A stretch of DNA of 51,579 nucleotides from an uncultured bacterium (lineage in GTDB: Bacteria; UBA8481), in NCBI GenBank assembly GCA_964499705.1, contig CAZCME010000006.1, positions 186,001 to 237,579 on the forward strand, given 5' to 3'. Shown here piece by piece: positions 1 to 51,579 of the stretch. Under the pieces are notes generated by a model that saw nothing but the letters and a program-made list of their open reading frames with translations, was not told where the DNA came from and did not search any database. How positions within the stretch are numbered: position 1 is the first letter of the stretch; each line of letters opens with the position of its first letter. The position numbers and the translations under genes were made by a program.

Positions 1-762
1 CGGCCCGATCCCTCGACGGTCGGAATCTACGACAAGCTCGGGGGATTCGGCATCCACGAAGTCATCATCGAGTCGCCTGATCACTCCGCGGATTTTCCAT
101 CCTACCCGGTCGCGCAGGCCGAGCATGTTCTCGCGGCGTGGCATGATCGCCTGATCGCCCTGGCCCGTGACACGCGAATCCGCTCCATCATGCTCTTCCG
201 GAACCACGGCCCTGAAGCCGGCGCCTCGCTGGAACATCCGCACAGCCAGATCATCGCCCTTCCGATCGTCCCCAAGCTACTGATGCAGGAAATATCCTGC
301 TCGCTTCAATATTCGCAATGGAAGGAACGCTGCGTCTTCTGCGACATGATCCACGAGGAGGAGATGCAGGGTATCCGGACCGTGGCCGATACGACTCACT
401 TCACGGCTTTCACGCCGTATGCGTCGCGATTTCCTTATGAAATGTGGATCATGCCCAAAAAGCACCAGGCTCATTTTCACGCGGCCGTGGACGCGGAGAT
501 CAAGGATCTCGCGCACCTCCTGCGAGATCTCCTCATCAGGCTCACGATGGTTCTCGACCGTCCTTCCTACAACATCATCCTGCATACATCTCCGTGCCAG
601 GAAGGGGAGCTGAGCCATTACCACTGGCACATCGAGATCATGCCGCGGATCACCAAGATCGCCGGGTTCGAATGGGGCACGGGATTTTACCTGAATCCGG
701 TCATGCCTGAAACCGCGGCCGCCGACCTGAACGCGGCAGGGGCCGGGACCGACCGGGAATGA
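1..762 (+). CDS. galT: Galactose-1-phosphate uridylyltransferase, 5'-truncated by window edge
   Basis: Frame open from base 1 (..GFGIHEVIIESPDH..); motifs NHGPEAGASLEHPHSQ (HxHxQ), CVFC, HWHIEI, AGFEWGTG. Confidence 0.95.
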   Translation, partial: RPDPSTVGIYDKLGGFGIHEVIIESPDHSADFPSYPVAQAEHVLAAWHDRLIALARDTRIRSIMLFRNHGPEAGASLEHPHSQIIALPIVPKLLMQEISCSLQYSQWKERCVFCDMIHEEEMQGIRTVADTTHFTAFTPYASRFPYEMWIMPKKHQAHFHAAVDAEIKDLAHLLRDLLIRLTMVLDRPSYNIILHTSPCQEGELSHYHWHIEIMPRITKIAGFEWGTGFYLNPVMPETAAADLNAAGAGTDRE

Positions 763-862
763 AGCGCCCCATTCGGCCGAGGCGTGAAAAATCCCTTAGC
801 CATTTGATTTCACCCGTCCTAGAATCGACTTCGAAGGCTCTCAATACCCGACGGAGGAACAC

Positions 863-1375
863 ATGGGCGGACCAGACGTGATACGACAGGATTCGATCTC
901 GACAATGAAGAAGCCAGCACAATCGCGCGCCGCGAGCATGGCGTTCATCGCGGCTGCGTTCATCATCACCGCGTGCCAGAATCCCCTGATGGCGAAGAAC
1001 GATCCCAACATGATTCCCGAGGCGAAACACCCCGACTGGAAAGTACTGCGCATGCTCGTCGCGGAATACGAAGCGTCCCGCTCCGAAATCGAGGGACGGA
1101 GCGCGATCGTCGTCCAGTCGAAATTCCGGGATCTCCTGGGAAACCACGGCAGCGATCGGATCGGCGACGAAGCGCTCTACTATGTCGGGCGTATGTACTA
1201 CGATGTCCGGGCGTACCACGACGCGCGCGTCACATTCATGCGGCACAGGGAGAAGTTTCCCGATTCCGAATTCGCTCCGACGATCCAGTCGCTCGAACAG
1301 GAGATGCAGCGGAGCGACGCCGAGTACAAGCGCTGGCTGGACGAGAACCGCACCACTTCCACGATCAGCAAGTAA
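863..1375 (+). CDS. TPR/BamD-like lipoprotein
   Basis: GGAGG at 853-857; hydrophobic stretch with lipobox-like ITAC; TPR-like DEALYYVGRMYY...FPDSEFA. Alternative start ATG 905. Confidence 0.7.
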   Translation: MGGPDVIRQDSISTMKKPAQSRAASMAFIAAAFIITACQNPLMAKNDPNMIPEAKHPDWKVLRMLVAEYEASRSEIEGRSAIVVQSKFRDLLGNHGSDRIGDEALYYVGRMYYDVRAYHDARVTFMRHREKFPDSEFAPTIQSLEQEMQRSDAEYKRWLDENRTTSTISK

Positions 1376-1378
1376 TCC

Positions 1379-2872
1379 TTGTCCTTCCGTAAACCCTCGG
1401 TCCTCGGCCAGGCGATCCAGGAGAACCACGGCGTCTTCCTGGACCGGACCGGCGCGGAAGATTCCCCGATCACGTTCGAGGAAACGAGACGCACCGCCGC
1501 CAGGATCTGTTCCTACGTCCGGAAGCGGGGCGTGACGCGCGGCGACACGGTCGCCGTCGCCATGTCGAATTCCGCTCCGGTCGCGATCATCTGGTTCGGC
1601 CTGCTGACAGAAGGGATCTCCGTCGTTCCCCTCAATCCCGTCCTTCCGGACGAGGAGATCGCATACATCCTCCGCATGTCCGAAGCCAAACTCATTTTCG
1701 CCGACAAGCCGTTCATGCCGAAAGCGCAGCGCTGGGCGGAGGAAATCGGGTCGCGCATCGAGGCGGTCGCCGCGGACGATGAACCATGGTCGGAGTATAC
1801 CGAAGCGGAGCCGCACTACGTGGATCCCGAGGATATCGCCGTCATCTTCTTCACGTCCGGCACGACCGGCCGCCCCAAGGGCGCGATGCTCTCGCACCGC
1901 GCCCTCATCGAGAACGCGATCGGTTGCGCCAAGTCGTACGGACTCGACTCATCGGCGGCATTCGCCTGCCCCATCCCGATCTTCCACGCCTTCGCGGCGA
2001 CAGTGTGCCTGTTTCTGCCGGCGATCATCGGAGCGCGCACCTATCTCCATTCGCCGCTCGATCCGAAGGGATTCGTGGAGACAGTGCCGAAGCTGGAACG
2101 GCGGAGAATCATCGTGGCGGTACCGAGCGTCCTGGAAGCGATCGAGCTCCTGTCCCAGGGAAAGCTCGATCAGGTCGCCTTCACCGTCTCCGGCGGCGCG
2201 TCATTGCCGGAACAGCTGAGGGACCGCGTGGCGGCGGCGACTCGCGTCGCGGTTTACGAAGGATACGGAACGACCGAATGCGGACCAGTTATCACGTCCC
2301 AGGCTCCGGGTCGCATCAATGCTCCGGGAAGCGTCGGTTTTCCGATCGCGGGCGTCGAAATCGAGATCCGATCGAGCGACGGCGATGCTCTCCCCTTCGG
2401 CTCGACAGGCGAAATCGTCGTGAGGACTTCAGGGCTCATGTCCGGATACTACGACCTGGCCACCGCGACGAAGGCTTCGGTCAAGGGCGGATGGTTCTAC
2501 ACGGGCGATCTCGGGTATGTATCCGAAGCCGGCGAGCTTTTCATCGTCGACCGGCTCACCGACGCCATCACGGTCAAGGGGATCACGCTGCTGCCTCAGA
2601 CCGTGGAGCATATTCTGAATCGTCATGCGGACGTGGCGGAAGCGGCCATCGTCGGCATTCCGGACGGCGCGGGAGGCGAAGCTCCGTGGGCCTTCGTCCG
2701 CTTGAAAGCCTCTTCCGCCGCGGCACCTCCGGATCCGGCGGACCTGATCCGTTTCTGCCGGGAGCGCCTTCCTATCTACGCGGTTCCGCGCGGCGTGGAA
2801 TTCCGCGACACCCTCCCGAAGACCATCACCGGGAAGATCCTGAAGCGGACGCTCAGGCAGAAATGGCTGTAG
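1379..2872 (+). CDS. AMP-dependent acyl-CoA synthetase (long-chain fatty acid-CoA ligase family)
   Basis: FFTSGTTGRPKG, YEGYGTTE, YTGDLG and PKTITGKI adenylate-forming motifs; TTG start. Confidence 0.9.
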   Translation: MSFRKPSVLGQAIQENHGVFLDRTGAEDSPITFEETRRTAARICSYVRKRGVTRGDTVAVAMSNSAPVAIIWFGLLTEGISVVPLNPVLPDEEIAYILRMSEAKLIFADKPFMPKAQRWAEEIGSRIEAVAADDEPWSEYTEAEPHYVDPEDIAVIFFTSGTTGRPKGAMLSHRALIENAIGCAKSYGLDSSAAFACPIPIFHAFAATVCLFLPAIIGARTYLHSPLDPKGFVETVPKLERRRIIVAVPSVLEAIELLSQGKLDQVAFTVSGGASLPEQLRDRVAAATRVAVYEGYGTTECGPVITSQAPGRINAPGSVGFPIAGVEIEIRSSDGDALPFGSTGEIVVRTSGLMSGYYDLATATKASVKGGWFYTGDLGYVSEAGELFIVDRLTDAITVKGITLLPQTVEHILNRHADVAEAAIVGIPDGAGGEAPWAFVRLKASSAAAPPDPADLIRFCRERLPIYAVPRGVEFRDTLPKTITGKILKRTLRQKWL

Positions 2873-2900
2873 CAGACGCGGAAAAATCGATCGCGCCTTC

Positions 2901-4799
2901 ATGAAGAGAATCCTGCCGTCGCTAGTCATGGTAATCTTCTGCGGAACGCTCGCGTTCCCTTCCTTCATCCTCACCAATGCGGACATGGCCAGCACCTGGA
3001 ATATCGTGATCGCCCATGCGGACGGAGCCGGTTACGGCACGGCGACACTAGCTGCAGGCACGCCCTTCGGCAGTCTCACGTCGGGAACCGACACGATCGT
3101 TTATCTCTCGGGAATCACGGACACGAACAACGCGTCGACGAGCTTCCATAACTTCTTCCAATCCTATTACGTCCACCCTTCCGGACTCTTTTCCGCGGAA
3201 TCGACCTCCGCCGGTCTCGCCGCCGACCTGGTCGAAACCGGCCCCGTGGACCGCATCGCCGGATCCCTCTCCGACACCTCATCCGCCGCCCTCTTTTTCG
3301 GAGCGCGCATTCTCCCTGCCGCCACGGATGATTTTTTCGTGGCCTTGAAAAGCAATGCTCTCTCCGCCGCGCAGATGCTCGGCGCGTCCGGAATCGACAC
3401 TTTTCTCGGCGCGGGGCTGATGCGGAGCGAAAGCGAGACGAGTTCCACTTCGATGACCTTCGCTTTCGGCCGCGTGACCGACACCGTGGTTTCCTTCCGG
3501 ACATTCCGGCCCGGCGAAACGGCCGCGCGCGTCCCGATCGGCTGCAGCGTTTCGCTGGCCGCGGGCGGAGGACAGATGCTCTGGAATCCTACGATCGCGC
3601 TGACGCAAAGCATTGCCGGTTCGAGCGGACACTTCAGCGACACCTTCTCGCAGTACCGCGTTTTCGTCACCGCGGATTCCAACCTGGCCGTCCTGCTCCG
3701 CGATTCGTCTCCGGCGGCTCCGGATTCCTTCCATGCCCAGGCGATCGCTTTCGCAGTCCGGAGGCGATCGCCCCTGGCGCTCGCGGATCTTGCCGGCCCG
3801 TGGCAGGCGACCATGCTCCTGCCGGAATCCTCCGCTTTCACCGCGATCCCGGGACAGTTCGAATTCCGCTTCAATGGAACCGGCCTCTTCGAGAATGGCG
3901 CTCCACCTCCTCATCATTCTTCCAGGACTTGCACCGTCGTGCTCTCCAGCGACACCCTCGGAGGCGCAACGCGGGGCGATTCCTTCTACCTCATCACATT
4001 CCGCCCCGGCCGCGACAGCGCCGAAATTCAGCTGCGCGCCTATCTTTCCGCGGATTCGAGATTTCTCACGATGGGCGGATACAGGTCCTCCGACAGGGCG
4101 ATCGGGCTCGGAGCTCGAAGGGCCAACAGCCTGCGCCGACGACTCGCTTTCGACACAACTGACACGCCGATCAGCCGCGGCCGGCTGGCGATCGGACTTC
4201 GCGTCGACTCCGGCGCTTCCGTCGGGCAGCCGACGTTTCTCATCTCCACGCTCGATACGTCCTCCACGCGCGTCCGTTCCTTCCGCGATTTCCGGGACAC
4301 GGCTCTGCGGAATCTGAACGTGGACACGATCCATGGAGCCGTGACGATCGTGCCGGACACGACGGTATCGGTCGACTCCGTGATCGTCACCATCGACATC
4401 CAGGGCTCCGCGGACTCGACCGGCGGCGTGAACATCGTTGCCATGATTTTCGATGAGGAATCCGGAGTCTGGACCAGGATTCCGGAAACCCGGGTGACCG
4501 CCCAGAACATCGGAATCATCTCGTTCCGCCCGCCGCACTTTTCCGATTTCGGCGCGGGCGAAGTCGCGACATCCATTTCCCCGGACCCCAACGCGGATAT
4601 TTCCCACGCCTGCGTCCTCAGCGCCGCCGCGTCCTCGATCGGAATCCCTCGATTCCTCCCCCGGCTCCGCGCCGCGCGCGACTTTCTCCTGACAGCACCA
4701 CTCGGAATCTTCGGCGTCCGCATATACTACTCCTTCTCGTCCTGTTCCCTGCTGCTCTGCCTGCCCTTCCTCCTGACGGTTCGCGCCCGGCGCGCCTGA
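2901..4799 (+). CDS. Secreted beta-rich surface protein with a divergent CFI-box-CTERM-like C-terminus
   Basis: N-terminal signal peptide; Ser/Thr/Asp-rich body; C-terminal CVLSAAA...LRAARDFLLTAPLGIFGVRIYYSFS followed by a hydrophobic stretch and RARRA. Confidence 0.7.
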   Translation: MKRILPSLVMVIFCGTLAFPSFILTNADMASTWNIVIAHADGAGYGTATLAAGTPFGSLTSGTDTIVYLSGITDTNNASTSFHNFFQSYYVHPSGLFSAESTSAGLAADLVETGPVDRIAGSLSDTSSAALFFGARILPAATDDFFVALKSNALSAAQMLGASGIDTFLGAGLMRSESETSSTSMTFAFGRVTDTVVSFRTFRPGETAARVPIGCSVSLAAGGGQMLWNPTIALTQSIAGSSGHFSDTFSQYRVFVTADSNLAVLLRDSSPAAPDSFHAQAIAFAVRRRSPLALADLAGPWQATMLLPESSAFTAIPGQFEFRFNGTGLFENGAPPPHHSSRTCTVVLSSDTLGGATRGDSFYLITFRPGRDSAEIQLRAYLSADSRFLTMGGYRSSDRAIGLGARRANSLRRRLAFDTTDTPISRGRLAIGLRVDSGASVGQPTFLISTLDTSSTRVRSFRDFRDTALRNLNVDTIHGAVTIVPDTTVSVDSVIVTIDIQGSADSTGGVNIVAMIFDEESGVWTRIPETRVTAQNIGIISFRPPHFSDFGAGEVATSISPDPNADISHACVLSAAASSIGIPRFLPRLRAARDFLLTAPLGIFGVRIYYSFSSCSLLLCLPFLLTVRARRA

Positions 4800-4823
4800 C
4801 GCCTGACATCCGTCCGAGTCCTC

Positions 4824-6008
4824 GTGAACGAAGAAAAGCGCGGGAACGGCCCTTACCGGATCGAGTCGCTCGCCTCCGGCGGACTCGGGCTCATCCGCTC
4901 GCCGGACGGCATCATCTTCGCGCGGGGCGTGATCCCGGGTGAACTGATCACGATCGGACAGCTGGTGCGAAAACGAGGAGTGTTCTGGGCGGAAGAGGTC
5001 CGCATCGTGGAACCCTCTCCGGACCGGACGGAACCGGCGTGTCCCTATGCCTCGGACTGCGGCGGCTGCGATTTCCACCATATGACATACGAGCGGGAAA
5101 AGACCGAAAAGATCCTGATGACCCGCGACACGTTCCGGCGGATCGTCGGCCGTGATCTGCCCGTGTCGGACCGTGTCGAGGCGCTGGAGCCGCATGGATA
5201 TCGCAACTCGATCCGGATCCAGGGCGGCGCGGGTTATCTCGGATACTGCAGAAAAGAATCGAACGAAATCGTCGACATCGACGACTGCCTCATCGCCATG
5301 CCGGAAGTGCGGGAGGAGATACGCCGCCGAAAAGCGCGGAACGCGGGCAAACCACCGAAGAGCCTCACGATCCGATGCGGCACGACACCGGGTGCGCTCT
5401 GCACGATCGAGACATCGCGCGGCGCCATGGTCGTCGCGGGAGGACAGGACCGCGCCGGCCGGATCACGGTGATGTTCCTGGGCAGATCCTATCGGGTCAG
5501 CCCGCACTCCTTCTTCCAGGTGAACATCGCCATCGCGGAAAGGATCGCTCTCGCGATGAGAGACCAGCTGCCGCCGGGTCCCCGGCTGCTCGATCTCTTC
5601 GCCGGAGTCGGAACGTTCGCCCTAGCCATGTCCGACCGGTATCAGACCGTGACGGGCTGCGAAATCTCCCGCGAGGCCGTGGAGGATTTCAGGCATAACG
5701 CGGCCGGCGTCGGAAATGTCGAGGTTCGCGAATGGGACGCGGCGAAGGGCTTGCGGGACCGCGTCGCCCGGGAGGACGTCCTCATTCTCGATCCTCCCCG
5801 CACCGGTCTTCCCCGCAGGCTGGCCGACGCTCTCGCGCATGCGTCGCCCGCCGCCCTGGCCTATGTCTCCTGCGATACCCCGACCTTCGCCCGCGACATG
5901 AGATTGCTGCTCGACTCGGGATATGAGCTCAATGACAACGTCCGGCTCTTCGACATGTTTCCGCGCACGGCCCATGTGGAACTTTTCGCGGTTTTGCGGA
6001 AGAAATGA
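4824..6008 (+). CDS. rlmD: 23S rRNA (uracil-C5)-methyltransferase, RlmD/TrmA family
   Basis: TRAM-like N-terminus, CPYASDCGGC Fe-S motif, SFFQVN, LDLFAGVG, LDPPRTG, YVSC, DMFPRTAHVE. Confidence 0.9.
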   Translation: MNEEKRGNGPYRIESLASGGLGLIRSPDGIIFARGVIPGELITIGQLVRKRGVFWAEEVRIVEPSPDRTEPACPYASDCGGCDFHHMTYEREKTEKILMTRDTFRRIVGRDLPVSDRVEALEPHGYRNSIRIQGGAGYLGYCRKESNEIVDIDDCLIAMPEVREEIRRRKARNAGKPPKSLTIRCGTTPGALCTIETSRGAMVVAGGQDRAGRITVMFLGRSYRVSPHSFFQVNIAIAERIALAMRDQLPPGPRLLDLFAGVGTFALAMSDRYQTVTGCEISREAVEDFRHNAAGVGNVEVREWDAAKGLRDRVAREDVLILDPPRTGLPRRLADALAHASPAALAYVSCDTPTFARDMRLLLDSGYELNDNVRLFDMFPRTAHVELFAVLRKK

Positions 6009-6015
6009 ATACTCC

Positions 6016-6046
6016 ATCCGGAATCTGAAATCCAAAATCTGAAATC
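6016..6046. repeat. Short heptamer tandem repeat (ATCyrrA, about 4.5 units)
   Basis: atccgga-atctgaa-atccaaa-atctgaa-atc in the spacer after rlmD. Confidence 0.7.
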
Positions 6047-6086
6047 GCTCCTTCATCTCCAGGCCATCCCTTTCGATACTAGGACA

Positions 6087-6830
6087 ATGATCCCTTTCCT
6101 TCGTTGCGCGTCGATTCTGCTCGTCCTGTCATCCATCCTTCCCGCGCAAGCGGAACGGCCGTTCAAGACCGACGATCCCTGGCAGGAAAGGCTGTATGGA
6201 TGGGAAGTTCAGGGCGGAATCGCGGCAGGATCGGGCGAATGGGAGAAAATCGAAAGCAGAAACCAGTTCGACGTGCTCGCGGGATTCGATTACGGCCTAA
6301 CGGAGCGCTCGGAAGTGGGACTTCTCTGGAACATATTCCGGATGCAGGATCCGGGGCCCGACGGTTTCACGGATGCGGCGGTCCATTATAAGCACAGGAT
6401 CGCGGAAGCGAGCGCCTCGTGGCCGGACATCTCGCTCGATCTGAAATTGAAGCTCCCGCTCGGCGATCGCGACCGCGCGCTGGGTTCCGGCAAGGTTGAC
6501 CTGGGACTGGCATCCCTCTTCGGATGGAAGTCGGAACGATGGACCACGTCGTTCCGGCTCGGATACCTGACCACCGGTTCGAGCGCGGAATCCGACAGGT
6601 TGGAACTCGGCCTGGCGACGCGGTATCGGGCGTCGGAATTCGTCTCCTTTCTCGGAGAAATCTACAATGACTCGAACGAAAAACCGGGGCACTCGTCACG
6701 GCTCGAAGTGTCCGCCGGCATGTCCTTCATCGTGGGGCCGGCGACCTGGTTCGATCTCATGGTGACAGCCGGCATCTCCGAATCCGTACCCGACGCCGGA
6801 ATGCAGGTCGGCATGACGTCGAGGTTGTAA
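6087..6830 (+). CDS. Putative outer-membrane beta-barrel ('transporter'/MetA-pathway-like family)
   Basis: Signal peptide ending AQA, RPFKTDD start, alternating amphipathic strands, LKLPLGD...LGSGKVD. Confidence 0.7.
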   Translation: MIPFLRCASILLVLSSILPAQAERPFKTDDPWQERLYGWEVQGGIAAGSGEWEKIESRNQFDVLAGFDYGLTERSEVGLLWNIFRMQDPGPDGFTDAAVHYKHRIAEASASWPDISLDLKLKLPLGDRDRALGSGKVDLGLASLFGWKSERWTTSFRLGYLTTGSSAESDRLELGLATRYRASEFVSFLGEIYNDSNEKPGHSSRLEVSAGMSFIVGPATWFDLMVTAGISESVPDAGMQVGMTSRL

Positions 6831-6853
6831 CAGCGCTTCGAAAATCATATACT
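6825..6853 (+). promoter_or_regulatory. Sigma70-type promoter
   Basis: TTGTAA(6825)-17 bp-TATACT(6848); ATG 9 nt downstream with no SD. Confidence 0.6.
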
Positions 6854-6862
6854 CCTCCGCCT

Positions 6863-7612
6863 ATGAACGAACTTGAAATCCCCGAATGGCTTCTTCGCAT
6901 CCGGAAGAATTACGAGGCGGATCCCGTTAAATGGATGTGGATCGGCATGACCGTACTGGTCCTCGTCATCATCGCGGTCTTTGCGACCTATATGGTCCGC
7001 AAGCAGAAAGCGGAAGCCTCCGAACTCCTCACAAACGGCCTCCAGGCGCTCGATGCCGGCGAATTCCAGAGCGCGTGGCTGGCGTTCCAGAAGATCGAAA
7101 GCGCGCACAAGCTCTCGGGTTATCGCGACGAAGCCCGGTTGTATTCCGCGGCGGCGATGTTCGGGCTGGGCAAATATGACGAGGCGGAGGCGGCATACAA
7201 GGCGATGATCGAGAGCGATCCCCGCGGGGTGCTGACACCGCAGGCCGAACTGTCCCTGGGAGCCTGCCTCGAGATGAAGAACGATCCGAAGGGCGCCCTG
7301 GAGTATTACCGCGGAGCCCGCGAGAAATACAAGGGCGCGTACATCGAGAAGGCGTTCGAGATACGCATCGCGCGCCTGTCGAGAATGCTTGGAGATGCGG
7401 AGACGCCGGCCGCGATCTACGATCGGCTCGAAAAGGACACGGACGGGCTCTGGAAGGAAATCGCCCGCGGAAACCGGCGCATGATCATATCCGAAATCCA
7501 GACCTCCGCGATGGGAGAACTCACGAACGGCGCGGTAGCTCCATCCCGCGTCTTGGATACGGCCGCGGGAACCGGCGCCGAGGGAATGAGGAGCGAGACC
7601 TCGGGACGCTGA
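6863..7612 (+). CDS. Membrane-anchored TPR protein (YfgM-like)
   Basis: Single N-terminal TM helix followed by TPR-like helical repeats. Confidence 0.75.
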   Translation: MNELEIPEWLLRIRKNYEADPVKWMWIGMTVLVLVIIAVFATYMVRKQKAEASELLTNGLQALDAGEFQSAWLAFQKIESAHKLSGYRDEARLYSAAAMFGLGKYDEAEAAYKAMIESDPRGVLTPQAELSLGACLEMKNDPKGALEYYRGAREKYKGAYIEKAFEIRIARLSRMLGDAETPAAIYDRLEKDTDGLWKEIARGNRRMIISEIQTSAMGELTNGAVAPSRVLDTAAGTGAEGMRSETSGR

Positions 7613-7635
7613 AGCGCACGACTACGGAGACATCC

Positions 7636-8520
7636 ATGCGACCTGCCGATAATCCTGAACAACGCAAGCGCGATCCTCATCTTCTTCTCGGACCGCTCAC
7701 ATTCCTTTCGGTGCTGGCGATCATGCTGGCGTCGGGAGCCTTTCTCCTGTCGAACGCGGTCACGCCGGAAATCACGGTTCCGGATCTGACGGGCAGGCCG
7801 TTCGAGCAAGCCGTCGCCGATCTGAAGAAACAGGGATTCACCGTGGAGATTTCACCAACGCCGCAGACGGACCGCGAATCCTGGCCGGTGGGGACCGTGA
7901 TCCGCACATCGCCGGTCGCGGGATCGCGCGTCAAGACCGGCCGGCTGATCGCGGTCTTCGTCTCCGCGGACAACGCGATGATCGCCGTCCCGGATCTCAC
8001 CGGCCTGATGCTCCTCGACGCGGAGAACATGCTCGGCCGCGCCGGCCTGGGCAGCCCCGGCGCCGGAGGGCTGATGGTGGGCCGCAAGACATGGCAGACC
8101 GTCGATTCCCCGGCAGGAACGATCCTGTCCCAGACACCCGAAGCCGGCGTGATGGTCAAGTCCGGCTCGCCCGTGGATCTCGTGATCGCCGTCTCCGAGG
8201 CCGCCGATTCCATGCCGAATCTCGTGGGGATGATGCTCACTGAAGCGCTCGATCTCCTCGCCTCCAAGGGCTGCCTCGCCGACACCGTGGAGCCGTATTT
8301 CACGACCACGAAGCCGGCGAACACGATCCTCTCGCAGAAACCTTCACCCGGCGCCAGGCTCGGCCCGGAAGTCGGCATCCGGCTCATCGTGGCCGTGGCG
8401 AGCGCGGAGGAAATGAACGCGGTCCATGAAACCACCGCGCTCCGGAAAGCCGAGAAGGAATCCCGGGACGCATCCGGGATGGAACCGAGCGCGGACATGC
8501 CGGGCGAGAAGGCGCCGTGA
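7636..8520 (+). CDS. PASTA-domain protein (3 PASTA repeats, no kinase domain)
   Basis: TM helix, then VPDLTG..GTVIRTSP, VPDLTG..GTILSQTP, MPNLVG..TILSQKP. Confidence 0.9.
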   Translation: MRPADNPEQRKRDPHLLLGPLTFLSVLAIMLASGAFLLSNAVTPEITVPDLTGRPFEQAVADLKKQGFTVEISPTPQTDRESWPVGTVIRTSPVAGSRVKTGRLIAVFVSADNAMIAVPDLTGLMLLDAENMLGRAGLGSPGAGGLMVGRKTWQTVDSPAGTILSQTPEAGVMVKSGSPVDLVIAVSEAADSMPNLVGMMLTEALDLLASKGCLADTVEPYFTTTKPANTILSQKPSPGARLGPEVGIRLIVAVASAEEMNAVHETTALRKAEKESRDASGMEPSADMPGEKAP

Positions 8521-8539
8521 AAGCGACGTTCCCGGCGCC

Positions 8540-9202
8540 ATGGTGAAAATCGCGCCGTCGCTGCTCTCGTCCGATTTCGGCAGGCTATTTGAGGAGACAC
8601 GGCGATGCGAGCGAGCCGGCGCGGCGTACATCCATTTCGACGTGATGGACGGAGCGTTCGTGCCGAATCTGACTTTCGGGGCGGGCGTCATCGCGGCATG
8701 TCGTCCGGCATCGCAGCTCGTCTTCGATGTCCACCTCATGATGAACCGGCCGGACAGGTATCTCGACGATTTTCTGAAGGCCGGTTCCGACATCGTCACC
8801 GTTCATGTGGAATCTCCCTGCGATATCAACGTTACGCTCGCGCGGATCCGGGCGGCGGGCCGGAAACCCGGCATCACGCTGCGACCCGGCACGTCGCTGG
8901 AGACCCTGGAGCCTCATTTCCGATCCGTCGACCTCGTGCTCGTGATGTCCGTGGAACCGGGTTTCGGCGGGCAGAGCTTCATTCCGGGCGCGCTGGAGCG
9001 GATCCGATCGATCGCCGCCCGCCGCGCCGAGCTGGGGCTCGCCTTCGAAATCGAAGTCGACGGCGGCATCGACGACAGGACGGGGCCGATGTGCGTGGAC
9101 GTCGGAGCGGACGTTCTGGTATCCGGAAACCATCTGTTCCGGCAGGCCTCGCTGGACGACGCCGTCCAAAATCTGAAAACGCTCTGTCACGGCGACCGAT
9201 GA
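8540..9202 (+). CDS. rpe: Ribulose-phosphate 3-epimerase
   Basis: KIAPSLLSSDF, HFDVMDGAFVPNLTFG, DVHLM, MSVEPGFGGQ, EVDGG; start moved to ATG 8540. Confidence 0.97.
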   Translation: MVKIAPSLLSSDFGRLFEETRRCERAGAAYIHFDVMDGAFVPNLTFGAGVIAACRPASQLVFDVHLMMNRPDRYLDDFLKAGSDIVTVHVESPCDINVTLARIRAAGRKPGITLRPGTSLETLEPHFRSVDLVLVMSVEPGFGGQSFIPGALERIRSIAARRAELGLAFEIEVDGGIDDRTGPMCVDVGADVLVSGNHLFRQASLDDAVQNLKTLCHGDR

Positions 9203-9223
9203 AGTAGTGTCAACCTTAAATGG

Positions 9224-9252
9224 TTGACAGCCGTCCCGGGCGGCCGTTTAAT
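9224..9252 (+). promoter_or_regulatory. Sigma70 promoter of the ylxM-ffh operon (probably a leaderless transcript)
   Basis: TTGACA(9224)-17 bp-TTTAAT(9247); in-frame GTG 6 nt after the -10. Confidence 0.75.
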
Positions 9253-9258
9253 GAAGCC

Positions 9259-9636
9259 GTGACCAGACGAAAATCAGCGGCCGCGATCCTGTCCGATCCC
9301 GAGCGGATCGGGCTGGCCATGGATTTCTACGCGCCGCTCCTGACGGACCGGTGCCGCCGCGCCCTGGAGCTCCACTTCGAGGAGGATCTTTCCCTGGCGG
9401 AAATAGCGGCGCGCTGGAAGGACGCGCGCGGAGGAAAGATCACGCGGCAAGGCGCGCAGCGGCACATCCAGAGGGGTCTTTCGGAAATGGCGGAACTTGA
9501 AAAACAGCTGGGGCTCATTCGCCGCCACATCAAGACCCGATCCCTCCTCCTGGACCTTTCCCGCAGGCTGCGCGACCGGTCCGCTTCGCCCGCCCGGGCA
9601 TCCGCCGAGCTGGCGCGCCTCGCGGAGTCGCTCTGA
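9259..9636 (+). CDS. ylxM: YlxM/UPF0122 family SRP-associated HTH protein
   Basis: DFYAPLLTDR..LELHFEEDLSLAEIA..ITRQG..LEKQLGL; stop overlaps ffh start (TGATG). Confidence 0.85.
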   Translation: MTRRKSAAAILSDPERIGLAMDFYAPLLTDRCRRALELHFEEDLSLAEIAARWKDARGGKITRQGAQRHIQRGLSEMAELEKQLGLIRRHIKTRSLLLDLSRRLRDRSASPARASAELARLAESL

Positions 9637-10949
9637 TGTTCGAATCTCTCTCCACCCGCCTCAACAAGACATTTCGCGACCTGGCGGGCTTCGGCAAGAT
9701 CACGCCGGAGAATATCGAGCCGGCTCTGAAGGAGATCCGCGTCGCTCTCCTGGAAGCCGACGTCCACTTCAAGGTCGTGAAGAGTTTTCTCGACGCGGTG
9801 AAAGCCCGGGCGATCGGCGCGGAAGTGCTGCAGTCGATCACGCCGGCGGATCAATTCGTCAAGATCGTCCACGACGAACTCGCGAGGACGCTCGGCGCGG
9901 CCGATCCAGCGCCCCGGCTCAACACGGCGGAAAAACCTCCCACGAAAATCCTGCTCTGCGGCCTGCAGGGCGCCGGAAAAACGACGGCCGCCTCCAAGCT
10001 CGTCAAGTTTCTCGGCGACACGACGCTCGTCGCCCTGGACCTGAAACGCCCGGCGGCCATCGAGCAATTGCGCGTGCTCGCCGAAAAGACAGGCGCGCCC
10101 TTCATACCGCCGTCCCATCTCGATGACGCCGTCGCTTCCGCCCGGTCGGCACTGGCGGCGACGACGACGAAGCATGTCGTCTTCGACACCGCCGGAAGGC
10201 TCCAGATCGACTCCGGGCTCATGGCGGAGCTGAAATCGGTGCATGCCGCGGTGAATCCGGACGAGACCGTGCTCGTGCTGGACGCGATGACCGGGCAGGA
10301 AGCGGTGAAGGTCGCCGACGCGTTCCACAAGGAGATTCCCCTCACGGCGATTCTCCTGTCCAAGACCGACGGCGATGCGCGGGGAGGCGCGGCTCTGTCG
10401 GTGCGGTTCGTGACCGGCGTGCCGATCAAGTGGATCGGCACCGGCGAGGGACCCGGCGCCTTCGAGGCGTTTCATCCCGAGCGATTCGCGGGCCGGATTC
10501 TCGGGATGGGCGATGTCGTTTCGCTGGTGGAGCGCGCCGCGCGGACGACGGACATGGAAAAGGCCGAGAAGATGGCCCGGAGGATCTTCGACGGCCAGCT
10601 CGACCTGGAGATGTTCCTGGACCAGATCCGCGAGATGCGGAAGATGGGGCCGATGGCGGAACTTTTCTCCATGATCCCCGGAGCGCAGGCGCTGGGAGCC
10701 CAGGCCGTGCCGTCGGAACGGGACGTCTCGCGCTTCGAGGCGATCATCCTGTCGATGACCGCTACGGAGCGCAGGAATCCTGAAGTCATCAACAACAGGA
10801 GGCGCGAGCGCATTGCGCAGGGATCGGGGACAACATCGGAGGATGTTCACCGGATGCTGAAGCAATTCCGGCAGGCGCGCCAGATGATCTCCGCCATGAC
10901 GAGCGGCGGCAAGAAAGGCAAGGCGCTGCGGCAGATGATGGGGATGTGA
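9636..10949 (+). CDS. ffh: Signal recognition particle protein
   Basis: MFESLS start, ALLEADV, GLQGAGKTT, DTAGRL, DGDARGGAALS, RILGMGDV, Met-rich M domain. Confidence 0.98.
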   Translation: MFESLSTRLNKTFRDLAGFGKITPENIEPALKEIRVALLEADVHFKVVKSFLDAVKARAIGAEVLQSITPADQFVKIVHDELARTLGAADPAPRLNTAEKPPTKILLCGLQGAGKTTAASKLVKFLGDTTLVALDLKRPAAIEQLRVLAEKTGAPFIPPSHLDDAVASARSALAATTTKHVVFDTAGRLQIDSGLMAELKSVHAAVNPDETVLVLDAMTGQEAVKVADAFHKEIPLTAILLSKTDGDARGGAALSVRFVTGVPIKWIGTGEGPGAFEAFHPERFAGRILGMGDVVSLVERAARTTDMEKAEKMARRIFDGQLDLEMFLDQIREMRKMGPMAELFSMIPGAQALGAQAVPSERDVSRFEAIILSMTATERRNPEVINNRRRERIAQGSGTTSEDVHRMLKQFRQARQMISAMTSGGKKGKALRQMMGM

Positions 10950-10985
10950 AAAGCGGGATGAACGAAATCTTAAGGAGGAAGTGAG

Positions 10986-11300
10986 ATGTCAGTCAAAGTC
11001 AGGTTGAAGCGTGTCGGCGCGAAGAAGCGGCCGATGTACAGGATCGTGGTCGCCGATTCACGGGCGCCGCGCGACGGGAAAAATATCGAGACGATCGGTC
11101 ATTTCAATCCGATGGTGCAGCCGCCGGAACTGAAGATTAACGAGGATCGCCTTGCGGACTGGGTGAAGCGCGGAGCGCAGATGACTCCGACAGTGAAGGG
11201 ATTGCTGAGCCGAACACGCAGGAGTTCCGCGGGACGCGAAGCCGCGCCGGCGACGGTCGCGGCGCGCGCGAAGGCGCCCGCGTCGGAAGCGAGCGCGTGA
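10986..11300 (+). CDS. rpsP: 30S ribosomal protein S16
   Basis: [39 protein letters not shown] upstream. Confidence 0.98.
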
Positions 11301-11536
11301 CCATGCGGGAATTGATCGAATATGTCGCGCGGGAGCTGGTCGAGAAACCGTCCGCGGTGAAAATACGCGAGATCAAGGGGGCGAAAGCGACGATCTACGA
11401 ACTCTCCTGCGCGCCCGACGACATGGGACGCATCATCGGAAAGGACGGCCGCATCGTCAAATCGCTCCGGATCCTCCTGAAGGCCATCGCCGCCAAGAAC
11501 GAAGGGCAGAATGTCGAGCTCGAAATCATCGACTGA
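11297..11536 (+). CDS. khpA: KH-domain RNA-binding protein
   Basis: [11 protein letters not shown] (GxxG KH motif); canonical position after rpsP. Confidence 0.93.
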
Positions 11537-12059
11537 AGAATCCGGCGACGAATCGGCCCGGGACGAATCCGTCACGCTCGCTCGCCTGGGACGGCCCAAG
11601 GGCTTGCGAGGCGAGATCTGGCTCCATGTCAACACGGACAGGGCTCGATCCGTCCTCGGTCCGGGCACGTACGTGCTCCAGAGCGGCCGCAGCGTTCGCG
11701 TCGAAGAGCTGAAAGAGCAGAACGGCCGCTGGCTCTGGACGATCGCCGGCTTGAGCCGCGAGGAGATGGCCGCGCTCGTGAATGACCGCATCGTCGTGGC
11801 CGCCCGGGATCTGCCGCCGCGGCCGGACGGGGAGTACGGCGAGCACGAAATCATCGGCCTGACGGTCGTGGATTCGGACGGAAGGACGCGGGGAAGAATC
11901 GCGCGGATCGACCACCGGTACGAGATCGACACGTGGATCGTCGCATGCGGGAACGGCCGGGAAGGCGAGATCGCCGCGGTCGCCGAATTCGTGAAGAAGG
12001 TCGATCTCGAAAGCGGCATCGTGACCGTCGATTCCGGCGCGATACTCGAGGAAGAATAG
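11511..12059 (+). CDS. rimM: Ribosome maturation factor RimM
   Basis: ARLGRPKGLRGE, LPPRPDGEY..EIIGLTV PRC barrel; synteny. Confidence 0.9.
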   Translation: MSSSKSSTEESGDESARDESVTLARLGRPKGLRGEIWLHVNTDRARSVLGPGTYVLQSGRSVRVEELKEQNGRWLWTIAGLSREEMAALVNDRIVVAARDLPPRPDGEYGEHEIIGLTVVDSDGRTRGRIARIDHRYEIDTWIVACGNGREGEIAAVAEFVKKVDLESGIVTVDSGAILEEE

Positions 12060-12062
12060 TTC

Positions 12063-12734
12063 ATGCTGGGATTCGATATCATCGCGACCGTGCCGGAAAT
12101 CTTCGACGGCTTCCGAACCGCATCGCTGCTCGGCAAGGCCGTCGAAAAGAACATCATCGCGCTGCGCGTCCATGATCTCCGGGACTTCGCGACCGACAAG
12201 CATCATATGATCGACGATCGCCCCTACGGCGGCGGACCCGGCATGGTGCTGAAGCCCGAGCCGCTCTTTCTGGCCATAGAAGCGGTGCGCCGCCCGGATA
12301 TCCCATCCCGACTCGTGGTGACGGCTCCGCGCGGCAAACGATTCACTCAAGCCCGCGCGGGCGAAATCGCCGCATGGAACGAATCGTCGCCCGAGACGCA
12401 GCTGATCCTCGTCTGCGGCCGGTATGAAGGGATCGACGAACGTGTCATGGAGCATTTCCGGCCGGAAGAAATTTCCATCGGCGACTACGTCATCAACGGC
12501 GGGGAAGTCGCCTGCATGGTGATCGTGGAAGCCGTCGCCAGGCTCGTCCGGGGATTCATGGGCAACGAGGAATCCGCGCTCGACGAAAGCTTCACCCGGG
12601 ACAAGCTGGAATACCCCCATTACACCCGCCCCGCTGAATTCCGGGGCCACGCCGTCCCCGACGTTCTCGTCTCCGGCCATCACGCCGAGATCGAAATATG
12701 GAGACGAAACCGCTCGGGAGCCGCGCGGAAATAA
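12063..12734 (+). CDS. trmD: tRNA (guanine37-N1)-methyltransferase
   Basis: DDRPYGGGPGMV, CGRYEGIDER, SIGDYV, ESF..LEYPHYTRP, SGHH. Confidence 0.98.
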   Translation: MLGFDIIATVPEIFDGFRTASLLGKAVEKNIIALRVHDLRDFATDKHHMIDDRPYGGGPGMVLKPEPLFLAIEAVRRPDIPSRLVVTAPRGKRFTQARAGEIAAWNESSPETQLILVCGRYEGIDERVMEHFRPEEISIGDYVINGGEVACMVIVEAVARLVRGFMGNEESALDESFTRDKLEYPHYTRPAEFRGHAVPDVLVSGHHAEIEIWRRNRSGAARK

Positions 12735-12755
12735 CGCGGGCCCCGTCCTCCCCGG

Positions 12756-13886
12756 TCACGAGCATTTCTCCGCGATGGAGCGGACCGTCTCGATGATCCG
12801 CGTCACTTCATCCTCCGAAAGATACGGCGTCAGCGGAATCGAAAATGTGGTGTCCGAGATCGCTTCCGCGGCGGGATGATCGCCGCGTTTCGCGCCCAGC
12901 AACTTTCGATAGAACGGCTGGAGGTGGAGCGCGGTGAAGTGAACGCCGCATCCGATGCCGGCGGCCTGCATCAGTTCGATGATCCTGTCGCGATGGGGCG
13001 ACCGCATGGTGTAGAGATGGCGCGCGTGAACGCAATCCGCCGGCACCGGCGGCGGCAGACGCAGAGGCAGGTCACGAAACGCATCGTCGTAGCGTTTCCA
13101 GATGATGACGCGCCGTTCGAGATGAGCGCCCAAGCGCTTCAACTGGCCGATACCGAGCGCGGCGTTGATGTCGGACATGTTGAATTTATAACCCGCATCG
13201 AGAACCTCGTATTGCCGAAACCCCTTCTCGGAGTAGCGTTCGAACGCGGCGCTGCTCATCCCATGGAGCGAAAGCATCGACATTCTCTCGAACAGTTCCG
13301 CGGAATCGGTGACGACCATGCCGCCTTCTCCCACGGAAAGATTCTTCGTCGCATAGAACGAGAACGAGGATACCAGGGCTTCCCCCCCCACGTGCGCCCC
13401 TCCCCTTCGCGCTTCCGTAGCATGCGCGCAATCGCCCACGACGGAGATCCTCCGCGTCCGTGCCAGCTCGATGATGCTCCTCGAAACAGGAACGCCGTAC
13501 AGATGAACGGGAATGACGGCCTTCGTCCGGGGTGTCACGACCCGGTCGAAAGCTTCCGGATCCAGCAGCCCGGACTCCTCGATCACATCCGCAAAAACCG
13601 GTTTCGCGCCGCAGTGGACGACCACGTTGGCCGTGGCCGCGAACGTCAGGGGCGGGACCACGACCTCGTCTCCGGGGCCGACGCCCAGGGCTTTCAGCGC
13701 CAGGAACAGGCCGGCGGTGCAGGAGGAAAGCGCAAGCGCGTGCCGGGATCCCGTGTAGTCCGCGAAGAGCTTCTGAAATTCGAGGGTGCGGGAGGCGGTG
13801 GTGATCCAGCCGGAGCGGAGCACGTCAGCCACGGCCGCGATTTCCTCCTCGTCAAATCGAGGACGCGAGAAAGAGATGAACGTCAC
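12756..13886 (-). CDS. DegT/DnrJ/EryC1/StrS family PLP-dependent sugar aminotransferase
   Basis: SGWIT, SSCTAGL, DCAHA, FSFYATKNL (PLP Lys), GEGGM, GYKFNMSD. Confidence 0.95.
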   Translation of the reverse strand: MTFISFSRPRFDEEEIAAVADVLRSGWITTASRTLEFQKLFADYTGSRHALALSSCTAGLFLALKALGVGPGDEVVVPPLTFAATANVVVHCGAKPVFADVIEESGLLDPEAFDRVVTPRTKAVIPVHLYGVPVSRSIIELARTRRISVVGDCAHATEARRGGAHVGGEALVSSFSFYATKNLSVGEGGMVVTDSAELFERMSMLSLHGMSSAAFERYSEKGFRQYEVLDAGYKFNMSDINAALGIGQLKRLGAHLERRVIIWKRYDDAFRDLPLRLPPPVPADCVHARHLYTMRSPHRDRIIELMQAAGIGCGVHFTALHLQPFYRKLLGAKRGDHPAAEAISDTTFSIPLTPYLSEDEVTRIIETVRSIAEKCS

Positions 13887-13996
13887 GGCCGATCTCCTGA
13901 AGATGCTCTATGAACCGCCAGGAACATGGACAAGAGCATACGGGAAGCGCGGAAGATCTTCCATACCGCCGGATCGGGCGAGGATCCGATTTAACC

Positions 13997-14025
13997 TTGA
14001 CATGCCCGTGACGTCTCCCCATAAT
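13997..14025 (+). promoter_or_regulatory. Near-consensus sigma70 promoter for rplS
   Basis: TTGACA(13997)-17 bp-CATAAT(14020); SD AGGAG at 14041. Confidence 0.85.
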
Positions 14026-14052
14026 AGACGCTCTTTTTGAAGGAGTGGTATC

Positions 14053-14499
14053 GTGGCGAAGAAAATGACAATCGAAGACATCGAATCGGCCGACCTGAAG
14101 AAGAACGTGCCGTCTTTCCGCGCGGGCGATTCCGTCCGTGTTCATACGAAGGTGAAGGAAGGAAATCGGGAACGCATCCAGATTTTCGACGGCGTTGTGA
14201 TCCAGCGAAAGAATTCCGGGCTCCGCGAGAACTTCACGGTCAGGAAGATTTCCTTCGGCGTCGGCGTCGAGCGCATCTTTCCGATCCACTCGCCGCTCGT
14301 CGAGAAAATCGAAGTGGTCCGCCAGGGAAAGGTCCGCCAGTCGCGGATCCTTTACATGCGCGGACGCAGCGGCAAGAGCTCCAGGTTGAAGGAGCGCGAT
14401 GCATACCGCGCCACGGAGCAGGGCGCCTCCGCGATCTCCGAGACGAACGAAGCGGCCGCATCATCGGCCCCGGCGCTCGAATCCCCTCAGGAAGCCTGA
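14053..14499 (+). CDS. rplS: 50S ribosomal protein L19
   Basis: [43 protein letters not shown]; Ala/Glu-rich C-terminal extension. Confidence 0.98.
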
Positions 14500-14538
14500 C
14501 ACGCTCCAACCGGTCGCGCCTGTCGTGCACCGCGCCCC

Positions 14539-16077
14539 GTGAAATCCTCCTCTCCCCAGGTTACCGCCCGACTGCTGGCGGCCACCGTCAAGCTCGCGGT
14601 CGAGGAGGTCGATCGCGCCACCATCGCGAAGCGACTGAGCGTCGGCTCCACTCTCGGCGCCCGCATCCTCGAATCGCTCGGCGCCCATAAATACATCGTC
14701 GGATTCGCCGGTATGAAGATGGTCGCCGAATCCTCCGCAGAATTGCCTGTCGGGTCCCGGATCGGCGTCCAGGTTTCCTCTCTCGAGCCGAAAATCCATC
14801 TCCGCATTCTCCCTTCGGACAAGGAGGGCATGAACCATATCCTTGCGAAAATGGGTTTCGAAAAGCCGTCGGACGAGATGCGCGCCGCGGTCTCGGAACT
14901 GATGAATCGCGGTGAGCCGATCGAGAGGGAGACCGTTCGGCGGGCGGCCGACCTGATGAAGCGTGGAGTGCCTCCGCGCGAAGCGGCGCTGCTGGCCACG
15001 AGCGAACTGCCCGCGACGGAACGGGTGGTCGAAGTGGCGAAAGCGGCGACCGGCTCCGTGGCGGATGCGCTGGCGCGGGTCACGACCGCCCTGGAGGCGC
15101 GCGGCCGGGAGAAATTAGCGGCGGAGATCCGGGAGTCGCTGAGTTTTCGAGGAGACATCGGGGCGCTCTTTTCCGAACACCCCCTTCGCCAGGAACGCCG
15201 GCTCCTCGCGGGACCGGGTAAACAGGAACTGACCGCCGTGCTCCAGGAACTTATCAGGGCCGCGGATGCGGCGGACACTCGCCCCCCCTGGTCGGGCGCC
15301 GCCGCGGAGCTCATCGCGCTGCTGCAGGGATCCGACATCGAACTGGAGCAGCTTCTGCTCCCCCGGCTTAAAGTGAAATCGCTCGCCTCCTTCCTCGGAG
15401 AAACCGCGAAGCAACTTGAGGCCAGAGCAGAGCGGGGCGATCGGGATGGCGGCGCGATCGCGCGACAACTTGGAGAGCTCCTGAAGGGATTGGAGGATTC
15501 TCCCTTACCCGACGAATCCAGAATGTTGATGACCTCCTCGCGGCGCGACGCGAAAGGGCTTCTCCTGGAACTCGCCGGCCTGGGCACTTCTTCCGCCGCT
15601 GACAAGCCTGACCGCGACCGGGCGCGTGCCACGGAAACGGCGCCGGCGGATTCGGCGAGAATGGCCGATGACGAAGTAGCCGATGCCGCGAGAAATCTCG
15701 TAAATACGCTCGAAGCTCATTACCTGCTCGGCGATCCCCGGGCTCACATACCGTTCGTCGTCGAAGACGATGGATTAAGAGACGCTTCGATATCCGCGCA
15801 AAGGTTCCGGGGCCGGACGCACGTTCGATTCAGTCTCATGACGTCAGCGCTGGGAGAAGTCGTGGGAGTAGTGGACCTGGAAAAAAAGGCCGTCGGGATT
15901 TCCATCGGCGTTCAGCAGGCCGCCGCCCGTAAAAATCTCCTGGCGGCCGCTCCGGCCCTGGAGACAGGATTGAGAGCCCTCGGATTGCGGGTGGATGCTC
16001 TGTCGGTGGATGTCATCGGCGATTCCGCAAGGCCCGCCGCCGTCACAACCCTTAAGGGATTGGATCTGAAAGTATGA
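14539..16077 (+). CDS. YlqG-like protein with a C-terminal FliK (hook-length control)-like domain
   Basis: C-terminal VRFSLMTSALGEV...LETGLRALGL...LDLKV typical of FliK-C; overlaps the next gene (ATGA). Start uncertain. Confidence 0.65.
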   Translation: MKSSSPQVTARLLAATVKLAVEEVDRATIAKRLSVGSTLGARILESLGAHKYIVGFAGMKMVAESSAELPVGSRIGVQVSSLEPKIHLRILPSDKEGMNHILAKMGFEKPSDEMRAAVSELMNRGEPIERETVRRAADLMKRGVPPREAALLATSELPATERVVEVAKAATGSVADALARVTTALEARGREKLAAEIRESLSFRGDIGALFSEHPLRQERRLLAGPGKQELTAVLQELIRAADAADTRPPWSGAAAELIALLQGSDIELEQLLLPRLKVKSLASFLGETAKQLEARAERGDRDGGAIARQLGELLKGLEDSPLPDESRMLMTSSRRDAKGLLLELAGLGTSSAADKPDRDRARATETAPADSARMADDEVADAARNLVNTLEAHYLLGDPRAHIPFVVEDDGLRDASISAQRFRGRTHVRFSLMTSALGEVVGVVDLEKKAVGISIGVQQAAARKNLLAAAPALETGLRALGLRVDALSVDVIGDSARPAAVTTLKGLDLKV

Positions 16078-16355
16078 GCGCTAAACAAGCTATAGCAGTG
16101 CGTTACGATTCCACTAAGGAGACCGCGCCACGCGTCGTGGCAAAGGGCCGAGGGCATATCGCGGAAAAAATCCTGGAGATCGCCCGCACAAACAATGTGC
16201 CTGTTCATGAGGATCGGGAGCTTGTGGAGATGTTGACTCTTGTGGAACTTTTCGATGAAATACCGCCGGAATTGTATACGGCAGTCGCGGAAGTCCTTGT
16301 TTGGGTGTATAAAGTAAATAACGAAAATAAATCAGGAGGGGGAATTTCATCATGA
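16074..16355 (+). CDS. Stand-alone FlhB/EscU cytoplasmic-domain protein (YlqH-like)
   Basis: AIAVRYD..APRVVAKGRG..AEKILEIA..VPV..EIPPELYTAVAEVL. Confidence 0.9.
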   Translation: MSAKQAIAVRYDSTKETAPRVVAKGRGHIAEKILEIARTNNVPVHEDRELVEMLTLVELFDEIPPELYTAVAEVLVWVYKVNNENKSGGGISS

Positions 16356-17638
16356 ACAAAGTCCTTGGAATACTTGCATGCGTTATACTCAGCGCATCCG
16401 CACAGGCATGGGCGGCCGCAAACACGGGAGCACCGCGTTCCTATTATTTCGAGGAGACGGCGCGCATGGCGGAGCTTCGAGGCGACAGGGAAGCCGCGTC
16501 GATGCTGAGGGCGCTGGGTCATGGAGCTGCGACCCCTCCACCGGAGCTGTCTTCCTCGGCCGTCTCGGACAATCCGGATTACGCTTCCGAATACACGTCT
16601 CTCAGGCTCCGCATTCGCCAGGCCATTCTCTCGCCGGCGCACGCGCCGGAACATCAGTGGCGCGTCGATCGCGCCGAAGCGGACCTGCATCTGGTCGCGC
16701 ACGAGCTCGAAAAAGGCCACCGCGCATCCAGCGCATTCCTGCAGAAGCTGCTGACGGACGCCTCCTGGGCCCTCGACCATCAGATCGTGCCCCTGGGCGC
16801 CGACGTCGTCATCGTGCCGGCGCCGACGGCCTGGATCCAGGCCGATCCGTCCCACGTGCAGGTGGGCAGATCGAGCGTCGTCACATGGGGAACGTCGAAC
16901 GCAACCGTCGCGATGCTGAACGGCGAAGCGACCGACCTGGCGGGATCGAAAACGGTCTTTCCCACCGAACCGATGCGATTCGATCTTGTCGCCACGGGCC
17001 CGGGCGGGAAAGCGACGGCATTCGCGACGATCACCATCTACCATCCCGCTCCGACCGCGCAGATCGAAGTTCGACCCAGCGTCATAGAAAAGGGTCAGTG
17101 CGCGACACTTTCCTGGAACTCGACGAATGCAACCACCGTCCAAATCAACGGTTATTCGGAATCTCTCTCCGGATCGCGCGAGGTTTGTCCCGACGCCACG
17201 ACGACGTACGACATGACGGCGAAAGGGCCCGGCGGCGAGGCGGCGGCCTCGGCCGTACTGACGGTCATCAGGAGAACGGAACCCCGGCGCTATCGGATTC
17301 ATTTCGATTTCGACGAGTCGGTGATCCGGCCAGACGCCGTCGATACGATGACGGCCGTGGCGAGGCTCCTGCGCAATAACCCGGAAATGAGGATGACTGT
17401 GGAAGGACACTGCGACTGGATGGGAACGGATGAATACAATATCGACCTGGGCATGCGGCGCGCCGAATCCGTGCGCGATTATTTCGTGGAGCGCTTCGGC
17501 ATGTCGCCCACGATTTTCGACCTCGTCACCAAGGGGGAGCGGGAACCGATCGCGCCCAACGCGCATCCCGACGGTTCGGACGATCCCGAGGGCCGCCAGA
17601 TGAACAGGCGCGCGGAATTTGTGGAGATCATTCAATGA
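16352..17638 (+). CDS. OmpA-family peptidoglycan-binding protein with two Ig-like repeats
   Basis: Signal peptide; two repeats (..VTWGTSNAT..LVATGPGG / ..LSWNSTNAT..MTAKGPGG); C-terminal IHFDFD, VEGHCD, YNIDLGMRRA, NRRAE. Confidence 0.9.
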   Translation: MNKVLGILACVILSASAQAWAAANTGAPRSYYFEETARMAELRGDREAASMLRALGHGAATPPPELSSSAVSDNPDYASEYTSLRLRIRQAILSPAHAPEHQWRVDRAEADLHLVAHELEKGHRASSAFLQKLLTDASWALDHQIVPLGADVVIVPAPTAWIQADPSHVQVGRSSVVTWGTSNATVAMLNGEATDLAGSKTVFPTEPMRFDLVATGPGGKATAFATITIYHPAPTAQIEVRPSVIEKGQCATLSWNSTNATTVQINGYSESLSGSREVCPDATTTYDMTAKGPGGEAAASAVLTVIRRTEPRRYRIHFDFDESVIRPDAVDTMTAVARLLRNNPEMRMTVEGHCDWMGTDEYNIDLGMRRAESVRDYFVERFGMSPTIFDLVTKGEREPIAPNAHPDGSDDPEGRQMNRRAEFVEIIQ

Positions 17639-18588
17639 CAACATCGACTTTGAAAAGTGCTCTATCTCGGCTGACCCTCGGATTGCTGCTGGCCTTCACA
17701 CCGGCTCCCGCCCTCGCGCAGGCCATCCTCGTGGAAAATGCTCCTCCCGCCCGATTGGCTTTCGTAACCGGCAACGACCTCATCATGCTGGAGGCCGGAT
17801 CCAGGGAGGCCCGCCGGGTCTCCAGTAAAACCTGGATCAGTCCGTCATCGCCCCGTTTTCTGGATTCCACCGGCGACACGCTGCTCTTCTCCGCTCACAA
17901 GCGTGAACGATTCGGACCGGAGCGCGGGGAAATCAACATCGACAAGTCCGATCTCTTCTTCATGACCGACACGGATAACTTCATTCCTCTCACCGACGCA
18001 GGAGACCTGTCCATCGCTCCGGATGCCGTCCGCGGCGGAAAGGACATCGTCTTCGTCGCCAACCGACATGCCCGCCTGAGGGCCTTGATGCCCCGAACCA
18101 GCACCATGGAGCTTTATCTCATTTCGACGCCGTGGAAAATGCCGGAACGCCTGACGCATGACGGGGGCTCGAAATACAATCCGCGCTGGTCTCCCGACGG
18201 CGCCCGGGTCGCTTATCTCTGGCTGAACAAGGACTCGACCGGAATCTATGTGCTCGATGTCGCGAAGAAAGACACCATGCCGCGACGTATCTCCAGTTCG
18301 GGCGATTATCCGACGTGGAGCCCGGACGGAACTTCGATCGCATTCGCCTCGCGCGGAAAGCTCTATTCTGTCGTCGCGGACGGAGAGGGACCGCAACCGA
18401 AACTGCTCATGGCGAAGGACTATCGAGGCTACGCGTCCTTTCCGAGATGGACAAGACACGGGATTCTCTTTCAGTGGGCGCGCGATACCAAGCAGGGACT
18501 CGCGCTCCTCGATCCCGGATCCGGAAGAATCTCCGTCCTTGTTTCGGGAGAAGGCGAATTCGGAGGAGCGGACCTGGCGGATCAATGA
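17635..18588 (+). CDS. TolB-like beta-propeller (PD40 repeats)
   Basis: Signal peptide; NPRWSPDGARVAY, YPTWSPDGTSIAF. Confidence 0.85.
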   Translation: MTTSTLKSALSRLTLGLLLAFTPAPALAQAILVENAPPARLAFVTGNDLIMLEAGSREARRVSSKTWISPSSPRFLDSTGDTLLFSAHKRERFGPERGEINIDKSDLFFMTDTDNFIPLTDAGDLSIAPDAVRGGKDIVFVANRHARLRALMPRTSTMELYLISTPWKMPERLTHDGGSKYNPRWSPDGARVAYLWLNKDSTGIYVLDVAKKDTMPRRISSSGDYPTWSPDGTSIAFASRGKLYSVVADGEGPQPKLLMAKDYRGYASFPRWTRHGILFQWARDTKQGLALLDPGSGRISVLVSGEGEFGGADLADQ

Positions 18589-18606
18589 TGCGCCGGGCAC
18601 TTCCGA

Positions 18607-19281
18607 TCACGGACCCGGGCGTGTCAGCTTGAAACTTTCCGCCATCGCCGCATAGAGACGAGCGTGCTCCCGCGCGAGGGGATCATTGGCGTTATCTCCG
18701 TCGGCAAAGGAAAGCGTGATAATTCCGCGGGGGATTTCAGTCGCCAGCTGGATCTCCATGTGATCGAAGAGCATGATGACCGCGCGACTGCCGGACCGCC
18801 CCGCGAGCGCGATTGAGGATGTCTCGGTCACAAGATCATCGCCGCTGACATCCCGGACCCGCAAGGCGCGAGTCCAGGAATCGATCGTGAGCTTCTCCGG
18901 ATTGGACAGCACGCGCACTTGAAATTCGCCGGGCCAGATACCGCCGGACTGCTCCTGAAAGGTCACTTTCTGAAGTTCGCTCTCCAGGAGAATCGCTCCG
19001 CCCCATTCCGCGTTCGTATCGAGCCGAGTCACGGCCTCGACCAAGGTCCAATCTTCCGGATACCGAATCGAATAACCGAAGGAATCGTTGCGATATTCGC
19101 TTGCCAACCGCGGATGAATTCCTGTTTCGGCGAAGGAGTCTGAAAGCGATGCGGGCGAGGATTCCTGGACGGGAACAGGAGTTCGCGCCAGTGAACTGAT
19201 GATGCGGATGGAAAACATCAGACCAATGAGAACAGCGACGGCGGCGGCGACCTTGAAAATCCAGGCCCCTTCTCGTTTCAT
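18607..19281 (-). CDS. Membrane-anchored PsbP-like protein
   Basis: N-terminal TM; YRNDSFGYSIRYPEDW; C-terminal MAESFKL. Confidence 0.6.
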   Translation of the reverse strand: MKREGAWIFKVAAAVAVLIGLMFSIRIISSLARTPVPVQESSPASLSDSFAETGIHPRLASEYRNDSFGYSIRYPEDWTLVEAVTRLDTNAEWGGAILLESELQKVTFQEQSGGIWPGEFQVRVLSNPEKLTIDSWTRALRVRDVSGDDLVTETSSIALAGRSGSRAVIMLFDHMEIQLATEIPRGIITLSFADGDNANDPLAREHARLYAAMAESFKLTRPGP

Positions 19282-19312
19282 GACCGACCGATCAGGACCG
19301 GCTCAGTTCGGA

Positions 19313-20530
19313 TTACCGTCTTCCTCGTCCCAGGAGCCTTCGCCGGATGGGCTTCTTGTAATCGGGGCGGGTTGTCTCGACGAGAAAACGGCATATCTTC
19401 GGCTCGAATCCAGGCACTTCCCTGCGCGGAATCGTTATACCCGTCTCCTTCTCGATGGACTTGACCACGTCCCAGTCCTCCACGGATACTAGCGAAACGG
19501 CATCGCCGTGAGCCGAAGCGCGGGCCGTGCGACCGATGCGATGAATATAATCCTCCACGTTGTCCGGCATGTCGTAGTTGATCACGTGGGAAATCGCCTC
19601 GATATCCAGACCTCGCGAGGCCACGTCGGTCGCGATGAGAATATTGGACCGCCGTTCCTTGAAGGCATCCAGCGCCGCTATCCTCGCCTTCTGATGCTTG
19701 TCGCCATGAATCACCTCGACCACCATGCCGGCCTGCTCGATGAGCGTTCCGAGCTTTTCCGCGTTCCGCTTTGTCCGCGTGAAGACGAGAACCTGTTCCA
19801 TCGTCTCCCCCTTCAGGAGATGCACCAAGAGGTCGTTCTTGCTACCCGGATCGACAGGATGGATGACCTGACGGACTTTCTCGACCGGCGTGGAGGAAGG
19901 CGCCACTTCCACGCGGACGGGATCGCGCATGAAATCGTTGGCCAGCCGCAGGATCTCGGGAGGAAGCGTGGCGGAAAAGAGAAGCGTCTGCCGTTCGCGC
20001 GCCAAGAGGCGCATGATGTGCCGGACATCGGGAATGAATCCCATATCAAGCATGCGATCGGCTTCGTCGAGTATCAGGATCTTGACGCTGGAAAGCTGCA
20101 GCACCCTCTGATGGTGAAGATCGAGCAGTCGGCCCGGAGTCGCGATGACGACATCGCATCCCTTCTTGATCGCCTTGATCTGCGGGCTCATCGGCATGCC
20201 ACCCACGATCACCGTGGACCGAAGTTTCGTGTTTCGGCCGTAGTTCTCCAGAAATTCCTGCACCTGGATGGCCAATTCGCGCGTGGGAGCAAGCACCAGC
20301 GCACGAGGATCGTGCTGAAACGTCTCATTTTTCAGCCGTTCCAGGACAGGCAGGCTGTAGGCGGCCGTCTTGCCCGTGCCGGTCTGCGCGCATCCGATCA
20401 CGTCTTTCCCCTCCAGCGCGGGCGGGATGGCTCCGATCTGGATCGGTGTCGGAGTCACGTAGCCATCTTCTGCCAGGGAAGAAAGAATCACGGAGGACAG
20501 GCCAAGAGCGTCAAATTGCGGTGTCATCAT
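19313..20530 (-). CDS. DEAD-box RNA helicase (RhlE-like)
   Basis: Q motif PTPIQ, AQTGTGKT, PTRELA, TPGRL, DEAD, SAT, RGLD, HRIGRT; start moved to MMTPQF. Confidence 0.95.
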   Translation of the reverse strand: MMTPQFDALGLSSVILSSLAEDGYVTPTPIQIGAIPPALEGKDVIGCAQTGTGKTAAYSLPVLERLKNETFQHDPRALVLAPTRELAIQVQEFLENYGRNTKLRSTVIVGGMPMSPQIKAIKKGCDVVIATPGRLLDLHHQRVLQLSSVKILILDEADRMLDMGFIPDVRHIMRLLARERQTLLFSATLPPEILRLANDFMRDPVRVEVAPSSTPVEKVRQVIHPVDPGSKNDLLVHLLKGETMEQVLVFTRTKRNAEKLGTLIEQAGMVVEVIHGDKHQKARIAALDAFKERRSNILIATDVASRGLDIEAISHVINYDMPDNVEDYIHRIGRTARASAHGDAVSLVSVEDWDVVKSIEKETGITIPRREVPGFEPKICRFLVETTRPDYKKPIRRRLLGRGRR

Positions 20531-20774
20531 CGAATCATCAGGGTGAGTAGAGAACCACGTTCCCGGTCCGTAGTCAATGCGAAACTGCTCGGCATCGCTT
20601 GGAAAAGAAGAAATCGTCCTGGCGCGGCAGAACGCGATCCGCCCTTCACGACAACTTCCATCAGGCATATTGAGCTTCGCGATCCAATCGCATACACTGG
20701 GATCATGATCCGCGGGGACGTCCAATCTCTTTTCCATCGCTGCATCCCTCGCGCGCTGCTCACTCGAGAGGCTC

Positions 20775-21761
20775 ATGCGTAAAATCTTTCGGTCCCCTTT
20801 CACGCGCATGGCCATTGTCCTGTTGCTGACAGCGGGAATTCTCTTCCTGATCCTTCAAAAGCGGGATCTCGCTCCCGGCCAGACCGCGACAGAACAGGCC
20901 GCGGTGCCCGAAGAAGGCGATGTCCAGGTTTCCGCGCCGCCGGACGGCGTAAGGGAGCTCGACTTCGGTCCCGCGCGATTGGTCCTCGATACCGGCGCGG
21001 AGATCCGCCTGACCAGTCCGAAGGTGACGATCGACAGCGAAGTCGTGCTCTTGAAAGGAAGGCTGACAGCCACAGTCCGTCCCCTGCAACGCGGCGAATC
21101 CTTCAAGGTAAGAACATTCAATATCACCGCGGGGGTGCGCGGAACGAAATTCACGGTCGCGATCATCGGCGGCATCGTCACGATCGTCCATGTGATCGAA
21201 GGCAGCGTCTGGATCGAAGCCGCGACCGGGAATCCCATCATGCTCTCCCCGGGCCAATCCGCTCATGCTCACGGCATGTCGGATCCGGAGATTATCGATT
21301 CCAGGGAGAAGAGCGACGCGAGCAACGACCTTTCCGCCCTCCTCGACAAGCCCGTCCTTCCGGATCCTAACACGGCTTCATCAACGTCCAGCACGGCCGG
21401 CGACATCCTGCAGGGCTCGGGTACCTGGAACAACTCGCTTGGATTCTCCGGTCCCATAACGCTCTCGATCGATCTGAAGATGGGCACATACACGGGACAG
21501 TTCCGAGGCGAAAACAAGACCGCCGGCGCGGCGACGGATCGGGCCGTAACGCTGGATGGCCGCTGCGGCGGCACGTTCAAGGGCACGCGATCATCCGGAA
21601 CGCTCGACGGCTGGGTCGAATTCTCCGGTACGGACGCCAAGACCGGGTTGCGCACGCCGGGCCTGCGGGGTCAGGCCAGCGGCTCCTTGAACGCGGGAAC
21701 CATCACGGGTACTTTCCAGGGCGCTCAGCAAAAAGGGGAATTCAAGCTGAACCTGAAATAG
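20775..21761 (+). CDS. FecR-domain membrane-anchored protein
   Basis: TM anchor; FKVRTFNITAGVRGTKFTV..VIEGSV FecR signature; Gly/Thr-rich beta C-terminal domain. Confidence 0.8.
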   Translation: MRKIFRSPFTRMAIVLLLTAGILFLILQKRDLAPGQTATEQAAVPEEGDVQVSAPPDGVRELDFGPARLVLDTGAEIRLTSPKVTIDSEVVLLKGRLTATVRPLQRGESFKVRTFNITAGVRGTKFTVAIIGGIVTIVHVIEGSVWIEAATGNPIMLSPGQSAHAHGMSDPEIIDSREKSDASNDLSALLDKPVLPDPNTASSTSSTAGDILQGSGTWNNSLGFSGPITLSIDLKMGTYTGQFRGENKTAGAATDRAVTLDGRCGGTFKGTRSSGTLDGWVEFSGTDAKTGLRTPGLRGQASGSLNAGTITGTFQGAQQKGEFKLNLK

Positions 21762-21842
21762 AGGTCCATGCTTTATTATGTTTTGTCCGCCGTCGCGTGC
21801 ACGGGAAATCCACAGGCAATGGAAGACGGGATCGAACTTTTC

Positions 21843-21871
21843 TTTACCTCGGCATCCATTTTCCATACGAT
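21843..21871 (+). promoter_or_regulatory. Sigma70-type promoter of the histone gene
   Basis: TTTACC(21843)-17 bp-TACGAT(21866); SD AAGGA at 21891. Confidence 0.6.
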
Positions 21872-21903
21872 CTTTTCAATATCACCACGAAAGGAATCGG
21901 ATC

Positions 21904-22179
21904 ATGGCAGATGTAAGCGCAAGCGCAGCGAAGGATCATGTGTTAAAGGGAGCGGGCGACGTCGACAGGATGAGCAAGGACGCAGTGAACCTGGCTCGGG
22001 AGATGGCGCATTTGTATCTCGAAAAGCTCGGAGCCGCCGCGGCGGACGCGGCCAAGCAGGCGGGTCGGAAGACCATCATGCCGCCGGATCTGCACGCCGG
22101 CCAGCGGACGATGATGGGTGGAGCGGCATCGACGCCCGCATCCAGCCCCGCATCGGGAGAATCCCCCTCGGTCATGTAG
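21904..22179 (+). CDS. Histone-fold protein (archaeal HMf-like), 91 aa, with a C-terminal Ser/Pro/Ala tail
   Basis: MADVSASAAKDHVLKGAGDVDRMSKDA...AAKQAGRKTIMPPDL aligns by eye to HMfB (..KDAGAERVSDDA..LARHAGRKTIKAEDI); SD and ATG at 21904. Confidence 0.88.
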   Translation: MADVSASAAKDHVLKGAGDVDRMSKDAVNLAREMAHLYLEKLGAAAADAAKQAGRKTIMPPDLHAGQRTMMGGAASTPASSPASGESPSVM

Positions 22180-22187
22180 CCCACATT

Positions 22188-22211
22188 CCTTGCCGGCGTC
22201 AGCCGGCAAGG
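22188..22211. terminator. GC-rich hairpin between the convergent histone and glpE genes
   Basis: ccttgccggc-gtca-gccggcaagg, perfect 10-bp stem; no clear U-tract. Confidence 0.5.
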
Positions 22212-22510
22212 TACCGGCTGCGCCACTCCTCGAATCCGCCGTTCATGCTCGACACCTGCTCGAACCCCTGTTCGGCCAGCCAGGCCGCCGCATTCCGGCT
22301 CGAGTTGCCGTGATAACAATACACGAGCACGGGTTTTTGCCTGTCCGTATGCCGCAGGAACTCCTCGACCGTGGCGTCGTTCAAATGAACGGCGCCATCG
22401 ATGTGCGCCTCTTCGTAGGATCCCGGATCCCGGATATCCACAATGGTGCAGGTTCCCGCTTCGATCGCCTTCTTCGCATCCTCGATTTCGACCTGGTTGA
22501 ATGTTCCCAT
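22199..22510 (-). CDS. glpE: Thiosulfate sulfurtransferase (rhodanese)
   Basis: VDIRD..HIDGA..YCYHGNSS..AAWLAEQGF..SMNGGFEEW. Confidence 0.93.
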   Translation of the reverse strand: MGTFNQVEIEDAKKAIEAGTCTIVDIRDPGSYEEAHIDGAVHLNDATVEEFLRHTDRQKPVLVYCYHGNSSRNAAAWLAEQGFEQVSSMNGGFEEWRSRYLAG

Positions 22511-22524
22511 GATGTTCTCCTTTC

Positions 22525-23013
22525 CTAGAGTGGCAGCGGTCTGCCGTACTCGATCTTATCCGTGAGTCGTTCGAATGAATTGTGAATCACACTTTTCAGT
22601 TTGAGATACACGAAAAGCAGAACGTCGAGCGTGCAGGTTTCGCCCTCCCGTTCCCAGGTCACATGGATTCGATTCGCCACATGAAGATAGGAGCCCTCCC
22701 GCCATTGTTTCAGGGACATGGCAGCGTATGCTCCGAGCCCCAGCGCCGTCCTTACCGGATCGAATTCACCTGTCGCGCGGAGCCGGCGGATCAAGTGGTC
22801 GAGGATGAGGAGCCCTTCCCGGCCCGGAGGCGGCAAGTCCATGGCCCTGGCCGTCTCCAACGCTTCCCGTTCGATCCGATCCGCGTCCCACCGCGCCGAT
22901 TCCGCCTCCCACACGGCCTTTTCATCGCGAACTGATTTCGCCCAGTTGCGCAGGAAGAGGGCGAAAAGGAGCAGGAACGCCAATAAAAAAGCAAGGAGAA
23001 GGTTCTCGGCCAC
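22525..23013 (-). CDS. Hypothetical membrane-anchored protein
   Basis: GTG start, strongly hydrophobic N-terminal helix; 14 nt upstream of glpE. Confidence 0.6.
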   Translation of the reverse strand: MAENLLLAFLLAFLLLFALFLRNWAKSVRDEKAVWEAESARWDADRIEREALETARAMDLPPPGREGLLILDHLIRRLRATGEFDPVRTALGLGAYAAMSLKQWREGSYLHVANRIHVTWEREGETCTLDVLLFVYLKLKSVIHNSFERLTDKIEYGRPLPL

Positions 23014-23111
23014 GCCGCCAGATTACAGGAAAAGCATCCCCGATTGAATCCTCCTTGCTGACTTTCGCCGCCAGCCTTGACATACTGCTCAGGATTCGAT
23101 TCTCTACTCCC

Positions 23112-23747
23112 ATGGGGCTTCCTGACGGCCATTCCAGTTCAAATACACCGCGCCCTCCCGCCACGGGTCTGCGGATGCCTGCCGGCGTTACGGGATTCCA
23201 AACCGGGGTCCGCTCCAAGGAAACAATCTACGACTATTCCAAGGTCTTCGCCCGGTTCGGCAATCTCGTCACTCTCCTCTGTATACTGACCGTCGGTGGA
23301 CTTCACCTGTGGACGGAATATGTCCATCGCGAGCGGGAATCGGACTACAACGCCGCGTCCCTGGAACGCGCTTCCCTCCAGTCGCAGCTCGCGGCATTTG
23401 AGATGGAACGCAACAGGGGGGACGAAGCCGCTCGCACTCTCGGACCGCTTGGTCTCGGCATTCCGCCGGTGGCGCCATCCGTCATCCTTGAATCCTTGCG
23501 AGATCGCTTGACGGGACTGGGATTGGTCATGGTCTCCTATGTCCCCGCCTCGGACAATTCAGGGAAATCCACGATCAACATGGAGGTCACCGCTTCCTCG
23601 AGTATCGCCCTGGCTCAGGCGGTTGCCCGACTCGGCGAGAGCCCGTTCCGGAATCCCACGGTTTCCACCATGGAAGATGGGCCCGGAGGCCTGACTGCAC
23701 GTATCACGCTGGAAATCTCAGGGATCTCGGAAACTACGGGATCATGA
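23112..23747 (+). CDS. PilN/GspL-like bitopic membrane protein
   Basis: TM helix, coiled coil, then ferredoxin-like periplasmic pattern (..LGESPFRNPTV..ARITLEI); TTGACA at 23077; context. Confidence 0.55.
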   Translation: MGLPDGHSSSNTPRPPATGLRMPAGVTGFQTGVRSKETIYDYSKVFARFGNLVTLLCILTVGGLHLWTEYVHRERESDYNAASLERASLQSQLAAFEMERNRGDEAARTLGPLGLGIPPVAPSVILESLRDRLTGLGLVMVSYVPASDNSGKSTINMEVTASSSIALAQAVARLGESPFRNPTVSTMEDGPGGLTARITLEISGISETTGS

Positions 23748-24586
23748 AGCGGCCCGGCCTTGTACTTCTTCTGCTGCTCACCACATTCGCGTATTATCGA
23801 TGGTACCATCTTCCTGAAGCGAGCGCACTGCAGGCCAAGGCGGTCGAAACAACGGCCATGAAAGACGAACTCAACCGACTGCGGGCATCCATCGCTTCCA
23901 CAAAGCATGAGGGTTCCCCGGGACAACCAATGGATCTTCCGGAGCCGCGCCATCCCTCATTCATGATTTCGCGACTTGCGACGTCCGCGGCTCCCGCGCT
24001 ACCCGCTTCCGCCCGGCTCACAACCATATCGACATCGGGAACGAGGGATGTCGGCGGGCTCACGTGCGAGGACATGAACCTGGCCGGCAGCGGGCGGCTC
24101 GACGAGATCATCGCGTTTTTTCGGAATGTCGAGTCCATCCGGCCTCAAATCGGCATCCGTTCGTGGTCTCTGTCCGTCTCCAGCCCAACCGGCGACAGGC
24201 GTGCCGGAGACAGATCCGTGTGGAACGCATATCAGATGCAAATCTCCTATATCAAGAGCGGGTCCACTCTTGCGGGCGATACTTGGTCAGCCACAACCAT
24301 CCCTTCGACGGTGACCGCGTTAAATGCCGCGCCGGTCGCAGATGCACGACCGTCCCGGACGAAACGCGTCACACCGCCGGCGGTAACGCTGGAGGCACTT
24401 CCCGGCTCCGGAGCCCGCATCGAAGGAATCCTCATGAACAGCCAGGGGCCGTCCGCGATGATCGGCGGACGGCTGGTGCGGCAGGGAGCCATGGTCGATG
24501 GTCTCAAGTTCATGGGCGTCGAGAATCACCTGGCGAAATTTCGCGGAGAAGGCGGCAGAATGATACTCATAGCGTGGGCAAGATGA
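23744..24586 (+). CDS. PilO/GspM-like protein with a C-terminal PilP/GspC-like domain
   Basis: TM, coiled coil, SGRLDEIIAFFRNVE (PilO-like), then RIEGILM..SAMIGGRLVRQGAMVDG (PilP/GspC-like). Confidence 0.6.
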   Translation: MKRPGLVLLLLLTTFAYYRWYHLPEASALQAKAVETTAMKDELNRLRASIASTKHEGSPGQPMDLPEPRHPSFMISRLATSAAPALPASARLTTISTSGTRDVGGLTCEDMNLAGSGRLDEIIAFFRNVESIRPQIGIRSWSLSVSSPTGDRRAGDRSVWNAYQMQISYIKSGSTLAGDTWSATTIPSTVTALNAAPVADARPSRTKRVTPPAVTLEALPGSGARIEGILMNSQGPSAMIGGRLVRQGAMVDGLKFMGVENHLAKFRGEGGRMILIAWAR

Positions 24587-25653
24587 TGCGCTGTTTCGTG
24601 GCGCGCGACGGCGCTGCTTCATCCCGGCCTGCATCGATCCTCGTCTCGACGATGGCCCTTGTTTTGCTCTTTCAAGCAGGAATCTCATCGGCGGCCACCG
24701 GACTCCGCGCCATCCGGCTCGAAGCCGTCGAAACATCCGTCGATTCCGGTGCCGTTCTCGTGCGCCTGCGCGCGGACGGCCCGATCGCGCCGCGGATCCA
24801 TTGGCTCCCTCAAACAGGTCGCATGCTTCTTGTGATGGACCTGCCCGGTATCGACGTCAGGAACGTGAAGCTCGCTTCGCCGTTCCAGGCACCGATTCTC
24901 CACATGGGTCTTTCGCAATGGCGGACGCAGCCGCTCACCGGACGGTTGGCAGTGCATCTGCCCGCGAAGCGGGCTTGGACCATCGATACGACCGGTCACG
25001 ATGCGGTCATCACGATCCTGGATGAGATTCCTCCCGAAGCGAGCCAGGCGACCAATCCCCGCATGAAGCCCGCTCCAAGACCCGGTCGTCCCTTGCGCGG
25101 CGAGACGAGGACGACCGCCGCGAAGTCGATTCCGCCGGCGGCGCCCGCCGTCATCCCGGTTGCCGCTGTCGCTTCTCCCGCGCCCCCGTCCGACTCGCAC
25201 CCTTCCGTCGACAAGCGCCTCGTCACGCTGCTCTTTCGCGAAGCGGAACTGACCAATGTGCTCCGCGTCATCGGGGAGCAGAATCACCTGAACCTCATTC
25301 TCCCGCCGGATGTGCATGGTACCGTCACGGTCTTTCTCGAAGGAATTCCCGTCGAAGAAGCGCTCCGGAAGATCCTCTTCGTTCACGGATACGGATACGT
25401 AATGCAGGACGACGTGCTGCTGATCGTTCCGGGAGTGAACGACCAGGGGAATTATTCCATTTACCGGCCCGGCGCTCCGGCCGCCGCGATCTGCCAGACG
25501 CTCGAAAAGCTCGTGCCGCTTCCGGGCAAGGTCTTCTTCGACGGAGCGACGAACTCCATCATTCTTTACGCTCCCCAGCCGGGCATGAAGCCGGTCTTCG
25601 AATCGATTTACCAGGGGCTCCTGGCCGCTCATACGACTCCAAGCGGGAACTGA
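24583..25653 (+). CDS. PilQ-like N-terminal protein (AMIN-like + STN/N0 + N1-like) lacking the secretin domain
   Basis: Signal peptide; LVTLLFREAELTNVLRVIGEQNHLNLIL..VHGTVTVFLEGIPVEEALRKIL; KVFFDGATNSIIL; stops before any barrel. Confidence 0.7.
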   Translation: MMRCFVARDGAASSRPASILVSTMALVLLFQAGISSAATGLRAIRLEAVETSVDSGAVLVRLRADGPIAPRIHWLPQTGRMLLVMDLPGIDVRNVKLASPFQAPILHMGLSQWRTQPLTGRLAVHLPAKRAWTIDTTGHDAVITILDEIPPEASQATNPRMKPAPRPGRPLRGETRTTAAKSIPPAAPAVIPVAAVASPAPPSDSHPSVDKRLVTLLFREAELTNVLRVIGEQNHLNLILPPDVHGTVTVFLEGIPVEEALRKILFVHGYGYVMQDDVLLIVPGVNDQGNYSIYRPGAPAAAICQTLEKLVPLPGKVFFDGATNSIILYAPQPGMKPVFESIYQGLLAAHTTPSGN

Positions 25654-28092
25654 TTGGACCAGGATGCCAAGGCCGGATTTCTCCGGCAGGTCGCGTTCTT
25701 TCGCGACTTCGAGCATAGCGCGATAGATCATCTCGCCGCCGCGGCTCTCTTGACGACGTTCGACGCGGGACAGGCGATCATCAAGGAAGGCGACATCGAC
25801 TCCCGCCTCTTCATCCTCGTCTCCGGCCACGTCGGCATCTACCGCATGGGCGCAGACGGCGCGGAAAATGTCATCACCTACTTCAATCCTCCGCACGTCG
25901 TCGGCGAATTTTCCCTCTTCGATGACGCGCCGCGTTCCGCGTCGGTCAAGGCGCTCGATCGCGCCGAGGCGCTCGTCGTGCGCAAGGAAGATCTGATGGA
26001 AGTGATCCTGAAGCATCCCCAGTCGACCTTGGGAATCTTCCGGGCGCTGACGCGGCACATCCGGGAATCGACCGACATCATCAACGCGATGATGTCGCAG
26101 CAGGGAGAATCCGGCGCCCAGAGTCCGCTGGTCGTGGGCGGACTAGGAGCAGGCCGGGTGCAGTCGGCGGAATGGAGCCGTGCGGAAGACGAGGCGTTCG
26201 GCGTCTACCTCGTGTCGGAAGGGCTTCTCGAGCGGCCGCAGATGATCGTCGCGATGAACCGCGCGCTCGACGCGGGCTCGCCGCTGCCGCAGGTCCTCAT
26301 CCGGATGAAGATGATCGATTCCGTCGCGCTCTCCGCCGCGGAGAGCCGATTTCTTCGGATGAAGAAGGCGCGCGCGGGAGATCCATCGGTATTGCTGGAG
26401 CGATTGGAGAAGGCAGGATTTCTCGTTCCGCGCCGCGCCGAGGAACTGCGCGCCGCGAAGGTCGATTCGATCATCGACACGCTGAAGGCGGAGCTCTCCA
26501 TCACGGATGAGGACGTCCTGAACATCATGGACCTGCGGGACATGTCCTTCGCGCGCGTGAACGAGGATGCTCTGCACGCCGACGCCGTGAAGCTGATTCC
26601 CGCCGCGCTCGCGGACGAGCACCGCATCATTCCGCTGCAGAAGATCGGCAACACGCTCTGCCTCGGCATGATCTCCCCGTCCGACGCCTACGCCCGGGAA
26701 ATGGCCTTCCTCGCGACGGGCCTCACGATCGAGCCGTGCCTGCTGATTCGCTCCAACTTCAAGGAACTGCGCGAGGCGATGCGCCGGATGACGGAGGACA
26801 AGGGGCGGAGCACGTCGCGGTCGCGCGCCAGCATCGAGATCCTCCGGGATCTCGCGGGACTTGTGACGCGGCAGGAGGTGGGCGGATCGCAGGCGATACC
26901 GCTCTTGGAAGGCATCCTGCGTTCCGCGATCCGCACCCGCGCCTCGGACATTCACATCGAGCCGCAGGAAGGAAACACGCGCGTGCGATTCCGGATCGAC
27001 GGCATCCTGAACGACATGCTGACGCTGCCGGCCGAGACGCATGTCCGCGTCGTCAGTTCCCTGAAGGCCGCATCGGAGATGGACATCGCGAACCGGCTCG
27101 TGCCGCAGGACGGCAAGACCGTCTATGACAGCGCGGAGGGCAAGTACATGATCCGCGTGTCCACGCTGCCGACGGCGCTCGGAGAAAAAGTCGTGATGCG
27201 TCTGCACAAGGAATCCGACGTGACGCTGGGGTTGAGGGACCTCGGCCTGACGGAGAAGCAGCATGGCCTTTTGACGCGCCTCTCGAAATCACCCTACGGC
27301 ATGGTGCTCGTCACCGGTCCCGTCGGATCGGGCAAGACCACGACGCTGTACTCGATCCTCCATTCGATCGACGTTCTCCGCAACAACATCGTGACGATCG
27401 AGGATCCGATCGAATACGAGCTGCCGGGCCTCAATCACGTCGCGGTCAATCCGAAGGCGGGGCTGACCTACGTCGCGGGACTGCGGTCGATCCTGCGGCA
27501 GGATCCGGATGTCATCATGCTCGGGGAGATCCGCGACAAGGAGACGGGCCAGATCGCGGTCCGCGCGGCCTGCACCGGCGTCCTGATGCTGACGACCCTT
27601 CATACGAATGACGCGCCGTCGGCGGTCACGGCGTTGCTGCACATGGGCGTCGAGCCGTTCTTCATCGTGAATGCGCTGCTGGGCGTCGTGGCTCAACGGC
27701 TGGTGCGCGTCGTCTGCGGCGAGTGCGCGGAGACGTACCAGCCCGACACGGCGCTGATCGCGCAGATGGGACTGGACCCGTCCAAGGAATATCACTTCAA
27801 GCGCCCGGTCGGATGCCCGACCTGCGGACACTCGGGATACCGCGGCCGGATCGGAATCTTCGAGATCATGATGATGACGCCGAAGCTGCGGGACCTCGTG
27901 CTGAAGGAAGCGCCCGAATCGGAGATTCGTGCCGTCGCGATGGAGGAAGGCATGATCTCCCTGCGGCGGTCGGCCGTCATCAAGGTCGTGGAAGGCGTTT
28001 CGACCGTCGAAGAACTTCTGCGAAAGACGGCGGAGGTCGAGGAGAGCGTGAGCCTCGATAAGGAAAGCTCAGGGCTTCCGCAGAAGAAATAG
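25654..28092 (+). CDS. PilB/GspE-family assembly ATPase with an N-terminal cyclic-nucleotide-binding domain
   Basis: N-terminal IIKEGD..LFILVSGHV..VGEFSLFDDAPRSASVKA; ASDIHIEP, PQDG, GPVGSGKTT, TIEDPIE, LRQDPDVIMLGEIRD, TLHTND, CGEC/CPTC. Confidence 0.92.
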   Translation: MDQDAKAGFLRQVAFFRDFEHSAIDHLAAAALLTTFDAGQAIIKEGDIDSRLFILVSGHVGIYRMGADGAENVITYFNPPHVVGEFSLFDDAPRSASVKALDRAEALVVRKEDLMEVILKHPQSTLGIFRALTRHIRESTDIINAMMSQQGESGAQSPLVVGGLGAGRVQSAEWSRAEDEAFGVYLVSEGLLERPQMIVAMNRALDAGSPLPQVLIRMKMIDSVALSAAESRFLRMKKARAGDPSVLLERLEKAGFLVPRRAEELRAAKVDSIIDTLKAELSITDEDVLNIMDLRDMSFARVNEDALHADAVKLIPAALADEHRIIPLQKIGNTLCLGMISPSDAYAREMAFLATGLTIEPCLLIRSNFKELREAMRRMTEDKGRSTSRSRASIEILRDLAGLVTRQEVGGSQAIPLLEGILRSAIRTRASDIHIEPQEGNTRVRFRIDGILNDMLTLPAETHVRVVSSLKAASEMDIANRLVPQDGKTVYDSAEGKYMIRVSTLPTALGEKVVMRLHKESDVTLGLRDLGLTEKQHGLLTRLSKSPYGMVLVTGPVGSGKTTTLYSILHSIDVLRNNIVTIEDPIEYELPGLNHVAVNPKAGLTYVAGLRSILRQDPDVIMLGEIRDKETGQIAVRAACTGVLMLTTLHTNDAPSAVTALLHMGVEPFFIVNALLGVVAQRLVRVVCGECAETYQPDTALIAQMGLDPSKEYHFKRPVGCPTCGHSGYRGRIGIFEIMMMTPKLRDLVLKEAPESEIRAVAMEEGMISLRRSAVIKVVEGVSTVEELLRKTAEVEESVSLDKESSGLPQKK

Positions 28093-28875
28093 CCGATGCG
28101 ACGCGGATCCCGGAGCGATCGTGCGCGCCAGCGGCTCGAGCGGGCGGGAGACGAGCGTGATGAGGTTCCAGAGAGAGGACTTCAACGCGGAGGATGAAGC
28201 CGGCTTGAGCGGTGAGCCGCCGGAATCCGTCACGGCGCGACCGGATCGAATGCGCTCGATAAATCGAAGCAAAGGGAGATATTCGACAGGTTGCTCCTGC
28301 TCGATGATGAGCCCCGCGTCTCTGAATTGCGCCAGCCACCAGGAATAACTCCTCGGCATGACGTGTTGCTGCCAGGAGATGCCCGGCTTGTCGAGCAGCT
28401 CGATCAGCAGAATTCGACCTCCGCTTTTCGTGACGCGAATGAGTTCCCCCAGGGCGATTTTCTGGTCGGCAATGTGCTGCAGGACCGTGATCGCCATGGC
28501 AAGCTCGAAGGATTCGTTGGCGACAGGTAGACGAAGAGCGCTTGCCAGCGCGTCGGCGCGCGACGCGGGCGCAATATCGAGCCCGCATGTTCTCCACCCT
28601 CTCGCCTCCAGTCGCCGCAACCAGCGCGCACGCCCGCATCCCACCTCCAGGACGCGGCCCGGCACAAGCGATGATACCGCCTCTTCGAACGCTTGTGAGA
28701 AGATGCGGTCGACGAGCCGGTTGAAAGCACGCGGCAACGCCGGGTAGTTCACAGCAGCCAGATCGTCCTCGGTCGCCGCGTGAACTCGTTGCCAATATTC
28801 TTCTTTGTGAGTCAGGGGGACATTCTCCAACATTCCAACATTGAGGATAGGGAAGTTGCGTGAATTATACGTCAT
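28069..28875 (-). CDS. Class I SAM-dependent methyltransferase
   Basis: VLEVGCGRAR, GLDIA, LPVANESFE..VLQHI..RVTKSGG; start uncertain because the first ~20 codons lie in an inverted-repeat element. Confidence 0.85.
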   Translation of the reverse strand: MTYNSRNFPILNVGMLENVPLTHKEEYWQRVHAATEDDLAAVNYPALPRAFNRLVDRIFSQAFEEAVSSLVPGRVLEVGCGRARWLRRLEARGWRTCGLDIAPASRADALASALRLPVANESFELAMAITVLQHIADQKIALGELIRVTKSGGRILLIELLDKPGISWQQHVMPRSYSWWLAQFRDAGLIIEQEQPVEYLPLLRFIERIRSGRAVTDSGGSPLKPASSSALKSSLWNLITLVSRPLEPLARTIAPGSASHRLFLLRKP

Positions 28876-28926
28876 GAAATCTCCAAGTCCATTATTCTGA
28901 ATGTTGGAATGTTGGAGAATGTCCCC
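28816..28926. repeat. 111-bp element with perfect 27-bp terminal inverted repeats (REP/MITE-like)
   Basis: ggggacattctccaacattccaacatt (28816-28842) and aatgttggaatgttggagaatgtcccc (28900-28926); AT-rich interior. Confidence 0.85.
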
Positions 28927-28927
28927 T

Positions 28928-30025
28928 TTAATGCGCCAGGGATTGGGTGCCGATCGATTCGAGATTCTTCAGGCCGGCGCGCGTGAGACGATAGCCGGAA
29001 TCCGTCACTTCGACGAGGTCGGCGTATTCGAGAGGAGCGACGACCCGGGCGAGCCTCAAGCGGGACCAGCCGAAACGATGCGCGAGATCGTACGCCGGCT
29101 GGGGCGCGGCATCTTCCTTGAGATGGAGCATCAGGAGTTGACCTGCCAGCCGAAGCGCCAATCGGCGATGGCGCAGGGCGCGGGCCACGAGACCCTGGGG
29201 CGAGAAAAGAAGAGCGAGCAGAAAACAGAAACCGGCGACGGCGGCCATCGCGCCGGCGATGGAGCAGTTCCAGTTATGAGCGACCTCGTAGCCGGCAACG
29301 GCGGAAAAAATGCCGATGCCGATGGACAGGAGGAGCATGGCGGAAAGGCGTGTCGTGAAAAGATATGCGGTGGCCGGGGGAACGATGAGCATCGCGACGA
29401 CGAGGATCGCGCCGACGGCTTCAAAGGAGCTGACGACGACGACGGATACGGACGTCATGAGAACGTAATGCATTAGAACGGGAGAAAATCCCAGCGACGC
29501 GGCGAGCTCGGGATCGAAACTCGTGATCTTCAATTCCTTGTACAGAAGCGCGACGACAAACGCGATCAGGAGCATCGTGGTTCCCGTCACCCAGAGGGCG
29601 CGCGGGCCGAGATCGTGATTCCAGAGCGTCAGCGTGTCCCATGGCGTGTAGGCGATCTCGCCGTACAGGACGCAATCGAGATCCAGGTCGACCTGCGCCG
29701 CATAGCGGCTGATGAGAATGACGCCGATGGAGAAGAGCGCGGGAAAGACGACGCCGATGGCGGCATCCTCCCTCAGGCGCCTCGTGTTGTTCAGAACGCT
29801 CACGAGAAAGACGGTCAGGACACCGAGGCATCCCGCGCCGACGACCATCGGGAGCGCGGCGCGGCTGTTGGTGAAGAGAAAGGCGAGGACGATTCCCGGG
29901 AGAACGGCATGGCTGATCGCGTCGCCCAGCAGCGCCATCTTCCGGAGAACAAGAAAACATCCGACCATCGCGCAGCCCGTCGCGACGAAGGAACCGACGA
30001 GCATGATGACGACTTCCGGACTCAT
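28928..30025 (-). CDS. Mn/Zn/Fe ABC permease (TroD/MntD-like) with a C-terminal winged-HTH-like extension
   Basis: LRKMALLGDAISHAVLPG, EDAAIGVVF, YKELKITSFDP, VGAILVVAMLIVP; tail ..LVEVTDSGYRLTRAG. Confidence 0.92.
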   Translation of the reverse strand: MSPEVVIMLVGSFVATGCAMVGCFLVLRKMALLGDAISHAVLPGIVLAFLFTNSRAALPMVVGAGCLGVLTVFLVSVLNNTRRLREDAAIGVVFPALFSIGVILISRYAAQVDLDLDCVLYGEIAYTPWDTLTLWNHDLGPRALWVTGTTMLLIAFVVALLYKELKITSFDPELAASLGFSPVLMHYVLMTSVSVVVVSSFEAVGAILVVAMLIVPPATAYLFTTRLSAMLLLSIGIGIFSAVAGYEVAHNWNCSIAGAMAAVAGFCFLLALLFSPQGLVARALRHRRLALRLAGQLLMLHLKEDAAPQPAYDLAHRFGWSRLRLARVVAPLEYADLVEVTDSGYRLTRAGLKNLESIGTQSLAH

Positions 30026-31305
30026 GATTGTCCCTGCCCCGACCGACGGCGCGGAGGAATCCTCCTGCCGTGCGGATCGAATTGCGGATCGCCCATCTTC
30101 TTCGCCAGGTCGTCGACCACGTCGTCCGAGAGCACGTGTTCCATCGCCTCGGCGTCGCGGTGGAGATGATCGAGCGGCAGCGCGAGATTGCTGGAGAGAT
30201 AGACTTCCCACAGGCGATGATTCCGGACAACGCGTTCCGCCTCCGCAAGCCCTGATTCGGTCAGCCGGAATTCGTCCGTGCCTCGCTCGATCAGCCCGTC
30301 GCGGACGAGCGGCCTGACGTTCTCGATCATGTCGCGGTGCCCGCGTCCACGCAGACCCATGAGCGACGGGGACGAGACGAACGCGCCGGTTTCACCCGAC
30401 CGCTCCGCCATCAGGAACATGTCCTTCAGCAGATTTTCGCGCCGGATCCGATCGCGCACCTTATGATCCCGCAGCCGGGCCCAGAGAAGTCCCCGCTCCG
30501 GAGCGAAGAGCAGCGACACGACGAGCACGGCGCTGGAGACGAGAACGATCATCGGGCCCGTCGGCAATCGTTCCGCCGTCGCACTCGCGACCGCACCCAC
30601 AGCGCCGGAAAGCCCTCCGATCGCTCCGGCGAGAATCACCATGATGGAGAGCCTTTCGGTCCACTGCCTTGCGGCCGCGGCGGGCGTGATGAGCGTGGCG
30701 ACCATGAGGACGACTCCGACCGTCTGCAGTCCCACGACCACGATGATCACGAGGAGGCATGTCAGAAGGATCTCCAGGCGGCGTACTGGATACCCGAGGC
30801 TCTGGCCGAAACCCGGGTCGAAGGAGATCAGCTTGAACTCCTTGAATCCGGCCGCGACGATGATCAGAGCCACGGCGCCGAGGATCGCCATCAGCTTCAG
30901 ATCCTCTTCCACGAGGGTCGCGGCCTGGCCGAAGAGATACTTGTCGAGCCCGGACTGGTTGCCGCCGGTCATCTTCTGGATCCGCGTCAGGAGCACAATA
31001 CCGAGACCGAAGAAGACGGAGAGAACGATGCCGATGGCGGCATCCTCCTTGATCTTGGTCCACCGCACGACGAAGAGGATGAACAGGGATCCGGTGACAC
31101 CCGCGGCCAGAGCGCCGAGCAGCAAGGGAAGCGGCGCCTTCGTTCCGGTCAGGATATAAGCGATGCAGACTCCGGGCAGCGCCGCATGAGCGAGCGCGTC
31201 GCCGAGGAGGCTCTGGCGCCGGAGAAACGCAAAGCTGCCGAGAACGCCGCCGCTGACGCCGAGCATGATGGAGCCCAGCAGGACATTCTGGAGCGTGTAG
31301 GTCAT
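30022..31305 (-). CDS. Mn/Zn/Fe ABC permease (TroC/MntC-like) fused to a DtxR/MntR-like repressor domain
   Basis: [28 protein letters not shown]-terminal [29 protein letters not shown]. Confidence 0.92.
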
Positions 31306-32129
31306 TCCGGTTCCGTTTCCTTCTGCGTGAAGAGCGCATCGGCGGCCTTGGAGAGAACAGTAAGGCGGCCGCCGTAGGTCTTGTGGAGATTCTCCTGCGT
31401 GAAGGTCGTGCTTACCGGACCCGCCGCGATGAGCCTCATGTTCAGGAGGACGACGTAGTCGAAGTAATCGCTGACCGTCTGGAGGTCATGATGAACGGCG
31501 ACGACCGTCCGGCCGCGCCCGCGAAGTTCCTGCAGGAGCATCAGGATCGCATGTTCCGTCGCGGCATCGACGCCGGCGAACGGCTCATCCATCAGGTAGA
31601 GCCGCGCATCTTCCGCCAGTGCTCGCGCGAGGAAGACGCGCTGCTGCTGTCCGCCGGAGAGCTGGCTGATCTGGCGATGAGCCAGGTGCGCCATATTAAC
31701 CTTGTCGAGACACGCGCGCGCGATTTCGCGATGTTCGCGCGACAATCGCCGCAGCCAGCCGACGCGGCCGTAGAGCCCCATGCAGACGACATCGATGACG
31801 CTCGTGGGAAAATCCCAGTCGACGCTCTCGCGCTGTGGCACGTATCCGACCCACGAACGGCGCTGCGTGTAGGGAGCGCCGAAGACCTTGATCCATCCGG
31901 TCGTCGGCTTCACGAGCCCCAGCGCCGCCTTCAGGAGCGTGCTCTTGCCCGCGCCGTTGGGGCCGACGATAGCGATGAGCCGGCCTTCCGGCAGCGCGAC
32001 ATCGATATCCCACAGAACAGGCTGCGACCGGTAGGCGACGGTCAGGTCATGCACTTCCAGCGCGGGCTCGCCCGCGTGCGTATAGATCGATTCCGCGCCG
32101 ACCGGTTCCGTGACGGAGGACCCGTTCAT
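31302..32129 (-). CDS. Metal ABC transporter ATPase (TroB/MntB-like)
   Basis: [40 protein letters not shown]. Confidence 0.95.
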
Positions 32130-33058
32130 CTGAGCGCATTCACGATCGTGTTGACGTTGGCGCGCACCATGCCGATGTAGGTTCCCTCTGCCGTTCCAGC
32201 CTCGCCCATCGCATCGGAATAAAGCTGGCCGCCGATGGCCACCTCGTGCCCCTTCGCGCGGCAGGCCGCCTGGACAGCCTCGATCGATTTGCGCGGGACG
32301 CTCGACTCGACGAAGATCGCCTTGATTTTCCGGGAGACGATCGTATCGACGACCCGTTCCACATCCTTCAGACCCGCTTCCGAGACGGTGCTGATGCCCT
32401 GGAGCCCGAGCACCTCCATGCCGTAACGGCGGCCGAAGTACCCGAAGGCGTCGTGGGCTGTTATAAGCACGCGCTGCTCGGGCGGAATGGTCGCGATCTG
32501 TTCGAGCACCCACGAATCCAGCGCGATCAGCTCGGCACGAAGCTTCTCCGCATTGGCCTTGAACACGGCCGCCTGCCCGGGCACAAGCGCGGACAATTCC
32601 CGCTCGATGGGCGTCAGCGATTTTTCCCAGAGGCTGACATCGAACCAGATATGAGGATCGTAATGCCCGGCGAATTCCGGCGGTTCTCTCAGCTGGTCCT
32701 GCGGTATTTCCTCGCTGACGGCCACGACCTGCCTTCTGCGGCTCATCTTGACGAAGATGTCCCCCATCTTTCCTTCCAGGTTCAGGCCGTTGTACAGGAC
32801 AAGCTGAGCCTCGTCCAGTTTCCGGACATCTCCTTCGCTGGCCTTGTACAGGTGCGGATCGACTCCGGAGGCCATGAGCCCTTCCACGTCGGCATGCTCC
32901 CCGGCGATCCGCTTCGCGACGTCGGCGATCATCCCGATCGTGGCGACGACCTTCGGCTTGCCTTTCGCCTCGCCGCCGCCGCCGGGTGCCGCCGACTGTC
33001 CGCAGGCCGCCACCACGAGGGCCACAATGACTCCACTTATTCCGATCCTTCGCTTCAT
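32126..33058 (-). CDS. Metal ABC substrate-binding lipoprotein (TroA/MntA-like)
   Basis: Lipobox VAAC; DPHLY, DPHIW, HDAFGYF, YSDAMG; SD GAGGTG. Confidence 0.95.
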
Positions 33059-33071
33059 AAATAACACCTCT

Positions 33072-33111
33072 CTAATTACCCTATAGTAATTAGCGGGAGG
33101 TGGATCGTCAA
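33072..33111 (-). promoter_or_regulatory. Promoter of the metal ABC operon with an 8-6-8 palindrome over the -10 box
   Basis: Minus strand TTGACG(33111-33106)-17 bp-TACTAT(33088-33083); CTAATTAC-N6-GTAATTAG at 33072-33093. Confidence 0.75.
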
Positions 33112-33155
33112 GGGGTGATATTCGCCCTCGGTAGGTCCCCATTCACAAAACCTGA

Positions 33156-33261
33156 AACCACGAACCACACGAAAAACACGAAATTTTTCGGGGAGAAGTG
33201 TTGTTTTATCCCATCGATATGCATTTATCGCGTTTTCGTGTGGTTCGTGTGGTTCGCGGTT
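33156..33261. repeat. Inverted-repeat element built from 9-mer units (28-bp arms, 25/28 match)
   Basis: aaccacgaaccacacgaaaaacacgaaa (33156-33183) ... tttcgtgtggttcgtgtggttcgcggtt (33234-33261). Confidence 0.8.
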
Positions 33262-33301
33262 AAGATTCTTCAGTCAGGGGACTTCTGATTCGCTCCCCTT
33301 T

Positions 33302-33991
33302 TCAGGAGCGCTTATCCAGCTCCGCGGTCACGATCCAGGACATTTTCGACAGGAGGGTCTTGTCCATGAACAGTTGCTCCAACGACATCCAGATCGAGCG
33401 GAATCGTCCCTCGCGAAGAATCGCCGCGGGAGGAAAAAGATAATGGGTATGCCAGGAGCGGACATGAAAGAAACGTGACAGATGCTCGCGCAGGATTGCT
33501 TCATCATACCAGTGCGCAAGGTTCGCGTAGCGGCGTGAGCAGAATCGCCAGGCGGCCAGCATGGGATTTCCGGCAACGGGTTCCACAATCGCCATCCGCC
33601 CCGCATCCTTCATGATCCTCCCCAGTTCCGGCAGGGCGCGCGGAAGATCGAGGAACATGAGGACGGAGAAGACCGAAATCCTGTCGAAGCGGCGGTCGCG
33701 AAAGGGAAGGCGGTGCGCATCGGCGACGACATGATGGGCTCCGCTCGTCCGCGCGCGCGCGCGCAATAACGCCTCGTGCGAGAGATCGACCGCGACGACG
33801 CGCGCGCCGCGACGAAGAAGCGCTTCCACGGATGCTCCCCCGCCGATCCCGATATCAAGCGCCAACACCGATGCGAGAGGTTCCAGCATGTCGAGCGCGT
33901 CCCGATCCGCTTCCAGCCGGCGCCGGCTGTCCCGATCGATCCCGCCCGATTCCGTGCGCCAGACACGGTCATAGAAGGAACGAACGGTCAT
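33302..33991 (-). CDS. Class I SAM-dependent methyltransferase
   Basis: ALDIGIGGG, VAVDLS, VADAHRLPFRDRRFD. Confidence 0.88.
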   Translation of the reverse strand: MTVRSFYDRVWRTESGGIDRDSRRRLEADRDALDMLEPLASVLALDIGIGGGASVEALLRRGARVVAVDLSHEALLRARARTSGAHHVVADAHRLPFRDRRFDRISVFSVLMFLDLPRALPELGRIMKDAGRMAIVEPVAGNPMLAAWRFCSRRYANLAHWYDEAILREHLSRFFHVRSWHTHYLFPPAAILREGRFRSIWMSLEQLFMDKTLLSKMSWIVTAELDKRS

Positions 33992-34003
33992 GATCGGCTC
34001 TCG

Positions 34004-34789
34004 TCAGGAGAGAAATGATCCGTCCCGGCGGACGGCATTTTCGGCGTAGCGGAAGAATCCATGGCCCGCGATGCAGAAGACGATCGCCAGGAAGAGCATC
34101 GCTCCTCCCGCCCTCAGGGGAAGAGCGTGCCCGATGAGAATCGTCCGGGCGGCATCGATGGCGTGCGTGGCGGGTATGAGGCCGGAGAGCATCTGGAGCG
34201 GGACGGGCAGCAGCGCCACCGGGAAATAGACGCCCGAGAGAATGGCGCCGCCGCCGCCGAAGAGCGAGACCAGCCGGCCCGCGCGCCGGACACGCAGATC
34301 CAGTCCCGTCTGCAGAAGACCCAGTCCGATGCCGGCGAGTCCCGAGAGGAGAAAGACGGGAAGAAGCATCACAAGCGCCTCCGGGGGGCAACGCCAGCCG
34401 AGGATGAACGGGACGAGGAGGATGAATCCTGTCCGGGCGAGAGCCAGCAGGGCGAAATACAGGGAGGACGCCAGGAGATAAACTTCCATCGACGGCAACA
34501 GGAGAATGATCGTTTCGAACGTCCCGAAGCTCATCTCCATCATGAGCGCCGCCCGCGGCGCGGACGCGAGCGTCCCGATCCAGGTGTAGATCCCGATCCC
34601 GATCACCGTCATCGTGAAATAATCTCCCCCGGGAACGAACTCCGGCGGGATCATCTTCCCCACGTAGAAGATCGCGACGAAGATGAGCATCATCGAGATG
34701 AGATTGAAGATGAAGGAGAATCGATACGAGAGTTTGCCGGCGAATTCGCGCTCGCCGATCGCGTGAACCACCGCGAAAAATCGCTTCAT
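34004..34789 (-). CDS. ABC-2 type exporter permease
   Basis: About 6 TM helices; EMSFGTFE, SGVYFPVALLP..LIPATHAIDAAR. Confidence 0.88.
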   Translation of the reverse strand: MKRFFAVVHAIGEREFAGKLSYRFSFIFNLISMMLIFVAIFYVGKMIPPEFVPGGDYFTMTVIGIGIYTWIGTLASAPRAALMMEMSFGTFETIILLLPSMEVYLLASSLYFALLALARTGFILLVPFILGWRCPPEALVMLLPVFLLSGLAGIGLGLLQTGLDLRVRRAGRLVSLFGGGGAILSGVYFPVALLPVPLQMLSGLIPATHAIDAARTILIGHALPLRAGGAMLFLAIVFCIAGHGFFRYAENAVRRDGSFLS

Positions 34790-35550
34790 GACCTGTCCAG
34801 CGAGTGCATCGGCGACGGCATTCCCAAAGCTCGAAGCCGGCGCGCTTGTTCGATGCCTTCAACGGCGCCCGTTGAAATCAATTCCCCCTCGCCCATGATC
34901 GCATACCGCTCGCACACGGCGATCAGTTCCGGATCGTGCGTCGCCACCAGAATCGCCGCTCCGGTCTGCGCGCGCAACGTGTCGATGGCGCGGCGAACCT
35001 GCTCGCAACCCGAGGCGTCCATGGACCTCGTCGGTTCGTCCAGCAGCACAAGTTCCGGCTCGCCGACGAAGGCGCGCGCCAGGGCCAGCCGCACCTTCAT
35101 TCCCGTGGAGTAGGTCCAGACCGGTTCATGCACATCGGCGGATTTCAATCCCAGCATCCCGCACGCGGGCTCGATCACCTTCGGATCGATTCCGGCGAGG
35201 CGCGCGAAGAAACGGAGGTTCTCGTAACCGGACAACCGCTCGTAGAACTGGCGCTCGTTCGAAGCCACATGATTGACGCGCCTGGCATGCCTCCGGATCT
35301 CCCCGGAATTCGGCAGCAGAATGCCCGCGGCGAGTCGCAGCAGCGTCGTCTTGCCGGAGCCGTTGGCGCCGGATATGGCGCAGAGTTCTCCCCTGCCGAG
35401 CGAAAAGCTTACCTTCCGAACGGCAACACGGTCGTTCACTTTCGCGAAGGGTCTCCGGAGATTTCTCCGCCCCTTGAATATTTTCGAAACGTCGATCAGC
35501 TCGACCGCCCTGGTCGCGATCATGGCGATGCCCTGTTCCGAGAGACTCAC
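34786..35550 (-). CDS. ABC exporter ATPase
   Basis: GANGSGKTT, YSTGMKVRL, LLDEPT, VATHD. Confidence 0.92.
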   Translation of the reverse strand: MSLSEQGIAMIATRAVELIDVSKIFKGRRNLRRPFAKVNDRVAVRKVSFSLGRGELCAISGANGSGKTTLLRLAAGILLPNSGEIRRHARRVNHVASNERQFYERLSGYENLRFFARLAGIDPKVIEPACGMLGLKSADVHEPVWTYSTGMKVRLALARAFVGEPELVLLDEPTRSMDASGCEQVRRAIDTLRAQTGAAILVATHDPELIAVCERYAIMGEGELISTGAVEGIEQARRLRALGMPSPMHSLDRS

Positions 35551-35972
35551 CTGGAATTCGCGAGCGCGGTTCCGCTCATGGCGGGCCGGCGCGCGATTTC
35601 CGCCTCGATAATCTCCTGCTCGTTCTTGAAATATTTCTTCCAGTACTTCTTCTTCTGCTCAAGGAGGAGTTCATCCGGCGCATGGCGGCAGATAAGCCAG
35701 AGCTCCCGCAGCTTGGGCGGGAGATCCGCAGGGGGAGTATCATGGCGCGGCGCGGACGAAGAGGCGGGCGCGGAAGTTACGAGCGAAGGAGGCATGCGCG
35801 CCGGAGCAGGAGCGAAAAGAAGGGCCAGGTCCGGCAGAGCAGACGCGCTGACCCAGGCATCCGAGCCCTCGACGCAGACCTGCGACTCCCTGGTGAGGTT
35901 CAGGCCGCGAAGCTCCTCCGGAGCGAACGGGCCTGCCACGGCATCATTCAGCCAGGCGTAATACCGAGTCAC
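35547..35972 (-). CDS. GYF_2 (DUF4339)-like domain protein
   Basis: YYAWLNDAVAGPFAPEEL..LTRESQVCVEGSDAWVSA..LPDL; GTG overlaps the dxs stop. Confidence 0.7.
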   Translation of the reverse strand: MTRYYAWLNDAVAGPFAPEELRGLNLTRESQVCVEGSDAWVSASALPDLALLFAPAPARMPPSLVTSAPASSSAPRHDTPPADLPPKLRELWLICRHAPDELLLEQKKKYWKKYFKNEQEIIEAEIARRPAMSGTALANSR

Positions 35973-37927
35973 ACCGTGACGAGGGGCGCTGACGGCGAAG
36001 GAGTATCGATACCCAGGCGAGCCTGCTCCATGAGCGTGCGCTTCAGATCGTCCGGCGCCATCCCGAGATCGCGGCGGACAAGCTTCGGGGCTCCGTGCTC
36101 GACGAATACGTCGGGAACGCCGATCCGACGGACGTCGCACTTCACGCCCGCGTCGGCCAGTACTTCGAGAATGGCGGAACTGGCGCCGCCCATCAAGGCG
36201 CCCTCTTCATAGGTCACGAGCCGGCCGACTTCCGCGCCCAGGCGTTCGATGAGTTCCTTGTCGATCGGCTTGACCCATCGCATGTTCACGACGCCGATGG
36301 AAAGATCCGCTTCCTTTTCGAGCTGCTGCGCGACGTCGAGCGCCTCGAACACAAGAGGACCGAAGGCGAGCACGTACGCGTCGCGCCCCTCGCGCACGAT
36401 CTCCGCCTTTCCCTCGAGGATGGGAGACGAAAGTTTCTCCACGCCCGCGATCGTGCCGCGGGGAAAGCGGAGCGCCATCGGGCCGGCTGCGCCTATGCCG
36501 ATATGCATCATCTCGCGCAGCTCGCATTCGTCCTTCGGCACCATCAGTTTCATGTTGGGAATCATCCGGAGGTAGGCCATGTCGAAGACGCCCTGGTGCG
36601 TCTCACCGTCGTCGCCGACAATGCCTCCGCGATCCAGCGCGAAGAAGACAGGCAGCTTCTGGATGCAGACATCGTGGATGATCATGTCGATCGCGCGCTG
36701 CAGGAACGTGGAATAGATGGCCACGACAGGTTTCAATCCGCCCGCCGCCATCGCCGCGGAACAGACGACCGCGTGCCCTTCCGCGATTCCCACGTCGTAC
36801 GTGCGCTCGGGATATTTCTGCTTGAACTTGTCGAGCCCGGTTCCCGAGGGCATCGCGGCGGTCAGGGCGACAATGAGGGGATCCTTCGCCGCCATGGCCA
36901 TCAGTTCCTCCGCAAAAACGGTGGTCCATTGCGGCAGCACCTTGCCGCTGTCCTTGTCGGGCGTGACCTTGCCCGTGGACGGATCGAACCCGGCCTTGGC
37001 AGCGTGCCCCTTCTCGGGATGCTCCACGGTCCAGTCGAATCCCTTGCCCTTCGACGTCACAACGTGCAGCAGGACCGGCCGCCGGATCTCCTTGATCTGC
37101 TCGAGAATCGGGATGAGCGCTTCGAGATTGTGCCCCTCGATCGGACCGTAGTACGTGAAGCCGAGTTCCTCAAACAGGACGCTGGGAAGGACGAGATGCT
37201 TCAATCCTTCCTTCAGGCGCGTCGCCTTCTCGAAGAGGACGCCGCCCAGCTTGGACAATTTCTTCAAGTGCATGTCCTTCAGGGAATCGTCGACCTTCGT
37301 GCAGAGATCCTCGATGTGCTCCTTCACGTTGTGATAGAGAGGAGCAGTCAGCAGGCGGTTCAAGTAGGACGAAAGCGCACCGACGTTCTCCGCGATCGAC
37401 ATGACATTGTCATTGAGGACAACGATGATGTCCGTCCCGAGATCGCCCGCGTTGTTCAAGCCTTCGAAGGCGAGGCCGCCGGTCATCGCGCCGTCGCCGA
37501 TCACGGCGACGACCTTCTCATCGCCGCCCTGCTGATCGCGGGCGATGGCGAATCCGAGCGCGGCCGAAATCGAAGTCGACGCATGGCCCGCTCCGAACGT
37601 GTCGTATTCGCTCTCGGAGCGCTTCAGGAATCCCGCGGTCCCCTTGTAGGTCCGCAGCGTCTTGAACCAGTCGCGACGGCCGGTGATGATCTTGTGCGCG
37701 TAAGCCTGGTGGCCGACATCCCAGACGATCTTGTCCTTGGGAGTATTGAAGACCTTGTGGAGGGCCAGGGCCAGTTCCACGGCGCCGACGGGGCCGCCGA
37801 AGTGGCCTCCGTTGACCCTGACGACCTCGGCGATGTAGTCGCGGATCTCCCCGGCAAGTTGTTCCAATTGCGGGATCGTGAACTCACGGATATCGGCGGG
37901 GTCGTTGACAGAATCGAGCAGTTTCAT
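35969..37927 (-). CDS. dxs: 1-deoxy-D-xylulose-5-phosphate synthase
   Basis: GGHFG, WDVGHQAYAHK, GDGAMTGG..LNDN, DVGIAEGHA, IYSTFLQR, DGETHQG. Confidence 0.98.
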   Translation of the reverse strand: MKLLDSVNDPADIREFTIPQLEQLAGEIRDYIAEVVRVNGGHFGGPVGAVELALALHKVFNTPKDKIVWDVGHQAYAHKIITGRRDWFKTLRTYKGTAGFLKRSESEYDTFGAGHASTSISAALGFAIARDQQGGDEKVVAVIGDGAMTGGLAFEGLNNAGDLGTDIIVVLNDNVMSIAENVGALSSYLNRLLTAPLYHNVKEHIEDLCTKVDDSLKDMHLKKLSKLGGVLFEKATRLKEGLKHLVLPSVLFEELGFTYYGPIEGHNLEALIPILEQIKEIRRPVLLHVVTSKGKGFDWTVEHPEKGHAAKAGFDPSTGKVTPDKDSGKVLPQWTTVFAEELMAMAAKDPLIVALTAAMPSGTGLDKFKQKYPERTYDVGIAEGHAVVCSAAMAAGGLKPVVAIYSTFLQRAIDMIIHDVCIQKLPVFFALDRGGIVGDDGETHQGVFDMAYLRMIPNMKLMVPKDECELREMMHIGIGAAGPMALRFPRGTIAGVEKLSSPILEGKAEIVREGRDAYVLAFGPLVFEALDVAQQLEKEADLSIGVVNMRWVKPIDKELIERLGAEVGRLVTYEEGALMGGASSAILEVLADAGVKCDVRRIGVPDVFVEHGAPKLVRRDLGMAPDDLKRTLMEQARLGIDTPSPSAPLVTV

Positions 37928-37970
37928 TTTTTCTCCGTACCAGGCAAGCCTGCGGGGATCGCGCGGCGCC

Positions 37971-38858
37971 CTACCGTTTCCGGTGGAAAACAAAGCGGAT
38001 CAGATCCCAGAGAATGGTATCCTGTTTTCCCAGGTCGATCAAGCCATGTTCGGCGGTTTCGATCAATTCCCTGGCTCTCCGCCTGGACGCATCGATCCCC
38101 ATGACGGACGGATACGTTCGCTTCCCATGTTCGCCGTCTCTCCCCACGGGCTTGCCCATTTCTTCCGCAGTCGATTCCACATCCAGCAAATCGTCGATGA
38201 TCTGGAAAGCCAGCCCCGTCGCCGATCCGATCTCCTTCATCGCACGGATCCTGTTCGCGTCCGCTTCCGCCGCCAGAGCGCCGGCGACGATCGCGCCCCG
38301 GATCAAGGCGGCCGTCTTCATCGAATGAATGCGCACGAGCTCGTCCGTCGAAGCGGCGCGCGTCTCGCCTAGGATGTCCAGCGCCTGCCCTCCCACCATG
38401 CCCCGCACACCCGATGCTTCCGTCAGCGCCTCGATGATTGCTATGCGCGCCGGAGAATCGATTCCATCCACCGCATGAAAGGCGCGAACAATCAGGAGCG
38501 CCCCCGCGCGCACCGCCGTCTCCACGCCGAACGCGATATGGCAGGATGGTTTTCCCCGACGGAGATCGTCATTGTCCATGACCGGAAGATCGTCATGGAT
38601 CAGCGAGTATGTGTGGATGTATTCGAAGGCGGCCGCCGTGGCCAGGAGCGAGGGATCGTTTTCGAACTCACGTCGCGGAGACAACGCGGAGGCGGCGGCG
38701 AAAACCAGGGCCGGCCGGAGCCTTTTGCCGCCCGCGCGCACCGCATACAAGGCCGCTTCCGTAACCTTCGATCGACCGCACGCGGCCAGGTCCGCGACGG
38801 CGTACTCCTCGACGCGGGATCCCGTGGAGGCTAGAAATGTTTCAACGTTGTTGTTCAA
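37971..38858 (-). CDS. ispA: Polyprenyl (farnesyl/geranylgeranyl) diphosphate synthase
   Basis: GGKRLRP, SLIHDDLPVMDNDDLRRGKP, GQALD, KTAAL, FQIIDDLLD. Confidence 0.95.
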   Translation of the reverse strand: MNNNVETFLASTGSRVEEYAVADLAACGRSKVTEAALYAVRAGGKRLRPALVFAAASALSPRREFENDPSLLATAAAFEYIHTYSLIHDDLPVMDNDDLRRGKPSCHIAFGVETAVRAGALLIVRAFHAVDGIDSPARIAIIEALTEASGVRGMVGGQALDILGETRAASTDELVRIHSMKTAALIRGAIVAGALAAEADANRIRAMKEIGSATGLAFQIIDDLLDVESTAEEMGKPVGRDGEHGKRTYPSVMGIDASRRRARELIETAEHGLIDLGKQDTILWDLIRFVFHRKR

Positions 38859-38867
38859 TGCGGGCGA

Positions 38868-39116
38868 TTACTTGGCGGGAGCCGCGTCCGATGAATTCTG
38901 CGCCAGGCTTGCCTGGGAAAGCTTTTCGATGCGGAGCTTGGCGTCGGCCAGGATCTTCTCGCAGGACTTGTGGATCGTCATTCCCTTTTCGTACAGGCTG
39001 ATCGCATCCTCAAGCGGTACATCGTCGCTCTCGAGTTTCGCGACAATCTGCTCCAGCTCGGAGAGACGCGCTTCGAACGACTCCTCGTTTTTTCTCGGTT
39101 CTTCGCCCTTTTTCAT
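38868..39116 (-). CDS. xseB: Exodeoxyribonuclease VII small subunit
   Basis: SFEARLSELEQIVAKLES..LEDAISLYEKG. Confidence 0.95.
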   Translation of the reverse strand: MKKGEEPRKNEESFEARLSELEQIVAKLESDDVPLEDAISLYEKGMTIHKSCEKILADAKLRIEKLSQASLAQNSSDAAPAK

Positions 39117-40534
39117 GATTCGGAAAGCGTGGCCTTTTTTACCTCGGCTGTCAACTGTCCGCGATGGAGCCTCAGCTTGATCTCCGATCCCGGCGGAGCC
39201 TGCGCGGCATCCTTCAGGGCATGGCCGTCCTGAAGGGCGATCGCGTATCCGCGGCCCAGGATCGCGATCGGACTTGCTCCGGCAAGGCGCGCCGCGGCGA
39301 GCGAAAACGATCGTTCGCGGTCGGCGTATCGAGCGGACACCGCATGGCGCGCATGAACCACGGCGCGATCGAGACGGGCGGATGTTTCCGCGAGCCGTCT
39401 CTGCGGAGAACGGAGCAGGAGGCGGTGCCGGAGCGCGTCGAGCCGCCGCTCCTGTCTCACCATCCCGGCTCCCAGCGCCGTCGTCATCGCATCCATCAGC
39501 CTGTCCACGCGTTCAGTGCGGAGATTCAACGCGGCATCCGGAGACCGCAGCGTCCGGGCCACCAGCTTGAATCGCTCGGCATGTCTGCTGAATTTCCGGA
39601 TCATCAGGTTCCGGAGACTGTCCCGATGACCGGAGACGGCGGCGCGAAGATCCGTGATCGACGGCGTCGCCAGTTCGGCGGCTTCCGTCGGAGTCGCCGC
39701 GCGGCGATCCGCGACCAGGTCGGCGATCGTCGTGTCCGTCTCGTGGCCGACCGCCGTGATGACCGGCATCGGCATCGACGCGATCGCCCTCGCCACGAGC
39801 TCCGTGTTGAATCCCCAGAGGCTCTCGATCGATCCTCCGCCGCGCCCGACGATGACGACATCCGCATTTCCTCGCTCCGCCATCAGCTTCAGGCCAGCCA
39901 CGATCGAAGGAGCGGAAGCCTCCCCTTCCACCGCCACGGGCGCGATGACGACTTCCGCCAGCGGATATCTCCGGCGCAGCACGTTCAGCATGTCCTGGAG
40001 GCCCGCGCTCTCCGTCGATGCGACGATTCCGATCCGCACGGGAAATGCGGGAAGCGAACGTTTTCGATCCGCGCTTGTGAGTCCCTCTTCGATCAGTTTC
40101 TTCTTCAATTCCTCGTATTTCCTATAGAGGATTCCCGCTCCGCTCCTCGTCATCGTCCTGACATACATCTGGTACGTGCCCTGCGTCGGATAGACCTGGA
40201 TGGAACCCGAGACGACAACCTCCGTGCCGTCGGCGGGCGCGAAATCGATGGAGCGATTCGCGGGATGGAAGAAAACGCATTTCAGGACGGCTCCGGAATC
40301 CTTCATCTGGAAGTACATGTGCTTGGCCATGTGATGCTTGAATCCCGATATCTCCCCGATCACGGAGACATGACGCAGATCCTCCGCGCCCTCGATCAGC
40401 TTCTTGAGGCGGACCGTCAGAGAGGAAACGGTGAAGGGATCGGGCAAAGGAAGAAGATCCGAGGCGCGCCGCGCGGGTTGCGATGATTCAGGTTCGATGG
40501 GCGGCTGACTGAACAGGGGCAGATCGGGAGTCAT
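39113..40534 (-). CDS. xseA: Exodeoxyribonuclease VII large subunit
   Basis: GEISGFK, HMYF, GRGGGSIE, AVGHETD, ATPTEAAE, ILGRGYA. Confidence 0.97.
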   Translation of the reverse strand: MTPDLPLFSQPPIEPESSQPARRASDLLPLPDPFTVSSLTVRLKKLIEGAEDLRHVSVIGEISGFKHHMAKHMYFQMKDSGAVLKCVFFHPANRSIDFAPADGTEVVVSGSIQVYPTQGTYQMYVRTMTRSGAGILYRKYEELKKKLIEEGLTSADRKRSLPAFPVRIGIVASTESAGLQDMLNVLRRRYPLAEVVIAPVAVEGEASAPSIVAGLKLMAERGNADVVIVGRGGGSIESLWGFNTELVARAIASMPMPVITAVGHETDTTIADLVADRRAATPTEAAELATPSITDLRAAVSGHRDSLRNLMIRKFSRHAERFKLVARTLRSPDAALNLRTERVDRLMDAMTTALGAGMVRQERRLDALRHRLLLRSPQRRLAETSARLDRAVVHARHAVSARYADRERSFSLAAARLAGASPIAILGRGYAIALQDGHALKDAAQAPPGSEIKLRLHRGQLTAEVKKATLSES

Positions 40535-40573
40535 GAGATCATGTTAAGGCAGGAACCGGGATATTCCCATCAG

Positions 40574-41902
40574 CTAAAAGCACATCCTGTAAACGAGGCC
40601 CAGCGCGCCGCCACCGAGAACCACGGGGATGATGTCCCACTTCCTGCGCGTCATTCCGAAGAACGCGAGCACGCTGACGACCGCGACGAATCCATCGACG
40701 CGGCCCGGTTCCGGCAGCAGGACGCTCATTCCGAACCAGACAGCCAGATTCAGAATCACGCCGACCACGACGGCCGTTATGGCCGAAAGCGCCGCGCCGA
40801 GCTTGAGGTTTCCGCGCATCCGCTCGATGTACGGCGCGCCCAAGAAGATGAAGAGGAAGCTCGGCACGAAGGTCATCCAGCTCGTGATCATTGCTCCCAG
40901 CATCGCCGAAGACATCGGCGTCAGCTCCCCCGGATGATTCCACCCGCCCAGGAATCCGACGAATTGCAGCACGAGTATGAGCGGCCCGGGCGTCGTTTCC
41001 GCCAGCCCGAGGCCATCCATCATCTGCGTCGGCGAGAGCCACTGATGAACCTCCACGGCCTGCTGAGCGACGTAAGGAAGAACGGCATAGGCTCCGCCGA
41101 AGGTCACGACAGCAGCCTTGGAGAAGAAGACTCCCTCGCGAAAGAGCGCGTGATCGATCCCGAGCGCGGAACCGGCCACGGCCAGTGGAGCAAACCAGAT
41201 CGAAAGGCCGATGAGCGCCGTGGCAAGCGTGCGCCGGAGAATCGGCCTCACGGAAGTCTGTCCCCCAAGATCGCTGATGACAGTTTCCACCTTCCCCTTC
41301 GCGGTTCCACCATGATCGGCGGCGGGCTCGAACTTCTTCGGGAACCAGTGCCCGCCGGCCAGGCCCAGGAGTCCACCGCAAAGAACGATGAGAGGAAACG
41401 GAAGATGAAAGAAGAAGATCGCGATGAACGACAGGCCGGAGAGAACCCACATGATCTCGTTCTTGAGCGCTTTCCTTCCGATACGGAGAACGGCGGCCGC
41501 CACGATCGCCATGACCGCAGGCTTCAATCCGTAGAAGACGGACTCCACCCACGGGATTTTCCCGAAGAGGACATAAACCGAGGACAGGAACCCCATGCAG
41601 GCGGCCCCGGGGAGCACAAACCACATTCCCGCCACGATCCCGCCCCAGGTCCGGTGCAAAAGCCAGCCGATATAGATGGCGAGCTGATGCGCTTCCGGTC
41701 CCGGCAGAAGCATGCAGTAATTCAGCGCATGCAGGAATCGCGCATCGCTGATCCATCGCCGCTTCTCCACAAGCTCCGCGTGCATCAAGGATATCTGGCC
41801 GGTCGGCCCGCCGAAACTGAGGAGCCCGATCCGGCCCCAGACCCGGAAGGCCTGCATGAAAGTCGGGTGCAGGATCTGCGATGATGGGGAATGTGTCTCC
41901 AT
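40574..41902 (-). CDS. chrA: Chromate efflux transporter, long-chain CHR family
   Basis: SFGGPTGQI, LPGPEAHQLA, TFGGAYAVL, ETTPGPLI; start moved to METHS. Confidence 0.95.
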   Translation of the reverse strand: METHSPSSQILHPTFMQAFRVWGRIGLLSFGGPTGQISLMHAELVEKRRWISDARFLHALNYCMLLPGPEAHQLAIYIGWLLHRTWGGIVAGMWFVLPGAACMGFLSSVYVLFGKIPWVESVFYGLKPAVMAIVAAAVLRIGRKALKNEIMWVLSGLSFIAIFFFHLPFPLIVLCGGLLGLAGGHWFPKKFEPAADHGGTAKGKVETVISDLGGQTSVRPILRRTLATALIGLSIWFAPLAVAGSALGIDHALFREGVFFSKAAVVTFGGAYAVLPYVAQQAVEVHQWLSPTQMMDGLGLAETTPGPLILVLQFVGFLGGWNHPGELTPMSSAMLGAMITSWMTFVPSFLFIFLGAPYIERMRGNLKLGAALSAITAVVVGVILNLAVWFGMSVLLPEPGRVDGFVAVVSVLAFFGMTRRKWDIIPVVLGGGALGLVYRMCF

Positions 41903-42041
41903 GGCCACGCGAGTTATCGCCGTCAGGATATCATCGGACTGAATCGGGCAACAAGCGCAAGTGGACGGCGACATGCGAAAGGAAATAGGCCGTCTCCCCA
42001 TGAAGTCGCAGATCCGGACCACGTTTCGCGTTTCCGAGCGG

Positions 42042-43115
42042 CTATGACGGAGATGCTCCTGGTTTTCGAAACACATGCGCCTCCGTCACTTGCACGTGCA
42101 CATAGCCGCCCGCCGCGAATCCACTCGCGCCGGCCACGCCTTTCGGCATCTGGGCGGTCATGTTCCGGTCCCCACTGCAAAGGATCTCCAGGACCGCTGT
42201 CGCGCCGAGATATTGGATGCTCCGGATGAGCCCGGGCACGGTGTCCCGCGCCGGTTCTGACGCGACGTAGACATCCGAAGGGCGGAAGAGCACGACGGCC
42301 TCGGCATCCGGCTCCAGTCCGTTGGCGCCGAATCGGAAATCGCCCCACGCGATGCGACCTCCGGAAACGCGGCCCTCGATCCGATTCGCATCGCCGACAA
42401 ATGCCGCGACAAATTCCGTCGCCGGCTTGTCGAAGATCTCGCGCGGCGTTCCATCCTGCTCGATCCGACCCCGGTTCGTCACGATGACGCGATCCGAAAG
42501 CTCGAACGCCTCGTCCTGGTCGTGTGTCACGAGAAGCGTCGTCAGCCTGATCCGATCGTGAAGCTTCCGGAGCCACGCTCGCAGTTCCTTTCGCAAGCGG
42601 GTATCGAGCGCGCCGAAGGGTTCGTCCAGGAGCAGGAGACGCGGCTCCGGCGCCAGAGCGCGCGCCAGAGCCACGCGCTGGCGCTGGCCGCCGGAGAGCT
42701 GCGATGGCATTCTCGTTCCGTAACCCTTCAGACCGACGAGGTCGAGCAGATTATCCGCGCGAGCCTCGCGTTCCTTCTTTCCCTGACCGCGCACCAGGAG
42801 TCCGAACGAAATATTTTCCAGCACGGTCATATGCCTGAAAAGAGCGTAATGCTGAAAAACGAATCCGACTTTCCGATCCTGCACGGGAATATGAGTCACA
42901 TCCTCGCCATTGATCTCGATCCGGCCCTCGTCGGGATTCTCCAGGCCCGCGACGCAACGGAGAATCGTCGATTTGCCGGATCCCGACGGCCCGAGCATCG
43001 TGACGAACTCCCCGTCCGCCACGGAGAAGCTCGCTTCCGCAAGGGCCACGAACCGCGCCGACGCGGGCGATGGCCCGATAAAACTCTTCCTTAAATTCCT
43101 GACGACGATGCTCAC
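42042..43115 (-). CDS. cysA: Sulfate/thiosulfate ABC transporter ATPase
   Basis: GPSGSGKST, VGFVFQHYALFRHMTV, LSGGQRQRVALARALA, LRKELRAWLR; GTG overlaps the cysW stop. Confidence 0.93.
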   Translation of the reverse strand: MSIVVRNLRKSFIGPSPASARFVALAEASFSVADGEFVTMLGPSGSGKSTILRCVAGLENPDEGRIEINGEDVTHIPVQDRKVGFVFQHYALFRHMTVLENISFGLLVRGQGKKEREARADNLLDLVGLKGYGTRMPSQLSGGQRQRVALARALAPEPRLLLLDEPFGALDTRLRKELRAWLRKLHDRIRLTTLLVTHDQDEAFELSDRVIVTNRGRIEQDGTPREIFDKPATEFVAAFVGDANRIEGRVSGGRIAWGDFRFGANGLEPDAEAVVLFRPSDVYVASEPARDTVPGLIRSIQYLGATAVLEILCSGDRNMTAQMPKGVAGASGFAAGGYVHVQVTEAHVFRKPGASPS

Positions 43116-43921
43116 GCCCGCCACCTCCTCTTCCAAAGTTCCAGCAGCGCCATCCCCCCGAGCGACAGCGCCACCAGCAATGCCGCGGCCGTGTAGGCTG
43201 CTTCCATCCTGAAATCGATATAGGCGTCATAGATATAGAGCGGGGTGGTCTGCGTCTTGCCGAGAATATTACCGGACACGGCGAGAACCGCTCCGAACTC
43301 ACCGAGCGCCCGCGCGTACGACTGTGCCGCGCCGTAGAGAATGCCCTCCCGCAGGTTGGGAATCGTGATATGAAATATCGTCTGCGCGCGGGAAGCGCCG
43401 AGCGTTCTCGCGGCTTCCTCCGCTTCGCGGCCCATCTCCTCCAGAAGCGGCGCTACTTCCCTGATCACGAACGGCAAAGTCACAAAGACGGTCGCGAGGA
43501 CCATGCCGGGAAGCGCGAACATGATCTGAAAACCGGCGGTCTCAAACAAGGGGCCCAGCATGCCTCGCGGTCCATAGGTGACGAGGAGCGCGAAGGCGCC
43601 GATGGCGGCGGGCGCCGCGAACGGAAGATCGACGACGCCGTTCCATAAGTCGCGGCCGGGGAACCGGTCGCGCACCAGCACGAAGGCCGTCATGATCCCG
43701 AACGGAATCGTGATGCAGAGAGTGACAAACGTGATGAGGAGCGTGTTGACGAGTGCCGCAAGCGCGTATTGGTCGCGCGATTCCGTGAAGTTCACGTTCC
43801 AGCCCGGAGCGAATGCCTGTTTCAGAAGATAGAGGAGCGGAACGATGACGAGACCTCCCAGATATACAAGAGTAAAGACTTTCAGGCAGACACTTCCGAA
43901 TCGAATGCCGTGCGATTTCAT
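43112..43921 (-). CDS. cysW: Sulfate ABC permease CysW
   Basis: FPGR..VDLPFA, LATVFVTLPFVIREV, EEAARTLGAS, ARALGEFGAV..SGNI.GKTQT. Confidence 0.9.
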   Translation of the reverse strand: MKSHGIRFGSVCLKVFTLVYLGGLVIVPLLYLLKQAFAPGWNVNFTESRDQYALAALVNTLLITFVTLCITIPFGIMTAFVLVRDRFPGRDLWNGVVDLPFAAPAAIGAFALLVTYGPRGMLGPLFETAGFQIMFALPGMVLATVFVTLPFVIREVAPLLEEMGREAEEAARTLGASRAQTIFHITIPNLREGILYGAAQSYARALGEFGAVLAVSGNILGKTQTTPLYIYDAYIDFRMEAAYTAAALLVALSLGGMALLELWKRRWRA

Positions 43922-44721
43922 GGCCGTATCCTCCCAGACGTGCGCTCTTCGACTATCCGCGCTGTCGTCAGCATGAGAAACGAAATCGTGAGGACGACGA
44001 TCGAAGCCGCCGCCGCGCCCTTGAAGTCAAATCCCTCGATCCGCGAATAGACAAACGTCGAGGCGACCTGGGTGCGGAACGGTTCCGTGCCCGCGATGAA
44101 GACGACCGCGCCGAATTCGCCGAGCGCGCGCGCGAACGTGAGAGCCGCGCCGGAAACGATGCCGGTCCGGATCGCGGGGAAGATCACGGATACGAATGTC
44201 CGGACGGGCCCTGCTCCCATCGTGGCCGCCGCTTCCTCCTCGGCGCGATCCACGGCCGCCAGAAGCGGCTGGACCGAACGGATCCCGAACGGCACCGTCA
44301 CAACGAGACACGCGATGTAGACGGCGATCGGCCTGTAGAGAATCGGCATGCCATGCGCCTCCAGCCAGCCGCCGAGCGGAGAAATCGGTCCGAAGATCGA
44401 AGCGAGCGTCAAGCCCGTGACGGCGGTCGGCAGAGCCAGGGGCAGATCGACGAGCGCATCGAGCGCGCGGCGGCCCGGAAAATCAAGCCTCACGAGCGCG
44501 AACGCGACGGCCGTGCCGAAGACCATGCTGGCCAGACTGACCGCTCCGGCCGAAAGGAAAGACAGCCGGAACGCCTCGGCTGCTTCCTCATCCGTCAGCG
44601 CTTCGATAAGAGGCCCCACGCCACCCTCCAGACCGCGCCAGAATACAAGCGCGACCGGAAGGGCGACTATGATGCCGACATACGACAGGGCGATGAAACG
44701 CGTCAGATATCGAACGTTCAT
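43918..44721 (-). CDS. cysT: Sulfate ABC permease CysT (CysU)
   Basis: FPGRRALDALVDLPLALPTAVTGL, RSVQP, FARALGEFGAVVFIAG. Confidence 0.92.
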   Translation of the reverse strand: MNVRYLTRFIALSYVGIIVALPVALVFWRGLEGGVGPLIEALTDEEAAEAFRLSFLSAGAVSLASMVFGTAVAFALVRLDFPGRRALDALVDLPLALPTAVTGLTLASIFGPISPLGGWLEAHGMPILYRPIAVYIACLVVTVPFGIRSVQPLLAAVDRAEEEAAATMGAGPVRTFVSVIFPAIRTGIVSGAALTFARALGEFGAVVFIAGTEPFRTQVASTFVYSRIEGFDFKGAAAASIVVLTISFLMLTTARIVEERTSGRIRP

Positions 44722-45761
44722 CGGTTCGCGCGACGCTCCGAACGGACGATCCTGTCCCAGAGGCCTCCCTTTTCGAAAATCTCCCTGTAGATCTTCGGCC
44801 CTCCGCCGAGATAAGCGAGATCGAATTGTCCGGGCGATGTCGGAAAACGCATAGAATATTTTTGATGCACGGCGGGATCAGCCGGCCTCAGGCCGAATTC
44901 CGCCAGCACTTTCTGGGATACGGGATCGCGCAGGTATTTCACGAAGGCGGCCGCGATGTCCGAGACACCGTGTTTCGCGCTGTTGACGTCGACGACCGCG
45001 GCGGGATTCTCGATGATGATCGTCGAGGGCGGAATCACGAAGTCAACCTGCTTTCCCTGCCGGCGCCGCAGGAGCAACTCATTTTCGTATGTGATGGAGA
45101 CATCCGCCACGCCGCGTTCGAAGGACTGCGTCGATGCGCGCGCGTTCTCGTCGAAGACAACGACGTTGCGGTAGAACGCCCGGAGCGCTTCTTCAGCCGC
45201 GGCGGCGTTGCCTCCGCTTTTCAGGACCGCGCCATACAACGCAAGGATGTTCCATCGGGCTCCGCCGGACGTGCGCGGATTCGGCGTGACGATCTTAACG
45301 CCAGGCCTGGTCACGTCCATCCAGAGCTTCACGTTCGCGGGATTGCCGGTGGGAACGCGCAGAACAACCACGGACTGGGACACGATTCCTTGACCGCCGG
45401 CGTACCAGTCCTGCGTGATAAGCCCGGCCTTGACTATCTGTTCGACGTCGGACCAATCGGAGAGATAGATCACGTCGGCGCCGTTGCCCGCAATAACATT
45501 GCGAGCCTGTGCGCTGGAGCCCGTCCAGGAATATTCAAACTCAACCACTTCTCCGCCGTGTTCCGTAGCCCACTTCCGCGCGAAAGCGGGAGCGATCCCC
45601 TGCATGACGGCCTCGCCCGGCACCGAATAACCCGCGACACAAATCTTCCTCTTCGCGGTCGCTTCAATTCTCGGCGGCGAAACCACCAGACCGACGGCCA
45701 CGATCAATATCGCCGCGGACATATATCTGAACGCATTTTTCAAAATCAGCTTGAAGTTCAT
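44718..45761 (-). CDS. sbp: Sulfate/thiosulfate-binding periplasmic protein (Sbp/CysP family)
   Basis: GSSAQAR, GNPANV..WMD, TPNPRTSGGARWN, YENE, IENPAAVVD. Confidence 0.9.
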   Translation of the reverse strand: MNFKLILKNAFRYMSAAILIVAVGLVVSPPRIEATAKRKICVAGYSVPGEAVMQGIAPAFARKWATEHGGEVVEFEYSWTGSSAQARNVIAGNGADVIYLSDWSDVEQIVKAGLITQDWYAGGQGIVSQSVVVLRVPTGNPANVKLWMDVTRPGVKIVTPNPRTSGGARWNILALYGAVLKSGGNAAAAEEALRAFYRNVVVFDENARASTQSFERGVADVSITYENELLLRRRQGKQVDFVIPPSTIIIENPAAVVDVNSAKHGVSDIAAAFVKYLRDPVSQKVLAEFGLRPADPAVHQKYSMRFPTSPGQFDLAYLGGGPKIYREIFEKGGLWDRIVRSERRANR

Positions 45762-45872
45762 GGTTCCCTCCCGGGAAGTCCTGTAGATCCGATTGTCGAG
45801 TTAAAAAGGAACGAATGGGGGGCTCTCGGGGCACACACCGCCTGAGGCGGTGTGACCGACAGGGAGAAGCCC
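45762..45872 (-). promoter_or_regulatory. Candidate attenuator RNA structure in the sulfate operon leader
   Basis: 9-bp stem cacaccgcc/ggcggtgtg (45834-45854), extendable by GGGGCTTCTC/GAGAGCCCC, then a U-rich tract; ATCTACAG complementary to the leader-peptide 3' end; UUCCC/GGGAA over the SD. Confidence 0.6.
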
Positions 45873-45989
45873 CTATCTACAGAGACAGCAGGAGCAGGAT
45901 GAGAGAATGGAGAAACGCGCAGCGGAGTCGCGCAGATGCGGATGCAGTGCGGTTCCTGAGGAGAGTGAGGCTGATGTCGCGCGTTTCAT
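45873..45989 (-). CDS. Cys-rich leader peptide, 38 aa (MKRATSASLSSGTALHPHLRDSAARFSILSSCSCCLCR)
   Basis: 4 Cys in the last 7 codons; ATG 7 nt after the putative -10; directly upstream of the sulfate ABC operon. Confidence 0.7.
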   Translation of the reverse strand: MKRATSASLSSGTALHPHLRDSAARFSILSSCSCCLCR

Positions 45990-45996
45990 GGGCGAG

Positions 45997-46025
45997 AGTC
46001 TTATCGGCGTCGTGTATCTTGTCAA
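45997..46025 (-). promoter_or_regulatory. Sigma70 promoter of the leader peptide/sulfate operon
   Basis: Minus strand TTGACA(46025-46020)-17 bp-AAGACT(46002-45997), with AT-rich sequence upstream. Confidence 0.7.
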
Positions 46026-46053
46026 ATAATAATATCCGCGAGCGCGAAGCGGC

Positions 46054-46267
46054 TTATTTCTTCTCCACGTAGAATTTGATGGCGGTCTTTTCCGCGCCGT
46101 CGATATCGACGTCGACGAAGGTCGGCTTGCAGACGAGATCGATCCCATTGGGAGCAACGTAACCCCGGGCGATGGCGATGGCCTTGACCGGCTGGTTGAT
46201 GGCGCCCGCGGGGACTTGGCGGAAGCGGCGGGGGGGGCAGGCTGAAAAGAGGCAGGTCGTCGGTCAT
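46054..46267 (-). pseudogene. spoVS: 5'-truncated spoVS joined out of frame to an xseA-like N-terminal leader
   Basis: 46209-46054 reads AGAINQPVKAIAIARGYVAPNGIDLVCKPTFVDVDIDGAEKTAIKFYVEKK* (SpoVS C-terminal part); no in-frame start; ATG 46267 reads MTDDLPLFSLPP, 1 nt out of frame at a G8 run. Confidence 0.85.
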
Positions 46268-46315
46268 GCCCGGCACCTCACGTCAAAGCACCTGATGCAA
46301 AATGCAGTGACGCAT

Positions 46316-48154
46316 TTAGAATGTATACGTCGCGTCGAAGCGAACGTCGCGGGTGCGGAAATCGAGGAGATGGTTATCCTCGCTGACATTGCGATAGGCG
46401 CCGGTAAGCGTCAGCTCCAGGTCGGGAACGTCGGTCGGGCGATACCCCAGATTGACGCGCGCCGCGTGGATGCGCGAGCCCTGGCCTGGGTTGTTGCGCT
46501 GCGTCCAGCCGAGATCCCAGTTCGCTCCCGCGGCTACGGGGCCGCGTAAAGCCGTGAGGCTGGCATTCAAACCTTCGGTCCTTGTGAGCTGATTGCCGTT
46601 GCGGAGCTTGTCGTAGCCATCGCGGTATCCTGCGTTAGCCTGAAGTCGCGTCTTCCAGCTCTTCAATTCTAACGGCCGTCCGATCGAAACCGACCAGTTC
46701 TCGGCCCTGCGGTCGCTCGTCGCGTCGATGTCGTTGTCGGTCAATTGCCAGCCGAATCGCCCGCCCATCGACCACTCCCCCATCCGATGGCCGAAGGACG
46801 CGGAGTAATCCTCATTCTTCGTGTTGATCCCGAAATCCGTCCGGCCACGCCGCGTCCTCCGCGCATCGAATGTCATCCGGAAGTTCTCCGGCTGGAGCCA
46901 CTCTTCGAGCCGGCTTCCCGCCGCATCGCTCCTCTTCGCCTTCAGACCGAGCGCTCGTATCGCGAGAGGCGCTCGAAAGAGCGAGAGATTCATGGCCGTT
47001 CCTTCCGAGAATGTCCAGTTCGTGAGCAGCTTCTTCCGGCGTGCATTGTCCTCGGTGCGGTTGAGCGACCAGTCCACGGAAACCCATTCCGCTAGAGGAT
47101 GGTTGGAGAGAAGGCCCCAGCGCCTGTTGTCCGGACCGACGGCGCCCTGCGGCGCGAAATAATCCTCGCCGACAATCTCGAAGGAGGCGCGCGAGAAACC
47201 GGGAATGAGGATCTTCCAGCCCTTCATCTCCGTGGTCGGTCTTCGCCACGTCAAGCTCGACGCGACGGCGCCTCCGTTCTGCTCGCGCGAGGCCGTGCGA
47301 AGATCCATCCGTCCCCGCGAGAGACCCCAGTCCGCGTCCAATTGGAGAGCGGATCCGATCCGGCTCTCGAGGCGCAGAGCCATGGCGCGGGCATCCTGGC
47401 GGGCGAGCGAGCCGGGATTGTCGTTCGACGCAATGTCGTCGTGCATCCGCGATCCCGTCCATTGGAGGGACGTCCGTCCGATGGGACCAAGCCAGTCATC
47501 GGGCGTCGTCCATCCGACCTGCGCGCCCGTCACCCATCGCGTGAAACGAACGCCATCGACACCTCGCGCAGAACGGCCGGCCGAGGACGATACCTCCAGC
47601 TTGTGGCCGTTCTGGAACGGCAGGCGAACGTTCGCCTGTAATCCCTGGAGCGATGTCGAAAGCGCGTATCGATGGTAATTGGGAAAGAGATTTCCAAACG
47701 CAAGGTCCCATCTATCCTTGTATGCCAATGTCGATTGGAGATTCAACAATTGCCAATCATGATTCTTCGACGGAGCGATCTGCGGATCGTCCGTCCGCCG
47801 GATGGATAGATTCGTGTTCCAGAGGTAATCCTTCCACGACTTCATCATCCGCATGGTGATGTTCTGTTCATTGTAGAGCCGCTCCGTCTTGATCCGCCGT
47901 GATGGCGCGCCGTCGAATTCCGGGTAGTAGAGCGAGTGCCGGTACTGCATATCGAACTTCTGGAAGAATGGCTTCCCCGGTGCCGCCGCCGGTCCAGCCC
48001 CTCCAAGGGGCGAACCGGGTTCGACGACGATGGGAGCGTTCCAGAAAATATCGGCGTGCGCGGGTGCGACCACCAACAACATCGCAATGAAGGCATCGAT
48101 CATAAAGATACGACGACGCAACATGGTCATTTCAGCATTGGAGCAATGCTTCAA
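46316..48154 (-). CDS. Putative outer-membrane beta-barrel protein
   Basis: Signal peptide ending PAHA; Trp/Arg/Gly-rich amphipathic strands; C-terminal VRFDATYTF beta-signal. Start probably 48130/48124. Confidence 0.75.
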   Translation of the reverse strand: MKHCSNAEMTMLRRRIFMIDAFIAMLLVVAPAHADIFWNAPIVVEPGSPLGGAGPAAAPGKPFFQKFDMQYRHSLYYPEFDGAPSRRIKTERLYNEQNITMRMMKSWKDYLWNTNLSIRRTDDPQIAPSKNHDWQLLNLQSTLAYKDRWDLAFGNLFPNYHRYALSTSLQGLQANVRLPFQNGHKLEVSSSAGRSARGVDGVRFTRWVTGAQVGWTTPDDWLGPIGRTSLQWTGSRMHDDIASNDNPGSLARQDARAMALRLESRIGSALQLDADWGLSRGRMDLRTASREQNGGAVASSLTWRRPTTEMKGWKILIPGFSRASFEIVGEDYFAPQGAVGPDNRRWGLLSNHPLAEWVSVDWSLNRTEDNARRKKLLTNWTFSEGTAMNLSLFRAPLAIRALGLKAKRSDAAGSRLEEWLQPENFRMTFDARRTRRGRTDFGINTKNEDYSASFGHRMGEWSMGGRFGWQLTDNDIDATSDRRAENWSVSIGRPLELKSWKTRLQANAGYRDGYDKLRNGNQLTRTEGLNASLTALRGPVAAGANWDLGWTQRNNPGQGSRIHAARVNLGYRPTDVPDLELTLTGAYRNVSEDNHLLDFRTRDVRFDATYTF

Positions 48155-48178
48155 GCGATCGAAGGTTCGGCAGAACCA

Positions 48179-48691
48179 TCACTTCGGAATCATTCCAATG
48201 TAATAAGTCTTGAGTGCTGCTCCAGCCAAAGTCTTTCCAAACTCATAGGGCGAATCAGGCTTTGGTTCCAAATCTCGATTCATTTGACCATCAAACCCCC
48301 AAAAGGTCATCTGTACCCCATAGTGCGTTACAAGGTTAGGATCGATTTTGGAAGTTGCGGCAAATGAATACGATATGGTGACTATCGTATTGATTTCGCC
48401 CGTCTTGCCGGCATCGACTTCCGATACTTTGATCTTGGTGTAATTTGACGCGCCGAGATACTTCGGATCCGCGCCTACGGCTGAGGTCCACTTGTTATCA
48501 ATCGTAGGCTCACCCGAATAAAGACGCACGTTGACGAATATTTCTTTCACATTCGGGTCCAACTTATGAAGCACGACAGGCACCTTGAATGTAAACTGCG
48601 GTTCCTCGGCAGATACAGTCGAACCGCTAAACCCTGACAACACAAAGAACACACCACATAACCAGACTCTACATCGACTCATTTTGAACAT
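48179..48691 (-). CDS. Secreted hypothetical protein with atypically AT-rich codon usage
   Basis: SD GGAGG; signal peptide ending VSA; visibly lower GC than the flanks. Confidence 0.7.
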   Translation of the reverse strand: MFKMSRCRVWLCGVFFVLSGFSGSTVSAEEPQFTFKVPVVLHKLDPNVKEIFVNVRLYSGEPTIDNKWTSAVGADPKYLGASNYTKIKVSEVDAGKTGEINTIVTISYSFAATSKIDPNLVTHYGVQMTFWGFDGQMNRDLEPKPDSPYEFGKTLAGAALKTYYIGMIPK

Positions 48692-48751
48692 CTCTTCCTC
48701 CTGTGATTGACGCCCCTGCCATGCTCGACTTCCTGCCTCTATTGCTCCCTT

Positions 48752-51579
48752 CTAATTCGCCGTCGCCGCGGGCGCGGTGACGGTCTCGATCTGGTTCAAC
48801 TGTCCGCTGGTAACGCAATTTCCACCCGTGAGATCCACTCCGGTTGCGCCGTTATTATCCGCGATGTAGCACCCCGTGAGCCGCATGATGGTGACCGCGC
48901 AACCCAACGGAGCATCGGCGGCGAACGAGAAGTTATTCTGGATGTTCACGGCGTTCAGAATCGACGTCGCGCATCCACAGTTGTCGATGAGACCGCGGCC
49001 GCCGTTGTTCCGAAGATTGCCGCCAGTCATGGAAAAATATCCACCGGAGACGCTCAATCCATGCGACGAATTGTTCTGCACGCTCGTCGCGTTGAGCGTC
49101 ACAGTTGCCGTGGACAGGTGACTCAGTTGAACACCCATATAATTCGATGAGATCGTTGAATTCGAAATGGTCACCGTTCCGCCGGATGCGCGGATCCCCG
49201 CTTCCGACGCGCCGTTGTCGAAACCGGATATCGTCGAGCTCGTGACGCTCACAGTCGAGCCGGTTGCATCGATGCCGCGGCGAGCCGAGCCGGCGTCGCT
49301 GATGGTGGATGCCGCTATCGTCAGTGATCCTCCGATAGCCGAAATTCCGGTGCCCAGCGCATTCGGGTCGCGGATCGTCGCGCTCGATATCGTCGCGCTC
49401 CCCGACACAAGGCTCAACACGTTGTCGCCGCCGGTAACCGTCGATCCGGAGTTGATCGCGAGCGTGCCGCCGTTGACGACAATATTGGATGTACCCGTGG
49501 ATTGGATCGTACCGTCCAACGCGAGCATGCCGCCCGTCGAGAAGATGTTCGCTCCTGTATTGCCGCTGATCGCCGCGTTGGTCAACGTCACGGTCCCGCC
49601 GGAGACTTCGATGCCGTCGATATTGTTCGTGAGCGTCGGCGACGCGAGCGTCACATTGCCGCCCTGGACATGGAACGCATCCGTCGCGTCGCGTATCGAG
49701 CATGACGAGATTGTGCCGATCGATCCCGAATGGAAGAGAATTCCCTGCCACGAACCGGGCGAGCCTGACGTGGAACGGAACGTCGCGGAGGTCGCATCGA
49801 GCGTTCCGTAAACGATGAGCCTCGCTCCGGGGGCAAAGTTGAGAGTGACCCCCGGATCGACGCGCATCGTTCTTCCTGCTTCCACGACGATGTCGCCGGA
49901 GTAAGTCTGATCGCCGGAGATGACGGATGAAATGTCCGTCCCTCCCGTCGCGCCCGACGTCCCCGAAACGGCAAATGTTCCGCCGCCGATCGTGCTGCCT
50001 TCGTCAGCGCGAACGACGGCCGTGCAGCTCGAAGGTTCCGCCCGACCGAAGAGGAGCGATCCGTTGGTAACGGACGACGCGTCCTGACGGATCACCTTCG
50101 CCTCGCCGTCTTCGTCCGCGAAGATGAGGCGCGTCCTGCGGGAGCGCTTGATGATATCCTGGTTCGTAGCAAGGAACCGGGCGCGGGCGTCCCAGAGGAA
50201 AATCACTTCCGCCTGCTTTACCTCCGGATAGACGCGGAACTGCTCCGATGCCGCCGAGTATGAGAAGTTGTCGAAGATCTCGAAGTCGCACCGAAGCGAG
50301 AGCGGCAGCGTGAAGTGGTCGACGTTCGTGCCGACGGAGCTCTGCGAGCGATACTCGGTGGATATGCGATCCATGAGCGAGCGGACATCTTCGCGCTGAT
50401 ACGCCGCGAGGATGGCCTCGGATGCCTCCTGCGCTCTCCGGGCGAATTCATCCGCCGACCAGGCCGCCGCCGGACGCGTCTCGCCTGCGGGTGGATTGAC
50501 GTATTTGAGCGCGGCCTCGCGAGCCAGCGCGTCAAGCCTCGCGCTTTCGAGCGCATTCTCCACCTCCCGGACATGAAAGGCTCCGGTGACGGGGTCGGAG
50601 AGGCCGAAGAGCGGATCTCCGGCCTGGCCGAGAATAAGCCAGCGTTCTCCGTCGAAGCGCATCGAGAGAGCCGTCCGCTGATCTCGCTCGTTGACTTCGG
50701 CGCCGGGGATCGACATACGGAAAAGATATCGCTTCACCGATCGCCGCCAGCCGATCTCGACGTCCGCGCCGCCGGTGAGGGGGCGGACTGTGAGCGACTG
50801 CGGCGCAATACGGATGCCATCCATGTAGCCGAAGTCGAAGGCGAGCGACCGCGCCAGGAGATTCCTGTCCAGAAGTCCGCCGCCGGCCGTAACGCCGCTG
50901 TAGCCGTTGTCGAACTGCGAAAGCACGTCGGCCAGGCGCTCGGATTGGTATGCTTCGAACAGAGCATTGATCATCGGAGCGATCAGGTCGTCGGCACTGG
51001 TATCACGAACGGGATATCGGAATGGCCGAAATGTGTTGACAGCTTCCATTCTCGATTCGCGCAGACTCGCCGTCTCAAGGAGAGAACGCCAATCGAGTTT
51101 CTCACTGGATGAATAATCTATGATCGAGACGGAGCGATGAACCCCCATCGCGGAGAGCCTGTATTTCCCGGACGGCGTCTCCCGGGGAAACACCATGAGA
51201 AACATGACGCTGAATGGATCGGAAGAACCCGCGCGCGAAATAGCAAGGGGTTCGACCTTCATCATCGATTCTCCATCTTCGCGCGTTAAAGCCGCCCGAG
51301 CCGCGGATCGAATCTTCTCGTCGGACGTCCGTCCGAAGAGCTCCTCCACCTTGCGGCCCTTGACGATAATCGTGAGATCCGATCCCGCCCTGACCTCCTC
51401 CGGCATCAGCTCCACACTCACATCCTCGGGCGATGGCCCAAAGTCGATTTCTTCCATGCCCGGCTCCGGCGTGGTAGCAACACCGGAAGCTTTCGAGTCC
51501 GATATCGCATACGACTCGTCTTTAATCCCCGTCGCCGTCAACGCCTCAGGCACCGTGATCGTCTGCGGCGCGAACTTCA
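48752..51579 (-). CDS. Large exported protein with two NTF2/SnoaL-like repeats and a C-terminal right-handed parallel beta-helix; 5' end outside the window
   Basis: Frame open to the window edge; repeats ..LFEAYQSERLADVLSQF.. / ..ILAAYQREDVRSLMDRI..; PGVTLNF..GSWQGILF; many ISxxTIxxN/GI repeats. Confidence 0.8.
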   Translation of the reverse strand, partial: KFAPQTITVPEALTATGIKDESYAISDSKASGVATTPEPGMEEIDFGPSPEDVSVELMPEEVRAGSDLTIIVKGRKVEELFGRTSDEKIRSAARAALTREDGESMMKVEPLAISRAGSSDPFSVMFLMVFPRETPSGKYRLSAMGVHRSVSIIDYSSSEKLDWRSLLETASLRESRMEAVNTFRPFRYPVRDTSADDLIAPMINALFEAYQSERLADVLSQFDNGYSGVTAGGGLLDRNLLARSLAFDFGYMDGIRIAPQSLTVRPLTGGADVEIGWRRSVKRYLFRMSIPGAEVNERDQRTALSMRFDGERWLILGQAGDPLFGLSDPVTGAFHVREVENALESARLDALAREAALKYVNPPAGETRPAAAWSADEFARRAQEASEAILAAYQREDVRSLMDRISTEYRSQSSVGTNVDHFTLPLSLRCDFEIFDNFSYSAASEQFRVYPEVKQAEVIFLWDARARFLATNQDIIKRSRRTRLIFADEDGEAKVIRQDASSVTNGSLLFGRAEPSSCTAVVRADEGSTIGGGTFAVSGTSGATGGTDISSVISGDQTYSGDIVVEAGRTMRVDPGVTLNFAPGARLIVYGTLDATSATFRSTSGSPGSWQGILFHSGSIGTISSCSIRDATDAFHVQGGNVTLASPTLTNNIDGIEVSGGTVTLTNAAISGNTGANIFSTGGMLALDGTIQSTGTSNIVVNGGTLAINSGSTVTGGDNVLSLVSGSATISSATIRDPNALGTGISAIGGSLTIAASTISDAGSARRGIDATGSTVSVTSSTISGFDNGASEAGIRASGGTVTISNSTISSNYMGVQLSHLSTATVTLNATSVQNNSSHGLSVSGGYFSMTGGNLRNNGGRGLIDNCGCATSILNAVNIQNNFSFAADAPLGCAVTIMRLTGCYIADNNGATGVDLTGGNCVTSGQLNQIETVTAPAATAN

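What the first reader, a model, noticed from the sequence alone, without database searches (positions are those of the whole stretch)
21843..22211. Stand-alone archaeal-type histone in a diderm bacterium, with a Ser/Pro-rich C-terminal tail
Seen: the true start is ATG 21904 (SD AAGGA), hidden inside the listed 133-aa ORF, and gives a 91-aa protein. It has its own promoter (TTTACC-17-TACGAT) and a downstream hairpin. Established: manual alignment to Methanothermus HMfB, ungapped from R22 to D62 with a +3 offset, gives R22=R19, R55-K56-T57=R52-K53-T54 and D62=D59 (L1/L2 DNA contacts and the R-D clamp). The 33-residue R-to-R spacing equals HMfB's, so alpha2 is full length, unlike the shortened alpha2 of Bdellovibrio Bd0055. 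The HMfB tetramer-interface residues L46/H49/L62 are here A49/Q52/A65. Net charge is about 0 (10 K+R, 10 D+E), and a ~20-aa tail GGAASTPASSPASGESPSVM follows. Inference: a bacterial histone of archaeal geometry that may not form classical hypernucleosomes. It may be dimeric, need a partner encoded elsewhere, or use another interface, and the S/T-P tail could be a modification site.
Basis: partly seen in the sequence, partly recalled or inferred. Interest (0 to 1): 0.88.

Follow-up and report, generated by a model that had tools for sequence, protein, structure and literature searches.

The report
Full-length histone in a bacterial phylum
This small stand-alone gene encodes a real histone protein built like the DNA-wrapping histones of archaea, and every sequenced member of one small uncultured bacterial phylum keeps it, but it lacks the residues that let archaeal histones stack into long fibres.

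Summary
ATG 21904 opens a 91-aa protein that passes Pfam's histone model (PF00808, 35.2 bits against a cut-off of 21.4). Its AlphaFold2 model (pLDDT 90.3) superposes on all of HMfB (5t5k_A: Z 9.2, rmsd 1.8 A, 67 of 67 residues). Alpha2 has 28 residues and alpha3 is full length, so this is not the shortened fold described as diagnostic of bacterial histones. R22, R55-K56-T57 and D62 are conserved in 23-24 of 24 family members. The HMfB tetramer positions 46/49/62 are variable here and never His. HMfB R10 is His in 23 of 24.

The family is rare. Only 8 of 1.84 billion representatives score E<=1e-10. All 5 species genomes of the host's GTDB phylum carry one copy, beside two HU genes each. NCBI labels two of these genomes Candidatus Hydrogenedentota/Hydrogenedentes.

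My best reading is a homodimeric DNA-binding nucleoid protein that cannot form classical hypernucleosomes. DNA binding and expression are untested. I rate it a new variant of a known kind, interest about 0.6.

The parts
21843..21871 (+). Weak sigma-70-like promoter: TTTACC, 17-nt spacer, TACGAT, with the -10 ending 32 nt before the ATG
   Evidence: Read from the sequence. It matches 8 of 12 consensus positions and is not reported by the scan tool (0 sites). A similar TTGnnn-17/18-TAnnAT match ends 28-33 nt before the ATG in 4 of 5 orthologous upstream regions.
21891..21895 (+). Shine-Dalgarno AAGGA, 8 nt upstream of the start codon
   Evidence: All 5 orthologues show a GGAG/AGGA-type motif just upstream of the conserved ATG (printout).
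21904..22179 (+). Histone gene: 91 codons plus TAG stop
   Evidence: PF00808 35.2 bits, PF00125 29.1 bits. The N-terminus is conserved in 24 of 24 homologues.
21919..22128 (+). Histone fold, residues 6-75: alpha1 6-17, L1 18-24, alpha2 25-52, L2 53-59, alpha3 60-75
   Evidence: AF2 model with mean pLDDT 90.3. VIA-align to HMfB 5t5k_A gives Z 9.2, rmsd 1.8 A, 67 of 67 residues.
22117..22176 (+). C-terminal Ala/Ser/Pro/Gly-rich tail without basic residues (residues 72-91)
   Evidence: pLDDT is 69-72 over the last 20-30 residues. Family tails hold 3 K/R among 365 residues and are mostly A, S, P and G.
22188..22211 (.). Perfect 10-bp GC-rich hairpin between the convergent histone and rhodanese genes; no U-tract
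   Evidence: -33.9 kcal/mol, z -5.56, 0 of 200 shuffles fold as well. It is not reported as a terminator.

Best explanation
The gene encodes a genuine single-domain histone that forms a symmetric handshake homodimer. I infer that it binds DNA without sequence specificity through the two L1-L2 sites: sprocket Arg22, Lys56 and Thr57, held by the Arg55-Asp62 clamp. A central site would be formed by the strictly conserved N-terminus and alpha1 (Lys10, His12, Lys15). The fold has the full archaeal ('nucleosomal') dimensions, so each dimer should bend DNA around itself as an HMfB dimer does. The residues of the four-helix-bundle dimer-dimer interface are not kept, so dimers should not polymerise into tetramers or hypernucleosomes. 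The protein would then act as a bending or coating nucleoid-associated protein alongside HU. The acidic-to-neutral disordered tail may tune DNA affinity.

Shown here: the fold, its geometry, the residue conservation, the predicted dimer, conservation across the phylum, and purifying selection.

Inferred only: DNA binding, absence of tetramers, abundance, and the role of the tail.
For: Fold. PF00808 scores 35.2 bits and PF00125 scores 29.1, both above their cut-offs. The best PDB sequence matches to the family profile are all full-length histones: the M. kandleri doublet 1f1e (2.5e-10), Asgard histone 9qv5 (1.8e-5) and HMfB (6.6e-5). The alignments are ungapped from R22 onward.

Geometry. The AF2 model (pLDDT 90.3) has alpha2 at 25-52 (28 residues) and alpha3 at 60-75. 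It superposes on HMfB 5t5k_A at Z 9.2, rmsd 1.8 A, 67 of 67 residues, and on 1a7w at Z 9.1, rmsd 1.9 A, 68 of 68.

Conservation in 24 family members. K10, R22, K56, T57 and M59 are kept in 24 of 24. H12, R55 and D62 are kept in 23 of 24. Positions 49, 52 and 65 (HMfB 46, 49, 62) are variable, with 7, 8 and 9 different residues, and position 52 is never His. Henneman et al. 2018 (PMC6136690, passages read) make L46/H49/D59/L62 the first requirement for hypernucleosomes. Hocher et al. 2023 (PMC10627809, passages read) show that restoring these residues lets Bd0055 wrap DNA.

Dimer (ESMFold2, four copies of residues 1-76 with a 24-row alignment). The ipSAE score is 0.88 and the best of 3 controls is 0.00. 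In the tool's calibration this mark was reached by 20 of 30 proteins solved as pairs of one chain and by 1 of 23 solved as single chains. Those counts hold only roughly here, because I used my own alignment and four copies. The runs agree in at least 77% of contacts and the partner's pLDDT is at least 85. The confident contacts are the classical antiparallel alpha2 handshake (35-35, 38-38, 39-13, 60-27). Because histone dimers are solved structures, this pass may reflect likeness to them.

Biology. All 5 of 5 genomes of the GTDB phylum have one copy at E 1e-39 to 1e-42. dN/dS is 0.12-0.29 in the 6 of 10 pairs where dS is not saturated, and gene GC tracks host GC from 45% to 71%. The gene has its own SD and a promoter-like site at a conserved position.
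Against: There is no DNA-binding, abundance or expression data of any kind.

The fold core is only weakly basic: net charge is -1 to +5 across 24 members and +1 in this protein. The tails carry almost no basic residues.

One of the two minor-groove arginines of HMfB (R10) is His in 23 of 24 members.

All 5 genomes also carry two HU genes, so a histone is not needed as the main nucleoid protein.

The score against NCBIfam's archaeal histone model is 24.7 bits, below its cut-off of 50.

The argument against tetramers rests on residue identity. Another interface is not excluded.
Confidence: 0.55

Rival explanations
1. The protein is a DNA-wrapping histone after all. Dimers would assemble on DNA into tetramers or longer fibres through a non-canonical interface, for example the unusually conserved N-terminal MAD[VI]S.SAAK segment or small-residue (Ala) packing of alpha3. 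This would give bacterial nucleosome-like particles.
For: The alpha2 and alpha3 helices are full length and the whole HMfB chain superposes. D62 (HMfB D59) and A66 are kept in 23 of 24 members, and position 65 is Ala in 13 of 24, so there is a conserved small-residue face on alpha3. The first 10 residues are the best-conserved part of the family. Hocher et al. 2023 propose that the N-terminus of Bd0055 mediates dimer-dimer contacts along DNA (passage read).
Against: The residues equivalent to L46 and H49 are variable and often charged. Published work links loss of H49 to loss of stable tetramers (passages read).
Confidence: 0.17
2. The protein is a histone-fold protein that is not a general nucleoid protein. 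It could be a homodimeric transcription regulator or a protein-protein scaffold, analogous to NF-Y/NC2/TAF histone folds, present at low copy number.
For: Net charge is near neutral and the tail is acidic to neutral. R10 is replaced by His. Two HU genes are present in each genome. PF00808 also covers NF-YB/NC2-type factors, and NF-YB chains appear among the PDB hits at about 4e-4. Hocher et al. note that bacterial histone folds may have roles outside DNA binding (passage read).
Against: There is no second histone-fold gene that could supply an NF-YC- or NC2-like partner. There is no conserved neighbour gene or operon in the 5 genomes. The L1-L2 DNA-contact residues are invariant, which is hard to explain without DNA binding.
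Confidence: 0.2
3. The gene is an artefact: an archaeal contaminant contig, or a recently transferred and decaying gene without function.
For: Histone-fold genes are patchy in bacteria, and some are suspected contaminants or transient transfers (Hocher 2023, passage read). The nearest look-alike clusters are mostly archaeal.
Against: The gene lies inside a contig of at least 237 kb among bacterial genes: DEAD-box helicase, FecR-domain protein, rhodanese and a PilB-type ATPase. It is present in 5 of 5 genomes of the phylum on contigs of 12-43 kb. dN/dS is 0.12-0.29 and its GC is adapted to each host.
Confidence: 0.02

Closest known systems
Archaeal nucleosomal (HMf-type) histones: HMfB/HMfA (PDB 1a7w, 5t5k, 1b67), HPhA (1ku5), Asgard HHoB (9qv5), and the second fold of M. 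kandleri HMk (1f1e)
   Same: Both are single histone folds of about 70 residues with a full-length alpha2 (28 residues here) and a multi-turn alpha3. The whole HMfB chain superposes (Z 9.2, rmsd 1.8 A, 67 of 67 residues). The sprocket Arg (R19=R22), the RKT motif of L2 and the R52-D59 clamp are conserved. A homodimer is predicted.
   Different: The host is bacterial. The tetramer residues L46, H49 and L62 are not kept, and R10 is His. Loop L1 is one residue longer. There is a strictly conserved N-terminal segment without the archaeal prolines, plus a 5-26-residue non-basic tail. The protein scores below the NCBIfam archaeal-histone cut-off (24.7 against 50 bits).
Bacterial 'alpha3-truncated' histones: HBb/Bd0055 of Bdellovibrio (bacterial dimer class) and HLp of Leptospira (face-to-face tetramer class)
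   Same: Both are bacterial, stand-alone, single-fold histones. Both have the RKT..D motif and no His at the HMfB-49 position. A dimer is the largest confidently predicted assembly, as for the 'bacterial dimer' class (Schwab 2024, passages read; Hocher 2023, passage read).
   Different: Those histones have an alpha2 that is 4-5 residues shorter and an alpha3 of only 3-4 residues, and their R19 equivalent is not conserved (passages read). This family has the full alpha2 and alpha3 and an invariant R22. HBb and HLp are not among the 60 best PDB profile hits of 496.
Full-length histones of uncultured Myxococcota
   Same: They are bacterial singlet histones with archaeal-type helix lengths. The Atlas cluster is among the nearest by features (0.90) and by structure (TM 0.86).
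   Different: They form a different sequence family. No shared short words were found with this protein. They are about 70 residues long without the tail, and come from a different phylum.
Schwab et al. 2024 category 'undefined' prokaryotic histones
   Same: [quoted passage not shown] This family would fit that description.
   Different: I could not check whether any member is in their tables, because supplements are closed. The paper states that nucleosomal histones occur exclusively in archaea (passage read).

Membership tests
Histone fold superfamily (Pfam PF00808 CBFD_NFYB_HMF / PF00125 Histone) | Score above Pfam's gathering cut-off | tested here: met
   PF00808 scores 35.2 bits against 21.4, and PF00125 scores 29.1 against 26.4.
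Histone fold superfamily (Pfam PF00808 CBFD_NFYB_HMF / PF00125 Histone) | Helix-loop-long helix-loop-helix architecture | tested here: met
   The AF2 model has helices at 6-17, 25-52 and 60-75, with mean pLDDT 90.3.
Histone fold superfamily (Pfam PF00808 CBFD_NFYB_HMF / PF00125 Histone) | Handshake dimer | tested here: met
   Prediction only. ipSAE is 0.88 and the best of 3 controls is 0.00. The mark was reached by 20 of 30 solved homo-pairs and by 1 of 23 single chains in the tool's calibration, which holds only roughly here. The runs agree in at least 77% of contacts and the partner's pLDDT is at least 85. The pass may reflect likeness to solved histone dimers.
Archaeal nucleosomal (HMf-type) histones | Full-length alpha2 and an alpha3 of about 10 residues | tested here: met
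   Alpha2 has 28 residues and alpha3 spans 60-75. HMfB superposes over 67 of 67 residues at rmsd 1.8 A, Z 9.2. The sequence alignment is ungapped from R22 to alpha3.
Archaeal nucleosomal (HMf-type) histones | DNA-anchoring R19, the L2 RKT motif and the R52-D59 clamp | tested here: met
   R22 24/24, R55 23/24, K56 24/24, T57 24/24, D62 23/24. Equivalences are from the HMMER alignments.
Archaeal nucleosomal (HMf-type) histones | Minor-groove arginine R10 | tested here: not met
   The aligned residue is H12, which is His in 23 of 24 members and Gln in 1.
Archaeal nucleosomal (HMf-type) histones | Dimer-dimer (four-helix-bundle) residues L46, H49, D59, L62 (Henneman 2018 criterion 1) | tested here: not met
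   Only D59 (D62) is kept. Position 49 is A/S/E/T/F/R/N. Position 52 is Q/K/A/S/G/R/N/E and never His. Position 65 is Ala in 13 of 24 and otherwise varied. The criterion comes from PMC6136690 passages.
Archaeal nucleosomal (HMf-type) histones | Small residue (G16) at the stacking loop | tested here: inconclusive
   G16 is kept in 22/24 and G18 in 20/24, but L1 is one residue longer, so the equivalent position is ambiguous.
Archaeal nucleosomal (HMf-type) histones | NCBIfam archaea_histone (NF043032) cut-off | tested here: not met
   24.7 bits against a cut-off of 50.
Alpha3-truncated bacterial histones (bacterial dimer HBb, face-to-face HLp) | Alpha3 of 3-4 residues and alpha2 shorter by 4-5 residues | tested here: not met
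   Model helices. The definition is from Schwab 2024 passages and Hocher 2023 passages.
DUF1931 pseudodimeric (doublet) histones | Two folds in one chain; PF09123 above cut-off | tested here: not met
   This is a single fold. PF09123 scores 13.5 bits against 21.8, and no hit is above the cut-off in any of the 5 genomes.
NF-Y/NC2-type heterodimeric histone-fold transcription factors | A second, complementary histone-fold subunit in the genome | tested here: not met
   The 96%-complete genome has one PF00808 hit above the cut-off. The two others score 14.4 and 11.3 bits, and the first lies in an alternative frame of a 319-aa ORF.
Nucleoid-associated protein (functional class) | Non-specific DNA binding and high abundance | not testable with these tools
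   No DNA modelling tool was available, and no usable RNA or protein data were found.

The most novel reading that the evidence does not exclude
This would be a third, structurally 'nucleosomal' kind of bacterial histone, inherited vertically through a whole phylum. Despite lacking the archaeal four-helix-bundle residues, it would assemble on DNA through its own invariant N-terminal segment into wrapped, nucleosome-like particles. [quoted passage not shown]
Probability: 0.12. Interest if true: 0.85.

Novelty: new variant of a known kind. Interest (0 to 1): 0.62.

Why it matters
The published picture of bacterial histones rests on two proteins, HBb and HLp. [quoted passage not shown]

This family breaks both statements at the level of fold geometry. 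It keeps the sprocket arginine that other bacterial histones lack, and it is fixed in every known genome of a phylum-level lineage.

It is also a natural experiment. It is a full-size histone dimer without the tetramer interface, the mirror image of the engineered Bd0055 tetramerisation mutant. Recombinant study would therefore show directly how much of DNA wrapping depends on fold size and how much on dimer-dimer contacts.

There are limits to the claim. The organisms are uncultured, nothing is known about expression, and similar full-length histones have already been noted by this scan in Myxococcota. This is one more family of an emerging type, not a unique case.

Tried and rejected
Expression. 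The look-up of sequencing runs listed no RNA holder. It listed 8 runs, all DNA; 7 hold at least part of the stretch, from 3 studies. This says nothing about expression.

Tetramer test. I sent four copies to complex prediction, hoping to see whether a dimer-dimer interface appears. The confident contacts named were only between copies 3 and 4, which form the handshake dimer. Residues 49, 52, 65, 66 and 69 were not named. The tool states that unnamed residues are merely uncertain, so this is not evidence against tetramers.

Synteny. BLASTP of ORFs from the four orthologous loci (6 kb flanks where the contig allowed) against window ORFs at 12-32 kb found no shared neighbour. The only other matches were a PilB-like ATPase in L021 (47% identity), an opposite-strand ORF overlapping it, and an opposite-strand ORF overlapping the L019 histone gene. 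There is no operon or partner clue.

Second histone. The sub-threshold PF00808 and PF09123 hits in the genome were rejected as noise.

Origin. The nearest non-family hits are mostly unnamed metagenome proteins. One 74-aa relative is labelled Planctomycetes MAG and one is labelled archaeon. Atlas look-alikes are mostly archaeal. No donor can be named, and I built no tree because the rows lack taxon labels.

Foldseek against the PDB gave no match at E<=0.001. The best was 8.7e-3, although probability was 1.00 and all hits were histones. VIA-align was used for the quantitative comparison. Z values near 9 are in the range the tool warns can be common for helical proteins, so the weight lies on full-length coverage and rmsd, together with the sequence evidence.

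Literature. A search for 'Hydrogenedent' plus 'histone fold' found 0 papers. HBb and HLp chains did not appear in the listed PDB rows, which is inconclusive. Supplementary tables of Schwab 2024 and Hocher 2023 could list members of this family, but I could not open them.

Earlier notes of this scan. Look-ups by place and by sequence returned nothing for this protein.

Full report
**1. What is in the sequence**

The 133-aa ORF at 21778-22179 contains an internal ATG at 21904, preceded by AAGGA at 21891-21895. Translation from 21904 gives a 91-aa protein, P0002, ending at TAG 22177-22179.

The start is not a guess. All 24 aligned homologues begin with the same segment, M-[AS]-[DE]-[VI]-[SA]-x-S-[AV]-A-K. 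The four orthologous genes fetched from related genomes all have an ATG at that point preceded by a GGAG/AGGA-type motif. A 79-aa version starting at GTG 21940, which is stored in the protein collection for this window (P0003), therefore looks like a mis-called start.

The consensus scan, which needs 9 of 12, reports no site in 21500-22600. What gives it some weight is position. In 4 of 5 orthologous upstream regions the best sigma-70-like match is TTGnnn/TTTACC, then 17-18 nt, then TAnnAT, with the -10 ending 28-33 nt before the ATG. In the fifth (G004) it ends 66 nt before. In G000 and G003 another site ties at the same score.

The downstream hairpin at 22188-22211 is a perfect 10-bp stem. 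The 61-nt stretch that contains it folds at -33.9 kcal/mol with z -5.56, and 0 of 200 shuffles fold as well. It has no U-tract and overlaps the end of the convergent rhodanese gene at 22199-22510 on the minus strand.

**2. It is a histone fold of full archaeal dimensions**

- P0002 passes Pfam's gathering cut-offs for PF00808 (35.2 against 21.4 bits) and PF00125 (29.1 against 26.4).
- A profile of six family members was searched against all PDB sequences. The best hits are the second fold of the M. kandleri doublet histone 1f1e (2.5e-10), Asgard histone 9qv5/9qv6 (about 2e-5), HMfB (6.6e-5), HMfA (1.2e-4) and HPhA (3.3e-4), followed by eukaryotic H3/H2B and NF-YB.
- The printed alignments have one extra residue in loop L1 and are otherwise ungapped through L2 and alpha3.
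- An AlphaFold2 model built on a 46-row alignment has mean pLDDT 90.3, with helices at 6-17, 25-52 (28 residues) and 60-75. The tail has pLDDT around 70.
- Foldseek ranks only histones: H3, HMfA and HHoB, at probability 1.00 and E about 1e-2.
- VIA-align superposes the entire HMfB chain: 5t5k_A at Z 9.2, rmsd 1.8 A, 67 of 67 residues, and 1a7w at Z 9.1, rmsd 1.9 A, 68 of 68.

The published definition of the bacterial 'alpha3' histones is an alpha2 shorter by 4-5 residues and an alpha3 of 3-4 residues (Schwab et al. 2024, PMC11390915, passages read). Hocher et al. 2023 (PMC10627809, passages read) call the shorter alpha2 'diagnostic of bacterial singlet histones' and note that R19 is not conserved in them. 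This protein meets neither description.

**3. The family and its distribution**

- An exhaustive HMMER search of 1.84 billion representative proteins found 160 hits at E<=1e-3, but only 8 at E<=1e-10.
- The word-indexed search of 5.8 billion clusters found 21 family members at E<=1.9e-24. There is then a gap to a 74-aa protein labelled Planctomycetes MAG (1.7e-10) and one labelled archaeon (7e-6).
- A pattern scan of one genome for each of 185,579 species confirmed only four loci besides the window's own genome. Two of these are titled Candidatus Hydrogenedentota/Hydrogenedentes MAGs.
- In the genome collection the host's phylum contains just five species genomes, in two families of one order. 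All 5 of 5 carry exactly one copy, at E 1.8e-39 to 2.0e-42.
- None of 36 genomes sampled from other lineages matched.
- The own genome (4.67 Mb, 96% complete) has no second histone-fold hit above the cut-off. It has no DUF1931 doublet, and the best sub-threshold hit lies in an alternative frame of a 319-aa ORF.
- Every one of the five genomes also has two HU genes.
- The neighbourhood is not conserved.
- Over the 70-codon core, dN/dS is 0.12-0.29 in the 6 of 10 genome pairs where dS is not saturated. dS is 1.1-1.9 in those pairs, so the ratios are rough. The gene's GC follows each host, from 45% to 71%.
- The host is a diderm: it has Omp85.

Together these results exclude contamination or a recent, decaying transfer.

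**4. What is conserved and what is not (24 members)**

- Invariant: K10, R22, K56, T57, M59.
- Kept in 23 of 24: H12, S24, R32, R55, D62, A66.
- The L1-L2 DNA-contact set and the R-D clamp are therefore under strong constraint.
- The residue aligned to HMfB R10, one of the two minor-groove arginines named by Henneman et al. 2018 (PMC6136690, passages read), is His.
- Henneman et al. list four residues as the first requirement for hypernucleosomes: L46, H49, D59 and L62. Only D59 is kept. Positions 49, 52 and 65 carry 7, 8 and 9 different residues, and His never occurs at position 52.
- Hocher et al. showed that introducing the archaeal residues at the equivalent positions lets Bd0055 wrap DNA (passage read). 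The missing interface is therefore functionally meaningful.
- The core is weakly basic (net -1 to +5, and +1 here).
- The tails are 5-26 residues long and contain 3 K/R among 365 residues. They are dominated by A, S, P and G.
However, by my reading of the alignment, 13 of 24 tails end in Q, QA or QG.

**5. Assembly**

I sent four copies of residues 1-76, with the 24-row alignment, to complex prediction.

- The ipSAE score is 0.88, against 0.00 for the best of 3 controls.
- In the tool's calibration this mark was reached by 20 of 30 proteins solved as pairs of one chain and by 1 of 23 solved as single chains. Those counts hold only roughly here, because I used my own alignment and four copies instead of two.
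- The runs agree in at least 77% of contacts, and the partner's pLDDT is at least 85.
- The confident contacts are the classical antiparallel alpha2 handshake with one other copy, and they include residues 1-5 of the conserved N-terminus.
- Histone dimers are solved structures, so the pass may be from likeness to them.
- No confident contact to a second dimer was named.

**6. Interpretation**

- Best reading (0.55): a homodimeric, non-specific DNA-binding nucleoid protein with the footprint of an archaeal histone dimer but without the means to polymerise. It would work beside HU.
- Rival 1 (0.17): it does oligomerise on DNA through another interface. The invariant N-terminus and the Ala-rich face of alpha3 are candidates.
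- Rival 2 (0.20): it is a low-abundance regulator or scaffold and not a chromatin protein. This is suggested by the near-neutral charge, His at the R10 position, the acidic tail and the presence of HU. It is weakened by the invariant DNA-contact residues and by the absence of any partner or operon.
- Rival 3 (0.02): it is an artefact or a decaying transfer.

**7. Comparison with what is known, and novelty**

By geometry and sequence profile the nearest relatives are archaeal nucleosomal histones. By host and by loss of H49 it resembles the bacterial histones. It fails defining features of both groups (see the membership table).

Schwab et al. state that nucleosomal histones are exclusive to archaea. 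They file histones with only dimer predictions and no special monomer feature as 'undefined' (passages read). This family would fall there if it was included. I could not open their supplements.

A search for 'Hydrogenedent' with 'histone fold' found no paper.

Earlier notes of this scan describe full-length histones in uncultured Myxococcota. An Atlas cluster dominated by Myxococcota is among this protein's nearest look-alikes, but it shares no short words with it. Full-length bacterial histones are thus an emerging, unstudied type, and this is a new, phylum-wide family of it. I rate it a new variant of a known kind, interest 0.62.

Noticed in passing
window 25654-28092 (+): An 812-aa PilB/GspE-type secretion ATPase (T2SSE, 2.3e-118) carries an N-terminal cyclic-nucleotide-binding domain (residues 35-120, 7.9e-21) ahead of an MshEN domain. 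This combination suggests control of the pilus or secretion motor by two nucleotide signals.
   Followed up: no
window 23055-25653 (+): Between the histone gene and the ATPase lie ORFs without any Pfam or NCBIfam family (23055-23747, 23744-24586) and an ORF with a PilQ/HofQ-like secretin N-terminal segment (24064-25653; TIGR02515 37 bits, far below its cut-off). This is probably a divergent type IV pilus or T2SS assembly cluster.
   Followed up: partly
family alignment A4 (24 proteins; not in the window's own copy): By my reading of the alignment, 13 of 24 family members end their otherwise unconserved tails in Q, QA or QG, usually preceded by P or A. This may be a short C-terminal linear motif. 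The window's protein ends differently (…PSVM).
   Followed up: no
window 21940 (GTG): The protein collection holds a 79-aa version of this gene that starts at the internal GTG (P0003). The conserved N-terminus shows that this automated start is 12 codons too late.
   Followed up: yes
window 19313-20815 (-) and 20775-21761 (+): Upstream of the histone gene lie a DEAD-box helicase with an N-terminal extension of about 120 residues before the DEAD domain, and a 328-aa FecR-domain protein. Neither is kept next to the histone gene in the other four genomes.
   Followed up: partly
P0012 (549 aa, representative library): One of the strongest non-family hits (E 9.3e-13) is a 549-aa protein made of repeated stretches with four histone-fold matches. 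By eye it looks like eukaryotic core and linker histone sequence, and so probably an assembly or gene-call chimera; I did not test this. It is not a relative of interest.
   Followed up: no
P0173 and relatives (P0174-P0177, P0015): A second small group of 72-76-aa singlet histones (N-terminus MADLPNAAVKR…) aligns to the family profile without a shortened alpha2. Its one named member is labelled Planctomycetes MAG. This may be another bacterial full-length histone family.
   Followed up: partly

Follow-up and report, generated by a model that had tools for sequence, protein, structure and literature searches.

A candidate ribosome-mediated cysteine attenuator upstream of a sulfate ABC importer operon in two uncultured bacterial lineages

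Background

Cysteine control by the counting of Cys codons has, in the published literature surveyed, been proven experimentally in mycobacteria only. There the polycysteine leaderless short ORFs Ms5788A and Rv0815A are described as attenuators belonging to a 'Cys ribulon', and for Ms5788A the stalled-ribosome logic was demonstrated by mutagenesis (Canestrari et al. 2020, bioRxiv 10.1101/834739). The same account covers the four-strand leader of ermC as a case of translational attenuation. Classical leader-peptide attenuators of transcription include those of trp, his and ilv, as well as ilvB1 of M. tuberculosis (PMC13236596). Predictions of Cys-codon counting extend, as far as found, to a few Actinobacteria and to cysS of the Rhodobacterales. 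The former are candidate Cys leaders described as lacking terminators, for which Rho was proposed (Seliverstov et al. 2005, PMC1262725); the latter is the uORFC-8-2 motif upstream of cysS, for which ribosome-mediated attenuation through the reading of Cys codons was predicted (Brewer et al. 2021, PMC8632094).

Here we describe a region of 290 nt preceding the sulfate transporter gene sbp of a groundwater bacterium, which on balance reads from its sequence as a ribosome-mediated cysteine attenuator. It is probably of the mycobacterial Ms5788A kind, judging by analogy of layout, and would act on translation, the cell probably gauging its cysteine supply by the speed of the ribosome over the Cys codons.

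Results and discussion

The short ORF, its promoter and the operon

The window, i.e. the whole stretch of 51,579 nucleotides that was analysed and to which all positions refer, carries the features described below on its minus strand. The operon begins with sbp (44718..45761), which codes for the substrate-binding protein of a sulfate ABC transporter (PF13531; TIGR00971 at 203.5 bits, cut-off 155.5), and continues with cysT (43918-44721), cysW (43112-43921) and cysA (42042-43136), each of which overlaps its neighbours at the ends. CysW scores above the TIGR00969 cut-off, and cysT and cysA fall just below theirs. A chrA-type chromate efflux gene (40574..42076; PF02417; TIGR00937 at 228.5 bits, cut-off 171.7) overlaps the end of cysA. 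The first cistron is a short ORF on the same strand, with sbp-cysT-cysW-cysA following 111 nt downstream. As the earlier note had remarked, no sulfur transcription factor is evident nearby: the ORFs scanned (28 kb to the window end) include no LysR/CysB-type or Rrf2-type regulator, three neighbouring ORFs being without a family match.

The short ORF (45873..45989) comprises 38 codons and a UAG stop, and has no Shine-Dalgarno sequence in front. The translation of 45989-45873, MKRATSASLSSGTALHPHLRDSAARFSILSSCSCCLCR followed by the stop, agrees with the SSCSCCLCR ending that had been claimed for it. The predicted sensor tract (45879..45896) consists of four Cys codons, UGC (45896-94), UGC (45890-88), UGU (45887-85) and UGU (45881-79), at codons 32, 34, 35 and 37 of the 38, so that two consecutive Cys codons (34-35) lie near the 3' end; the ORF closes with AGA (45878-76) and UAG (45875-73). 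In long ORFs of this genome Cys accounts for about 1% of codons. The genome has a GC content of 61%, and the UGU-AGA-UAG ending is retained even though AGA and UAG are rare in it (3.6% of Arg codons and 19% of stops, respectively).

A putative -35 hexamer, TTGACA (46020..46025), with an AT-rich stretch upstream of it, is separated by a 17-nt spacer from a putative -10 hexamer, AAGACT (45997..46002), which has A at position 2 and T at position 6; the 7 nt CTCGCCC then lead to the ATG (45989-45987). This arrangement, proposed in the earlier note, can be read directly on the strand. AAGACT matches the -10 consensus at three of six positions only, which is why a consensus promoter scan did not call it. 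Genome-wide, ATG or GTG codons downstream of the pattern TTGAC(A/T)-N16-18-NANNNT peak at a distance of 6 nt (27 sites, 19 of them starting ORFs of 100 codons or more), followed by 7 nt (16 sites, 10 starting such ORFs), which together give 43 sites with 29 opening ORFs of that length. Other distances yield 4-13 sites, a control hexamer 3-7 sites, and the random-start background is 33%. This accumulation of start codons 6-7 nt past promoters is consistent with leaderless mRNA, a hint that such mRNAs are common in this lineage, and the promoter-to-ATG geometry of the leader ORF fits that class.

A search of the whole genome for stop-to-stop frames with at least four Cys in the last nine residues returned 40 frames, seven with an in-frame ATG. 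Fourteen of the 39 frames other than the leader ORF were inspected, including all six with an ATG, and all fourteen lie inside or antisense to long ORFs; the leader ORF is thus the sole intergenic Cys-tailed ORF found, with 14 of the 39 others inspected. Neither cysK and cysE nor the two PAPS-reductase-family genes and the sulfite-reductase genes of this genome are preceded by a Cys-rich ORF. There is hence no regulon-wide pattern, since no other sulfur gene of the genome has a Cys-rich leader. Contigs of other samples (runs X2, X3 and X5) are all identical over the leader and provide no sequence variants; those of run X7 do not reach it, and no RNA run contains the region.

Homologous leaders

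Close relatives were of no use for comparison, because the four other genomes of the window's family, order and phylum have no Sbp orthologue; the leader DNA itself was detected among 40 relatives and the window's own genome in the latter alone (1 of 41). More distant loci were more informative. The earlier note had suggested looking for Cys-terminated short ORFs in orthologous leaders, and such ORFs exist: of the six members of this Sbp clade with upstream DNA to inspect, five have one, namely the window and the loci L085, L006, L007 and L180. The sixth member (L005) has no such ORF within 437 nt upstream. The Sbp proteins of the loci that bear the device form one clade with 52-57% identity. 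The closest Sbp proteins, P0003-P0007, P0009, P0012 and P0014-P0016, show 53-72% identity. At least two GTDB phyla carry it: L006, L007 and L180 belong to a phylum of 79 genomes and the window to another, of five genomes. The device appears to move between phyla together with its operon.

On the + strand of 160 Sbp loci 70 frames were flagged, and those followed were L006, L007, L085 and a Xanthobacter group, whose '...RRCCCT' frames proved to be an out-of-frame reading within cysH. Within 600 nt upstream of 80 Sbp loci from genomes, 13 showed at least three Cys in eight residues, none of them convincing; 66 of the 80 metagenome Sbp loci had enough upstream DNA, and of the five flagged among these only L085 is real. 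A single-protein pattern scan of genome contigs gave 209 matches with none confirmed, and two DNA pattern scans of the contigs returned, besides L006 and L007, chance matches without Cys-rich frames (L165/L168/L171, L166 and L167). The pattern Cys-x-Cys-AGA-UAG yielded three extra matches in the genomes G000, G041 and G042 (two in G042 and one in G000), all without a hairpin. BLAST with the L006 leader in its 79-genome phylum identified three real holders, a count that leaves out short AT-rich matches in five other genomes.

The five leaders share a common architecture. TTGAC(A/T) is found at the matching -35 place in all of them, and the relatives have TAGATT or GATAGT as -10 element at a spacing of 17-18 nt, with A2 and T6 kept. 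The ATG, again without a Shine-Dalgarno sequence, follows the -10 element at 7-10 nt, i.e. 7 nt in the window and 9-10 nt in the four AT-rich relatives, for which a leader of 2-4 nt is therefore as likely as none. The ORF is 38 codons long in the window, L006, L007 and L180, and 49 codons long in L085. In all five it ends in C-[I/L]-C-R-UAG, with four Cys codons among the last 7-8 codons, their arrangement varying between leaders at the nucleotide level (CSCC versus CCxC). The block UCUGUAGAUAGGG(G/A)CU is common to the five leaders, as is a hairpin of 55-65 nt, here termed P2, which starts in the stop codon. The base helix of P2 shows one compensatory change from G-C to A-U, in a set of five leaders that includes two close relatives and is too small for covariation statistics. 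Conservation is highest in P2 and the 16-nt block; the last seven codons, the stop and the following 6 nt are 77-100% identical between leaders, as against 40-61% for the remainder in distant pairs. The part of the ORF before the Cys tract reaches 48-70% identity with many alignment gaps, and the five residues by which the L006 and L007 peptides differ all lie N-terminal of the tract. MAFFT alignments of the leaders were structurally inconsistent. The chance of encountering an open frame is 0.041, 0.084 and 0.128 in the AT-rich leaders, or jointly about 4e-4 for the three that are independent.

The hairpin at the stop codon

In the window P2 occupies 55 nt (45819..45873), its base GGGGCU, counted from the G of the UAG stop, pairing with AGCCCC. 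It folds with -32.9 kcal/mol (z -4.8), and none of 200 shuffles folds as well. The long hairpin that the earlier note had placed right after the stop is thus real, with the correction that its first nucleotide is the G of the stop codon itself. A small alternative hairpin (45858..45877), in which strand 1, GAUAGGG, pairs with strand 2, CCCUGUC, includes the stop codon and excludes the P2 base. This 1:2 hairpin is weak relative to P2 in the window. Its counterpart also appears in the fold of L180, and L006 and L007 have GAUAGG pairing with CCUAUC. The stop-containing hairpin excludes the P2 base in all five leaders, and it is nearly isoenergetic with P2 only in L006, L007 and L180; in L180 P2 taken alone is unremarkable (z -0.8).

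These features might suggest attenuation of transcription, as the earlier note had proposed. The position of the ribosome would then decide on termination before sbp, brought about either by P2 and the U-rich stretch as an intrinsic terminator or by Rho that loads past P2, where the RNA is rich in C and poor in G. In the trp-type layout the terminating ribosome blocks strand 2, and the stop codon embedded in the 5' strand of P2 resembles this; alternative 1:2 and 2:3 pairings exist, P2 is strong, and a UUUUU run (45807-45803) lies within 16 nt of it. A CCA..UUCG motif together with a U-run recurs past P2 in the window, L180 and L006/L007, and a precedent for Rho was proposed for the terminator-less actinobacterial Cys leaders (PMC1262725). 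However, the U-run begins 11 nt past the stem, a terminator scan called nothing at P2 or beyond it, and in L085, L006, L007 and L180 no U-tract directly follows P2 or any conserved hairpin. An intrinsic terminator is not supported, because no U-tract directly follows P2 in the window or its relatives. Canonical terminators are, moreover, not enriched in 20 kb of the window (12 found against 16.5 expected). Attenuation of transcription is, taking both sides together, an unlikely explanation for this leader.

Competing pairings around the sbp ribosome-binding site

The sbp start region (45759..45772) consists of the Shine-Dalgarno sequence GGGAGGGA (45772-45765) and the ATG (45761-45759). Just upstream, AUCUACAG (45781..45788) is the perfect complement of CUGUAGAU, which spans the last Cys, Arg and stop codons (45882-45875), and UUCCC-GGGA-GGGAA overlaps the Shine-Dalgarno sequence at 45777-45764; both had been pointed out in the earlier note and are present in the sequence. 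The minimum-energy fold of the window leader contains a helix between the Cys tract and the Shine-Dalgarno sequence, which pairs with UCCUGCUCC of the tract, as well as the CUGUAGAU/AUCUACAG pairing. The latter together with the Shine-Dalgarno region makes a predicted duplex of -21.2 kcal/mol, and the whole leader folds with a z of -2.3. The competing pairings envisaged in the earlier note, although part of this fold, find weak support. The upstream-partner energy of the sbp ribosome-binding site is -19.4 kcal/mol, and energies of -19 kcal/mol or lower are reached by 515 of 700 genes sampled from the genome; the pairing of the Cys tract with the Shine-Dalgarno sequence is thus no stronger than the background of genes in this GC-rich genome. 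The distal AUCUACA partner occurs in two of the five leaders, the window and L085, and is absent from L006, L007 and L180. A perfect inverted repeat of at least 8 nt somewhere in the leader is in itself unremarkable, because 497 of 2000 dinucleotide shuffles have one; a perfect repeat that joins the last three codons and the stop to the 40 nt immediately preceding the sbp AUG is present in 16 of the 2000.

The strand that masks the Shine-Dalgarno sequence varies among the five leaders. In L180 the state with strands 1:2 and 3:4 paired equals the minimum, and in L006 and L007 it lies 1.1 and 0.5 kcal/mol above it. The four-strand alternative in the window lies 16.3 kcal/mol above the minimum, so that an ermC-type ground state is not what is predicted there. 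Opening the window's Shine-Dalgarno sequence is predicted to cost 10.8 kcal/mol in the free leader against 7.2-9.5 kcal/mol with a ribosome on a Cys codon. When the ribosome is modelled over the first three Cys codons, this energy falls by 0.4-3.6 kcal/mol in four of the five leaders, the shifts being small; in L085 no opening upon stalling is predicted.

A proposed mechanism and its alternatives

The central idea of the earlier note, a leaderless, Cys-codon-rich leader peptide by which cysteine is sensed for the sulfate ABC operon, gains support from the five of six loci, from the open frames and from the promoter-to-ATG geometry. What is directly established are the features of the sequence, how far they are conserved and the folds predicted for them, and on this basis the following scheme may be envisaged. 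The mRNA would begin with the ATG or no more than a few bases away from it, and the 38-codon ORF would be translated without a Shine-Dalgarno sequence, with the four Cys codons among its last seven codons serving as the sensor. When charged tRNA-Cys is scarce, the ribosome would wait on these codons and keep the RNA there single-stranded. When cysteine is ample, it would end at the UAG in the base of P2 and depart, upon which the leader would refold and hide the ribosome-binding site of sbp. The off state of the window would have the Cys tract paired directly with the sbp Shine-Dalgarno sequence around P2, in the manner of Ms5788A. In L006, L007 and L180 the 5' strand of P2 would instead be bound by the Cys/stop strand and its 3' strand by the Shine-Dalgarno sequence, and a stalled ribosome would flip the leader to P2 and a free Shine-Dalgarno sequence; to judge from the modelled folds, such an ermC-like four-strand switch fits these three leaders better.

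Another view is that the ORF yields a working product and is no codon counter, i.e. that it encodes a Cys-rich micropeptide (metal- or redox-active, or an accessory of the transporter) or a nascent arrest peptide that recognises a small molecule through its C-[I/L]-C-R end on reaching the stop codon, much as TnaC recognises tryptophan. Neither the last residues nor the stop codon vary among the five leaders, even in the 61% GC genome with its rare AGA and UAG, the length of 38 codons is fixed in four of them, and a ribosome at the last Cys codon or the stop raises the predicted opening energy of the Shine-Dalgarno sequence in L006 and L007 by 0.9-2.4 kcal/mol. Yet the first 30 residues are poorly conserved, and a profile search with the five leader peptides in a collection of 5.8 billion predicted protein sequences gave 10 candidates but no similar protein at E <=10. 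The invariance around the stop can be explained otherwise, because the identity runs on into non-coding RNA and pairings. A working product is improbable. The probability is very low for a TnaC-like combination, in which C-[I/L]-C-R and the rare UAG in the hairpin base would constitute an arrest module sensing free cysteine or a related thiol at termination; in cysteine excess, a ribosome held at the stop would then sit on the 5' strand of P2, leaving the 3' strand to mask the ribosome-binding site. Were this so, one 38-codon gene would read both charged tRNA-Cys, with an early stall as the on signal, and free cysteine, with a stall at the stop as the off signal.

Searches of Rfam 15 returned a single chance-level match for the window segment 45400-46400, on the opposite (+) strand (E 7.3), and none at E up to 1 for the leaders of the four homologous loci. 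A structured leader RNA that acts alone by binding a protein or ligand or by stabilising the mRNA, with the Cys-rich frame as an untranslated by-product, would suit the superior conservation of P2 and the 16-nt block and the ATG devoid of a Shine-Dalgarno sequence, but is very improbable, as it matches no Rfam family and as the in-frame ATG at a fixed distance, the open frames and the four in-frame Cys codons in differing arrangements indicate selection on translation.

Comparison with known systems

Attenuation by a ribosome that reads Cys codons thus stays the preferred reading. If it is correct, a separate family with the same logic as the mycobacterial attenuators guards sulfate import in two uncultured lineages about which little is known, and a leader of about 230 nt offers a compact test case.

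The candidate Cys leaders of Actinobacteria, as described, likewise have runs of Cys codons near the stop of a short ORF and no recognisable terminator, and precede cys or cbs genes. The leaders described here differ in phyla and target genes and in their conserved hairpin, a feature not reported in that description. With uORFC-8-2 they share the predicted Cys-codon-reading attenuation in a short upstream ORF. That motif, by its published description, carries a tandem pair of Cys codons around position 14-15 and a terminator with a U-run, precedes the gene for Cys-tRNA synthetase and is confined to one alphaproteobacterial order. [quoted passage not shown]

Resemblance to ermC is seen in L006, L007 and L180, where strand 2 is predicted to pair with the strand that carries the stall site and the Shine-Dalgarno sequence with strand 3, such that a ribosome on strand 1 would let the 2:3 pairing (P2) form and leave the Shine-Dalgarno sequence free. 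The stall in ermC is caused by a drug together with the nascent peptide, whereas here it would result from a lack of Cys-tRNA; in the window, moreover, the corresponding alternative is less stable than the P2 fold by the margin given above.

The closest likeness is to Ms5788A, and it is one of layout and logic, drawn from the published description rather than from sequence comparison. The device described here has four interrupted Cys codons as against eight in a row, builds the stop codon into a conserved hairpin, appears to control a sulfate ABC importer, and occurs once per genome rather than at several loci; it belongs to two candidate-phylum lineages instead of Actinobacteria, and its function is that of a candidate. 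In both cases a short ORF, putatively leaderless here, is the first cistron, has its Cys codons clustered at the 3' end and is followed after about 100 nt by the next gene, and the target is a sulfur or cysteine operon. For the window, too, the predicted fold has a duplex between the Cys tract and the Shine-Dalgarno sequence of the next gene, of a strength within the genome's background, and a stalled ribosome would unmask that sequence. The present family would thus join one sensor to two apparent wirings, a direct pairing of the Cys tract with the Shine-Dalgarno sequence as in Ms5788A and a four-strand switch as in ermC.

Organization of the leader and its operon

The sulfate ABC importer operon lies on the minus strand of the window, where sbp (ATG at 45761) is followed by cysT, cysW and cysA, whose ends overlap, and then by a chrA-type chromate efflux gene (40574-42076, minus strand; TIGR00937 above cut-off) that overlaps the end of cysA. 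The sulfate importer is a known entry route for chromate, and it seems to be co-transcribed here with a chromate exporter. Upstream, reading the minus strand directly, we find a putative -35 element TTGACA (46025-46020), 17 nt, a putative -10 element AAGACT (46002-45997), and after 7 nt the ATG (45989) of a 38-codon short ORF (translation MKRATSASLSSGTALHPHLRDSAARFSILSSCSCCLCR) with cysteine at codons 32, 34, 35 and 37 and with AGA and UAG as its last codons; sbp is reached after a further 111 nt. The G of the stop codon is the first base of a 55-nt hairpin, termed P2 (45873-45819, minus strand; -32.9 kcal/mol, z -4.8), and 0/200 shuffles gave an equally good fold. All the sequence details from which the earlier note had proposed a cysteine-sensing attenuator are present. 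A terminator scan additionally marks a weak terminator-like site at 46048-46035 (minus strand), followed by an AT-rich stretch.

Further upstream on the same strand is a SpoVS fragment (46054-46263), which comprises only the C-terminal half of SpoVS (positions 33-83 of the 83 in the PF04232 profile; E 1e-19) and shows no start codon in frame downstream of a stop. Between it and an overlapping frame from 46276 come eight consecutive C (46230-46237); the fragment is either a remnant or the product of a frameshift, possibly an assembly error. The next minus-strand ORFs, 46316-48154, 48179-48691 and 48752-51553, are of 612, 170 and 933 aa; all three are without a Pfam match, and the first two without an NCBIfam match as well. 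Elsewhere in the window, 30022-31305 (minus strand) codes for an ABC-3 type metal permease with a C-terminal DtxR-type Fe_dep_repr_C domain, apparently a fusion of permease and repressor in a ZnuA/ABC cluster for metal uptake.

Conservation of the leader

Among five genomes of the window's GTDB phylum, the other four lack an sbp of this type, and when 41 genomes were searched for the leader DNA, the sole hit was in the window's own (1/41). The nearest Sbp proteins form a small clade with 50-72% identity, and we compared the upstream DNA of five other members: L005, L006 and L007 from genome contigs, L085 from a metagenome contig, and L180, recovered by BLAST of the L006 leader against 79 genomes of its phylum. 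L006, L007 and L180 belong to this phylum, and the window's genome lies outside it. The leader device is found in 4/5 of these loci (L085, L006, L007 and L180), so that Cys-terminated short ORFs, which the earlier note had proposed seeking in orthologous leaders, occur in 5/6 loci, the window included. The corresponding peptides are MQTLDVKLISSLSNLHLVKPRAAAKPGFARNSISANQIHNSCCRICICR in L085, MILHSFHSTSFSSSNVKPLISHKGSSRSISFCCTCICR in L006 and MSQLPTSVDLGYSFSKTDVRAFSKKSSLSLLCCSCICR in L180; that of L007 has five residues unlike L006, all before the Cys tract. L005 has no such ORF within the 437 nt between sbp and the contig end. A near-perfect hairpin of ~40 nt (L005 350-440) immediately precedes the sbp ribosome-binding site in this locus, which lacks the Cys leader, and may be a different control element.

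All five leaders have in common a promoter of the form TTGAC(A/T), 17-18 nt, and a -10 element with A2 and T6 (AAGACT, TAGATT or GATAGT); an ATG 7-10 nt past the -10 without a Shine-Dalgarno sequence (SD); four Cys codons among the last 7-8, ending C-[I/L]-C-R-UAG; an identical block UCUGUAGAUAGGG(G/A)CU; and a hairpin of 55-65 nt opening at the G of UAG. The ORF is exactly 38 codons long in four. Identity between leaders is 77-100% over the last 7 codons, the stop and 6 nt, and 40-61% over the remainder in distant pairs. The frames lie open in DNA of 30-39% GC, with a chance of 0.04-0.13 per locus. At the base of P2 a G-C pair is exchanged for A-U between window/L085 and L006/L007/L180, and an inner helix reads CCC/GGG in L180 where L006 and L007 have CUAU/AUAG. 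In L006 (1783-2454) and L007 (1760-2434) a DUF2490 gene (E 4e-30 for the L006 gene) separates the Cys leader from sbp; its product may act in sulfate uptake as a partner in the outer membrane. The GC content of the operon equals that of the genome, and any transfer must therefore be old.

The leader has no Rfam match, either in the window or in the four homologous loci, and is single-copy in each of three genomes (G000, the window's own, G041 and G042). No Cys-rich leaders were found in the window's genome before cysK, cysE, two PAPS-reductase-family genes or the sulfite-reductase genes, and the leader belongs to no regulon in this genome.

Chance controls

Judged from the window sequence alone, the standing of the leader relative to chance is mixed. 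Its Cys-rich tail is rare: the 4.67-Mb genome contains 40 stop-to-stop frames with at least 4 Cys among the last 9 residues, 7/40 with an in-frame ATG, and 14/14 of those inspected among the 39 others, including all 6 remaining ATG-bearing ones, lie inside or antisense to long ORFs. The 8-nt complement between the Cys-Arg-stop codons and the region before the SD had a position-specific equivalent in 16/2000 shuffles, and any 8-nt inverted repeat arose in 497/2000. The whole window leader folds with z -2.3. We also paired ribosome-binding regions with their own upstream 235 nt for 700 genes sampled from 3770 crude gene starts: the strongest duplex was at -22.1 kcal/mol on average, and at -19 or lower in 515/700, so the sbp value of -19.4 cannot by energy alone single out the Cys-tract/SD pairing, which counts against the earlier note. 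The pairing is present in the minimum-energy fold of the window.

Conserved Cys-rich frames can themselves be artefacts, as is illustrated by Xanthobacter/Aquabacter, where conserved frames ending in CCC plus one residue (mostly ...RRCCCT) in L043, L046, L052, L054, L056, L063, L067, L069, L073, L077 and L080 (~1650-1735) were rejected as leaders; the three read (L046, L056, L069) are out-of-frame readings of a conserved PAPS reductase stretch. Alcaligenes loci L029, L033, L034 and L041 (~4390-4460) have in common, ~1 kb downstream of where sbp matches, a Cys-rich frame of 15-20 codons (e.g. LALPCCSLCCSCSCL), possibly a permease gene read in the wrong frame. The hairpins of L165/L171 and L168, two near-identical copies in one MAG with CUGUAGAUAGGGGCU before each, have no Cys-rich frame and were taken as chance matches of the search pattern.

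Probable leaderless initiation

Scanning the genome for TTGAC[AT]-N16-18-NANNNT and counting ATG/GTG at 3 to 13 nt, we found 27 sites at 6 nt, 19 of them beginning an ORF of 100 codons or more, and 16 at 7 nt, with 10 such ORFs (43 sites and 29 ORFs combined). The remaining distances have 4-13 sites each (69 in total, 23 long ORFs); 33% of random ATG/GTG open long ORFs, and a control hexamer gave 3-7 sites per distance. From this peak, leaderless genes built with the short ORF's geometry seem to be numerous in this organism; transcription of the short ORF itself would start at or within a few bases of its ATG.

Predicted folds and proposed mechanism

The sensor part is well supported by the conserved sequence features: a ribosome would read the four Cys codons ending a probably leaderless ORF, with the stop codon inside a hairpin. 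The output is less clear, and we infer it from predicted folds. In the minimum-energy fold of the window, P2 is nested within a helix that pairs the Cys tract (UCCUGCUCC...CUGUAGAU) with AUCUACAG...GGGAGGGA, the strand containing the sbp SD. L006, L007 and L180 have a competing four-strand state, in which the 5' strand of P2 is taken up by the Cys/stop strand (GCAUCUGUAGAUAG) and its 3' strand by the ribosome-binding site. The four-strand state lies +1.1 (L006) and +0.5 (L007) kcal/mol from the minimum, is itself the minimum in L180, and is worse by 16.3 kcal/mol in the window and 11.3 kcal/mol in L085; a small form of its first helix, in which GAUAGGG pairs with either CCCUGUC or CCUAUC, is available in 5/5 leaders. 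In L006, L007 and L180, pausing of a ribosome at the Cys codons would open the first helix, allowing P2 to form and freeing the SD. With a ribosome modelled on the first three Cys codons, opening the SD cost 0.4-3.6 kcal/mol less in 4/5 leaders (not L085); these effects are small and purely thermodynamic.

The main rival is transcriptional control of the sbp operon, Rho included; no conserved intrinsic terminator was found across the window and homologous leaders. Since a stall would turn the operon on under either wiring, we commit, with somewhat better than even confidence, to translational attenuation as the mode of action.

Comparison with known systems

Our full-text literature search, covering sources other than subscription journals, turned up no description of a comparable leader ahead of sulfate ABC transporter genes, nor of one in these lineages. 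Predicted Cys-codon leaders lacking terminators are described from Mycobacterium, Propionibacterium acnes and Bifidobacterium longum (PMC1262725), and in Rhodobacterales a tandem-Cys uORF, this one with a terminator, is predicted ahead of cysS (PMC8632094). For Ms5788A of Mycobacterium smegmatis, translational attenuation was established by a non-start mutation, Cys-tract recoding, and helix-breaking and compensatory mutations (10.1101/834739); the mycobacterial case is also cited as translational attenuation in PMC13236596. The predicted window fold has the layout demonstrated in M. smegmatis (10.1101/834739), and the L006/L007/L180 arrangement, in which formation of P2 upon a stall is predicted to free the SD, resembles ermC. 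The leader is real and conserved, and it forms a family, undescribed so far, within a known class of regulator.
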